A DNA stretch of 64,000 bases from Marsupella aquatica (taxonomy: Eukaryota > Plantae > Marchantiophyta), in assembly GCA_973895155.1 (NCBI GenBank), contig OZ316895.1, forward strand, positions 20,598,803-20,662,802, in the 5' to 3' direction. Positions within the stretch are counted from its first letter, which is position 1; every line of letters starts with the position of its first letter. Positions 1 to 64,000 of this stretch are shown piece after piece. The notes below the pieces were generated by a model, which was not told where the DNA came from, ran no database searches, and saw nothing but the letters and a program-made list of their open reading frames with translations. A program made the position numbers and the translations under genes.

Positions 1-482
1 TACCCTTGTGAGAGCACCTCATTGTGCTCATACTTAGATATCAATTTTAGGAGTAGAGACTGAGAGGGAGAGAAGAGGATTGTCATAGAGCAGCTTGTGA
101 GCTTGCCAGGGTATGACGGATGTCCTGGTTTGTGCATATAAGGATTCTTCTCTAGGCCATGAGTGTAGCCAGATGGGGTGAACTACGTATCTATGTGTTG
201 GTGTTGATTTCTTGCTTACGCTGTTTCCAACTACATTGTGCTGTGGAATATTTTACCAATATCAGTTTACCAAAATAATTTTGTTGGAGAGTTTTTGTAG
301 ATAAAGTGACACATTATAGGTTTAGCAATTGCCCCAAGTAGGGTTTTTTAACATCAATTTGTTATAATTTATTTACATATGCTCTTGCTCTTTCCTATGT
401 GTAGGTTATGAATTAGTTTTGGTTTGCTCTAGTTTAGAGAGGGGAAATTGTTGTTGGTCATTTGCTTAGTCATTGGGAAGAT

Positions 483-811
483 TGTTATACATTCACTCTT
501 AGGTCTAGAGTAATGACTGTAGCCATAGTTAGGCTAATCGTAGTCTCATGTAGACTTGGCTAGGTTAGTCATGTTTCATACTATATACGCAAGCAAGTAT
601 TTATTTGTGTGAGTAACTCAGGTTGATCATTACGAAGCCACTTGAAAGATAGTAAGAGTTTGTGTTGTGGAAACTTGGTATGGGCGACAGACCTAGAATG
701 CAATAAAATCTCTTGTGTGTTCCCTTGGACGTAGCCTCATTGGAGGTGAACCATGTATCTCTTGTTATCAATTTAGACCCTTGTCGTGCGCATACGCATC
801 GCTACACAACA
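483..811 (+). mobile_element. Ty1/copia-type LTR (degenerate), preceded by a PPT-like tract
   Basis: GGGAAGAT|TGTTA start and ...ACAACA end. Colinear similarity by eye to the LTRs at 58562-58903 and 41941-42224 (minus), e.g. GACGTAGCCTCATTGGAGGTGAACCA. A second LTR-like remnant with GTAGCC...GGTGAAC lies at 1-260. Confidence 0.7.
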
Positions 812-959
812 TACATCGCTTGTCACACATATCCAAGCATAGTCACAATCCTATAACACAAACATAAAAGAATGGAGTACAAATGGAACCCATGTACACA
901 TATGCCCAAAACCCACAACAATCTTCAATAGTGCAAATGAAACAACTATCCGACCTGCT

Positions 960-1235
960 CGATGCAATCACACAAGCATGTCAAGCCCAACACACCTTTA
1001 CTTCAAGGAATCCACATTACATGTACACAACCTGGTCAGCCACACCATAGCCACCAGAGCTTGTGCTCAAAGGCTCAACATTGAAAGATGAGGCCTTTGA
1101 GCCAACTCAAGGGGACAACTATCCTTCACACAAACTCAAACTAAACACTAAGTGCTCATATAATACACATACAAAACATCTATACCTAGATAGTGTGATA
1201 TACTATACTACCACTATAAATGGTGTGACACCCTT
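960..1235. repeat. Dispersed repeat, inverted copy of ~55180-55440 (probably retroelement-derived)
   Basis: GGCTCAACATTGAAAGATGAGGCC and its flanks match the reverse complement of 55260-55430. The two spurious ORFs share the peptide GSTLKDEA. Confidence 0.7.
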
Positions 1236-1239
1236 GAGA

Positions 1240-1547
1240 TGTCTCACCCTAAGTGCACACTTTGTAAGTGAAAAACCTGGCTAACTGCAAGGCATAAAAT
1301 GTTCTTTCTCCCCATCATTTTGCACTTTTCTGCACTTTTTGTAAGTGCAAACAGGGCTCCACTAATTGACAAATATATAGGTGCAATTGATATGCAAATT
1401 CCAGTAAGTTGTTTTACTTTGACATAGTGCAAATTACAGTTAGTCCACAAGTTTCGTCAGACTACTGTGCACTTAGAGTGATAAATGCAAATCCCTTTTG
1501 CACATAGACAGCTTGGTCCAGGGAGTGTGCACTAAGAGAGTGAGACA
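1240..1547. mobile_element. Possible MITE-like element with imperfect terminal inverted repeats
   Basis: TGTCTCACCCTAAGTGCACACT at the left end vs AGTGTGCACTAAGAGAGTGAGACA at the right end; internal TGCAC/GTGCA repeats; no clear TSD. Confidence 0.4.
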
Positions 1548-2199
1548 AATGTACAGAAAACAACCCATGTGTCTCAGTTATAAGTCGAAGAAGGACTCAC
1601 CTAAACCCAGTCTTTGGGCCATTAAGCACTTTACAGTATAGTCTAATTTAAGGTTTGGAACATTCAAAGTGATGAGAGAATGAGAAGCTTTTAAGTTTCT
1701 TGATCCTATGATGACATGTGCATTCTAATGCCTTCCCATTTTAACTTCTTCGAAAAGTATAGAAAAACTGTTATCATATCATATTTAAGCTTAGTGAAGA
1801 AATCATTTGCTATATAATCTAATGGAAATGATTATAAATTTTCAGACGGGGAACACGAGGGAGAATTCAAGGCGGCTCGGATTATGTGCACGAGGTAAGG
1901 AGGTGCGGGCCAGGGGTGCAGGCCGTGGTCATAGATATTTATAAAGTAAAAGTATGTATTATCAGGTACATTGAAGGGAGCATCATTTGTGGCGGTCTTT
2001 CTTTGGGATTGCGAGGTAGAGTCCCTGCCCATGACAGTCTGTCTAGTAAAGATACAGGGGCCTGAGAAGGGGCAAATTGCAAACTACTGTAAACATCTAA
2101 ATTGAAATAGAAAAATGGAAAGAACGAGTTTGCGATTTCGATTACTTTAAAAATTAAAATGGGAAGAATAACAAAGAAGACAGCCTCATGCTAGAACTC

Positions 2200-2780
2200 A
2201 AAAGTAAAATAAACCAAAAGATTGAGCTTAGGAGACCAGACATGTGCTTGTATATAGCATGCTCATCGTGGAACATGTTTGAGTTTTTGTCTTGTAATGA
2301 TAAATAAAATATGAGAACATAACTAGAAGGATTGGTGCACAGTGACCAATGAAAAGTATAATCAAGGATGGTACGATGTGTGCACTTAATTCAATGTTCT
2401 CATGAATGATACTCATTTCAATAAAAACCATAAACTTAGGAAAAAAAGACATGAGGAGAGCTTAAGACACAATCAGAATCATTTCTCTCATTCATGAGAA
2501 TGTTCATCTCTAATAAATCACAAACATTAAAATTTATAAGGGGGCTGCCAAAATATGTTCAAAATACTTTACAATACTAAAAATTAATGGGGTCCATAAA
2601 ATAATTAAAAATGTATATGATACGCAGGCTGCACCTTCATAAGGCACATTGAAATACAAATATATGACACCAAAACTCTGAATAAGACAAAATCTGAAAG
2701 ATGTATTCACCATATATAAGTGCCAAAGACAAAATCTGAAAGATGTATTCACCATATATAAGTGCCAAACAAATCTGAAA
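2200..2780 (+). repeat. Dispersed repeat homologous to ~12330-12790, ending in a 42-bp tandem duplication
   Basis: Shared blocks AAACCATAA.TTAGGAAAA...CTTAAGACAC and GAATAAGACAAAAT.TGAAAG.TG.ATTCA.CATATA. The unit AAGACAAAATCTGAAAGATGTATTCACCATATATAAGTGCCA is repeated about 2.3 times at ~2684-2780. Confidence 0.65.
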
Positions 2781-3229
2781 AGTTCGCGTGACCGTAATCG
2801 AATAGGCCATGAAGCACTTTACACTAGAGTGTAATCAAGGTTTGGAATCTTCAAAGTGATGAGACGCTGTTTCTCGATCCTGAAAAATTCGCGTGACGAT
2901 AGTCAAGTGAACTATGAGCCCCATGAGGCAGAGGAAGCACGAGAAGCACGAGAGTCTCTGCTGAACAGAAGATACGAGAAGCGAAGCGAAGAGTTTCTCT
3001 GCAGGAGAGGAGAAGAGATTCACGAGTCTTTCTGTGTGGGCCCAAGAAACTTGCGAGCAACGGGGGAGGACGCGTAACACACAACATGGACATTTTTTTC
3101 AGTCAATCAAGTCGGCTGGGCAATTGGAATTGATCAAACTGCTTCAGCGGTGATGGGGGTCACAGTCTCAGAGCCGCGTTAAACTCAACCTCAACCCCAA
3201 CCTCGAGACGAAGAAGCAGTAGAGTAGTT

Positions 3230-3271
3230 AAGAAATGCGATCCACCCAAATTCTGATTGAGGAGGGTTGAC

Positions 3272-3319
<48 letters not shown>

Positions 3320-3595
3320 GAGGCAGTGGAGATATAAGTGTGGTGAAGGAGGAGAGGCTGTAAGTTTCAAGGTCGGGAAACTCAAAGGTGGTCTTCTCGG
3401 TCCAGCAGTTTAAGGAGCATAAGGAATGCGATCGACCCAAATTCTGATCGAGAGGATTGACTAGAGACAGAGAGACAGAGAGACAGAGAGACAGAGAGGC
3501 AGTCGATATACAAGCGTGGTGAACGAGGAGAGACGTTGTAAGTTTCAAGGTTGGGGAGCCCAAAGGTGGTCTTCACCGTCCAGCGGTTTAAGGAG
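3230..3595 (+). repeat. ~190-bp tandem duplication, each copy with a GA/GAGACA microsatellite, in the putative 5' leader of INH3
   Basis: AATGCGATC.ACCCAAATTCTGAT...TTGACTAGAGA..(GA)n..AGGCAGT.GATATA.AAG.GTGGTGAA.GAGGAGA...TGTAAGTTTCAAGGT.GGG...CAAAGGTGGTCTTC...GTCCAGC.GTTTAAGGAG occurs twice (from ~3230 and ~3421). Confidence 0.9.
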
Positions 3596-3618
3596 ATTGA
3601 AGAAGTCTGTTTTGGGCG

Positions 3619-3879
3619 ATGATTATGGCTTCCAACAGCAGCAGAAGTACCATCACCTTTGAGCAAGAACCGATTATTCCAGACAACCGACGGCAGGCTG
3701 AGGAGGCTCTAACCCTTACGCTTCGTCCCCGGCTCAAGAAGAAAGTGTCCTGGAAGGAGGGAACCGTGGACAACGAATTCTTGCAGAGGAAGACCTCCAA
3801 GAAATGCTGCATATTCCACAAGCGGCAGGATGAGGAGGACAGCAGCGACGATGAATTTCGTCCAAGCTGGACTGAATGA
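3619..3879 (+). CDS. INH3: Protein phosphatase 1 regulatory subunit Inhibitor-3 (PPP1R11/Ypi1 family); start could be the second ATG at 3625
   Basis: KKKVSWKEGTVDNEFLQRKTSKKCCIFHK followed by an acidic tract: RVxF-type KVSW motif, VDNE and CCIFHK signature of the Inhibitor-3 family, nearly identical to plant INH3. Confidence 0.95.
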   Translation: MIMASNSSRSTITFEQEPIIPDNRRQAEEALTLTLRPRLKKKVSWKEGTVDNEFLQRKTSKKCCIFHKRQDEEDSSDDEFRPSWTE

Positions 3880-6800
3880 TCTCCTCCTGCAGGAAATGTG
3901 ATGGTACCAGGGACGTGAAAGGCAGCTGCTGTGAAGCCCAGGTATGCCCAGTGCACGACTGAATCAACGTTGGAGTTAATTACTGCAAATCTTCTCGAAA
4001 TTCCCTTCTTGTGTTTTGTCTTTTGTTGTTTCTGTTTCTTCGGTTTGGTTTGGGTTTGTTCGTTGTTACCACCAAGTGGATGCGGGTGCCCAATTGGAAA
4101 ACGTATCAAGGTTCCTAGCGCACAACATAGGCAGAGGATTTACTCCTAATCACCACGCTCGTTTAGTGTATGATATTTGGGCCCCTGCTCCTGAAGAGGA
4201 GACTAAGTGGTGAAAGGGCGTCCTTCGTATTAGTGACCGTACAAAATTTCGATGTTGTAATATAGATGATGCCTTCTTAGCAACTTTTGATTCGTCTAGA
4301 GCAGGACATTCAGGGATTGCAAAAGGGCTAATGGTGGAGGATTTGTCCACTATCCACCTTCACTTTATGCCTTTCCATTCATATATCATGCAAACATATG
4401 CTGGAGGCCGCTTGCCTAGATGGTGGAGGTGATGATCACTGCGGGAGTGCATCCGACAGGAAAGTTGTGGCATGTGCAACGGCAAATCTCTTCGTTCTAC
4501 TTTCTTGCCCCTATCTCTTTCAGGGTTCTGTGGACTTTATAAACAATTTGAACTCAATTTCTTTTTACAGAGGATGCATATGTTCCTGAATATCCAATAC
4601 CCATACCATGGATCCATTAGTGGCTGAATGATGCAGTGTATCCAGAGTTTCCCCTTGGGACATGCGACTCTACTTGTGACATCTTCTTGTCCTTCTCTCT
4701 ACCTCTATTATCTAATAGTCCATCTTCAGTTTAGTGCCTTCCGTTGAAGGATAAACAGGTCGTTACTAGTATGCATATGAATTTGTTCTACTGCCAGTGC
4801 CTGACTTCTGATTAGATCCTCTTATCTTCCCAATGGTTTCTCTTCCCAATGTTTTCTCTTCCCAAAGGGCCTCTAGCTCGTGCCTTCAGTATTTCCTGCT
4901 TTCCCGTATTTCAGCATGGGTAATGGTGATCTGGAGATAATCGTCCTTCTAATGTTGTACAGGGCCAATGTCTTCTTAAAATATTACTGCATCGAACTTT
5001 TGAAAGGTCCATTTGGGATGCATTGTTTCTCAAAACTGCAGTTGAATGGCCCTTATTATGAATTGTACAGTTGCAGTCGACAGTTTCAAACAGTCTTGTC
5101 AGCTTTATCCCATTAGAAGACATTATGATGCTCGTCAAGAGGGTCATTTTTTCTGTGTACTGGCATGACTGCAGCGAAGGGCCTAGCAATTTTTTTCTCT
5201 AAAAATAGAAATTGTCTGTGCACTTGGGCTGGTTGATTATAACATTTCTTGGAAGCAGACGAAACCAGTGTGGTGACGAGGTTTTCCGAACCGATGATTT
5301 GGGTATATCATGATCTCTTTTGAACTGTTGGAGGTCAATAATTCGAATAGTAGAGGATGATCATTTGAAAATTCTATGTACTAGTTTGTGATTTAAATTG
5401 TTAGATGTAAGGTGGAGATGGGAACATTTCACTAAACCTCAGGTGGAGCATGCACAATACCGTGATCGCCCATGGCGTTGGTTGTTGAATCGTGGCAGAA
5501 TCTCACAGCTTTAATGAGATAATCCACTTCTAGCTTCACTTCTCAAATGATTGGTTTGGGAAATTGGAAATCTTTGCTCGTTAGCCTTTTGGTTCAACAT
5601 TTGAGACGAATGTTGAAGCCGAGACGGGACATACGGGCCTGAATGGATCCTGATGTTGGTACCAACTTTTAGTTTTCCTGAGAAACTACCAACCTTTAGT
5701 TTTGCGCGTAAAATTCACAAAAGCACAAAAGTTTACTCCATCTCTAATTTCTATCTAGGTTTGGAGAAGTATTTGCTTTTCTATTGTCATTAGATGAAAT
5801 TCGCTTTTCAAGTTCCCAGTCCTGTTGAGCTGCGATCCCTTGTTATCCCTATATTTCCCTGATTATTTGTAGTTCAGATTGCAGACTCCGCGCACCAGGA
5901 ACTGGAAGCAAGAGTCGTACATATCCTTTAGAGAGGAGGTGACACTTGTTTGAGATTTTAATAAGAATCCTCTCGTGAGCATCATCACTTAGAATAAGCT
6001 GGTCTAACTAACATATTTAACCCCAGTCGGTTGATGCCTACAATGAAGTCATGGATCGTGTCAATATATCCACACTCTGGTTTTGTTGGGAATCCTCTGC
6101 TGGACTCCGTTTTTCTGATCAAGAGTCTGAACGAAGCTGAAAAGTTTCCATTCATGAGGGTGGATCGACTAAATGAAGAAAGTGCTCCTGCAATGCTTTC
6201 TCTGTATGTTTTCAAGTTTTTTCTTCTCTTTTCAACTAGCAGGGTTCTTTTTGGATATTTACTTGTTGGTTTGACTCGTGTGCTCTGTCAACAGGCTGAC
6301 TCGACCTGAAGGCTCCGAAGGACAATGGGGAGGCGAGTGTTTATGGAGAGTCGGCAACATACCGGTTTACTACCTCCAAAAAAAGAAGTTCCCTTCATGG
6401 CAGAAGTTTTCTTCCTATATGAAATGATCAAAGTTAATAATTGTCCCTTTCAGTGGGGATAGGCTCGACATGTTATATATTGCACATATTATCAACAAAG
6501 GTTGTGTAGAAAGCATCTCAACAATTTAGTAGTTCAATGGTTCTGGGTTCAATCCAAATCTGGAACATGTAAATCTTCTGGAGTTCTTCATTGCAAGATA
6601 TGTAAGGATGAGTTCTGAGCACCTTTTAAAAATATATATATATATAATCGAATCTGGAATGACTAACGTACGAAGGCGTGAAAGATTGTTGTGATTATTG
6701 TGAGTACAGATGTGTTTAATAGCAGGAAGATGTGTTTAAGGTGCTGTTGTTGCCACAAATTCTCGTTGAGGTTCAGGTCTCTGCCTAGGCTTTAGCACCG

Positions 6801-8311
6801 TGTGGCCGTAAAGCTGAGTAGGTTTAGTCTCGGTACATTGTGGTGCGTTTGAAATCTCTTCAGAATGTCGATCATCCACGTTCCTGCAATTTGTCCGAAG
6901 GATCTACGACGCTTTCGTCAGAAGTTTACATTTCCATCGCTGGGGCCAAACGACCTATAAGGTAAGGGATCTAGAATATGAGGGACTTGCCAGCTGCTAC
7001 CAAAAAGCATTGTGGCAAGGCCACCAAAAAAACTAGTTGGGTTCTAAAGGAGTGGGACCTGGCTAGCTTTCATAACGCATAAAGCTGTTTTTGCTGGTGT
7101 GTGGGTCACCGTGATGAAGAACTCTGCAAATTGTGCATACGTTGAGCAAAACGAAAGGAAAGAACGAGAAATGATGAGGGACAACCATTCTCTACGAAAT
7201 GCCTTTATAGCGGTGGGCTCCTATCAAAGGGTTTAGTACCCGCTGCAAGGCGCCTAGATCTGCTCTTCCTATGATTAAGATATACGGAAAGTATGTGCCC
7301 GTTGATCTCACGACATGTTTCTGCGTTTCTAGTTAAAGGGCATAGAGGAAGATTGTGTCCGAATAGCTGATTGACAGTTAGCCCTGTATTCAAAGTCAGT
7401 TATCATCGAAATGCTGGGGCATGAATTTGGGGGCTGTCTTCTGGGGTGCGTCTGCAGGGGTGAACACATTGTTGATTCAATAATCAAAAGAAGAGGTTTC
7501 TAATATATACATAACAGCTAAGTTTCTAAGATCAAACCAAAGGCGTGGAGCAATGGATAACATACGTATAACATGTCTAGTCAGTATTGCCCCTCATCTG
7601 ATCTCACGTCCAATGACTAGGATTCAACTCTCGTTGTTTTGGTGCCATTAAATGCAAGCTTTGTGCCTAGGTGCAGCTCAAACACATCACAAAGTGAAGC
7701 CTAGGCCATTGGTATTGAGCTACAGCTCCTCTAATACATTTTTTGTGGGAGATTTTGTCTGTCCCTGGGGATCCGTCACTTGTGGCCACTTACTGAAAGG
7801 ACAGAGGAACGGATAGGTGGTGAGATGTTTATGTGATTGCCTTCGCTTAGCTTACTTTCTGGGAATTTGGGAAATAGGAAAGGTTCTTTTGAACTTTTAG
7901 TTACATATTTAAATCATAGAACATGATTGCTCCTCTGAAATATAATCTTTCCACAAGTAAACAATATGAAGCTGCCAGGCACTGGCAACACGATGTCTAC
8001 TCTGAAATATAATCATTTGACAAGTAAAATGATTTTGCGAGGCCACAGTCGTTGGTACCTTGCACAACTTCCCAGGATGGAACGAAGAAAAAGATGCCGT
8101 CATTATTTCACTCGTTTTCAAATACCAGTGATGATTCTCTGAGATCCAGCTTCTGAAGCTACTACCCCTAATAAGTTTGCAGACTGCCATATTGTTCGAA
8201 GCTACTGTACTTCATCACCAAATAATTTGGAGAAAAGGATCATACTATCGAATGGACACTTTTCCATATTTTAGGACAAGTTTTGCGTCTAGACATGATT
8301 GAACTTTCATA

Positions 8312-8622
8312 CTTTCTCTCTTCCCACTTTCAAAGTCCACTTTGACTCAAATGTGTGTCCCAGTTTATATGTACACTTTTTACCTTTGCTCTGTTGGTGG
8401 TCTTAGACTTGCTAAGAATAGAGATGACATCAGCCAAAAGGACCTCCAAATATTGATCAACAGAGTAGAGCGCAAACTTTACATCTACCTTCCTGTCCAC
8501 TCATAGCAAATATCTTCATCATGGAATATCTTAAGTCTCCATGGAATGGCTTTTCAACATATGTGCAATCTAGCTGCACTAGTAACTCAAAGTGGACTTT
8601 TAAGTTGAGAGAGAGGGAGACA
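8312..8622. mobile_element. MITE-like inverted-repeat element (degenerate)
   Basis: TCTCTCTTCCCACTTTCAAAGTCCACTTTGA at the left vs TCAAAGTGGACTTTTAAGTTGAGAGAGA at the right. Confidence 0.45.
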
Positions 8623-10804
8623 GAGACTGTAGGACCTTGGTATACTGAAACAACTGCACTAGTGCATGAACAATAATTGTCTTCTAGAAATTTTCAAACT
8701 GAGCAAGCAGGCTCCAGAACTATGACAGAAGGGACTCGTGCATAGCTATTAAATAGTGGAAAAGGTGTACTTCCAACCAGTCAGGCATCCCAAAATGCCA
8801 GCAGAGACCTTACAACCAGTGACAATACCATTTCTTCTCTCCTTGGAATTTGTTCTCTATAAAAAAATGCTGCTTGTAGGCCCCCCAAAAACAAAGAGAT
8901 GCAAGTACAAGAACTTTTGCCCACAAGATGATGCTAAATGTTGGGCAGAAAGGGGCAATAAAATCGTGCAACGTTCATTTTCAACGTTCTGAATTATGCC
9001 CCTCTCTCGTACTGTAAGATATATAATTGAGTGGAGGCCTGCGAATGGCTGGTGTGGAGATCCAACTGACAAAGATAATATCTTAGTGACAATCAGGTTT
9101 GCCTAAAAAAATTCAACTGTTGAAGATTGCGATCCCAGGGCATATTTCAACAGTATTCCAAGCATAATAATGTAATACATTCATGGATGAATGTATATAA
9201 AAAATCCAGTTAAAAAATGAGATGTCAATAAACGATTTATGGAATTGAGCTATGATTGGAATGACATAAATATTAATTTTCTCGAGGGCATGCTTGAATG
9301 TCCTTAAGGTAATAATGGTAAGTCTCAAAGCTAGATCATTAGTGAAAGGTATGTATTTATGGTACATCTCATAACTCCCCTTATGTGACCCAATTATGAA
9401 ACTTCAAAAATGGGGGAGGTAGTATTGATTAGCCCCATAAGGAAGGATATACTCTCTCACTTGTCTCATAGCCTATATTTTTTTCTCCTCAATTCTTAAT
9501 CAGTGGCCACATCAAACGCAACAGCTAGTGATGTCAGACGCAAATCCCACATGCCTTCAGTTGCAACTTTCCGGAATCCTAGAGTCCTAAATTTCTGAAT
9601 TTTTGCGCCTAAAATTGCAGGAAAGTTATGGGTTAAGAGCCTGCAAGCTGTCTTTACTATAGCTGAAAAATTGGTGTCATAAATTTTACCAGAATTCCCA
9701 TAATACTGGAGTTATGAAAGTGTCTTATCTTGTTAATACCAGAATTTGAGTCTAAATACTAAATTTTAACACCCTAAACTCGCATTTTGCATATTATTAT
9801 TATTATTCTGCACAAGTTTATCTCTACGGAAGTCAGATAGAGCAAAGTGGGTACTATGTGTTTTGATAATTTGCGAGCTTTTTGGGGGTGGGGGACAGGA
9901 GTTTCGAAAGAATGATGTACTACCAGCTTACAAGATAATATTATCAAGTCACTCCCAAAAGTCAAATGAACCTTTGATAGGAAACCGCTGGTGGCGTTGG
10001 AGGGAACCAACTCAACCAATCAATCTCTGGTCAAATTGTATAGATTATTTGAGATCTAGGTCAACTGAAATCCTTAGGCCATTATGTGCACCAGGATCAT
10101 CACTTCCTCATCATTTCTTTGATACTACGAGCATGAGTACATACTAACTTGTACTATGTTTTTAATTTGATCTTCAATAGATTTATATAGGATTAATTTT
10201 TAAATTTTGTGTAATACATGATTATGAATATACTTTGTGTCAAACAATTTGTTTTTAATTTGGGAATCTGAAGTGAACATATCCCACTGTAAATGTTGTA
10301 ATTATACCCCACGCAGAAAACATCCAAGTAAGAAGAACACATGCCCCGGTTGAAACAAACAGTCAGAGCTAAAGCATCTAATAACATTTGAGGGCAATGT
10401 GATTTGATGTAGAGGTATTGGACGCATACCGGGGAGGTGCTAGAAGAACAATTGAGGGCAATGGGATTATTTAGTCGCTGAGGTATTGGACGCATAGGCA
10501 GCAGGCACTTTAAGACCCATGGGTGCTCTAACCTGTCCCTGTTCTTCCCTCATAGTAACCAGGGACAGCCTACCAATACGACAATATCCATTCCTATCAC
10601 GAAGAAAAGAGTGGGGAGCAACAAATCAGACCCTCTCTACAGGTGGGCAGACCTCTCATCGCACTCCACAGGCCCTTGTGAGCCATGACCTCCCCTTGGT
10701 ACTAAAGGTGGCTTTACAAAAAGTTGGGGGCACTTGTGAACTTTTTCACCAAACATGTGAAAAATGAAAAAAAAATGCTCTTTTCCAACCTATACCCCTC
10801 AAGG

Positions 10805-11777
10805 GAGGTATATGCTTGATGGGACCCTTGCCAAGATAAATTTAGGTGGTAGGCCATTATGAGACTTTTGTTGCAAACTAGGCCCCCTCTAACACTTTTG
10901 TGTCAGATGTTCTTGTAAAGAGTTTTAGCTTTATATTATCACCAATAAGAGCTACTGTAAAGTTTAGAGTCGCAGCTTGTTGAATGACAAACTACACCGT
11001 TGGGGGAACCGCGGACTACTAGCAACTGTCGCGCAAATTGCAAGTTCCTCAATGAAGACAATATGGTTTATGTCTTCAGGTTTGAATTTTGTCTTTTATT
11101 AGGTTGCTTCACGACACCTATGCACAGGGTTTGCATGATATCTTGATGTTTCTTTTGTTCTTTTGTCTAAGTATGCAATGAATCGTCTACTTTTGGCCAT
11201 TGGTCCCTACTGCAACGTTTTAAAATTGTCCAAGTGTGGAATGCATTTTAGGGTTTAGTGAACCCTGAACCCTAAACCCTTCTCACATCTCGACCCCAAA
11301 TTTGTCCAAGTATGTAAGGAATCAGGGACCTTTTACTCTTGGTTGTTTTCCCTTGTTGCAACTTTCAAAAATTGTCTAAGTAAGTGTGAAAGAAAGACAC
11401 CATGGAGTCAATCATAATGGGAAAATTTTGAGCATGCACGAACTACACTAAATGTTTAGACTAAATGCTATCCAAACCCACTATCATGTAACGATGGATC
11501 CCTTAAAACTCTACAATCGTGTGAAGAGATAATTCATTATGTCTTCTAGTATAGAAGTATGCGGTGTGGACTGCTATGCAACGTGCAATGGATTGTAGTG
11601 GAAAATATACAGTTGACCATGCATTTAGGCACCACATAAGAACCATGTGTACAGAACCTATGCAGAGGGCCTAGTTGGTAGCAACATTTTTGTGGGGGGC
11701 CTGGTTTGTAACAAAGGTTTAGTAGGGGCCTGTCATGTGAATATTTTCAGGCAAGGGTCCCATCAAGCATGTACCTC
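10805..11777. mobile_element. Non-autonomous Mutator-like element, ~970 bp, with diverged ~100-bp TIRs
   Basis: Left GAGGTATATGCTTGATGGGACCCTTGCC vs right GGCAAGGGTCCCATCAAGCATGTACCTC (27/28 inverted match), with weaker similarity further in. No coding capacity; TSD not recognisable. Confidence 0.7.
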
Positions 11778-14700
11778 GTGGGGGACTAAGATGCATGCAC
11801 CTAACTAAGTGGATCTTATACTAAACTAATCAATGGTTAACTAAACCTAGTAAAGCCAAACAACTACAGTTGAGCCTGAGACAATTCCTAACAAGAGATC
11901 CATAAAACTCTCCCTTCTCCAAGATTGTCATTCCCTTTAGGGATAATACTTGAAGACCTGATAAGGATGTAGCTGTTGTAACTAGCATAGACTTACATAT
12001 CAGCTAAGGCATGCTGAAGCCTTTTGGCCTTCCTAGTGTTAGTGGTGCATTTATGTAGAGCAAACAGCTTATCTGAGTCATTAGATCTTACTAGTGAGTA
12101 GCAGCTCTATCTAAGGAGAGAAAATTTCTTAATTTTACATTTGTAATAATAGTTAGTGGAGGAAAAAAATTGGCATTGCAGCATTTAGAAAAAAGGCTGA
12201 TCTCAACCTAGTTGAAACCATGATATAGCATGTTCACCCTCGAACATGCTTTGTTTTCTTGTCTTATAGTGATATGTGTAAGAGATCTAAGTTTTTTACA
12301 GTAAAGTACAATAGTATAAGTAAAGTATTTGTTTTAACAATGAGTGGGATACAAGGCTAGAAGTAAGGCACAAGCAAAAAACACACATAATGATCAAGAA
12401 AAGTACAAATCTTATGGAATAGAGATATTGAATAGTTGTGCACATAAAGTACAATCAATTCAATCAAAACCATAAGTTTAGGAAAAGTAATCATTGTGGG
12501 AACTTAAGACACTAGTTTCCACACTTCTTGGATTTATTTCTCTTGCTCTCGGTAGCAGTTTAAAATTAGTGGTAAAGTATATGCTTAGGATAGCAAAGAT
12601 TAAAAAGTGAAGAGGGGTGCCTAAATGAACTCAAATTACTCTAGGACAGCAAAAAAATTAAGAGGGGTCCCAAAATTCATTCCCAATCTGTATAACACAA
12701 ATGATTCACCTAGGAAATGCACATTAAAATAAAAATATGTGACTGAAAATATGAATAAGACAAAATGTGAAAGGTGGATTCATCATATAGCAGCATCACC
12801 ATTGAAGCCATGATTACCCAGGTTACAAATGGGACCACTCAAGTCTGTCCACACGCTCATTCAAGCCTAGTGTGGTGGTAGAAGTGAGTACTGACAGGGC
12901 AAGGAAGGCAAGATGGGCAAGGCAGGCATGGAGTAACTGGACCCACTGAATTATTATTCTAGAGGATGTCCTTATGTAGAAGTAAGGAATTTTTAAGCAT
13001 TTAACAAAGAGCATCCCTCAGTGGATTCACTTAATTAAGAAATTGTTACCTTGATAATTGTAGTCGGCCCAGATGTAAATATTATTCCACTGCTGTGATA
13101 CTGTCGAAAATTCTCCACTTTTTCTTGCAAGAAAAAATGTGTTTGGAGTTTTTTTATTTTTAATCGCTTGAGCTCGGACATTCTCACTTTTGGGGCTTGT
13201 ATTATTATGTTTAGTTGATGCTAAATTATTGTCACTCAACGTGATAAAATATAACATCAATATTACCATCATTCTTCACTTGACAAGTGAAAGCACTTAT
13301 GCATTCCTTTTTAGAGAGAATTTGATGCACGAGAATGAAGGGATGTGCAGGGAAGAGATGGGGAATGTCTTTACGACTTCTGGATTTCAAATCATTCTTC
13401 CACCAATGGACATCATTCAACATGACACTCTCCTCTTCAGCGAATGGATACCATTTGAAATGCCAGCCGCCAGAGTGTGAGCTCAACAGAGAATTGTCTT
13501 ACATTAGTTACATCACATGGTTATATTCATATTTTAAATATTTCATGGTGACTGTCACACAATCGTATCGAATTGCAGCTTTTTCTGGATAGAAACCATC
13601 AATAGGTTGAGACCTCTATCATTAATGGAGACAAGAACAAGCAACGATCCACAAATAATATTGTAATTTAACCAATTTTATCAACCTGCTAATGATTGAT
13701 AGCATCTGCATTATTAGAGCATCATTTGAATCATTAGGTGACAACTTTGGTGGAGTTGCAATGACAGGTCCACACTTGAGCACTCAACCCCTAGCTTAGC
13801 GACTGCCCAGAAACCCCAAAAGATTAGCATCCTGGGTGTGGAGCTTCCATTGCACACAATATGCTTCACTTTTCTCCTTACAAAGAAAGAATATGTCAGG
13901 CAGATTGCAATAAGCAATTTCTCAGTACTGTGATTACAAGTCAAGATCCTGCATGTAACTGTGCATGTAACTGTATCTGGGCAACTTCTGAGACACATGA
14001 ACTATTCTATCCTTGAAGGTGCATATGGATCTGTCTAGATGTCCATCTGGCATTTCCTGCTATGCCAGTAATCACACATCAAAATGTGATAATATAAGGT
14101 GTGCACTCATTGAGTTAAAAACAATAACAAACAAATTATGGTATGTACATGTCGTACACCTTATATGTCTTATTTTGATGTGCAGTTACCGGGAACTCAT
14201 TTCCTGGGGTAGCACAAATTAGTGTTCCGGCAATAGCAAGCGTGCCATTAACATGGAATGACAAGATTCTATACCCTACCAGATGTGCCACTAGATCTGG
14301 TTGTTGCAAAGCTAGAATGAGGATCAGTGATCTAGACGCTCATCTGGTCTCCTTCATGAACAATAATATATAGTGGTCAAGATAAGCTTCTGATCAGTGA
14401 GGTAAGCACAAGAAAAACAGCCTTGCCTATATGTTATATGACATTGATCTGCTCCAAGCTGAAACCTATTCAAGAAGTGGTGACTGTGAAGAAACATGCC
14501 GAGGGCCAACTGAACAAAATGACTGAAATAAACAGCTTGATCCACATAATTATTTCAGGAAGAAGTGAAGTCTTATGTTACCTCACGTTTGTTTGATAGT
14601 TAAATCATATTCCATCCATTCCACAAGAAAAACCCGTTCACTTGGGAGCTCCTGAATGGAAAAATTTCCTTCAATATTCAAGATGTTATGTAAGGAACCC

Positions 14701-16111
14701 ATGATGAATTTAAACAGGTCAAAAGCTTCCTTTGGACAACAACTGTTATCCAAGCTAGAGTGCAAGTGATAATCAAGCAATGTGTGTTTAGTTTTGAGCT
14801 CAAAGACCAATTGCTGTGATCCAACTCAATTGAGGTGTTCGCTTGATGGACCCCCAAACCAAACTCTTTTCCCCAACCAACCCATAAGGTTTTGGATAAG
14901 TTGATTTAAGGTCTTTCAACCATCTAGATCACTCACGGGTCTTCTTACATAACTAATTTTTCTTGTTTGTGACCAATAGTGCTAATGTGAATCCACATGC
15001 TTCCAGAAATTTTGGAATGAGATTCCCATGGGTTCCATACAAATCAGATTGACCTAAAACTACAATTGTCCATTTTCAAATCCAGGTCTCTTAGCAAAGT
15101 AAAAGGTGAACAAAAAAGTGACTACTCTATCCTCCCACAACTCTGGGACAATGACGGTTCAGAAGGAGCAATTTTTGTTATAGAAATATCGGAGGTTTTT
15201 TTTTTTGGGGGGGGGGAGGAAAGGAAAACCCAACCTGGGGAGCAAGGTCATGCAACTGGCCCAGCCACTTGGGGGAGGGAGGAGGAAACCCTTTTCACAT
15301 TGAAAGCACGAATTAATTATAGATTATAAGAAAGATCCTAAAAAGTGCATAAGCCATAGCTCCCAAACCAAGGTGTCATGATTGGAACTAGAGGAGTGGA
15401 TAACTAGTAAGAGTACTGGATCATAGGTCCATAATCGAAAGGCATTTTTCAATGACAAGCTTCTGAGTAACAGTGGGTTTTCAGTCCTTGAGATTAAAAC
15501 CTATCGGTTGTGCTTCAACAGAATCAACACACTAGATAGTCAAACATTGATTAATGTTCAAGCCCCCAAGCGCTTGCTTGTCCACTCTTGCTTGGTGGCA
15601 ACTGATCTTGGTCTTTCTTGGAACAGAAGTTTAGGATGGGGTTTAGGGTTTATTCCTGATGCTTTAGATCTCAACTTCCCAATAACTTTGCATAGAGTCT
15701 ATCTCCCATACCTACTACTACCTGATTATGTCCACTCACAATAATTTATTTGTTGGGAAATTTTGTCCCACAACTTATGCGAACGTAATGATTTCCCATA
15801 AGTTGGCAAAATTATGGGAAATCATTACGTTCGCAAACAAGTGTGTGATACAAGGGATACCTTTAACACTTATTTCAGCAGGGTATGGTACACCTAAAGA
15901 CCTCAAAGAGACTTACAAAACCACACCAAAAAGTCAAACCTTGTATGAATAAGAATACACAAGTTTTGTGTGCCTACTATGCACTGAAATAGTCCCAGTC
16001 CCAATATGACTGTCTCGGGAATCCTGTTTATACATAGACCTTGAACATACATAGGTTGTCAATCGCATTTTGCAGCATAGATAGTAGACAGTTGAGGTAC
16101 TAATTCAATGA

Positions 16112-16211
16112 GAGGGATTTGTTTAATCGACCCTCTCCTGCAAAACTTTTACTTAATCAACCCCCTCCAAACTTTTTTTCCCCAATCGACCCCCTCTTTA
16201 TGACCCGTACA
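16112..16211 (+). repeat. Left TIR of the MULE
   Basis: GAGGGATTTGTTTAATCGACCCTCTCCTG...TGACCCGTACA is the reverse complement of 24786-24885; contains three AATC(G/A)ACCC motifs. Confidence 0.97.
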
Positions 16212-16812
16212 GAATGTTCTTATAAAAGCTCTTATACCGTGCGCTTTTCGGTTAGAAGCACCAAACTGGGTGGATTGTGACTGCATGCCTCAACCACGAA
16301 CTATGCAAGCCTCAACCACGAACCATGCAAATATTTGACAGTGAACCGCGCCCGTTACCGGGGCTCGAACTGAGTGCAGGAAACATTGTGGAGGCATGTC
16401 ACTTCTTCTTGCGCCGCCTGTACGTCGACATTAGGGCTTTTGAAATTTGAAGACATTCATGTCAATGTTTTCACAATGAAACCTCGTCTTTTGCAATATT
16501 CTCTCATTACATCGTTTTCATTCATTCATGCAAGAACGGCGACGAGACTTTCACGAGGCGCACGCACCTGCCAGATTCGATTGCACAGGAAAGCAAGGTA
16601 CTGTTGTGCAGATAGTTGAAATCTAGATGTCAGTTTTTGGAACGTGTAAGGAGACAACGCCATTTCCAAGAACGTGTAAGCTAAGGAAATGATGTCAGTT
16701 CATGGCCTGCAGAGTTGGCATGTGGTTGAGTTTGGATTGTTGACCTTTCCTTTCTTCATGTTTTGACAAGACTAACCTCTGCCCTTTACTGATGCGCACA
16801 TTGAAGTACAGG

Positions 16813-19800
16813 ATGGCAGGGGATGTAAGTGAACTCAATCTTTGGCGTAGAGGGGATGTTTGTGAAGTGGACATCCCCGATTCTGATAGGCAATCACCAC
16901 AAAGAGCTAGGTGGGTCCCCGGTTCACATAGGCAATCACCACAAAGAGCTGCGCGGGTCCCCGATTCACATAGGCAATCACCACAAAGAGCTACGAGGGT
17001 CCCCGATTCACATAGGCAATCACCAGAAAGAGCTAGGCGGGGAACGACCAGAAGACATCTAAAAAATCTGACATTAATCCTGGATGGGAAGAGTCCTGAA
17101 GAAGGTGAATGATATTTATATGCAAGTTGCTGTTGTGTATGCTATATGAATTGCCATAGATCATAAGGCTGTTGATTTCAACTTCCATGGCTTACTGTTT
17201 GAGGTTCCATTGGAAGATGTTGTCGTTGGATTATAGCACTACTCTCTAAAGATCGATGTTGCACCTAAAGACGTTCTCCATTATGTCTTCACATTCTAGT
17301 ATTCTATAATACTCTTTGCAGTGGAAGCAGAGGCAGCTCGCATTCAATTGGGCGAGCGTTTTAGCAATTTTCATGATTTTGATAGATGTCTGGACTCATG
17401 GGCTGTCATGCATGGCCGGGTAGTGTATAGACTTAAAACTTTCTCCAATTTTTGAACAAGGGTCTGTCGATTTAGTAAAATTGTTCATCAACATAAAAGT
17501 AAGTCAAGTGGTGACATCAGACCCGGGCCAGACAGTCTTCAATGCAGTGGTAGTTCAGAAGATGAAGATGAAGATATCCATGGAGTGGATGATGATGATC
17601 AAGATGAACTAGATTGGCACTATGATAGTCGTTATGGTGAGTATAGTGGGTTCCGTGAGAAGGGTATGACATCTGAACCAAAGAGGATAGGAAGGACACA
17701 CAATGCACATGCACAGCCATTACTCACAGCGGAAGAGGTAAAGTTTGTCAGGAATCCTAACCTGTATCATTCTGTTTTCTTTTCACGATTTTACAAATGT
17801 AATACTTGTACACTATATATTCATGATATCCTTGTGTTCCCACTGCAGTTGGAAGACCGAGAATTTCAAATTGCTATTCAACAGATGGCAGGATCAAATA
17901 ATCATTCTGGGATAGGTGTTCTCACAAATATTCCACGGGTAATGTCTTTGTATACCTCAACCACAATGTCTTCTTTGTGTTCCATGACAATTTTTATGTA
18001 TACAATTACATCAATGTCTTCTTCCCTTTGTTTTGTATACATCGACACCACTGTCTTTTGTGTTTCCATATACAGTAGCATGAATTTCTTCTGTGTGTAT
18101 TGCAATAGCAGGTTCGTGCACCGCTTGGACCTCTGGACCCAAATACTCTCCAGAGGAACACAACCGTGGCAAAGAAACCACGCACAATAGTTCAGCGTAG
18201 CAGTGTGTGGCTACCTGGGTCACATGCCCCAAGGCACAACCCTGATACAATAAAAATGAGGAACCCATCAGCCACAGGAGTGTGCGGGGAGTTGTCTAGA
18301 TTTAGGCCACCTCCAGAGTACAATGAAGAAGGTTTTGATTGTTTACCCTACTGCCCATTTAGGGTCCGTTGTCATAGGCAGGCGCATAGCGGGGCGCATA
18401 TCATTACCGTGTGTGATTTGAAACACACTTGCCCAACTTCAAAACACAAGTGGAGGGGCCCTACACAAAAAGCAGTGTGGTTGGGAGACACATTGGCACC
18501 TAGAGTATGTAGAAATCTAAAGGTGCCTGTGAAGGAACTGTTGTGCGGGTTTCAGGGGGGCTACAAAAAAAACAGTACTTACCACCAGATGTGGCGAGCA
18601 AAAGACTATGTACGGGATTTGCATCTTGGTGGGCAAGAGGATACCTTTCAGATGATTCCAGCGCTCATTGCCAGGGTGAGAGAGACTGACCCTGGTGTAG
18701 TGGCTGTGTGGTCCACTATGGGAGACTCCATAGTTTTCTGCCGAGCATTCATTTGCCCATCAGCTACACAAAAAGCATGCAGCTTTATTCAGCCTCTAGT
18801 TTCTCTTGATGCATGTCATACAAAGAATAGGAAGTACCCCACTCAACTGTTCTTAGCTACTGTTTGGATGGAAATGGACAAGGGCTGATTTTGTGTTATG
18901 GAGTAGCTCCAGTGGAGAATACTGAGAATTGGATCTGGTTCCTTGAATTAGTTGATAGATCCTTGTACGGCATTGAGTTGCCTAACATGCCACTCATATC
19001 AGACCGACAGAAAGGCCTACTTGCCGCTGTGAGTTATGTGTGGCCAGGTAAGATACATGCAACATGTGCAAACCACCTGAGAGCAAATGTCAAGAACAGG
19101 CATGGGAAAGCAGCAGCAGACATTTTAACAGGATGCATATATGCCAATGATGAAAAACAGTAAGTCCAAAAACCTTCATTGCTTTCATTCTACAGCAAAC
19201 ACTACTGTCTTCTTGTGTATACACCACATACTCGGTGTTCAATACACTAATATTACCTCTCCTCGAATACATAATGTGAAGTATGCAAACACACAAATGT
19301 CTTCTTTGTTGATTGTATACATTAACATCAATATTTTCCCCCTGTGCACCTGTATCAGATATGAAGCATGTTTGAAGCGGCTGACAGAGTCCAAGAACGC
19401 ATATGAGAATGAGAAGGCTGCAGACTACATCAGAAGTTTTGATGTGAAACTTTATGCTAGGCATGCCTTTCCACTTCCCCGCATGGCAAAGGTTACAAGC
19501 AACCCTGCTGAGCAAGCAAATTCAGGCTTACTCCCCTTGCGCGAATTTTCTCCTTGCAAGTTGATGGAGCGCATGTGGGTATATGTTCAACAAAAGTTTA
19601 AAGAAAGGAAAGCAGTTGCGTTACCTAGACAGGAAGTACTCACTATTCCAGCCCTGGTCAGGTACAACAAGAATCTCAAGACATTTGGTCAATGGCAGGT
19701 AAGCTTCATTCCTGGTCTTGGGTATGCATAACTACCAACGTCTTTTGTATACTGTAACATGAATGTCTTCTTACTAACTATGTTTTTAATATGATTCCTT

Positions 19801-20818
19801 ATAGCCAGGTTCTCACATGCTCAGGTATTTGATGATGGTGCGTCCACAGCCAAGGTTCAAACTACATCACAGAGTGAGGAGTACCTAGTATCGCTATCAC
19901 CAAAGAAGCGTTGCACTTGTTGGGAGCTGCAAGAGATGGTGTGGCCATGTGAGCATATAATGGGATGGGATGACCAGGAAGGCAGAAACTTTTCTGCTCA
20001 TTTTCATAGATGTTGGCGGACTGCTTCAATTAGGGCTTTGTATGACAATGGTTTACCTAGCTTTATTGTATCAGACTTAATGCCAAGTCCAAATTGTGTA
20101 GCTCCTGCGGCTGCTGTGAAAAGAGGCAGGCATAGAATGGTGAGAATTGAACAGGGTCATGGAGGGGGGAGGCATCCACCCAGGGCTCTTGGAGAAGGCC
20201 AAGATTCTGTAATTGACTCCCTTGGACAACTCTTCTTGAGATATCCACTAGATGATGATCCTAACATGGTGGAACCCTTTCCAACAGCAAACACTATTGT
20301 TGGACTTCCAATTGTTCAAGTTCAATCGAGGGCAAAGAAAGTCGGGCCTAACACTGGGAAGAGCAAGTGTAGTAAGTGTGGGCAGGTTGGACACAACCAA
20401 AGATCTTGTGATAAACTCCATAGTGCAACGCCGACAAATCCGCCAATAGTAAGAATCCTGTGTGTATCATTAGTTGTGGGGATAAGTTCATGTGTGGTCT
20501 CATGCTAGGGTCTTATTTTCAAACTGCCTTGATATGCAGGTGGATAATAGTGGTCAACGGGATGTGGAGCACCCACCTATGTCACCCTTTGCTTGGGAAG
20601 AAGAACTACTCCAGACTGAATATAGTATTGTATCGACAGCACCAACATCTGGCATTGGACAAATTCAGAGCACTGTATCTGAGCCCCTTCTGCCAAATAG
20701 TGAACAACAATTGCCACAAGCTTTCATTGATAGGTGCATGGAGCTGGCAAATGAGGCTGCAATAGAGTGTGAGACATTTGGGTCACAATATCATGTTGAT
20801 ATTACTGAACCTCATTAG
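16813..20818 (+). pseudogene. mudrA: MURA-like transposase, 7 predicted exons (16813-17104, 17322-17737, 17849-17938, 18112-19159, 19359-19698, 19825-20448, 20540-20818), ~1030 codons; premature TGA at 17453-17455 and a 1-bp deletion near 18864
   Basis: All introns are GT-AG and frame-preserving. Motifs: IQLGERF (N-terminal DNA-binding region), CPFRVRC...HTC, DDE core LDACH / SDRQKG / CANH / TSNPAE, SWIM CTC...WPCEH, zinc knuckle CSKCGQVGHNQRSC. The frame changes at LATV/(L)DGNG. Confidence 0.93.
16874..17045 (+). repeat. 42-bp in-frame tandem repeat (4 copies) in transposase exon 1
   Basis: TCCCCGATTCACATAGGCAATCACCACAAAGAGCT... x4, encoding PDSHRQSPQRAxRV-like units. Confidence 0.92.
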
Positions 20819-20902
20819 TATCCTGTTTCTTTGGTTGGCTTCAAAATAGACTCTATTCACATGTTCAATTTTTCCACCATTATTCTGTCATGTGTACACC
20901 AC

Positions 20903-21050
20903 GTCCATGTTGTCTTCCCGGTTCTCTTCCATCCTTGCACTTGGAGACCACTTCCATGTTGTCTTCCCGATTCTCTTCCATCCTTGCACTTGGAGACCAC
21001 TTCCATGTTGTCTCCCGATTCTCTTCCATCCTTGCACTTGGAGACCACTT
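20903..21050. repeat. 48-49-bp tandem repeat (3 copies) between the 3' ends of the two MULE genes
   Basis: CCATGTTGTCT(T)CCCG(A/G)TTCTCTTCCATCCTTGCACTTGGAGACCACTT x3. Confidence 0.92.
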
Positions 21051-21060
21051 TCAGGTTGTC

Positions 21061-21605
21061 GAATGAAGTAGTAGGATTGGAGTGCACGTCGAAGACAATG
21101 AGATTCATATATTCAGACATTGCAAAGCAAGTCCGCCAACTAATTCACATCAAAGACTAAGGCAGACCTGGGAGAGGTTGGTTGACGTTGGAGCGGCCGG
21201 TGCTGCTGCTTGTGCTGGTGGGTCCATTCTTACAGCCCTTCCCCTTCCCCTTCTTCCCTAGAATGAAGTAGTAGGATTGGAGTGCACGTCGAAGACAATG
21301 AGATTCATGTATTCAGACATTGCAAAGCAACTCCGCCAACTAATTCACATCAAAGACTAAGGCAGACCTGGGAGAGGTTGGTTGACATTGGAGCGGCCGG
21401 TGCTGCTGCTTGTGCTGGTGGGTCCATTCTTACAACCCTTCCCCTTCCCCTTCTTCCCTAGAATGAAGTAGTAGGATTGGAGTGCACGCCGAAGACAATG
21501 AGATTCATGTATTCAGACATTGCAAAGCAACTCCGCCAACCAATTCACATCAAAGACTAAGGCAGACCTGGGAGGGGTTGGTTGACGTTGGAGCGGCCGG
21601 TGCTC
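21061..21605. repeat. 200-bp tandem repeat (~2.7 copies); each unit is a 90-nt exon plus a 110-nt intron of MULE gene 2
   Basis: GAATGAAGTAGTAGGATTGGAGTGCACG recurs at 21061, 21261 and 21461; copies are near-identical. Confidence 0.95.
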
Positions 21606-23585
21606 CTTCTCCTATTGGTGATGGGGACTCCACCGCTATAGTCCCTCCTCCCTGCAATGCAAAAAGATATCGAAATACAAGGAGGGTCATGTATTCAGGA
21701 TGTGCAAAGAGAGCAAAGAAATTCTGAAAGCAATTTCAGCAAAAGAATGAAAGCTAACATGGATGTTTTGTGGTGCTGATGCTGATGCTGATGCTATGGA
21801 CTTAGGGAAGGTCTCCATATGTACACTCCCTCCTCCCTACAATGTAAACAATGCTTAATCATATCCGAATACATTGAGGGTCATGTATTGAAGATGTGGA
21901 AAGGAATTCTGCAAGCACTTGAAGCAAAGGAATGAAAGCTGACATGGGAGGGGTTGGGCTCAAGTGCAGGGGCTGGTGCTTCTGGGTCTGGGGCTGGTGG
22001 TGCTGCTGCTGCTACGAACTGAGGGATAGTGTCCACTACTGCATCCCCACATTCCTGCAAATCAATAAACAAAATGCTTAGGGGAATTTGAATATGTTGA
22101 GGCTCATGTATTGAGGATCTGCAATGAAATTCCAGAAGTAATTGAAGCAAACAAAGTAAGGATGAGTCCTTTACCTCTCCATACGCTTCCAAGATATTTT
22201 GGAGACTTGTAAGCACTTCGGCCTGTTGTGAAAGGTTCAGGCCATTATCTTGATGAACATCCTCAAGAGGAAGCTGAATAGGATCCACAACAGGATCCTC
22301 AGCAGGATCCTCAACATCATGAATAGGATCCTCAACATCTTTAACATTAGGAGGATCCTGAATATGTGAAGGATCCTCATCACCACTAACTTGAACATCC
22401 TGAACGACCTCAAGCGGATTTGAGACAAGAGACGGGTCCTGGATGTCATTACTCCGAACAGGTTCAGATACAACATGAGTGTCACTATCACTGTCATTTA
22501 CCAACAGACCCCACTTCTCAGGCCCAGGCTCATAATCGCTGCCATCGGATGTGTCCTCCCACTCTTCATTGATTCCAGCCTACACAAAATGGAGAGAGTT
22601 TCAGAATGTAATGTACAGACAAGAAGCAAACATTGCAGGAAGCAAAATCAAATGTTGATACCTCCTTTCTTGCGGCCGAATCAGTCATTCCCCGACTTTT
22701 GTACTCTTGCAGCAAATTGTTGGTGGCCTTGGCTATACTGATGGGCTTCTGCTAATCTTTCCACTCACTATAATCCTCATATGCAGCTTCAAAATCAACT
22801 TCTTTAGGGCCGTGTTTCCATTGCAGAAGTGCTCGCTTTTTACTGAGGTAGTTAAGAGCATCTGAGATAAGAGCCTCTCGAATGTCATCATATTGCATGA
22901 GCTCTGGAGGTTGCACCTCCACATCTGGCCGGGGGAAAATGCATGGCAAGACACTACAATCTAGTTGAAGTGCCTGCAACTTGTGATCTTTGGGTAGCAC
23001 TACCGGCAATGCTCGAATTGAAGCAACCCAACGACACAGGAGAGGAGTAATTGCAGTAGCTGAAACTGAGTCTTGCAACATCTCATATAAACTGTCATCC
23101 AACAAGGATGACCAACCCTCCTCCTTTCCACGTATGTGCACTTCCTTCATTAGACGAACAAACAAAGACTTTGCAGGAACAAGTGGCTCATCCGCAGCAA
23201 CACCATACTTCCTCTTCAACAATGCCTTCTTCCGCAACTTTGTCTGTTTCCACCGAAGCCGCACAGTGGATCTAAGTCGCTTCCAAGATGCCTCATTGCT
23301 GTCCTTCCTCACATTTGGCCTAGGGGCCAAATGTTTTTTGGCAATCCGAGTGGAGAAGTCCAATTTTGAGGACAACCAAGGTTTGCCCGCCTCCACTAAT
23401 GCAGGTGGCAACACCAAGTTGTGCGTGAAGTCCATGTGGGTTTGAAAACCAGCAAAAGACAAAAATGACCGAGCCTTGTGAGCACCTGCAATGCAGACAA
23501 ACACGTGCTTGCCATTGGCATCAACACGATGCCGGAAGTGATCATCTTCCTTCGCTACCTCAATTACTCTGACTGGTGGCGCCAT
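21168..23585 (-). pseudogene. Second MULE-encoded gene of unknown function; predicted coding exons 23585-22662, 22579-22175, 22054-21944, 21836-21759, 21651-21568, 21457-21368, 21257-21168 (594 codons or more; terminal exon unresolved); one in-frame TAG at 22752-22754
   Basis: Long ORFs at 22752-23723 and 21881-22504 join via six phase-0 GT-AG introns. The frame stays open for 30 codons past the TAG up to a donor site. N-terminal FVC-x4-H-x4-F-x8-H-x4-H motif, K/R-rich segment, D/E/P-rich segment, A/P-rich repeats. Confidence 0.8.
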
Positions 23586-24196
23586 GGATAATGAGCAGCT
23601 ACCTTGGTTGGCCTCAAAATCAAACCCAACCTCTCCAACCAATGCCCTTGAATTGTGTCTTGTGCTGCAAAAGTGGAATACACAGATGTAATGGTATTCG
23701 AACAATACAAAACAGAGAGACATTCATGTCATGGTATTCCAAGAATGCGGATGCAGTCGAACAGGAAGACAATCATGGTATTCAAAAAATGACAAGAACA
23801 AGGAGACCAAATGATAATGTGTACATACGTAATTGAAGTTCACAGTCTAATCTCCATAGTCACGTCCTATGCTTATGCTTGCCACCACCTTCAATTCAAG
23901 CCTGAAAAATTCAATCCACAATGCGGGAACATTCATTCAAAAAAATTTATTCACAAAATGCATACATTTTAGAATCAATTTGGTATTCTGAATACTGACA
24001 ACCAGAAGAACACTCGTTGTTGCCTCAGTTCACTTGGTCCTGAGCTGTTGCCTCCCTCAGTTCACTAGGTCCTTGTGTGGATGTACTGCAAGTGATTAGG
24101 CAGACTTTCAACAAAATTAAAATTGCATAGTACAGTTCCAAGCGGTGGCTACAATGTGCGTGCTTTAAGAAGAAGGATGACAATGAATGTCACCCA

Positions 24197-24462
24197 AAAG
24201 CTCCGCGTCGCACTGCCTCCCATCACACTGCCTCCCGTTGCATTGACAGCCTAAAGCTTCGCGTCGCACTGCCTCCCGTTGCACTGCCTCCATCGCATTG
24301 TCAGCCTAAAGCTCCGTGTTGCACTACCTCCCGTTGCACTGCCTCCATCGCATTGTCAGCCTAAAGCTCCGCGTTGCACTTCCTCCCGTTGCACTGCCTC
24401 CCATTGCACTGCCTCCCATCGCATTGCCTCCTGCCGCATTGTCATCCTAAAGTTGCGAGTCG
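24197..24462. repeat. ~55-bp tandem array built from ~15-bp GCACTGCCTCCCGTT-like subunits, upstream of the MULE gene 2 CDS
   Basis: AAAGCT starts units at 24197, 24253, 24308 and 24363; roughly ten GCA(C/T)TGCCTCC-like subunits; CpG-rich. Confidence 0.92.
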
Positions 24463-24785
24463 TTGCCATTCCTCAGCATGCCATAGCCGCGACCCTTACG
24501 AAGAGAAGCTCCTCGTTGCACGGCAAAACAAAACAACAAACTCCGCGACAATGTTCCCACCTTAACCAACCCTAAACTACAAAAAAGACATGAAAACATA
24601 ATCCACAATGTATTCAACAGACGACATTTCTGGATTAGGTTAGTAACCTGGAATCGCTTGAGAGCTCCGACTATAATCGCTCGCTCCGACTGCAATGGCA
24701 ACGACATGGTAAACCATGACCCTAGAACTGCGTGACGATATGGTCACTAGCGTTGGAAAACTGTGCAGTTTTGGGGCCTTTTTTT

Positions 24786-24885
24786 TGTACGGGTCATAAA
24801 GAGGGGGTCGATTGGGGAAAAAAAGTTTGGAGGGGGTTGATTAAGTAAAAGTTTTCCAGGAGAGGGTCGATTAAGCAAATCCCTC
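24786..24885 (-). repeat. Right TIR of the MULE
   Basis: TGTACGGGTCATAAAGAGGGGGTCGATT...GCAAATCCCTC followed by the TSD AATTCAATGA. Confidence 0.97.
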
Positions 24886-24980
24886 AATTCAATGATCATA
24901 ATGTTAGTAATTTACTTTTGGGTCTAGATTTACTACTTTATTTAGTACGGTTAGTTTAACTATAGTATCTACTTGGTATA

Positions 24981-25100
24981 ATTTTTTAAGGGAATTATGT
25001 GAACCCTAAACCCCACACATAGGGAACACTCACTCACAACATTTGAACTCTAGACCTATGAGTTTCAATTCAAGTGAGTTACCATAGAGCCACGCCTTTG
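24981..25100 (-). mobile_element. tRNA-derived SINE-like element
   Basis: Minus strand CAAAGGCGTGGCTCTATGGT (A-box-like) ... GAGTTCAAAT (B-box-like) ... A-rich end. Flanked by TACTTGGT direct repeats (24970, 25101). Homologous to 56921-57127. Confidence 0.7.
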
Positions 25101-27507
25101 TACTTGGTTAAGATTTGGTGTCACTACCATGTTCACAAGGTCTTACTTAGCAAGGGAAACTTTTGGTTGTTGATAGAGAGAGTCACAAAACTTGACTACC
25201 CTACCACTTAGTTTCGACGTTGCTGACTCCAAAGCAGAGCTCCTCTATGGTCAAGGTCCAGGATGGCCATCCGAAAGGGGACTGAGCATTATTGAGGAGA
25301 CTTGAGAGCAAGGAAGCATCGCTCTAGCAAAAGAAAGGCGCTAAGCTAGAGCACAAGGGACCAATCGGCATTAGGAGCTGGTCAGGCCATGAGATGGGCT
25401 GAGCTTGGAGTGGACCATCCAGACGGACTCTAAGTTATGAGGGCTTAGAGCAAGAGCTCCTCTTGGGCCCAAGTGCATAGAAGTTAGGTCATGAGGAACA
25501 GGCGCTTTACACCTGAGAATGAGCGTCGGTTGGTTGGAGCCGCTCGGGACCCCCAACGGGCAATGAGACCTGAGGGTCCAGGCACAAGCACCAAGTTGGC
25601 TTGATTGCAATGGGCTAAGGCGCCTTAATAGAAATTTGTGGGCCTAGTAGGTTAGTTTTGGGTCTAGTCGACTTGGTTAGACTCGTGGTGGGAGACCAAA
25701 AATGGGGGACCAAAGTTTGTCTGATGGTGGCAGGTCTCCAAAAGCATATATGAGGGGAGTGGTGTCTCCTAATGGCTAGGGGTGGTCGCGCTACCAAGGG
25801 AAAATGCCTAACGGGAATGTCGATCCCCCTCAACGGGAAGTTCATTGGTGGACTTCTTGGGTGCATTAGAATGCTCTCAAGGAGGAATACCTCCTCCTGA
25901 TCTCAGTTGGGTCTAGGGGTGCCTTTGATTCCATGGTTTGCACGGGCTATTGCACCCACTTGCCGATCCTGGCAAGACAACAGCCAAGCCACGTTCAGTT
26001 CCCACGGGAGCCTGTGTTGGGGAGGAAAAGCCAAGTAGGCCTGGGTGTTGAGGTCCAAGTGCTTCATGCCCTTGTTATCCTAGTGGAGTTGGATCCGTGG
26101 AGACGGATGCCAAAAGTTGGGTCCAAGTTAGTCCCAGTGCATGGGACAAGCTTTGGGACAAACTAGCTATTTGTCATGGGAATGTCTTAGAGGAAAGGAG
26201 GTCAGCAAGTGACGGATAGAAAGTGGGGAAGCTTGGGTGGCACCCAGTAGAGGGGCTGTTTTGGACAAACAATGGGTGTCGACCTTGGCTTCAGCTTATA
26301 GCAAGGCCACTCAAGCTTGGGAGGCTCTATCCACTTACCCTAGCATTCACCTACTTACTAATGACAGTTGAGCTTGAGGCAAGACAATGGTCTTGGGATC
26401 CGAGATCAAGGCAGGTTACTACCAATGGGGTTGGTTGCTTGTGCAGACAATAGCCCGGGCGTTGAGCGACGGTCGTGTTGAGGAGTAAGTGTGGCTTTGT
26501 ATGGGAGCTACCGCATGCAGTGATGGGGGCACCCAGTTGCTTGCTCGTAGAGTTCTGTGTAGACGTTTTGAGCACCAAGGATACCTAGCCAAAGGTATTG
26601 GTTTTGGTGAGGGCATTGGGTGGCTAGGTCCATCATTGGGAGCGGGACTGGGAGCCATCTAGGAGGTAGAAAGATCTTTGTCTATGGAAACTTGAACAGA
26701 CTTGGAGTTGAATAAAACCCCGAGTAAAACTCTCTTGCGTCTTCCTGCAAGTGTAGCTTTTGGAGAGTTGAACCGGGTGTCTCTTGTGCCAACTACTTGT
26801 GTGTTTGCTGGATGTTGCACATATGCATGTGTTGAGAAAACAACCACTACTCAAAGACAGCAACACATCCAGCACCCCGTCCAGTACATGCTTCTGAAAA
26901 CCAATTATATCAAATAGGATCTCATTTATACATACAGCTTTTTACTATCCCGTCCCCAAAACTGAGCTAAATTATTAACCTACCCCCAAAATTATTTTTA
27001 TTGCTAGGTTACCCCCCATTCTGTATACATGAGTTACTTTAACTGTTTTAGTTAACCTTAGGTGATTTCACATTGGTGGACTGACACAGGGCAAGGTGCT
27101 ATTGGCTCTGCCTTACCCTGGCCAAGTTTATCCTCACCCGGCTGGCTCTTTTCCCCTTTTTTGAACAAGCACTACACCAACAGGGCTGGCCTGTCCCCCT
27201 CTTGAGTTTGAATCCTCTTGAGTGGACAGAGGGAGAAATAGAAGGAGGTAGAATGAAATGGGAGCAACTAACCCTTGATAGTAGTGCCTGAAACTGTCCA
27301 CTTGGCGATGGACATGTATTGTGGCTTAGCAATTTCTTTCTAGCCATCTCATATGTCTCAAATAGGTTTTGGTCGTAACATCTAACCATAACTGGCGTTG
27401 TTGTCAGGTGAAATTTTATATTTTTGTTTCTTGTGCCTAACCTATGACCTAGCTTCCTTGCGGGTTGATTTTGAAATACAGTAGGAATCGAGCTAGGAAT
27501 GTGTAGG

Positions 27508-27603
27508 GTAACCCATCCCCAAGAGGGGATAATGGGTTGTAATCCCCAAGGGCACTGAGCCCAAGGGGGTTACAGACATTATGCCCAAGTGGGGATGAGT
27601 TAC
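27508..27603. repeat. Fold-back (imperfect palindrome), probably a MITE remnant
   Basis: GTAACCCATCCCC...ATAATG..TGTAATCCCC pairs with GGGGTTACAGACATTAT...GGGGATGAGTTAC. Confidence 0.65.
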
Positions 27604-27847
27604 TGATTGTAATGCCCGAGTGAATTTTTATATAGCATTTAGTTCAGTTTTACATAGGAAAACTCTGATCCGTCACTGACTATCACTTGCGCTTTAGTCT
27701 ATTTCTCATTCAAATTTCATAATCCCCAGGCCAGGCTGGCCCAAGGGTTCCGTGGCTTCACCCCGTGGTAATGTCTCATAACCTTGTACACACATACAAA
27801 AGAAAAAATTGAAGAAGGGTTTACGTGTCTGTAACCCATAACTGATG

Positions 27848-28292
27848 AGTTCACAATTAGGGCGTCTCAAAGCTTGGCCTTAACAACATAAGGTCCTCCC
27901 ATAACTCAAGTATTTGGGAACTCCCGTAAAAGTTATGGGAGCGAATCTTTGGCTACCATAAGGAAAGCCCATGGGCTCAACACTTAACCCGTAACTTTCC
28001 CGCAACTTTAGGCGGAAATCCAAAAATCCAGGACTCTCAAGCTCACATGGAATTTTCTCCTGACGTGGTGATCGTTGCTGCATTTGAGGTGATGGCTGAT
28101 CAAGAGTTGAGGAGAAATAATATATGCTATGAGACAAGTGAGGCCGTAACTCCTGCCTTATCATGCGGGTCAATGTTACCTCCCCCCTTTTCTAAATTTC
28201 TAGAACTGGGTCCCATAACTTGAGTGATGGGATATATCACAAATCCGTAACTTTTGTTAATGACCCAGTATTGGGACGCCCTATTGTGAACT
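27848..28292. mobile_element. MITE-like element, ~445 bp, with ~40-bp imperfect TIRs
   Basis: AGTTCACAATTAGGGCGTCTCAA...TTAACAA vs TTGTTAA...TTGGGACGCCCTATTGTGAACT; internal repeated CC(A/G)TAACT motifs. Confidence 0.7.
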
Positions 28293-30174
28293 TTGTGATG
28301 TAGTACACTCCACCTCCTTACCCTCCCGGCTATTGTTTACTTTCCTCACTGCTGGTGATCATTGCATCGGGCCTGGAATGCAGTACCTTGCCCCAAAACA
28401 AAATAAAATTACAAAGAATCATAGAAAGAAGAGGGCAGAGTCCAAAATATTTCCGGGGAGTGAGGGGCCAAACACAACACGATAAAGGCACCAACCATTC
28501 CAAAAAAAGCAGGAGAACAATTATGATACAATCTTGGCGTTCTGGACTTCTGGTTTACTGCGTTAGTCAATGCGTTGAAAAACTGAACTGTGGCGTTCGA
28601 GGAGTTTTGGAGTAGGTCTGATTAGATTAGTAGACGACTGAAAATTTGTGCGAAGCAACCAGCCTACCAAAGGTGCAGTAACGTTTTTGGATGTTGTGAA
28701 CACAGTAGCAGTCTACAACGTAGGCTGTTTCTAATGCCTTTTCTCGAATGGAATGAGTGATGAGTGATGACTGTAGATTGCTTGGCGTTGGGCACGTTGA
28801 TGAATTATTTATGGAGATTATGCGAGCACACACATCCAGCCATGACGTTGGTTGGCAAGTTTGCGACCCACAATGCACGAGAACCGAAAAATTGAGAAGC
28901 ATGCACCAATCTTGGTTGAGGAGAATCATCCAGTCCAGACAAACCGTCAACGACCTTGTGCCATAAGACCCCAGGCACGCAAATAAGCAATAAATGCCAT
29001 CTTCATCGTCGGTGCGTTTCAAATCAACACCATCGCCTCGGTATTGGGATCTTGTGGGGCACCCGACAGATGGACAACGCAGGACTACTCTTACTCTTAC
29101 TATTTTATTACTATATTATATTATCGTCTAGCGCTAAGGATCTAGTGCTCTACAGTCTCTTTTGTCGATTATATTCTATGATAATAATTAGTACTAATAT
29201 TATATACGTAAGATAGAGTCATAAGTTGTTCGTCGTCAGTTTCCATGGTGCGGACTGGCCAAGGACTCCAAGTCTGGACTCCCATGCACCAGGGCTGAAT
29301 GTTGTAAAAATATATTGTCGGTGGTAAATCTGAGTCTCAAGGTTTTGAGAGCATTGAGAATTGTTCTCTTGTCATGAACAAGGACCATGGTTTTTAGACT
29401 AGGTCCGTGTCACTGACCAGAGAGCTCTCTTTGGTAACATGAAGACTGAACTAATTGTGTTCGTCTTGGACATTGAATGTTGACTTGTGGATGGCTTGTG
29501 AGGGGAACTCCGTTCGCGCTGGAGGGTTCATTTGCATAATTTATGGCAAAGTTGATGATATTCATATGCTTTGACTTTAGGAACACCCTCACTTAAACTT
29601 CATGAATATGCCGTCTCAACCAATATCTCACCCTTATAACATGGTGAATCGAATGTATCCAAGAAGTCACCAACATGAGCAGTCTCCAATACCATATCCA
29701 CCTTAGAATCATCTGGCCAATTCTTCAAAATCATCACCAACATCTCAAGTTTGTGTCAAGACAAACTCAAGTCTATTTCCACATAGGTTTGTCAACATAC
29801 CAGCAATTCACAATTTGTGTTCACAGAATCACAGCAGGATTTGGCAGCAAATTGAGCAAGAAATTGTGCACAACTGCAGCTTAATTGTGCAATAAGAACT
29901 AAGCATAGTTGCAACATGAATCACAGTGACAATGCACAGCAGAGGATCAAGCAAGAATGAGCCCAAAAGTGATGGCAAACTCAAGCAGCATATTAGACAA
30001 TGAAGCTGAGTCTAAAATAAAGCAAAAATCAAGCAAAATGGCAGATAGGAAAATTAGCAGAAAAATTTACTGTCGTTGCCATACAGACCTTTTTTGTTGC
30101 CTTGAAACCTTGCCATGCAGACCTTCCGGAACTGCAAAGCCCACTACTAACTGCTGGTGATGTTTATTGCATGC

Positions 30175-30470
30175 CCGGGGTCCTGACTTATTTTTTTCCG
30201 ACCCATCATGCGCAAATAAGTATAGGGTTATTTTATTGGGTTTAGTGAAATATTTTTAAATTTTTGTTGAAGAATATTATGATTATTTTAATCTAATTTT
30301 GAGAATTATAAAAATCATAGGGTTTTTTATAATAAAATTTGAGAATATTCTTGAAATTTTCCATTAAATTAGGGGTAAAATTTTACTGACTGAAGTTTTA
30401 GAGTGTTTATTCCCCCAAAACTTTGCACGTGATATGGAACACCCCTTGGATTGAGGTCCCCGGGATTGCA
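30175..30470. repeat. Dispersed repeat with inverted copies at ~47880-48040 and ~50590-50850 (probable LTR-retrotransposon non-coding region)
   Basis: CACCCCTTGGATTGAGG, GTGTTTATTCCCCCAAAACTT and TTCCGACCCATCA match the reverse complement of 50597-50830; part also matches 47890-48030. Confidence 0.75.
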
Positions 30471-33400
30471 TGAGTGATGAGACCAGTTTAGACCACCCCA
30501 CTCCTTTGGTTTGGGTTACCTGAAGTGTATCTTCCATGGACATTAAAACCCACGGTGGGCTATCCCATGTAGGAAAATTATAATCTTTTCTAAATTTACT
30601 CTTACAAGGAAAGATGTAGAAAATTAATGATTCTGAAATAGCCCTAGATATATGGGAGATTCCCATATTTGTATACAGGTTTGAGATATAGTCAGGAGTG
30701 GTAGAAAATACATGAGCTGTTATTTCCTTACAGTAGAATCTAGGGGCATCCTACTCCCTTCCGAATTTGTGTCCTATCATTCCCAATTTCCCTACTTGTA
30801 TACAGTTTGAGAGTTAGTGAACTAAAAGATGAGCACATAGAACCATTACACCCACAATGTAAGAACTCAAGGTGAAAGTCAATCTGACTTTGGTATGTGT
30901 TTGAGTGTGAACTGACTATGGTTAGTTCATGTGAAATATGATCAGATCAGTTTTTAAGTATATTGTCACTAAAGATGTTTGAATTTACAATATTGCCACT
31001 ATTTTATCATATTTATAATATTTTGTCAAAAAAATTAGACCACCTCCAGCAGTGTTCCAAGCATTTCCAAACTTTGGCTCTTTCATTCTCGCTTTCATTC
31101 AAGGGATTTGCATTTATTGCAGTTCATTTCCAAAGATCTTTGGTATATATGGAGTGCATGTTTAGAATAAGAAGTGGCCCTAAAAATTCACAATTGCCCC
31201 CACAATATTTTAAAGCCACCCTAAGGGTCCACAAATAGTGTCGTACCTAAGTCTGCAAGTGGGACATGTGCTGCATTTGGTTTCTCAGTTCCGGTAGGTT
31301 TGAAGCTGTTTGTTTTTTGTAGTGAATTTATTAGATTAAGTCTAGGGCATATGACAAGCCTCTCATGAATGGTTGCCCCATCAGATGAATCACTAAAGTC
31401 CAAATTTTCGATGTAGAACTTGAACACATGCTCCAATCCAATTGTGCAAAGGTATAGCTAGACATGTAGATGACCTTCCAAACTTGCAGCGGTGAATGAA
31501 ACCAGAGTTCATCAGAAATTGAAGTGATGTATTCCCCTTCAATAACTTTAAAGTGCCCTGGTGGATATGATCTCGAAAACAAAATGCTGAGAATATAATT
31601 TCAGGTCTTCTTGCTGGAGGAAACGGACAGGAAATCTCACCCTCGACAAGCAGTTGGAACAATATTCTCAAGTCTTGTGCACAAGTAATTATAAATGTTG
31701 AGGGCTAAACTGAAATGGAGAACGACAACATTAAGACAAGAAATGGGTCTATGGTTTTTTGTGGTCTTCAATGAACTGTTTGATAAACTTAAAATTAAAG
31801 GTTCAAAAAGTGTGCAGAACCCAGATTGGTGCTCAGAAGATTGGTGTTGTACTTTTGCTGAGTTGCTAACCTTACGTTGATGGTGCATAAGTGAGATAAA
31901 CTATGTATAAGGCCCAAGTGTCCCGTATCATGCCTAGTCTATATAAACTATCCAATGAAGGGCATCTTGTGTGTTTACCACAGATGGCCATGGGACCCTT
32001 CATTATGACTGTACAGCAAGTGAATGATGAGTTTCAGACACAAAGACAATGAGAGGCTCTAAGATTGGAAAGCAAACTTAGATACAATCATTGCCATTGC
32101 CATAGGCGATAACTTTGAACTTGAAGGTGAGAGCTGAATTGTATTTTACTGAGTCAGTGAAGTCCAAATTGTCGCCATCAACTTTAGCAGACTTCTTTTT
32201 GTTTTACAGGAACCATCCTATCCATTAACAGCTATGGATAGGCAAGTACTTATTCCATCAAGAAAATTAATAGACGTGAGCCCAACTCAAGCTTATTGCG
32301 AGTGGAGCAACGTCTCCACTAGTGTTGGGTGGGTACACAACTATGGTCTTGCCGCCAGGTAAGGGTAAAGCATTGCAATACCCCGTCTGGGTATTAAATC
32401 TGACAATACTTTGTTTGATGCCTGGCTCGGCTAGTCTCATCCCTACTTGTGTCTGCCTGTATACCCAACCTGGACGATATAATTTTGCTATACCTATTTT
32501 CACATTTAGACGTGTTAAATAGAAGGGTAGCCTGCTGCTTAGATATGTCTAGTTTGGCATTGTTTTGTTAATATGTACATTGGGATAGGGCAAGGAGAAT
32601 GACCAAACTATAAATCTCCTCTGTAAAGCACCATTAGAGCATACATGGGGGTTTTGAAATCATATCAGTTGACCTTGCCCAGATCAAATTGTAATTAATC
32701 ACATATGATGGAACAACGCAAGTTTGGACTTACCAAGGCCCCTCTGCCATCTTCTGGACTTAAAGATCCCATAGGGACTCAATCGGGCCCTTGTAATGAC
32801 CTACTGTTGCTGGTTCTTTTGGGGGACTTTGGACTCAGTACAATGTGCAGTGTAGTGTTTCATAGTAGAGCAATCCTGTAGTAGGACTTTAGCAAAAACA
32901 TTGGCGGAAGTGTAGGGAAAACAATGGAAGGGGAACACAGCAGAAGGGGGCGTAGGGGAGGGATGTTCAATGAGAGATGGAATACCGAGAAATGCAGGCT
33001 TTTTGAATTGACTGCAAGCTAATTGAGCCCTTTGTATTTCTATGGCGCCGTAAGTAATTGGTCAGAATTGAGAGAAATAGACTCAAGCAGAAAATTGCTG
33101 TAGCTCTTGCTCTCCCTCTGTTCCTCCATGGAAGCCAACGATTGACATATTATACTCAGAGGAGACCAGCACCCACTGAACCAGACATGTCTACTACAAG
33201 CCTTATACTGATGCACATCAATATCACACTGATATCTGTTGGGCAGTCATGAGGAATCGCAAATTTAACTCATCACAAAGATGATAATCGGTAATCGGAA
33301 CCTCCTACCAGTGCCTATACTAATCCTTTGAATCCTTCCTTGAAATGAAGCATGACATTACTGAGTTTCTTTGGTGCTATGGGTCGTCTTCCTTGCACAA

Positions 33401-36400
33401 TGTTTCACCTCCCTCCGCAACATTCGCTGAGTGTGTGTGATGTTGAAGCTCCCTCCCTGTCATTTGCTATTCGGGTCCCAGACTCATTTTGGAATAGTGG
33501 CCATTCTTCATCTTATACATCCAGTTTGACTTATTAGGATGGTCATTTGACAAACTTCCAAAAATGCCCATCTAGACCCAAATGGTGTTTAATGGAGGGC
33601 TATTGTTTGGTCCATTGTTCCCAAGAATGACCACCTGAAGTTTGCACCAAAAATTGACAGCTATATGTATTTTGAATAACAATTAGTGATTGAAACAAAA
33701 TATTTAAGTTTCTCATAGTAGGAAGCAGCGTATTTTAAAAGGTTTTCATTTTTTTGCCAGAGTGGCAAATGTCCATTGTGTGAAGGAGAAGATGCTCAAA
33801 AGATTCCTTATCTGATTATTTTCTGACCATTAGATCTCCTTAGATTTAAAGATGACAGTTATATTCTGGCTAATACTAGGTAGGAGACTGGCTAATGAGA
33901 CACAAAAATACTAGCCAGTTTGCACCAAAATGGCTAATCTTTTTGGAGAGGTAGAATTTGGCAAATTTTTGCCACCAAAAAAAATCCCTGGTAGGAAGTG
34001 ACAGTACCCGACATTTTCGTGTTCCAATTACCGAGCCTGAAGTCCTTGGGTTCCCATCCCAGTTTCCAGATGTTTTGGAAGGTTACAATTAACATTATAC
34101 TAATTATAGTTTTACCCCCTTTCCATAATGTTTCTTTCCACTCTACAGTACATTTCGGTTTCATTATTGAATTCTAATAATCTATGAGATAGCTTCAAAG
34201 GACAACCTGTCCTATTGACATTACACCACAGGATAGGATTAAAAACACCTGCAATCAAGTCACAAGCATTCTCGATGCGAGCGATGGAACATGAACACAG
34301 GGGCTTCAAGTTCCTTGCAGAATATCGTAACACAGTTGTGATCATCTTTCACAGAATGTTTTTCAGTCGGACGACATGGAAACTTCAGAAAGAACTCAAC
34401 TCCAGGACTGCAAAATCTAAGATGTACTCGAGTGGCAGATTGCAAAACCAAGCTGATCCACGAGTATTCATTGGAAGAGCAATTAAATACTCACGTGAGG
34501 AAAATTGAGTCAGGGGTTAGGTGCAGTTTTGCCATAATTATATCCCCAACATTTCAAGCTTTGGACAAGAAATTATCGACACGTTTCCGTTCCAACATGG
34601 AGGTTAAAGCCGGAGGACTGCAGCTCCGTCACTCCCTGAAAAGTAGCATTGGATCTGTGTGTGTTTAACACTCTTATCTGACAAACGTGATATTGAGAGC
34701 GGTGTGGACGATCAAGAATCCCATCCAATTCTTCGAACGTAACGAATACATTTCTTGTTTGACACATTGGAAGACTTTGCGATATTCCAAAGCCGTGGCA
34801 TTCATCAGCTTTCGTTGCTAGTCTCTATGCCATTCCGTGTCGCCAGGTGGCACGACACCACCATTTCACACGACACAAAGCGTGCATGATTGGGCTATCG
34901 CCAGATCCGGAGAGGACCGTTTCTTTGATCCATCTTGAAAAGCAGCTGCAGAAACAATTAATGTCAATGGCTCTTGACTGGTGACGCAGCAGCACCATTG
35001 ATCATCTAGAAGGCGCACGGCCTACATGGTAGAAGATTCTGATAGATCGCATTAAGGGTAAGTTGGTCGCGAGACTGATATAAACAGTAAGACAGTAGGA
35101 CTTGTTGACGGAAGCACACTCAGTCTAGTGTGCCCGTGGTCTTTCGCCCCGGCTTGAATAGTTGAAACTGCCCAAACATGATAGTCCCAAAAGGTGATCT
35201 GAGACAAATTTTGAAACATGAGAGAACGGATAGAAGGGAGTCAAGGGACTGACCTGGAGTGGCTTGTGAGGGACACCAATGAGTAAGTGGTGCTGGGGAC
35301 CGATTTCACGCAGACGGGCACAAAATCATCCTAGGACGGCAAGCCACCTCCTCGCTTGACTTCCCAACTTGAGAGTTGAGAGAGCTTGTTCCTATCGACA
35401 AACAAGCATGAAAAACATGCCTGTGACGGCGTGGGAAGCTAGAGAACGAGCCCAGGGGAGAAAGAGTCGATTCACTAAATGAGTCTCCAAAAAGTTGTCA
35501 TCAACTGGGAGGTCCCACCTGTCAAATGAATGGAGGGGGCAGTAACCAGTACCCACCTGCACGCATGCACGGACACGACTTTCTGAAAGACTCATGAACA
35601 ATAAGTTGCAGGGGAGACAGTGAAAGAGCAGGAGCACTCGGGAGCATGTATGGGGGAGGGGGGGTTTGCGGTGGTGGGGTACATGCAGGATTGTTTCCCG
35701 TGCTGACGCTACTGTACTGGTCTACAGTAGTAGATCTTTAATTTTCTTACGGTACCACCGGATCATGCCGCCTCATCACAAAATCTTCTGCCCCAGCTAG
35801 CGAGCTCGGTTGAGGCACCTTTTTATCACACACGGCATACGGACTTACGGAGTGTGCAGAGATGACCTACATGGCAGAAGAGAATCTTCATGGCTTGTCT
35901 GTATGTTCATCTCTTGTCTAGATGGAGTACTTGGCCATGTCACGTTAAGTTTCAGTTATGCAAAGTCCGGATCACATTGGCCATATTGGCGATTACTTTT
36001 TCTTTGATGCCCCCCGAACGGACCAAAATCTTCGATGAGGATTGATTTTGTGGGTGTTTTTAATTCATTAAAGAAGAATTCACCTGTGGCTCAAAGCAGC
36101 CTGGTCGTTTTTTATTAGAAAGAATTCGGCTGCTGAGTTGGGCATGGCACTGGAATCTCTCCAGTCTCAATGCTTCGATTCCATTTGTGCCGGCCGCCCA
36201 AGTCTGCCGAGCTGCTGTTATTAGAAAATCTGTAAAGAACAAAAGTCAATTCCTTTTGCTGATTGTTCACTCATAATTAAATGACTTAAAACTTCCGCAA
36301 GACAAGTCTTCAACAGGAAATAACTGCCCAAGATTTTGTGTGACATATTTTCCGTTCTTAAAGTTCCACGTTGCCTCTAAAGGGTTCCAACACATGAGCT

Positions 36401-37039
36401 TCAATCTTTTATTAGAAAAAACGTCCAGCCTCAACAAGACTAGCGAAAGCAATCCGTTGCCAGTTTTTGTAGCTGCAATTGACTTCAATAAATTATCTAG
36501 TGTATGATTCTGCTGGAGCGGTTTTTAGGCAAGATCACGGTTCACAGTCTCTAGGACAAGATTTTTGGTTGTCGTCCGTCCTTTAACTTAGAAGAAATTA
36601 AAAATTCATGTCAACGAGAAAGCTTGAAAGAACTACAACTGCTGGTACGTCAACTTGCAAGTAGATATTGTACCTCTAAAGTAAACCCTTGGGCAAAAAT
36701 ATTCGTGCCACTTGATAGGTGCAGCTACCACCGGAATAATGTGTCGTCTGAAACTGTCTCCGCTCACCCCTACAAGTTATTTCGATTCATCCATGAATCA
36801 AGGAAAGACTTGATCGGGTCCTTGCATTGGAAAAATCCCTCATGAGGCAGTTGTTGGGACCCCAGTCCCTTGGAATCCCTGCACATGTGCATCCCTTGCT
36901 GTGTCACGATTACTTCCAAGTCGACCCTTGGGTTAATCATTGAAGTTTCATTTCCTAAGGATTTTGGCGAGCTCCGAGTCCTGATTTTGGCAAGCTGCAA
37001 CAAGTAGACTGCCTAGGCACGATGGTGTAATGCTTGCAA

Positions 37040-37436
37040 CAACGAAGTTAAAAGGGGGGAGGGGGGGGAGGGGGGAGGGGGATTGGGGATGGGGGGTAGG
37101 GGGTGCTGGGGTGGAACTGGGAAGTAACCAGCAGGGGATACAAAGGGGTTGCTGTAACAGGGCACCATGCCTTTTGTTTCATATGGGTTACTCATGAGAG
37201 TTACCAGGATTTTGAGTTTAGTGTTGAGTGGGGCTTTTGTTCCTTTGCCATAGTGTGGGACTTTTGAAAGTTTTGGCTCTTTGTTCTTCCTTGGGTTTAT
37301 CCCTTGTTATCCCCACTTACAAGTCTCCTGCGGTTGAGATCTTGCCTCCTGGTTAGGGACCCCCATGGGAAGCTCCTTCAAAATCTCTGGTGCCCCGTTG
37401 AGCCACATCATCAAGTTCAGTCACAAACAAAAACAA
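37040..37436 (+). mobile_element. Probable 3' end of a LINE-like element with a G-tract head and A-rich tail
   Basis: G-run cluster, GT-rich body and terminal CATCATCAAGTTCAGTCACAAACAAAAACAA; organisation similar to the LINE tail at ~63400-63657. Confidence 0.4.
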
Positions 37437-37744
37437 TGACGTTCTCTAAAGAAACAAACAGAACTATTTGTGTTTGATGCAAGGCAAGGACAAACAGTTA
37501 TACTCAGTAAAGTAAAAAGATTAAAAATTAGAAAGTAAACTTTAGAACAACAAAACATAAAACATAGTTACCATTTTGATATCTCTTCAGTGATATATCA
37601 GTGTTTCACATTAAAATACTTGTATTATTTTAAATTGCAAGTTTTTGAAAAAACCAACTAACAAAAATCTTGACAAACATATAAATAGTTAGGAACTCTT
37701 GGGTTTCACAGTGTAACACAAAGTAAATAATCAATCTTCTTAGT

Positions 37745-38712
37745 ACTTGATGAAATTTGTCAATGGTAGATTCATTGGAAAGCTACTAAGAGAAATTTAG
37801 AAACTCATCACTACTTGATAATATCTCCCACTGTCACAGTCACTGAAAAGCTAGGTAAATTAGAAATTTATTATCTGCTCAGTAGACAAAATCTATAAAT
37901 GTTAAGTTAGTTGCAAAGCTAGAGGAATTCAAAAACTCAAATCTCTTTGGTACTTGACAAAATCTATCAACCTTACGTTCATTGGAAAGCTCTCTCCTCT
38001 CTGTGCCACCCCCTCCCCTTAGGCGGTCCGGTTGGGATGGTCCCTCCTTCATTTCTCTAGGTGTGCTCCCTCTCTCAGCTGACCTATTTTGTTCCTTTTT
38101 CATGTATCCTCCTCTCATACAGGCTCTTGCAATATGTTGCCCATTTTTGGAAATTCATAAAAGTGTATTTGATTCCAATTAAAAAAAATGAAATGAAATA
38201 ATGGAGGAGATGATACAATATTCTATACAAAAAAATTAATTAAATCTATCAACGTTAGGCTCATTGGAAAGCTAGAGAATTTTAAAAACTCGTGACCTCT
38301 TTAGTACAGATTTGACAAAAACTCTCAATGTCACACTTTAGAAAACTAGAGAGATTTGTGACATCCTTAGTACTTACTTGACAAAATCTGACATAAAATT
38401 TGTCAATCTCAGACTCAATGTTGAAAAGCTAGAAGAATTCATGAACTCATGATCTTTATAGGAATTGACAAAATCTCTGTAGGTCACACTCATGGGAAAG
38501 GCAAACATTTTCATAAACTCATTTGGTACTTGACAAAATCTGCCAACGTCAGACTTAGTGGAAACCTAGAAAATTTGATATAGTCATGATCTCCTTTAGT
38601 GGAAGCCTAGAAAATTTTGATAAACTCATGATCTCCTTGGTACTGAACTGAAACTACTAATGTGATGCTCACTGAAAACCAAAAAAAATTCAGTAAATCA
38701 TGATCTCTTTAA
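37745..38712 (+). repeat. Degenerate ~65-70-bp minisatellite, about a dozen copies, interrupted at ~37992-38240
   Basis: Recurring CTTGACAAAATCT.TCAA.GTCA.ACTCA.TGGAAAGCTAGA..ATT...AAACTCATGATCTCTTT.GTA. Confidence 0.8.
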
Positions 38713-40407
38713 TTTCTTACTTATCTTGCAATGAAACCTTTTGTGCTAAACACTTACAAGCATTTTAGAAAATCAAAACTTTGAGAATGAGTCTAACATT
38801 GGCAGATTTTGTTACTACCAACAAGATTGTGGGCTACAACCCATTTGGTTTTCATGAGTTTGATAAATGGGTTGAGGGCCATTTGGACTCAAACTTCAAA
38901 GTGAACTACTGTAAAATGTTGCTAAGAGGAATGAAAACTGGAGATGACACTCCCCGTATTGGAATATTTAGATTGGGTTCATAATTAGACAATGACTTGG
39001 AGACAAGTAGGAGATAAACACAGGGATAAATAATGAATTGCAATGTAAAATTGATCCAAAATTGAAGTTGATCTAGACAATAGGTTCAATGATCATGAAG
39101 GTACAAGCAATTCAAAATATGGGGAAGCAAGATGAACACTAATATAGAGATCCAAATTCCTTCATCTTCCAAGCTGCTCCATGATCCACATGTTTTGTTC
39201 ATATAATCATAGGTGATCATGTATAGGACTCATGACACAAGGCACATTTATATTTGATACAACACTTAAAAATATTTCCAAGTGCTTATCTCTCATGGAA
39301 TCTAAGAATAGCTACAGGGAGACCGGGTCCACAAACTAATTTGGTGTTTTCTAGTTTTTGATTGCTATATATGATTTGTAAAAGGGGGTCAAGTTTGGAC
39401 AAGTGAGACTCCAATAATAACTCCTTAGTATTCCAAGAGAACACATGTGAACCTTGATGCAAAAAAATGTAGGATTGAACCAAACAGTTTATGAAAAATA
39501 TTGACATATTTTTTAAAAAGGTAAGAGGTGCGGCATGAATCAAGCAAACCCGAATCTTCACTTGTTATCGGCCTACCCTAACTTTCACAAAAACTACATG
39601 GCATTGGATACACCAATGTCTTCAATCTCATATGTGCAATCATATTGTGAGGTCTTCAGGTTGGGTCTCCAACTAAAACCCCCTTTAGTTGCCCACTTGG
39701 CTAGGGAGTTACAAGTCTAGCAAACCCCCACCAGCCTTGCTGAGCCTCAAAATTTCTTTTTCCATGTGAAAGAAGAGTGTTGGTGGTTATGCTTGCTAAA
39801 CCATGGCTGTAGCCCCCTCGGATATTACAGCCCACAACTCCAAGCCAGGGGTTATGCTACACTTATTGTTCTTAGATTGACCATTCATTTTTCCTTGGTT
39901 GTCTTTGCTGCTGATGTTCAAGGGTTTTGGGTCTGGGTTGTTCTGTTTGTGCTAGTAAGGCCTCTTATGCAGAACTTCATGCAGACAAGTGTCTGCTGGC
40001 TGCACCTTTGCAGCAGTTTCCCAAGTGATAACTTGACCGTGAATCAAGCAGTGAATAAAGGTTTTTTAGTTCTGTAGTCACCAAAAAATCCAAATTTTCA
40101 TAGCAATATTCATATAAAAGTATAACATCTTGTTAAATAATGGGTGGTCACTACATGGAGGGTCATATATCACTGGGAACGGTTTGTGTTATTTATGGCC
40201 CCCTAAAGTTGTACGGCATGAATCATATGATGATGTACGACAATTTTCAATCTCAAAACTCTTTCTTTTCAGAATTTTCTTGAAAGTCTTACTCAAAATT
40301 ATTTTTAAAACCCAGTACTTTGTCACACTTTATGGGTCATTTCCATGCAAGTGACTCCCCAAGATTAATAACTTTCAAAAGGAAGTTGATGCTCTCGGGG
40401 GTCTCAC

Positions 40408-40670
40408 TGTATGGATGCCTCCCCATCACCTGCCATGTTTTTAGGTCTCAGACCACCTAAAATGTAAAAAATATTATTTTTCAACCCCTATAAACTTGGA
40501 ATATTCCAGAATTTAATTATAAAGACACTAATGTTCTTATAAGTCTCAAAATTTGATTTAAAAGATCCTATTGTTCTTTTCAGAAAAATTTTAAGTCTTC
40601 CCTTTGAACCAATAAAATGACCCTATTCTTCATCACACATGATGTGCCATTTTGTAAAAATGAAACCCCC
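40408..40670 (+). repeat. Dispersed repeat; internally deleted copy at ~49865-50012
   Basis: CCTCCCCATCACCTGC, CCCCTATAAA.TTGGAATATTCC and GAACCAATAAAATGACCCTATT appear in the same order at both loci. Confidence 0.75.
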
Positions 40671-41940
40671 GAGTTGATGCTTGATCAGACAGACTACTTT
40701 ATGTGCCAACTTGGAAAAGTTGGAAAAATCCTTGCATATTATGTAATCTTTTGAGCACTCAGATCATTCTAAACTCATACTATCAAAAATGTCACCTTGG
40801 AGTTAAACTCCATAACAGAACCATCAGTAACATGATGTGTCCTTGTGTCAAATTTAATGTTCCAGCTGAGAGAGAATTGGGAGTATGATCGGAGCCTGTT
40901 CAGCCAAATCTGCTGTGCACATTATGAGGCCAGTCTAACGGATGCCTGACAAAGTAAAGTAAAATTCAGAAAAACACAACTAGTCACAAATTGCAAATGT
41001 AATTGAGAATATTTTCTAAAGTTTAGAAACTGAAGTTTTGATAGTCCACAATGTTTGACAATATGCTTGAATGGATGGCTCCAACTCGAATAGACCTTTT
41101 GTTTGTTTGAATCCTAGTCTTTTTGTATGTCAAAAAGTGCTTGCATGATCTATTGGAGTCAAATGATTTGGTCCATATATCTGAGCATCAACTTCATGAG
41201 TGACTTTGGCAATATTTAAGTCAGGAAGTTACTCCATAAATTTTGAGATTTGGATGGACACACTCAAACCCATTTATATAGAGAGAGCTCAGACAATTGG
41301 CAGAGGTAATATTGGACAAACTGGGTACTGGTTTCTTAGGAGATTTCATTCAACTTTCCACCCGCTATTCAAAAATAGGACTTTCTACAGATTTCACTCT
41401 ATTTGGTGGTGCGGCGGTGTGAATGTTTAGGAGGTTGGAGTGATTTTTGTTACTTTGCTATGTGAATTTTATTATAGCACTATCCAGGAGAAAAAAATTC
41501 CCCACCAAATGACAGGATACCAAAGGCGCACAACCTTCCGCTTTTGCTATCAACATAATTCCCTTGAGCCAAACTAAGTTTCAGTCCTAGTCAGTCAACT
41601 TTGTAACCGAGCCAAAGTACTACAATTTGCAGAATATATAGAAATCAAAATGACATGAACTAGAACCATTCTCCTATATAGAAGAACCATATGGCAAAGG
41701 GACTAATGGCATTATAACCCTTAGGTGCTATTCTTTGTAGGGCAGCCACAGTTGGCTTTAGGACCTCTAGTCAAATTTCATGTGTTTTTCTCTGGAACTC
41801 TACCAAGTTTTTCAGTTTGTTATTCACTAGAGCTTCCCTTCTGTTGGGGTTGTTGGGAGTCCTGAGCTTCTTGGCCCATTGGCCTTCTTGGGTTTCCTTG
41901 TTTTTACTCTTTATTGAATCTCCTGCTTTTCTGTTGGTAT

Positions 41941-42224
41941 TGTTGAGCATAGACGACATTCGCAACGGCAAGCCCATAAACCATCCAACGCACAATAGTC
42001 GACACAGAGATATATGTGGTTCACCTCCACATGAGGCTACGTCCACGGGAACACTCCCTATCTCTCAACTAGCTCCGTAACAATGAGCCTAAGTTTCACC
42101 AGGGTTTGGCATCAACCCTGGATATATGCACAACAGCACCACCACTAACATTAGTTAAGTCCTAACCCGAGTTAGTCTAACTGAGGTTAGCTCATGAATC
42201 ACAAGACTAGAGCAATATCTAACA
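41941..42224 (-). mobile_element. Solo copia-type LTR
   Basis: Minus strand TGTTAG...CTCAACA. Shares TGCGTTGGATG...ATGGGCTTGCCGTTG.GAATGTC.TCT with the LTR at 58562-58903. Flanks GGTAT/AATAT could be a decayed 5-bp TSD. Confidence 0.8.
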
Positions 42225-43189
42225 AATATGATACCATTTATTATTTGACATTGTTATATTTATTGAGGTGCTGAAGGCAATGGCTAGTAAAAGCTCATAA
42301 CTTGTGCATGGGCAAGGAGAAAGAGTAACAAAACACAAGCAAAACAGTCTAACAATAGTAATTAATGTTATGAGTGTGTAATTTAATGCATGGGTTTCTG
42401 AACAACTTTTCAAACCATTGTATGAGTCCTGGTAAATGCACATCAAAATATTATATATATGGTATACAACATCACTCCCTATCATGATAAATGTCATTAT
42501 TTTCTTAAAATTAGTGAATGCACACCTTATATTGCCATAAATTTTATGTGTGATTAGAGACAGGGCATTGTATGTATATTGGAGTTGAATGACTAAAGGG
42601 TGTTTCACAGCTGAGTATTTGATGGACCTGTCTTCCCTGGTTACCTGTTAAGGACACAAAAACTTGTGGACCATAGAATTCTTAGTCTGTAACTTTTTGC
42701 CATAAGGATTGGTTGTATGTCATTATCATTAGTCACTCTAGAGGCTGGTGAAAGTAAAACAAATAAAAACTTTTACATAATCTTATGAAAAAATTATGAC
42801 CATTTATTTATGGGCTAATGCCATCATAAGTAATTTCTCAGCTTTGAGATACTCAGATACCCTAATAATATATATTGCACTCCCAAAGAACTAAAAACAA
42901 ATATGCCATTTAGAGATAAAAGATCCAAAGACACGAGACTAAGGGGGAGAAAACAAGGTAAAATTCGTTCCGAGACAAAGAAAAGTTCAATCGCGGCCCT
43001 CATTCATCGTGGGCAGCAGGAATGTGACTGAGAAAAATCCGATAATAACTGTTCGGAAATAATACTCACATTCGTGACTTGACAAAGAAAAGGGTCGTTC
43101 AAATGCGGCGCGCATTCATTCTGGGCAGCGGGAAATTACACAAACGACAGAAACAAGTTCAAACGCAGCCGAGCGTGGCAGGACAGACC

Positions 43190-43430
43190 TCGGGCAGAGG
43201 ATCAGAACGGACCAGGAAAGAAAATCCTGGTCGGGCAGCGGATCGGAACAGAAGATCTCGTCCGGGCAGTAGGGCAGACAGTCGACGGGCAGACACCGGG
43301 CAGCAGATCAGAACGGGCCAGGGAAGAAGATCCCGGCCGGGCAGGCGCGGGCAGGGAAGCGCAGCGCAGACCCCGGGCACCGGATCAGAACGGGCCAGAG
43401 GAGAAGATCCCGGCCGGGCAGACGGCAGAA
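43190..43430. repeat. GC/CpG-rich imperfect repeats (~45 bp, 3-4 copies)
   Basis: GATCAGAACGG.CCAG....GAAGATCCCGGCCGGGCAG-like units at ~43200, 43240, 43306 and 43383. Confidence 0.8.
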
Positions 43431-44066
43431 CAGCCCATGGAAAACTGCGGGGCAGTACACTCTGCAGGACTGTTGTATGTACAGTTGCGGATCCAAAGCG
43501 ATGGATCAAGGAGCGATGGGGACAAGAGTGCGATGGAGACAAGAGTCCCTGGGCCGTCGCTAATGACTGCTGACTAAGGACGAGGACGCTAGATCTGCCA
43601 TTTGTCCAGATGGACTGATGGAGGGGAAGAAGACTCTTCTATGGAGGGCACCTGCTGCTTCTCCTAATGATTATTGTGGAGAAGACGAAGGGCTAACCTG
43701 GGGCACCTTTATTATTCTTAATATTATATTATTTAGTATTGCACTCTCTCTATTTACAGTGAGGCTATATATTCGAGGTAAGTGAATGTAAGCAGAGTGT
43801 CTGACACTATATATTTCACACTCCCAAAAAACAAAGGACGCCCAACTAGTATGGTATGACACTAATGTGGTCACAAGTATAATAATGCCACTCATACTTA
43901 AGTTAAGAAAACATTTTGGACAAAGTTTACTTATAAAACAATAAACAATGTGCACAATATTTATTACAATTTACAAAATTTACATATATTGCTCATACAT
44001 TGAGTAAACTTCAGAAATTTATAACCTTATTACACAGCACAAAATTGCAGTATGGGGTACCCAACC

Positions 44067-44372
44067 ACACTGAGCAAACAAGATCTCTTTGATTCACTTC
44101 TATCAACTATGAATAACACATGCTCTCTCTCACAAGCTACAAACTAACATCCTATTCACTCTCCTAAAAGGAACACATTGAGCAAACAAGACCCCTTTGA
44201 TTCACTTCTATCAACTATGAATAACACTCCCACACAAGCTACAACTAACATCCTATTCACTCTCCTAAAAGGAACACATTGAGCAAACAAGATCCCTTTG
44301 ATTCACTTCTATCAACTATGAATAACACTCCCACACAAGCTACAACTAACATCCTATTCACTCTCCTGAAAA
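44067..44372 (+). repeat. ~101-bp tandem repeat, 3 copies
   Basis: TGAGCAAACAAGA.C.CTTTGATTCACTTCTATCAACTATGAATAACAC...CACAAGCTACAACTAACATCCTATTCACTCTCCT x3. Confidence 0.93.
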
Positions 44373-46299
44373 GAAAAATCAAAGGTCAATCAGTACTAAT
44401 TGCAGAAATGTGCAAACATTCACAAAAGATAGCAGACTTTGTAAATTTTTACATTCGTGGATCCTTAATAATAGTGGGCAATGCTGGACTTGTTGGAAAG
44501 CACATAGATCTCAAGGAGCTTCTAATAGTGTCACGATAGACAGCTATCATCCAGCAATCAACGAGAATCAAGATCAATCATCACTGATTGAAAACAAATG
44601 TGTAAACTTTCACACAAAACAGTTGACTTTGGAAATTTCTCCATATATTGATCCGTCTCAAGTAATAGAATTAAACAATTTTTTGTTTGTCGTGGATACA
44701 ATAAAGATTTAACTAACCTTGGTGAAAATAGGTGATGGTGGGCGCGTTGTAAAGCACATCTCAAAACCCTTCTAATGGTAAATGGATTGAGAGTTCTCCT
44801 AACAATGAGACGTAAGTACAGAATGAACTTTTCACATACACTAAAAAATGTTTTTTGGGTCTTAGAGTGCAGAGAGGATAGGCAAAAGGAGATGCAGATT
44901 ACATTACCAGTGACATTTTGACATAGGCTTCATTCTTGTTCCCTTGCTCTAGCAAATCCAGCTAAGATGGGTGATCCAGATCCCGCCATGTTATCAATTT
45001 GTCAACCTTTCACTAAGACTGATGAGCTAAAACACAAGGAAACTTTTCTACCAACATACACTCAAAGAAATATTGTTGGTAGTTTGGATAACTTTGGAGT
45101 GAGTCCAGTATAGGGTTACCACCAATAACACCATCATCTCTACTGTAATTATCAATATTTTCAATATATTAATTTATTTATTTCAAGTTGGGGGTGAAAT
45201 TAAATAGTGCCACCTGGCAGAAAATCAAGGGCAATCCATAATAAGTGTCTGTTACACTAATTGTTAGTGACACTAAATACTGTAAAGAGTATACCTCCTG
45301 GCCAACAAAGAAACAATTTTTTTATATAAATCACATGCCAAAACAAACCAGGGGTGTGACCAAGAGGTTTTGGCCACAAGGGCTGAACGAAGCTACATGA
45401 CTACTGCATTGTTCACCTTAAGTGGTGTTATTTGAGAATTAGCTTTATCACCAAAATTAGTGTTACACTAATTTTGGTGAAAGTGATCAAGTATGCTCGA
45501 TGCCATTTTCCAATTATTTTTGCAAAAGTGATAAGTATTTGGAATTGAGTTCAAGAGAAGCAGTGGAGCATGGAAGAGCAATCCCTTTATCTGTGAGGAT
45601 TGACTGGTGCCTTGCATTTATGCATTGTCTACTGATGCTCCAAAAGGAGTCAAACAGAAAGACACATACTAGGGACAAAACAAACCAAAACCCTAAGGAA
45701 GGTCAAAGAGCCAAAAAATATTGAGAGTCCCCAACCAAGAGCCCTCCACAATAAAAAAACAAAAACCTAAAAACCTACGTACTGGCAGAAATTGAAAGGT
45801 CTGGTAAAGCTCCAGGCTAAACAACATAGGACAATCACAAATATAAATTTGTTGAGAGGCCCTAAAACCAATAGACTTGACAAAACAAAACAAATAATGA
45901 AAACTTGAGCGCTCTGTAGTGCAAAAAACACTGGTTGTCTAAAGAGCTAGCTTTGTTCCAAAGTAATTTTTAGTGTTTGAGGAATATGTCACCTTACGTG
46001 AAGGAGACTATGCGAGCTTACCTAGATTCATTCTTGACTGTCAGATCTCAGTATAGTTGAGAATAACTGTTACATTCTAGGGGGTCTATTGGCTAGCTGG
46101 GAAACTAGCTACTGGAATACACTAACCCTAGGAATGCCCAAAGTATAAAGGCCTTTTTAGAAAGGTGGAATGTAGCAATATTTTGCCACTTAAACAAACA
46201 CTAGCATCTAACTCCTGCCGGAGAGGGAGACAAAGAATTGAATTTGCTCTTGCGTAATTAGTAAGATTGTGTTTTGGCCAGGGTGGCCACTGTTGCCTT

Positions 46300-47750
46300 A
46301 TATGAAGGAGAAAATGCTAAGAATATTTCTGCTCTAGTTTTAGTAGGTTAATTTATGGTTGTTGGGGATGTAGATTGTCAATTTTTGACTACTCCTTCAA
46401 TTTCTCTGTCAAGTTGTGTACCCTCACTTTCAAGTTCTCAATCTTCTGAAATGTTTCCTTGAGCTAGTCTTCTAGTCCCTCCTTCTCCTCATATGCGCTG
46501 TCAATGGCGTTTTTCCGACCCATAAGATTCCATTTTGTCCATTTGCTGCTTCTGAGAGTTGATGATGTTGTTCTTTTCCTTCAACGTGGGATCATCCATC
46601 TTGGCTTGCAACCCCTCAAGATTTGCAAGGTGTTTGGTCTCTACCCCCATCTCTACCTCTTTCAAGGTGTGATCAAATTGCCCCCTGATTTCCTCTTAAT
46701 GTTAAGTGGCCTCCTTGTTTTCAGCCAACAGCCACTCCAGGGCCTCCTTAATCCTAGTCATTGACAAGTCCCTGATGGACCTTGTACAGCGGCTTTATTG
46801 GATTCTAGCCGTTCGTTGAGCTACTCAATCTCTTTCAGTGTCTCGGCTAGCTCGTCTGACTTTGAGGCTAACTCCCTCTAACCTGAATGATGGTTTTCTC
46901 GCGTAGACGTTACATGTTTCTACCTGCTCACTTGCTAACTTTAGTTCCTGCCTCTTTCCTTACAACTCCTCATCACTGGTTGACCTCCCACTCTTTTACC
47001 TTCTACAACTTGGCTTCCCTCTTCCTAAGCCGCCTCAGCAACTCCTCCTTCAGCGGCTCCAAAGTTACATTCTCATCAAGTTGCATTTGATCTACAATGT
47101 CATTTTTATGAAAGGCCCCATCTCCAAGACACCAAACATTTTGCCAAACTCCATTGCCATTTCCATGCATAACTTGACTGCCTTGGTGAGACCAGCATCC
47201 CCCATTGCATCTTCTTGTCCCATGTTTCCTGGCCTATCTTGTAAAAGGGGTGGCTCGGCTCTTATTTCCTCAGGCTTGACGTACAAGTCTCTCTCCCATT
47301 CCTTGGTTCTTGCCTCAACCTCTGAATCCACTCTTTATTTTCCTGTTTGCCTTCCTTCCTGGCATTTACCTCCTGCACTGGTATGGCTAGCGGGAGAAAT
47401 TGAGCTAATTTGTGCATCTGGCCCTCTGGTCAGCTCTCCTTGAATTACTGCAGGAAGTTGCAGCAAAGTCCAAGGTCTGAACTCCAGGAATGGGAGGATA
47501 CTCCTCCGCATAGCCCTCCTTCTACCTTCTCAATGCTCCCCTGTTAGCAACAAGTAAACCCACATTGGGGAAGCTTTCAAACTGATTTTGTTCACCAGCT
47601 TTCTCATGATTAGACCAGATTTCTTCCCTTTGGCGTGAGCCTCCACTGGTTGGTTTCCGCTTCCACACCAGACCACAGCTTGGACTTTGGCTTTGATGAC
47701 TTTCCAGAATTCAAAGGCCAAATTAATCAAACTCCAGCTATTCCTCTGGT
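46300..47750 (-). mobile_element. Highly degraded retroelement ORF (gag-like?)
   Basis: Purine-rich minus strand with fragmented E/K-rich frames next to the LTR-associated dispersed repeat; no diagnostic motif recognised. Confidence 0.3.
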
Positions 47751-50700
47751 TTTAGTTGCTTCTACCTCAACATGATTCAGCAAAAACTTGGGCCCTAGTT
47801 GGCCAGCAGAGCGGATTTTGCTCCACCTCGCCACCTAACTTTACCCTTAAATTAATGGAATATTCTTGGAATATTCTCACATTTGGTTTAAAACCCCCTA
47901 GGATTCTTATGATTCTCAGGATTGGATTAAAACAACCCTAATGTTCTTAAACAAAAATTTAAAAGTTTTTCATTAAACCCAATAAAAAACACTATACTTA
48001 TTTGCATGTGATGGGTTGGAAGAAAATAAATGAGGACTGAGGATTTAACCTTGGGTACTTGTTTGCCACAATTTCCAAAACACAAGGACCATACTTCCTC
48101 CAAATTTGCAACTGCAAATCCTCTGGAATTGTGTGTGCCTATCCTCTCCACTTATCACCCTTTATGGGTTTTGGGTTCCATCTTGTCCCCCTGGGCCCTC
48201 AGCTTACAAAATAACGAAACATACGTGCAAACATCCGATGGATATTAAATATCAAATCCGTGAATATTATAACACCATTCTAAGCAACAAGGTCCTTGTT
48301 TATATTTGCAACCGATTAGAAGAGGTGAAGGGTTTTTTAAAATGTGTCTCAAAGTTAATGAACTGAAGGGCCATGGTAATACCTAATGACACGCGTCACT
48401 TATTCATTGGACCACGTGTCATCAAACCAATGGATTAGGGTGTTCTAATTTCAAGAAGGACAATAGTGAAGCCCAATGGGTTTGTGTTGAGTGTGATGAT
48501 TCCAGTATTTGTAATATTTGCTCTCAGTTTTCAGAAGTGGATGCTCCCATCCCATATGTATGGAGTAACATTAAGAATCTATGGCCCAGTAAGATGTCTG
48601 GCATTTTACAGTAAGATGTCTGGCATTTTACAGAGAGGAGTAGTGGATGACTTCTTTGGCTTGTTAAGTGCAATATCACCTCTAATGTCTTGTAGTGAGA
48701 TTTTGTTGGAATCTTCTGGAGAACTTTGATATATGTAGTCCCGTATGTAGTTTAAATTGTGTGCTAAAGCCCCAATGGCTTTCACACATTGCCAAATATT
48801 ATATGGCAATGTGTTTGTTTAGTGTACTGTCTTGCCACTTAATGGTACATTAAATAAAATGTGCATTCATGATTGAATCTCTTCCCAACAGATTTTTTTT
48901 ATAACAAATGAAGGGTGTTTTAAATCCTCAAATCTATCTGATTATAATAACATAGGCAAATTTTATATAGGACTGAAAATTCTTTTTAGAACGAACAAGA
49001 TACATTTTAATGTTCTTCCAAAATATAACAAGGGGTACCTGGGGGGGCCTTCGGTCACAGGTATGTCTCATTACATTTCCCTTAGTGAGGGCCCAGGGTC
49101 TTGTCCTCAAATTCAGGCCCTTTTGGTTTAACAGGTCTTGCTTCTTGTTCTTCACAGCATGCTCAGGCAACCCGTCAGGTGATTTCCTTACTGACTGAGT
49201 TGACCTAGCCTTCTTTGCAGTGGAGTCAGACCTGCTCTTGATATTGCTTCATTGCTTCTCCTAAAGACTCTCCTCCGAGCTCTCCTCCAAACCCCATAGC
49301 TTCAACCATGCAGGTGTAGAGCCTGAAAATCCCCAATGCTTGTCCTGGTTGCGGTAGGGTGGTTCTTGAATTCATATCACTCTTTCATTGCCCATCAACA
49401 GCTCATCCAGCTTGTTACTCACTGAGGTCCATGAGAAGGTTCCCTTGATCAGCTCACCACCAAGGAATCATAAGCAAATGAAGCTGACATAATCTAGCAA
49501 GCTCCTGCTGCTTGATCCAATTTTGCTGCTTAATAAGTCACTACGAACTTAAGTGCTTCCTCCAGGAGACATGCCCATCTATCAATGTGATGCCTGATTT
49601 ATATTGCTCATCACAGCCCCAAACTTTGCTTGACCAGTCTCCAAACTTTGCTAGACTGAAACAGATCCCAACTCCACTTTTGTCTATTGCACAGTCATAG
49701 AGTGTGCTCTGCCATGAGAGATAGTAAACAAGTCATGTGACAAAATTCTTTGTGAAAACTCCAAAGGAACACTCCTTACACCCCTGTGCCTTGCGCTCGT
49801 GAAGCCATCAGTACAATAGTCCAATGGGATACTACTTACAGGCATATTATGCTCAGGGTCTCGCTATATGGAGACCTCCCCATCACCTGCGACATTTTTA
49901 GGCCTTGCACCCCTATAAAGTTGGAATATTCCTAAAGTCTTCCCATAGAACCAATAAAATGACCCTATTTTTTGTCGCACGTGATATGTCATTTTTGTGG
50001 AAGTGAAACCCTTGAGTATTTATGCCCTTTATTGCAACCCTAATCTTACTTAAGGCTGCCCAATGAATCCTCCATACCATTCAATGTTGTAGTGGGTTCC
50101 ATGGATACAGTTAATTTTTGATATTTCTGCTTCCCTTTATGTATTATATTATAATACACTTATTACAAAAACGATTCACCCCTAAAACCAAGTAATGATA
50201 CCTGGCCAATTTGGGAACATGGAAGTTTTAAAAGGCAGACTAAAAAGCCAATCAAAGTACAACAGAGTAAAAGCATGGACAGGGATAACAAACAGAATAA
50301 CAAGTAGGCTTAAATTCAAAAGAAGATGACAAATGCATAACCCAAGAAGAAAGAAGAAAGATAGATTTGTCACGCAATAGTGTGATGATATTGTCCATAT
50401 TAGTGTTGCAAGTGTAAGTAGGTTTGAGAGGGGAATGTTTAGGAAATGACATAAGTTCTTTATAACACAAAACCAAAAATGTTCTTGTACACTTCACAGA
50501 TTTTTTTCATCAGTCCAGGATCATACATGGTATCTTCAGAGTTTCATTAACTTAACCAATAATGAAGTTTTTAGTTTTATCAACCATTAGTCATCTCGGG
50601 GGCCTCAATCCAAGGGGTGTCCCATATCATGCACTAAGTTTTGGGGGAATAAACACCCTAAAACTAAAGTCAATAAAGTTTTTTTAGGAATTATTTTACC

Positions 50701-52951
50701 CCTATAGTTCCTATAATTCTCAAAATTGGATTAAAATAACCCCAATGTTCTTAAACAAACATCTAAAAGTATTTCACTAAACTCAACAAAAAAACCCTAT
50801 ATTTATTCGCGCGTGATGGGTCGGAAGAAAAGAAGTGAGAACCCTGGGTTAGTCAGGTGCTTGTGAAGGATTGAAGGTATCAGAAATTAAAATTTTTAGT
50901 AGTCTGCTTTGTTGAGCAGCGCCAGTCCAGGGGAGGAGATGGACACCAGAGCCACCCGGCTCCAACATATGCTTGTTTTGAATCTGCAAGTAATATTGAG
51001 GATATGGAGAACAGTCCATACCGTTTATAATGCTAATTGGACTGCCTGGAGGAGGGGGTGGCAGCCTTCTACAAATAGGCTGGTAAGATAGACTAGCATT
51101 AATATTTTTCTGGTAATTGAATTGATTTGCAAAACATATTGGAGGAGTAAAAATGTCACATTCCTAGAACAATCCACCATTTTCCATATCTCAGGGCAGC
51201 TCAGTGCTGGGAGGGATGCTGCCTAAACTCCCAGACCCTGGAATCACCAGGACATGGTGACTATCTGGGTTGGTGAGTTTCACACACCCCCATTTCTGGT
51301 TGGCGGGGCAGCTTCCCACTCTCCTTTATGGCCCGCATTAGGGTTCCACGCCACATTTGCCTCCTTATTCCTGGAGTGTGTCTACTCTATCGGTGATGGG
51401 AACTACCACATTCTTCAATGTGGCCAAAAAAAAATATATATATATAGTAATTAATCTACAAAAGCTGGCAAGTCATGATATTTGACCAGAAAAGTAGCAA
51501 TAGTAAAACCCAGTGAATAATAGTAGTTGACTAAAGTCGCGGAGAAGACTGGCATCGTAGAAGAAAGAACTGACTCCAATGTGACAAAAGGTGGAAGTCT
51601 GAGAACCAAGACTTCCCCCTTGTATTGGCCCAAAGGAGCTAACCATGATGCGATGCAATGCAATGCAATCTTGAATGGCGATGAACACAATGTCGTACTC
51701 AACTGAACAGATATAGAAGAATATAATTTGTTGTTCTCATTGAAAAAAACACATTGAAACTATCCATTTACATAACACTGCCAAAGAAGAAAAAGCGCCA
51801 CATAGAGGAAGAATGTTATTCTACTCTGATACCTCGGTCTTTTGCCCTTTTTGTGCTCCAGTTGTCACAACACTCAATTGTATAAATTTTAATTGACACT
51901 CCACCCCCAAGATCTAGGGGCATGAGTGGACTCAAGTTTCAGATTGACTTGTTGCCATTTTTTAAAGAATACCATTTTTTAAAGAATATCCAACTTCCAA
52001 GCATCTCGTTTGGATCTGACACTTTCTCCTCTTGTACATTATTTGATGAGGGCATTTTGATTCTGACCAAAGTGGCTATATCAGAACAAGAAGCTAGATT
52101 GCAACTACTGGGCTGCTAAGCAAATGGATCTCAAAATGGAGAAAACTATGTGAAAGGGTTGAAAAAGATCCTCAATGGATCAAAAGGTGAAAGAAATTTA
52201 TGTAGACAGCTCAAATCCCATTTTAGACTCTGAAGAGTGAACAATCACGTTTTCTATGTTAAAGAAGGATCTAAATTGGGACGTTGCAAATATTGTCAAA
52301 GCACAAAGTAGATTCTCCACAACAAATTGAACCCTTATTTCCTAGGAGATAGAATCAAAAAGGCTTGAGCAGCGTACATCTTAACAATTTTCTTTACGGA
52401 CCCCACTAGAGGTCCCTTCCAAAATTTGAGACTCCACATTGCGCCATGTCATTGAAACGCGCTGAACAGGTACGGATTGGTTTACAAAATAAAATTGCTT
52501 CAACATTCGTATCTGTGGCATGATTTTGGTAGAATTGAGGACGCCATGCCGTAAGCCTTGATGTAAAAATGTTTGAAAAATAAGCATTTTATTTACCCTC
52601 AGTAACAGACTATTCAATTAGTAGGAGCCCACCTTCAGTTTTTTTACCCTGAGTAACCGCTGCCCACCCGCATTCTGAATTGTGTTTCAATTGAATAATA
52701 ATTCTAAATCTCTCTCGGCAAGTTGATCTGATGACAAAGTAATCATGACAATTTTCTCGACCTTCTGCTGCCACAAAGGAAGAAGTGGACATGATTCTAT
52801 GTTGGATCACCCAACACTCCTTTCCATGGCGTCATCATTGCAGTTCCTAACTCGGTGATGCCTCTCGTTACTGTTAGATTGTCCAACGCATGAGGCACGA
52901 GTGAACGAAAGAGAAGCAAGCTTAGCAGGGTTCAATAAGGGCCTTGTCTAC

Positions 52952-53101
52952 ATGCAAATGGTGTTGAAGAGCCTGAGCATGAAAGAAGGACATAGTTATA
53001 AGAAGTATCAACAGATGATCAAGGGAGTCGATGCGGACGGTAATGGGAAGGTGGACTTTCAGGAGTTCAAGGAGTTGATGTGGTCTCATGCTTTCCATTA
53101 A
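52952..53101 (+). pseudogene. C-terminal fragment of a calmodulin-like (CML) EF-hand protein gene
   Basis: QMVLKSLSMKEGHSYKKYQQMIKGVDADGNGKVDFQEFKELM resembles the plant CML C-terminus (VL.SLG.K.G.....C..MI..VD.DGDG.V.F.EFK.MM) with a canonical 12-residue loop DADGNGKVDFQE. No upstream EF-hands found. Confidence 0.8.
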
Positions 53102-53399
53102 TAGGGGCTGCAAAAGACAAAGCTTCGTTCCAACTTTCAGGAGTAGCGGGACTGTTGTACATTTACTCCTCTCTGCACGAGCTACGACGACTTCATGGAA
53201 TGAAAGCTGGAGGAATTTGGTCGGCCAGTTGTCCCTGTTCTACTTACCTATGACACAGGTGCGGCATCCACACATCTATACAATGTCACAAAGACCATCA
53301 AAAACTGAGGACTCTACCTCAAGCTCGTCAAACAGAATTTCCGGAGATGCGCATTGCAGCGAACTTCCATTTCTTCAAATGCTTTACTGACAAATAATT

Positions 53400-54040
53400 T
53401 ACAATGATTGCCATCGCGCAACCAAAACGTCATAATAATAATTGAAATCTCATCCTAACCTACTCACTATACCTCAACTTTTTCTACATTATAAAGGCCG
53501 TGGCTCTATGGTCTCCGTGTAGATGTATGCCCCAGCGCCTTCTCTGCCGCAAGGGGCACATAGAGCAAACCAGATAAACAACCATCATGTAAAGAGCCTT
53601 CCGCTTTGCAGAACAAGAACAGTCGACAATCATGTAGAGCCGTTTCTTGTTGTGTCAATTACAAGTGAGAGAGATGAGGTTTTTTTTGAAGCAGGAGAGG
53701 AGGCGCTGAGAAATTGCTAGGCGATTGAGGGGCGCAAATAGACAAGAAGAACTAGATTGAAGGGGAAACCAATCATTAAACCAAGGAAGAATCACAAACA
53801 ATTCATAAGGACAGTACACGATCAAAATTGCCAGAAGAGATCAGAGGACTGTTCCCTGTAGAAGCGAGAAGGAGAGAAATCCACAACCACCACAGGTAGC
53901 TCTACCACCTTGCTTTCGACTTGTGCTGCTCTTTCCACTATTTTCCTGGTCATTATGAAGAAGATTACAAATTCACATTTGTATGAGGTAATTTCATTAA
54001 AATTCGTAAAACTATCTCATCATAATAGTCTCTGATACCA
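53400..54040 (-). mobile_element. Degraded LTR-retrotransposon 5' fragment with a tRNA-Met PBS
   Basis: CTCTGATACCA at 54030-54040 is TGGTATCAGAG on the minus strand; a downstream KKNLISL-like remnant resembles the copia protease region. Confidence 0.4.
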
Positions 54041-56920
54041 TAACATTTTGGACCATAATAGCCTCTCACAACTTGAGTTAAAGCTAATATTACATACATA
54101 ATTTTTACTCAAAGAAGGCCTAAAAAATGTAGCCAGGGGGTCCATGAAATAATTGTTGCTGGTGTCCTGAATGTCACCTTGTGTGAAGGAGAAGAACCTG
54201 GGAATATTCCTTATCTAGGTGTCCTAGATTTAAGGATAACCATTAGATTCTAACAATTGGGTTTGTGGCTAGGCTGAAAATTGGCTAATCAAAGATAAAA
54301 ATCCTAGCAACCTGGCCTTTTGCAAAACAATAACGACAGAGGTGAAATCTAGCAAATATTAGCATCTAATGTAATCATGTGAGGAAGTTTTGCCTAGCTT
54401 GGCTCTCAAGTGGCACCTGCAAGGGATATTAATTTCAGGTGGGAAGTCATTTGATGTCTTTGAGTTCCATTTGGTTTAGAGGCATAAAACCAATAGGAAA
54501 GAGCATAAACGATACTTCAGTTTGTTCTTGATTTTGTGGGAAAGATGTTGAGATCAAATCGGACAACATGTTATAATGGGACATGCAACAATGAGTTGAC
54601 ACTGACAAAGAGAGTAGGTACCCCTGCTGTGCTATGTCCACGGCCGTGAGAGAACAATCATTATGAGTTACATAACAAGTACATCCACCATAGCCTAGTT
54701 CACTATGACCTGATCTCTCTCACCACCGCTCTCACCTTCACTGCCTGTGTATATAAATAACTGAACTATCAAATGTGAGTACAACTTTATGTTCTCCTTG
54801 GGTTTTAATACCCCCTCCCATGATCTATGGGAACTTGGAACTTAAACAAGCGTCATTCTAGTATGCGAAAGCCTGACTAGTACTATGGAAAAAAATAGGT
54901 TATACTAGAGGCATAACCTAACAAAAGAGAAGGGAATTAAACCCTAACTAAGGATGCAAGCAACAAAACACAAATATTTTACCTTTGGTTGACAAGGGAA
55001 AATCCGTAGGGACACTTACTTGCTAGAACGTCAATCAATCAAAAGAATTATAAAGATGCATTTAATTTGTTTATGGCCCCCAAAAAGTGCCTTCCAAATT
55101 CATTGGCACCACGTGCACCCACATCATGAATTTCCATCCCAAGCAAGATAGTCTATGTCACACAATTATAAGTACCATTAGAGTATATCATGTCCTCTAA
55201 GTTCATAGCTTTTATATATGTGCTATTTGATCAATTGAGGGTTTTGATACGTTTGGAGGGATAGTTTTCTCCTTCTGGTGACTTGAGGGCCTCATCTTTC
55301 AATGTTGAGCCTTCAAACATGAGCTCTGGCGACTGTGGTGTGGCCGACCAGGTTGTGTGCACGTGAATGTGGAATCCTTGAGTACAAGGTGCGTCAGACT
55401 TGACATACATGTGTGATTGGATTGGGTGGAACTTGTGTGTTGTTGGAATTGATTGCATTTTGATTTTTGTGAAAATAAAAATTGAATGATCATACGCAAA
55501 CTCTAGTGTGCAAACTGTACCGACAAAATTAAGTTTAGTTTTATTTTGACTTTGTTTACGATGGTTCATGACAACTTGAATCAATACGATTTGTATTTGA
55601 TGTGGATTTGAGGTATCTCAAATCATTGGTGCTTTTGATTGAATTCTGCTATTCAATCTGGTTCAATGCAAGCATGTATGGTGGAGCTTGCTTGAGTAAC
55701 AAAGAGCACTGCAATGTTGTTGGATCTAGTTGATTGATGGTTAGGTTTGTTGATTGCAAATCTAATCATTTTTGTGAAGGTTGTATTTTGTGTGCTGATT
55801 TGTACAAGTTTAGGTCATCATGAGTAATATTGATGTTTTCACAAAGGAGACTATTTTGAAGCTATTACAATGGTAAGTAATTGATGATGTACTTCAAGTC
55901 ATGTTGGGAAAGACCCCGGGAAAAACAGTCATTTTGGAGGAGAGCACATAGAAAAATTTATAAGTACTGCTGGGTAATATAGTATATATGGAGAAGCCGA
56001 TATAACCAAATCTCACAAGGAGATGACTCAATTTTGGCCCGAATTTTGGCATTCCCTGCTAGATCACATGTGAGAATGGTTTGGCTATCTTGCGGATGAA
56101 TGAGCTTATTTTTTATTAGTAGTCCTATAAATTATGTTTCTGTAAGCATTGCATTTTTGAAAAGCAACATAGGTGTGCTTTGGTGGTGGAACTCATTATT
56201 CCAAAGTGATTCTTGAGTATATACATAGCCACGTGTGAGGTTCATCCCCAATTCCCTAACACTCTAAAAAGTTGTACTATGTTTAATTCATTGACAATTA
56301 CTGAAGATTGGTGTGGATTTATTTTATGACATATAAGTCTAATGTCTTGCCCATTTTTAAGAAGTGGAAGGCCCATGTACGGCTCCAATCAGACTGGAAA
56401 CATAGTTTAATATTTGCATACAATTCAAGAATGAAAAGTCTACATTCAGACAATGACACAGAGTACATTTCAGTGTACAAACTATGAGATCCTATTGTCT
56501 ATAAGCTTCTTGTTAGTAAAGATGTTTACTTCAATAAATCCAGATTATTGAAGGAGGGGGAGAATACTCAGACTACCAAATGAAAATCTTTCATCCCGGA
56601 TCTTATTGAGGAGAAGATTGATCATTCAGAGGGAGGTTCATGATTGAAGAGAAGGAGATCCTCCAAGTATGGAATTGGGTCGTGTGCCACAAGAAGAAGA
56701 GGGGTTTATTGATGCTAGTCAATAGCAAGTGATTGCTACTTAGCTTCACATTGTACTAGCAGATGCGGACCAACAGGATTCATCAACTAGAAAAACGTTT
56801 GGTTGCATTGTTCTCGCTATATAGATTACAATAAGCTAGATCAAATGGATGTTGTCACATTGTTCCTCGATCTATGGTACCTTGGAAGAAATGATCTTCA
56901 TGAGACGGCTGATCAGTTTT

Positions 56921-57127
56921 ATTTTTATTTATTTTGAATTTTGAATTTTTTTATAGCGCCTTAATAAAGCCTTACCAATTTTAGGGGCTATTCACTTGCA
57001 ATAGGGCCTTTTTTCTGAAAGGGAAATCTGTGAAACCCCACACAAAGGGAAGAGTAAGCCACAATAGTTGAACCCGAGACCTATCAATATTTACTCAAGT
57101 GAGCTACCACAAAGTCATGCCTCTGGG
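56921..57127 (-). mobile_element. tRNA-derived SINE-like element inserted in the copia RT region
   Basis: Minus strand GGCATGACTTTGTGGT...GGGTTCAACT...A-rich tail. ~15-bp TSD CGGCTGATCAGTTTT (56906) / CAGCTGATAGGTTTT (57128). Interrupts the M.QP.GF motif; homologous to 24981-25100. Confidence 0.75.
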
Positions 57128-58561
57128 CAGCTGATAGGTTTTATGACAAAAGGGTAGAAGGAATTGGTTTGTTGATTGCTAAAATCCTTGTTTGGGTTGA
57201 AGAATTTACCAAGATAGTGGAATAAATGGTTTGACAATTGGATCGTGAACAAAGCTTTCACAACTTGATTGAGTATGTTCGATCCTTGTGTATACTTAAA
57301 TGACATGTATTTGAAATCATGGAAGAATGTTGTCTTTAATTGGGTTCATTAATTTAGTGGTTAATGTGGATGACATGCTTATTGCAACCAAAGATAGATC
57401 TGAGATTGGTAAGCTCAAAACACTACTTAGTGTAGAGTTTAAGATGAAGGACTTAAGGCCAACTAAGAGGATTTTGAATATGGAGATTATTAGGGACTTG
57501 GAGGCTCGTAGGCTATGATTGATGTTGGAAATTATGCAAGGAAGGTAATCATCAGGGTCAACAAGGGGGATAGCAAGCTAGTAAGTACCCATTTGGCTGT
57601 AAACTTCAAGTTGTCATCAGTTTTCTCTCCTACAAATGCAATAGAGAAGAGGCTGATATCAAAGGCTCCTTATGATAAGGCAATGAGAAGTCTCATCATG
57701 TATTTGATGGCTTACACTAGACCTGATCTTGTCATGGCTATGGGTACTTAAGGTGAGCAGGTACATGTCAAATTCATGAAAGGTACATTGGAAAGCAATG
57801 AAGTGGATTATCAAGTACTTGAAGGGTACCATGGACCATGGTCTTCTATTTGATGCAAATGCATAGAATGCTAAATCATTGATTGACTACGTAGATTTTG
57901 ACAATGGACAAGATTTGGATCAAAGGGGTTGAGTTTACCATCGGACTTAGTCTGCCTGATAAAATGATACTTGATGTCAATTTGCTTCACTTTATTGTCA
58001 ATTATTTGGTTCACAACAAGTTGGAACACACTCTTACTATCACAATGGAGCTTGAACACATTCCCTATGACAATCTCATCTTAGTGAGAAGTCTCTTGGA
58101 ACCAAATTGGTTCCATTGTTGCTTCCACTGTTGCAACATACTCCACTTATGTAGTAGACTACGCTATGCAATTTTGCAAAATAGACCTCCATCTTATGAA
58201 TTCATCGCCCAATGTGAAAGCATACCCTGTTGTTGATCTCACCTATGCCTTAAATACAAAAGTAATCCCTGGGGAGAGTTTTTTTACTTAATAGACACGG
58301 TGATATATGCTGCACGTTCTGCAATCATGCCTAAAGGAGGAGTCTAGGAGAGGGTAGTTGAAAATCTGTTAGAGTGAGTGTGATGGTTTGGATGATCTTG
58401 TTTCCATGTAATAGGCTACGGCTTAGTTTTAATTTGGTTTAGTTAGTTAGAGAGGGGTGGGGAGAGCAGGAACCAGTTTGACTTTTGTCCAAAAGTTTCC
58501 ACTGAGGAAACATACAAGCTAGCAATATTACCCTCCCCTAGACTATAGCCAATGGGGAGAT

Positions 58562-58903
58562 TGTTAGCCCTTTACTCTTTGGTCTAGAGTTACAACTGTT
58601 ACTGTAGTTAGGATTATCCTTAGTCGCAAACTTGGTTAGGCTAGTCATGTTGCACAATACATCCCCAAGTGATGTTTGCTTGGATATGAGGAACTCAGGT
58701 TCATTGTTACAAGGTCAGTTGAAAGATATGGAGATCTTGTATTGCAAAGTCTTGGTATGGCTAACGGGCCTAGAGTGCAGTAAAACTCTTTTTTATGTCC
58801 ATAGACATAGCCTCAACTTAGGTGAACGACACATCTCTTTGTGTTGGCTTCTTGCGTTGGATGATCATGGGCTTGCCGTTGTGAATGTCATCTTTACTCA
58901 ACA
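58562..58903 (+). repeat. 3' LTR of the copia element
   Basis: TGTTAG immediately after the PPT; ends CTCAACA; similar to 483-811 and 41941-42224. Confidence 0.85.
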
Positions 58904-60126
58904 GATTGTGGGTTTGGACATGTATGGAAATGAGTTCCACTTGAATCCTTTTTTTTATATATTTGATGTCTTTACTATTTGTGATGTTGGATTGTGCCTA
59001 TATATATTTGGATGCGTATGACAAACAATGTATGTTGTGTAGCAATGTGTATGTGCACGACATCTATACTTGTGATAACAAACAAACATGACCATTTGTG
59101 TTTGATGCAAGCCAAACAAAAATAGTTAGACTTGGAAACTATAAACAAACCAACAAAATTAAAGCTAAAGCTAGAAGAACAAATACCATGGATAATACTA
59201 TTGGCCAATATTGCACATCATTCGCAAAAAAAGATGCATGCGGCTGGATTTGTTCTATCAATGGATGTGATCAAATGTTGATGATTATTGGTGATAGTGT
59301 GCACTTTAAAGTAGGAGTACTCTTGGTCACTAAGCTATTACTTTTGATTATTCAGAAGGTTATTTCTGTGCTAGTGGGCCAATATATAGGCATAGTGAGA
59401 TGCTCAAAAGAGTTAGCCATAATTGTCTTGCCTCAATTCATTCTCTGAGAGTTTTTATGCTATAGATTGCCTAGCTTGGGAACCTACTTAGTGATTCATT
59501 TCAAAGAAATTGATTTCCCAAAGCTTGCACCCTAATCAAGCCAATCAAATGAAAGTAAAACAGAACAAATATATTGTAGACCAGGATCATAGGCCTTTGT
59601 TTTTGCTTGATACAAGGATGATGAAACAAAGTATTGAGACAAGTCTTGATACAAGGATGATGAGACTGAGAGAATTTAATTTCTTGTTACAAAAAGCTGT
59701 GGAGGAATCCAATTTGGTCTTATAGTACTTAAAAACCACCAATGTGTCCAAACCTGTACAGGGCATGACAAAATAGCTTTTTTTAAGTTATGTTAAGAAC
59801 ACTATTGACTTATAATGGTAACCTGCATCTACAAAGGGACTATGGCTGTTTAAGTAATATCAGCTTCCCTTCAAGCATTAAAGTATACATAAAGACAGGG
59901 TCCAAGAACTATTTAGGAAGTCCCTGCAAAGCAACAAACTAGCATGCAGACCTGGCAAGATGCCCAAGCAGGAGGAAATCCGCATTGGTTTCTCTAACGA
60001 CCAACACAACAAGCAGGCCTTCAATGCCAAAAGTCACTTTCAGGGAACTGAGGTGGATGCAGAGGCAAGCTCCACCACTCAATGACGCACAGAGATACAA
60101 TGTATCTCAACACTGGAGATACATTG

Positions 60127-61280
60127 TTTTTTTGGGGGGGACCTTTTTTCCGCAAAAAACCAGGACAGGGCCGGAACCCACACAAAGGCCCAGGGGACAA
60201 GAGCCGCCCCGGGCGAGAACGATGACACACCTAATCCAGCCAAAAGACCTGATGTAACCCGTGGGGTAACCCTGAGCCACATTCACCATGGTTCCTCATC
60301 ATCCTCTGTCTACCTCTACTCTCACAAAATTTGTTAACGACATACAAGTCCTGTTTCCTCCATGGAGGATTGATTTCCCCTGAGTTCTGTCTGCTGCTAG
60401 TCTTATGGTTCCTATTTTTAGTCTTTCTGAGCTGTTCATCCATCCAAAACTGTCCTTGGCGACTGGGTGCCATCTCATCTTTAGCTGTCATCAATAGTGA
60501 GGTTTAATGCAATTGGGTTTTCAGTTTGCTCCCAAGGTTTCAGCACGATCTGCAATTGGTCAAGTGCTTGCCTAATTTGCTTTTGTTTCCTGAGCGTGGT
60601 CCACCCCTCATAAAGAGTGCTAAGATGAGCAGCAGCTTGTCTGAGGACCACCCATCCCGGGAGTCTCCCTAGGAATTGGGCATAGGTAGCGGCATTCCTT
60701 TATTTTCATATGCTATGGCACATCTCCATCAAAATGATGTGGACCAGGTTTCTGTTTATGTGTCTTCACAGCATAGGAGAGTGCACTGAACAGGCTCAGG
60801 TTTGGAAACTTCAGTGAGCCTGGGGAATCCTGCAGGGCGTTGTGCACTTCTCTCCATGTCTCCATCACTGTCTGGCAGCTGTAGAACAGGTGTTCAGTGT
60901 TTTCAAAACAAGTTTTGCATCGAGCACAACATCGTTGACCTTCCAATGACTACCCCGGCCATTGGTGAAGAAACCATGGTTAAGCAGCCTCCACACCAAA
61001 AACGTAACTTTCAGAAACACCCTCCCCATAGGTTCTCCCACAAGTTGTGCCATTGTTCTTCTGTCTGCGTCTGTCCCCACCTCTTGTTGAGCTTGGTCAC
61101 ATCCACCATTTCATGTGTACCACATTGCGCCCACACTTGATTTGGAAATCTCCAGCCCCGATTCTTCCCTTTCTAGGGCCATTGCCAACATTCACAGTCC
61201 TGCAGTTTTGGAGATACATTGTTCACCTCACTAGAGGCTCCATCCACAAGAACTCACCAGAGAGAATTACTGAACTCTAA
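60127..61280 (-). mobile_element. 5'-truncated, degenerate L1-like LINE (zf-RVT region and 3' tail)
   Basis: KVTFLVWRLLNHGFFTN and CARCKTCFENTEHLFYSC...W (zf-RVT CxxC...HLFxxC) in frameshifted pieces; T-tract at ~60127. Confidence 0.8.
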
Positions 61281-61784
61281 GTTCATTGGCCATATTGAGT
61301 TTCCACAAACTGAGCTCTTCATACCTTCCAATTGGCTCCATAAAAATGAACCTAAGTTTCATCCAGTGACTAAGTCCTGCTAGAGTAAGTAGTAGTTGCA
61401 CATTGAATTGTAACCAAACACTTGACTATGGTTTGACTAACTATGGGTACATACTAACTCTAGACCTAAGGGTAAATGCATAACAACTGAAAATTAGCGT
61501 AGGCTTCAAGCTGCTCAAACCAGGGTAAGAATAATGTAACCTAGCCCAAATACCCTTGCTTATGCACAAGAGGGTGTTAAGCAAACAATTACTCAAAGAT
61601 AAACTACCAATCACCTTATATAAGAAGGAAGTGTACAAGACCTCCCCCTTTTTCCACATTCCACATTACACCCATTTTCTCTGTTGTGCCCTTATGCTCG
61701 ACAAATTCAGGAAAAAAGTGACTATTTAGGATGAAACCTGGTGGATCCAGGTTTGTCATCCTTAGTGGCTGTTCAAAGTGTGAA

Positions 61785-62255
61785 GGGTGATTGCTAATTT
61801 AGTATAGTCTTCATTACTATTTAAATAAGAGTAATTCAACATCACTAATTCAGTGCTGTCATTTGATTAAACTATGGAGGGCATATAGATAGATGTAGTC
61901 TTCATTGGTATTTCAATATGAATAATTCAACATCAAGAATTCAACGCTTTCATCAGGCTAAATCGTGGAGGGTCGATTGCAAATTAAAGCATATAGATGT
62001 AGCCTTCATTGATATTTGAATAAGAAAGTTTCAACTTCAGGAGTTCAATGCTTTCTTATAGTTCATTTGTGGAGGGCCCATCACAAATTACAATATAGAT
62101 GTAGTCTCAATTGATATTTGAATAAGAGCAAATTAACATCAGGAATTTAATGCTTTCTTCTAGATAAAGTGTTGGGGGGTCATAGAAGAGATGATGAAGT
62201 CATCATTGACATTTGGATAAGTATAATGCAAGAAGGGATGCAATGCGATCTTTCA
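61785..62255 (+). repeat. Degenerate ~90-105-bp tandem repeat, about 5 copies
   Basis: GATGTAGTCTTCATTG.TATTT.AATAAGA..AATTCAACATCA.GAATTCAATGCTTTC...GTGGAGGG recurs. Confidence 0.8.
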
Positions 62256-62274
62256 TAAACACTGCCAAAATATA

Positions 62275-63657
62275 AAAAGTGTCACACCAGGAGACAAGAT
62301 CCCAAAGGCAGTTACACTTTCAAGGACTGGCTTTTGCTCTGCACCCCAGAGCGAGAGGGGGTCTCCCGTACAATGGTGGATTCTGGAAGGCTTGGGAGGA
62401 ACTGCGAGCCCACCTTGCATTTATGCTGGGCCAGATGGGTGCCCCAGGGTGCATGAGCATTAACAATGCCATTAGATGTATGCTAGATTTCAATTCCTTG
62501 CAAAATGTGGACATAGTAGGAGTCACTACATTAATTTGCGGAATGCACTCTATACAGGATGGATGGTCAATTGAGACCAATTGCTGGAAAGACCTCCCAC
62601 TCAGAGGTCAGGTGCTGAGGGGATTCACGTTGGAGCAACGAGGGCTGGCAAGAGAGTTCCTGGAGCGAATATGGGAGTCGGCCTTATGCAGATGGGACAG
62701 AGATCCTCTGGCCAGGCAGTGGCGCTGGGCTGACAGGGCAAAGCCTTTAAGGACTTCCAAATTACCAACTGCCGGGTCTACCAATTCTTCCGACCCAGGA
62801 TGATGGACATGATCAGCTTAATAGGTGCGGGTTCTCGACTCGATCAGAAATGGAATGGTGCATTGGGTGGAACAAGCCATGGAGTTTAGACCTGTCTAGC
62901 AGAGCGAAAACCTTTATCTGATGGGTAATTGTGTGGGGGGGGGGGGTCGTGTACAGCCAAAGGGGCCTATGAATCAAGGCTGGCACTGGAGATTGCAAGC
63001 TGTTGCAGGTTCCAGAGACAATGCAACATTTGTTCTTTGTCTGTGCATATATATGCTTCACGCTGCTGGCAGATGTGCAGTAGGACTTTGGCTGAGCTGC
63101 GACGGGCTTCCAGTTGGCGATGGCCTCTTGGCTCTTCTCAAAGCTGCCACAGGGCAGGAACTGATTCATAGTGCAAGGATATTTTGTAATGATCAGATTC
63201 TCTGGATGATCTGTCTGGGAAGAAATGAACATATTTTCTCAGATAAGGACTGGTGAACATTTGACATGGGTGTGTTGCTTGCTGAGATTGCTAACAACAT
63301 CCATGATGTGAATGCTTTTTTGCCACTTGGGAGGCAATGTTCTCATTTGAATAGGGACCAATAGTGGATGGCGGGGACGAGGTCATATTACCCCCACTGA
63401 CTGAGGTCAGATGGGGGTGAATTTCACTCTGTGCCTTTATAAGAGGGTGCTTATGCCATGAGGGCTTTTGCCTTTCTGCTGGCGAGTTTGATGGAGGCTC
63501 TAGTGGTGCTGCTGGGTGCATTCTTCCGGTCATGGGGCGGCCTGTGGCTGATTGGGCCTATTGTGGCCTTTTGTCCCCCCTGTTGTTCCTCCCCCTTTGT
63601 GGGGCTGATGATCCCCCCCTATCAGTGGTCACTGTGTTAAAATTTATTAAAAAAAAA
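62275..63657 (+). mobile_element. 5'-truncated, degenerate L1-like LINE 3' portion with poly(A) tail
   Basis: Trp-rich ORF2 C-terminal remnants (GGFWKAWEELR; W.IC.GRNEHIFS resembling W.IW..RN..IF), GT-rich 3' UTR and A-tract at 63649-63657. Confidence 0.7.
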
Positions 63658-64000
63658 CCATTCCAATAAAGATCCCAAAAGGCAAGAAATACACTAAAGG
63701 AAAACCTAAGAAGATCAAAGAACCAAAACCCCTACAGCGAACAAGTAGAGTGCTATGAACCACAACTAAAGAACCAAAGCCCCACTTAGTTTGAAACTGA
63801 CAAGTCTAGTAGAGTTTTATAGTAAACTACATATGAAACCCACTAAGAGTAATATGACTAGAATCCCTTAGACCACTAAGAGTGTATTCCTTAAAACCAA
63901 CAACCCCGGCTCACCTTTTTCTAGTTGAGGTGTGGAGGGTCAATCCCTAATGATAGTATAGAAAGAACGATATAGTCTTAGCAGGTATTGAAATAAGAAT

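Follow-up and report, generated by a model that had tools for sequence, protein, structure and literature searches.

The second gene of a liverwort Mutator-like element as a candidate DNA-binding activator of its own family

A Mutator-like element (MULE) of the liverwort Marsupella aquatica carries a second gene (gene 2) beside its transposase gene. The original prediction did not recognise the product and suggested a DNA-binding helper or anti-silencing factor that targets a short-motif array upstream of its own gene. What kind of protein does gene 2 encode, which sequence would it read, and what would the element gain from it? We addressed these questions in the window, the whole 64,000-nucleotide stretch of contig OZ316895.1 that surrounds the element, and all positions below refer to it.

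The element and its two genes

The element occupies 16112-24885, about 8.8 kb, and belongs to a many-copy family. Its left TIR (103 bp, 16112-16214, + strand) and its right TIR (24783-24885, - strand) are 97% complementary, and the 10 bases directly outside them, the TSDs at 16102-16111 and 24886-24895, are identical, which bears out the predicted intact ends. Long TIRs and a TSD within the 8-11-bp range given for MULEs in excerpts of PMC6446971 place the element in the Mutator/MULE superfamily. In run X1, the right TIR exits into unlike flanks in 12 contigs, which indicates that the TIR family has many insertions. Six separate tandem arrays lie inside the element. One of them, a 49-bp repeat present in 3.3 copies (20898-21060, + strand), separates the two genes and carries the word TGTCTTC at 20911 and 20960. 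A high-depth contig connects the 49-bp unit with the left end in reverse orientation (16473 to 20966 in run X3; to 21045 in run X1). This joint may come from a sub-family that lacks gene 2, or other copies may have a 49-bp unit within their left end.

The transposase gene (16812-20818, + strand) has seven predicted exons, whose borders were placed from GT-AG contexts. The Pfam families MULE (PF10551, E 1.4e-8) and Transposase_mut (PF00872, E 6.5e-9) both matched above the cut-off at 18831-19160 on the + strand; SWIM and zf-CCHC matches fell below it. The predicted first exon contains an in-frame 42-bp tandem repeat of four units (16874-17041, + strand). The main exon as query retrieved two relatives from 526 candidates. 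One, from Logan and without a name, is 48% identical; the other, from the leafy liverwort Calypogeia fissa, is 59% identical over 42% of the query and, as the one named hit, fits a liverwort host. Homologues of the transposase include P0003 and P0004 of C. fissa. By eye, a spliced protein of this species aligns with the sequence flanking predicted introns 4 and 5, and so backs the placement of these two introns. The gene is broken by an in-frame TGA at 17453-17455 and by a frameshift near 18860, where other copies have one extra base in three of four runs.

Gene 2 lies on the - strand and converges on the transposase gene. Splicing predicted from the sequence gives seven exons, six phase-0 GT-AG introns and 594 codons with one stop, in agreement with the convergent spliced gene originally proposed; there were no RNA runs among the six runs listed. 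Exon 1 (22662-23585, 308 codons) is the conserved folded part, with a predicted zinc finger, a long basic helix and a helical bundle, as delineated by 12 homologues and a structural model of pLDDT 83. Exon 2 (22175-22579) encodes an acidic low-complexity tract with 26% D/E and 2% K/R. The A/P-rich exon 3 (21944-22054) is followed by exon 4 (21759-21836), exon 5 (21568-21651), exon 6 (21368-21457), which opens with an RG-rich run, and exon 7 (21168-21257), which is RG-rich, then A/P-rich, and is the last exon found. Tandem duplication gave rise to exons 3-7 together with their introns. Exons 5-7 belong to a 200-bp exon-plus-intron unit present 2.7 times (21061-21604, - strand), with TGTCTTC in each intron copy (21097, 21297 and 21497, in the sense of gene 2). 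The third and last unit is cut at 21061, where the 49-bp repeats start, and for this reason no terminal exon was identified in the predicted model.

The stop is a premature TAG at codon 278 (22752-22754, - strand), which is a minority allele in the family. By depth, the site carries a sense codon in 104 of 127 (X1), 882 of 882 (X2) and 724 of 994 (X3), and the similarity to homologue P0002 runs past it, at 55% over 324 columns. With both genes broken, this copy would depend on other copies.

Conservation and copies of gene 2

Among 1.84 billion representatives, 12 unnamed homologues of gene 2 were found at 28-56% identity (E<=0.001), eight from Logan and four from JGI/IMG, on contigs of 920-3609 bp; none of the 12 came from an annotated NCBI genome. 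A profile search over proteins of 722-2060 aa gave no match to gene 2 among 7995 candidates, and homologue lengths of 488-721 were covered by single-sequence search only. Viral contigs gave no match either (0 of 79). One metagenome locus, the single locus from 77 pattern matches, was a GC-rich, bacterial-looking contig with 28 codons matched and was rejected as a chance hit.

The conservation falls on a recognisable pattern. All six homologues that span the N-terminus keep a finger of the form C-x4-H/C...H-x4-H together with the basic helix. C31 is present in all seven spanning rows, H36 in six with a Cys in the seventh, and H50 in eight of eight; by eye, H-x4-H is likewise kept in eight of eight. 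Phenylalanines F29, F44 and F47 of the finger are conserved, and R105, R111, W112 and K120 of the basic helix are retained in every spanning row. For seven of the 12 homologues the similarity stops at a Val just after the residue that ends exon 1, which in this protein comparison fits a shared GT donor.

The homologues keep open frames of about 300 codons at pairwise identities of 31-57%. Within the runs, many contigs on the gene-2 half were less than 90% alike (128 of 252 in X1, 197 of 536 in X3 and 13 of 22 in X5). All four runs found with gene 2, from three studies and three organisms, also covered the transposase; this co-occurrence is coverage per run, and no contig bridged both genes in another copy. 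Silent changes made up 8 of the 18 exon-1 variants listed, against an expectation of 22-28% (p 0.03-0.11), in a small tool-listed sample of 18 sites from which the stop site was excluded and in which adjacent changes of the same codon were scored singly. The corresponding numbers were 9 of 22 for the transposase and only 2 of 12 for gene 2 exons 2 and 4 together. Deletion forms of the gene-2 half were seen with joints from 22903 to 23180 and from 22185 to 24055. As a separate observation, the summed contig depth in X1-X3 was close to that of the transposase core for exon 1 and lower for the array, a depth that is not a copy number.

By these sequence comparisons, gene 2 is a real conserved gene with many diverged copies. 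Neither an unconserved reading frame nor a single-copy host gene, the outcomes that the original prediction had named against itself, appeared. The same data bear on the reading that gene 2 is passive cargo of the Pack-MULE type, a host gene or part of one that was captured long ago and is useless to the element. MULEs often capture host genes, according to excerpts of PMC6446971 and PMC13317346, and the present copy has its stop, is without a last exon and belongs to a family in which deletion forms occur. However, the origin of all 12 homologues outside annotated NCBI genomes leaves no host donor in sight, and frames that stay open for about 300 codons at such low identity, in many copies leaning to silent changes, argue against useless cargo. 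We regard this as the least probable of the readings considered here.

The predicted protein

The zinc-finger-like motif, basic segment and acidic tract of the original prediction were all recovered. The exon-1 model (pLDDT 83, pTM 0.52) is confident locally and consists of a finger (residues 27-55), a flexible linker and the basic helix, followed by a small domain of helices and a further pair of long helices. The finger, encoded at 23421-23504 (- strand), is modelled as two strands (27-31 and 39-41) and a helix (44-55), with C31, H36, H50 and H55 as the ligands assigned from conservation and model. Fold, four ligands and hydrophobic core are those of a C2H2-type finger, and zinc binding is predicted. 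Matches to known fingers were weak, both by profile (ZNF410, a classical C2H2 protein, E 2.5) and by fold (Kaiso, rmsd 2.7 over 41 columns, E 1.5). The basic helix, as defined by model and sequence, comprises the 32 residues 96-127 (23205-23300, - strand), and 19 K/R fall within residues 79-128.

Outside the finger, likeness to named proteins was scarce. Across 13 aligned gene 2 sequences, Pfam returned two single weak matches and otherwise nothing. The DUF1985, DUF287 and PMD families were absent at E<=1 from all 13 and from exon 2, and in gene 2 Pfam gave no match to Peptidase_C48 (Ulp1) or to a transposase domain. With the exon-1 model, Foldseek against the PDB gave no match at E<=0.001, nor did the viral structure library at the same threshold, and the best hit of the VIA fold search (Z 7.7, rmsd 2.7, 73 aligned) involved generic helices. 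The middle domain modelled alone reached a pLDDT of 69 and a best fold-match Z of 4.4. Among the fold matches listed, PDB 9LNK, described in part of PMC13547354 as a VANC/MAIN-like fold, was absent, which is compatible with a relation to VANC and with a new fold alike. The original statement that the protein is not recognisable as VANC, MURB or Ulp1 thus held for Pfam, sequence and fold among the matches listed.

The combination of a finger with a basic helix and an acidic tail is that of a DNA-binding activator, and we infer from it that the gene 2 protein has this layout. The best explanation of the second gene, to which we assign a nearly even chance, is an element-borne DNA-binding self-activator that would be VANC-like in its working but not VANC by sequence. 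Its finger and basic helix would read DNA, and the acidic tail would serve as an activation or chromatin-recruiting region.

Candidate target sequences

A lone zinc finger reads few bases, which weighs against the self-activator reading. Two kinds of short repeated sequence in the element are candidates for a target. The first is the array singled out originally as a set of motifs of about 15 bp some 600 bp upstream of the ATG. It lies at 24188-24462 (+ strand), 603-877 bp upstream of the gene 2 ATG, so that the position was correct; the 14-15-bp motifs proved to be sub-units of a higher-order 55-bp unit present 3.9 times in this single place, one of the six tandem arrays. The array was also considered as coding sequence, a reading ruled out because the 55-56-bp unit breaks the frame. 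The 15-mer occurs in seven copies within two mismatches; with up to three mismatches allowed, the rest of the 64 kb contains no further copy. No stretch of its word of nine or more bases occurs on the promoter side of the transposase or in any intron. The array is CpG-rich, with a CpG o/e of 0.93 versus 0.32 for the transposase exon and 0.32-0.50 for the main exons; values of at least 0.9 occur in 4% of 200 windows outside the element.

In a variant of the self-activator reading, with the array as target as first proposed, the protein would control its own promoter from there. The array has been confirmed and occurs at this place alone, its CpG content has been kept, and its unit number differs in another copy (joint from 24286 to 24382, X2), all of which would suit a binding site. 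Against it, the word forms one cluster and is missing where the transposase would be controlled, and both element ends keep CpG equally well without any array (o/e 0.88 and 1.02). The array is thus a weak candidate target, and we consider this variant, which falls within the self-activator reading, quite improbable.

The motifs of VANC21 are spread upstream of the transposase and through the introns of two genes in one orientation, according to excerpts of PMC5735166, and on this model we searched for a word of the same spread. TGTCTTC occurs at 14 sites in the element, 13 of them non-coding (3.3/kb) and one coding (0.21/kb), and at 11 sites outside it (0.20/kb). It is present on the + strand in four of the six predicted transposase introns (17284, 17967, 18015, 19206, 19298 and 19764, spanning 17284-19770), where a T run and GTATAC(A) often follow it. 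Besides the 49-bp repeats and the duplicated introns of gene 2, it also occurs upstream of gene 2 (23765-23771, - strand). With tandem copies collapsed, eight of 14 separate non-coding segments carry it. No 7-mer reached eight segments in 300 dinucleotide shuffles, where the maximum of seven was seen five times, or in real flanking DNA drawn 500 times, where it was seen once; the word itself was chosen after looking, over six tests of k and strand. At k=6, 25 of 300 shuffles came up to the observed value of the best word, and at k=8, 8 of 300 did. In other copies, TGTCTTC was noticed in two short stretches (joint 23859; loose end 20966) among about 55 rows inspected by eye, an anecdotal observation. 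Against the word, one TGTCTTC-bearing intron that was measured has little CpG left (o/e 0.35, on 2 CpG).

Like a VANC-type motif, TGTCTTC is short, co-oriented, non-coding and rare in coding parts, a likeness to be read with its post hoc choice and a possible intron bias in mind. By its distribution, it is more likely to be the target than the upstream array confined to one place.

The repeats can also be read in another way, with gene 2 as a MURB-like cofactor that binds the transposase and either promotes integration or directs it to chromatin; the repeats would then be by-products of slippage. In maize MuDR, the two genes are convergent. MuDR likewise has two ORFs within its TIRs (in excerpts of PMC6446971), and MURB binds the N terminus of MURA (in part of PMC12973397). 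The three long helices of the gene 2 model would suit protein contacts, and the six tandem arrays suggest that repeats arise readily in this element. The conserved finger and basic helix point instead to nucleic-acid binding, and the presence of TGTCTTC in non-paralogous introns exceeds chance and is not explained by slippage within one array. Such a cofactor is the foremost rival of the self-activator reading, although it seems to us a rather unlikely account of gene 2.

Orientation raises a further alternative. Twelve of the 13 non-coding TGTCTTC sites stand in the sense of the nearer gene, most of them intronic, and 8 of the 11 sites outside the element lie at 2182-11540 around one host gene, at about 0.85/kb by hand count; the collapsed rate in the element, 10 in 3.2 kb, is about four times higher. 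Being T-rich and sense-oriented, and found around a host gene, the word may be an intron or RNA signal. Gene 2 could then be a self-limiting or RNA-level factor, which represses the family or binds element transcripts for splicing or export. Some C2H2 fingers bind RNA, and exons 6 and 7 begin RG-rich. Yet an acidic tail generally fits activation better than repression, which speaks against a repressor, and VANC motifs are co-oriented too and are nevertheless read as DNA (excerpts of PMC5735166). We hold a repressor or RNA-level role to be unlikely.

For the self-activator reading, the word read would more likely be the dispersed TGTCTTC than the single array. Docking on repeated words in the introns and ends of the element would keep copies of the family expressed and mobile, and the outcome would be escape from silencing. 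According to part of bioRxiv 10.64898/2026.08.24.746577, the transposase of a MULE is by itself able to demethylate its family and switch it on through binding at the TIRs, and an accessory gene is therefore not needed for activation.

Relation to known systems

The closest parallels are VANDAL21 with VANC21 and VANDAL6 with VANC6, each a MULE with an extra gene and a short co-oriented word in several non-coding parts (excerpts of PMC5735166 and PMC10398659). VANC genes have tandem-built variable regions and exon-intron duplications, as described in part of PMC5735166, and gene 2 exons 3-7 similarly form a tandem-built variable region of duplicated exon-intron units. Unlike VANC, the present element combines a C2H2-type finger with well-defined TIRs and a much smaller number of motif copies (14), and gene 2, known here from its sequence, lacks a DUF1985, DUF287 or PMD Pfam match in 13 sequences. 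VANC itself is described in the available parts of PMC13547354 and 10.1101/2024.09.27.615353 as dicot-specific and structurally related to MAIN/PMD via DUF1985.

Other elements share some features with this one. MURB is small and is not known to have a zinc finger. Maize MuDR with mudrB/MURB resembles the element in having two genes between long TIRs, a TSD of 8-11 bp and a lineage-restricted second gene (excerpts of PMC6446971 and PMC12973397); MURB is a partner of the transposase in the latter source. No named or NCBI protein appears among the 12 matches of gene 2. KAONASHI/Ulp1- and PMD-carrying MULEs also have conserved extra coding capacity (parts of PMC13317346 and PMC12973397), but gene 2 has no Peptidase_C48 or PMD match and no host donor was found for it. 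Spm TnpA and the AtMu1 transposase exemplify the element-encoded, sequence-specific activation of the own family that is proposed here (part of bioRxiv 10.64898/2026.08.24.746577); in those cases the regulator is a transposase or a derivative of one, unlike gene 2, in which no transposase domain was detected.

Extra genes in MULEs are common. In the consulted part of a survey of 1007 genomes, 47.7% of the non-transposase proteins of active TIR elements were without a known domain (PMC12973397). The literature searched yielded no description of the gene 2 family; the term 'Calypogeia' gave no match in the supplements of PMC12973397 among the first two places per term, and the protein sets of that survey may include the family without a name.

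That an accessory gene can counter silencing in a sequence-specific way has been shown mainly for VANC in dicot MULEs, and the role of MURB is only partly known. Whatever the mechanism, the protein of gene 2 defines a family that has no name; its model is confident, and no solved structure is clearly related to it. It is a tentative possibility, one we rate below the self-activator reading as such, that liverwort MULEs have an anti-silencing system of their own, independent of VANC and PMD, in which a zinc finger of a new family reads a word in introns and element ends. If true, an unrelated bryophyte zinc-finger accessory family with a candidate word would test the repeated origin of such systems in plants.

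Coding ends of the two genes

The gene-2 reading frame, on the minus strand, is still open 5' of its ATG, over positions 23586-23665. Within this segment lies a short stretch, GF.FE.NQG, that is alike in P0002 and P0008, two homologues of the gene-2 protein, and a good splice acceptor is found at 23665, upstream of the ATG. Translation may begin farther upstream, in an exon still unseen; alternatively, 23586-23665 may be a conserved leader. At the other end of the element, four 42-bp repeats (16874-17041) run in frame within the predicted first transposase exon, so that the variable N terminus of the transposase carries a repeat of 14 residues; the units are fewer or different in other copies.

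Recurring words in non-coding DNA

GTATACA occurs ten times in the element, each time in non-coding sequence (17917-19824), and mostly sits a few bases 3' of TGTCTT(C/T), within the transposase introns. The true motif may be bipartite. On the minus strand, AATAC(A/C) is repeated across the gene-2 introns and the upstream region (21258-24187), with 17 non-coding occurrences versus one coding; this recurrence is partly owed to intron duplication in gene 2. One contig from sequencing run X3 links gene-2 intron 2 sequence to the upstream region.

Features outside the element

The host gene at 3624-3878, which is preceded by a duplicated AG-rich leader, encodes a phosphatase inhibitor of the Ypi1/inhibitor-3 type (PF07491, E 1.8e-17). 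A repeat with dispersed, inverted copies at 30174-30466, 47882-48037 and 50593-50848, 75-87% alike, possibly marks the ends of another DNA transposon. The low-complexity G/R-rich stretch at 43049-43638, open in several frames, gave no match in a Pfam search.

Rearranged copies of the element

Contig joints reveal two internal deletions of gene 2 in other copies, one of 276 bp and in frame (22903-23180), the other of 1869 bp with loss of exon 1 (22185-24055). High-depth contigs of runs X1 and X3 join 16473 to 20966/21045, which places the reversed left end next to the 49-bp unit, the tandem repeat between the two genes. This joint possibly represents a one-gene sub-family with longer TIRs.
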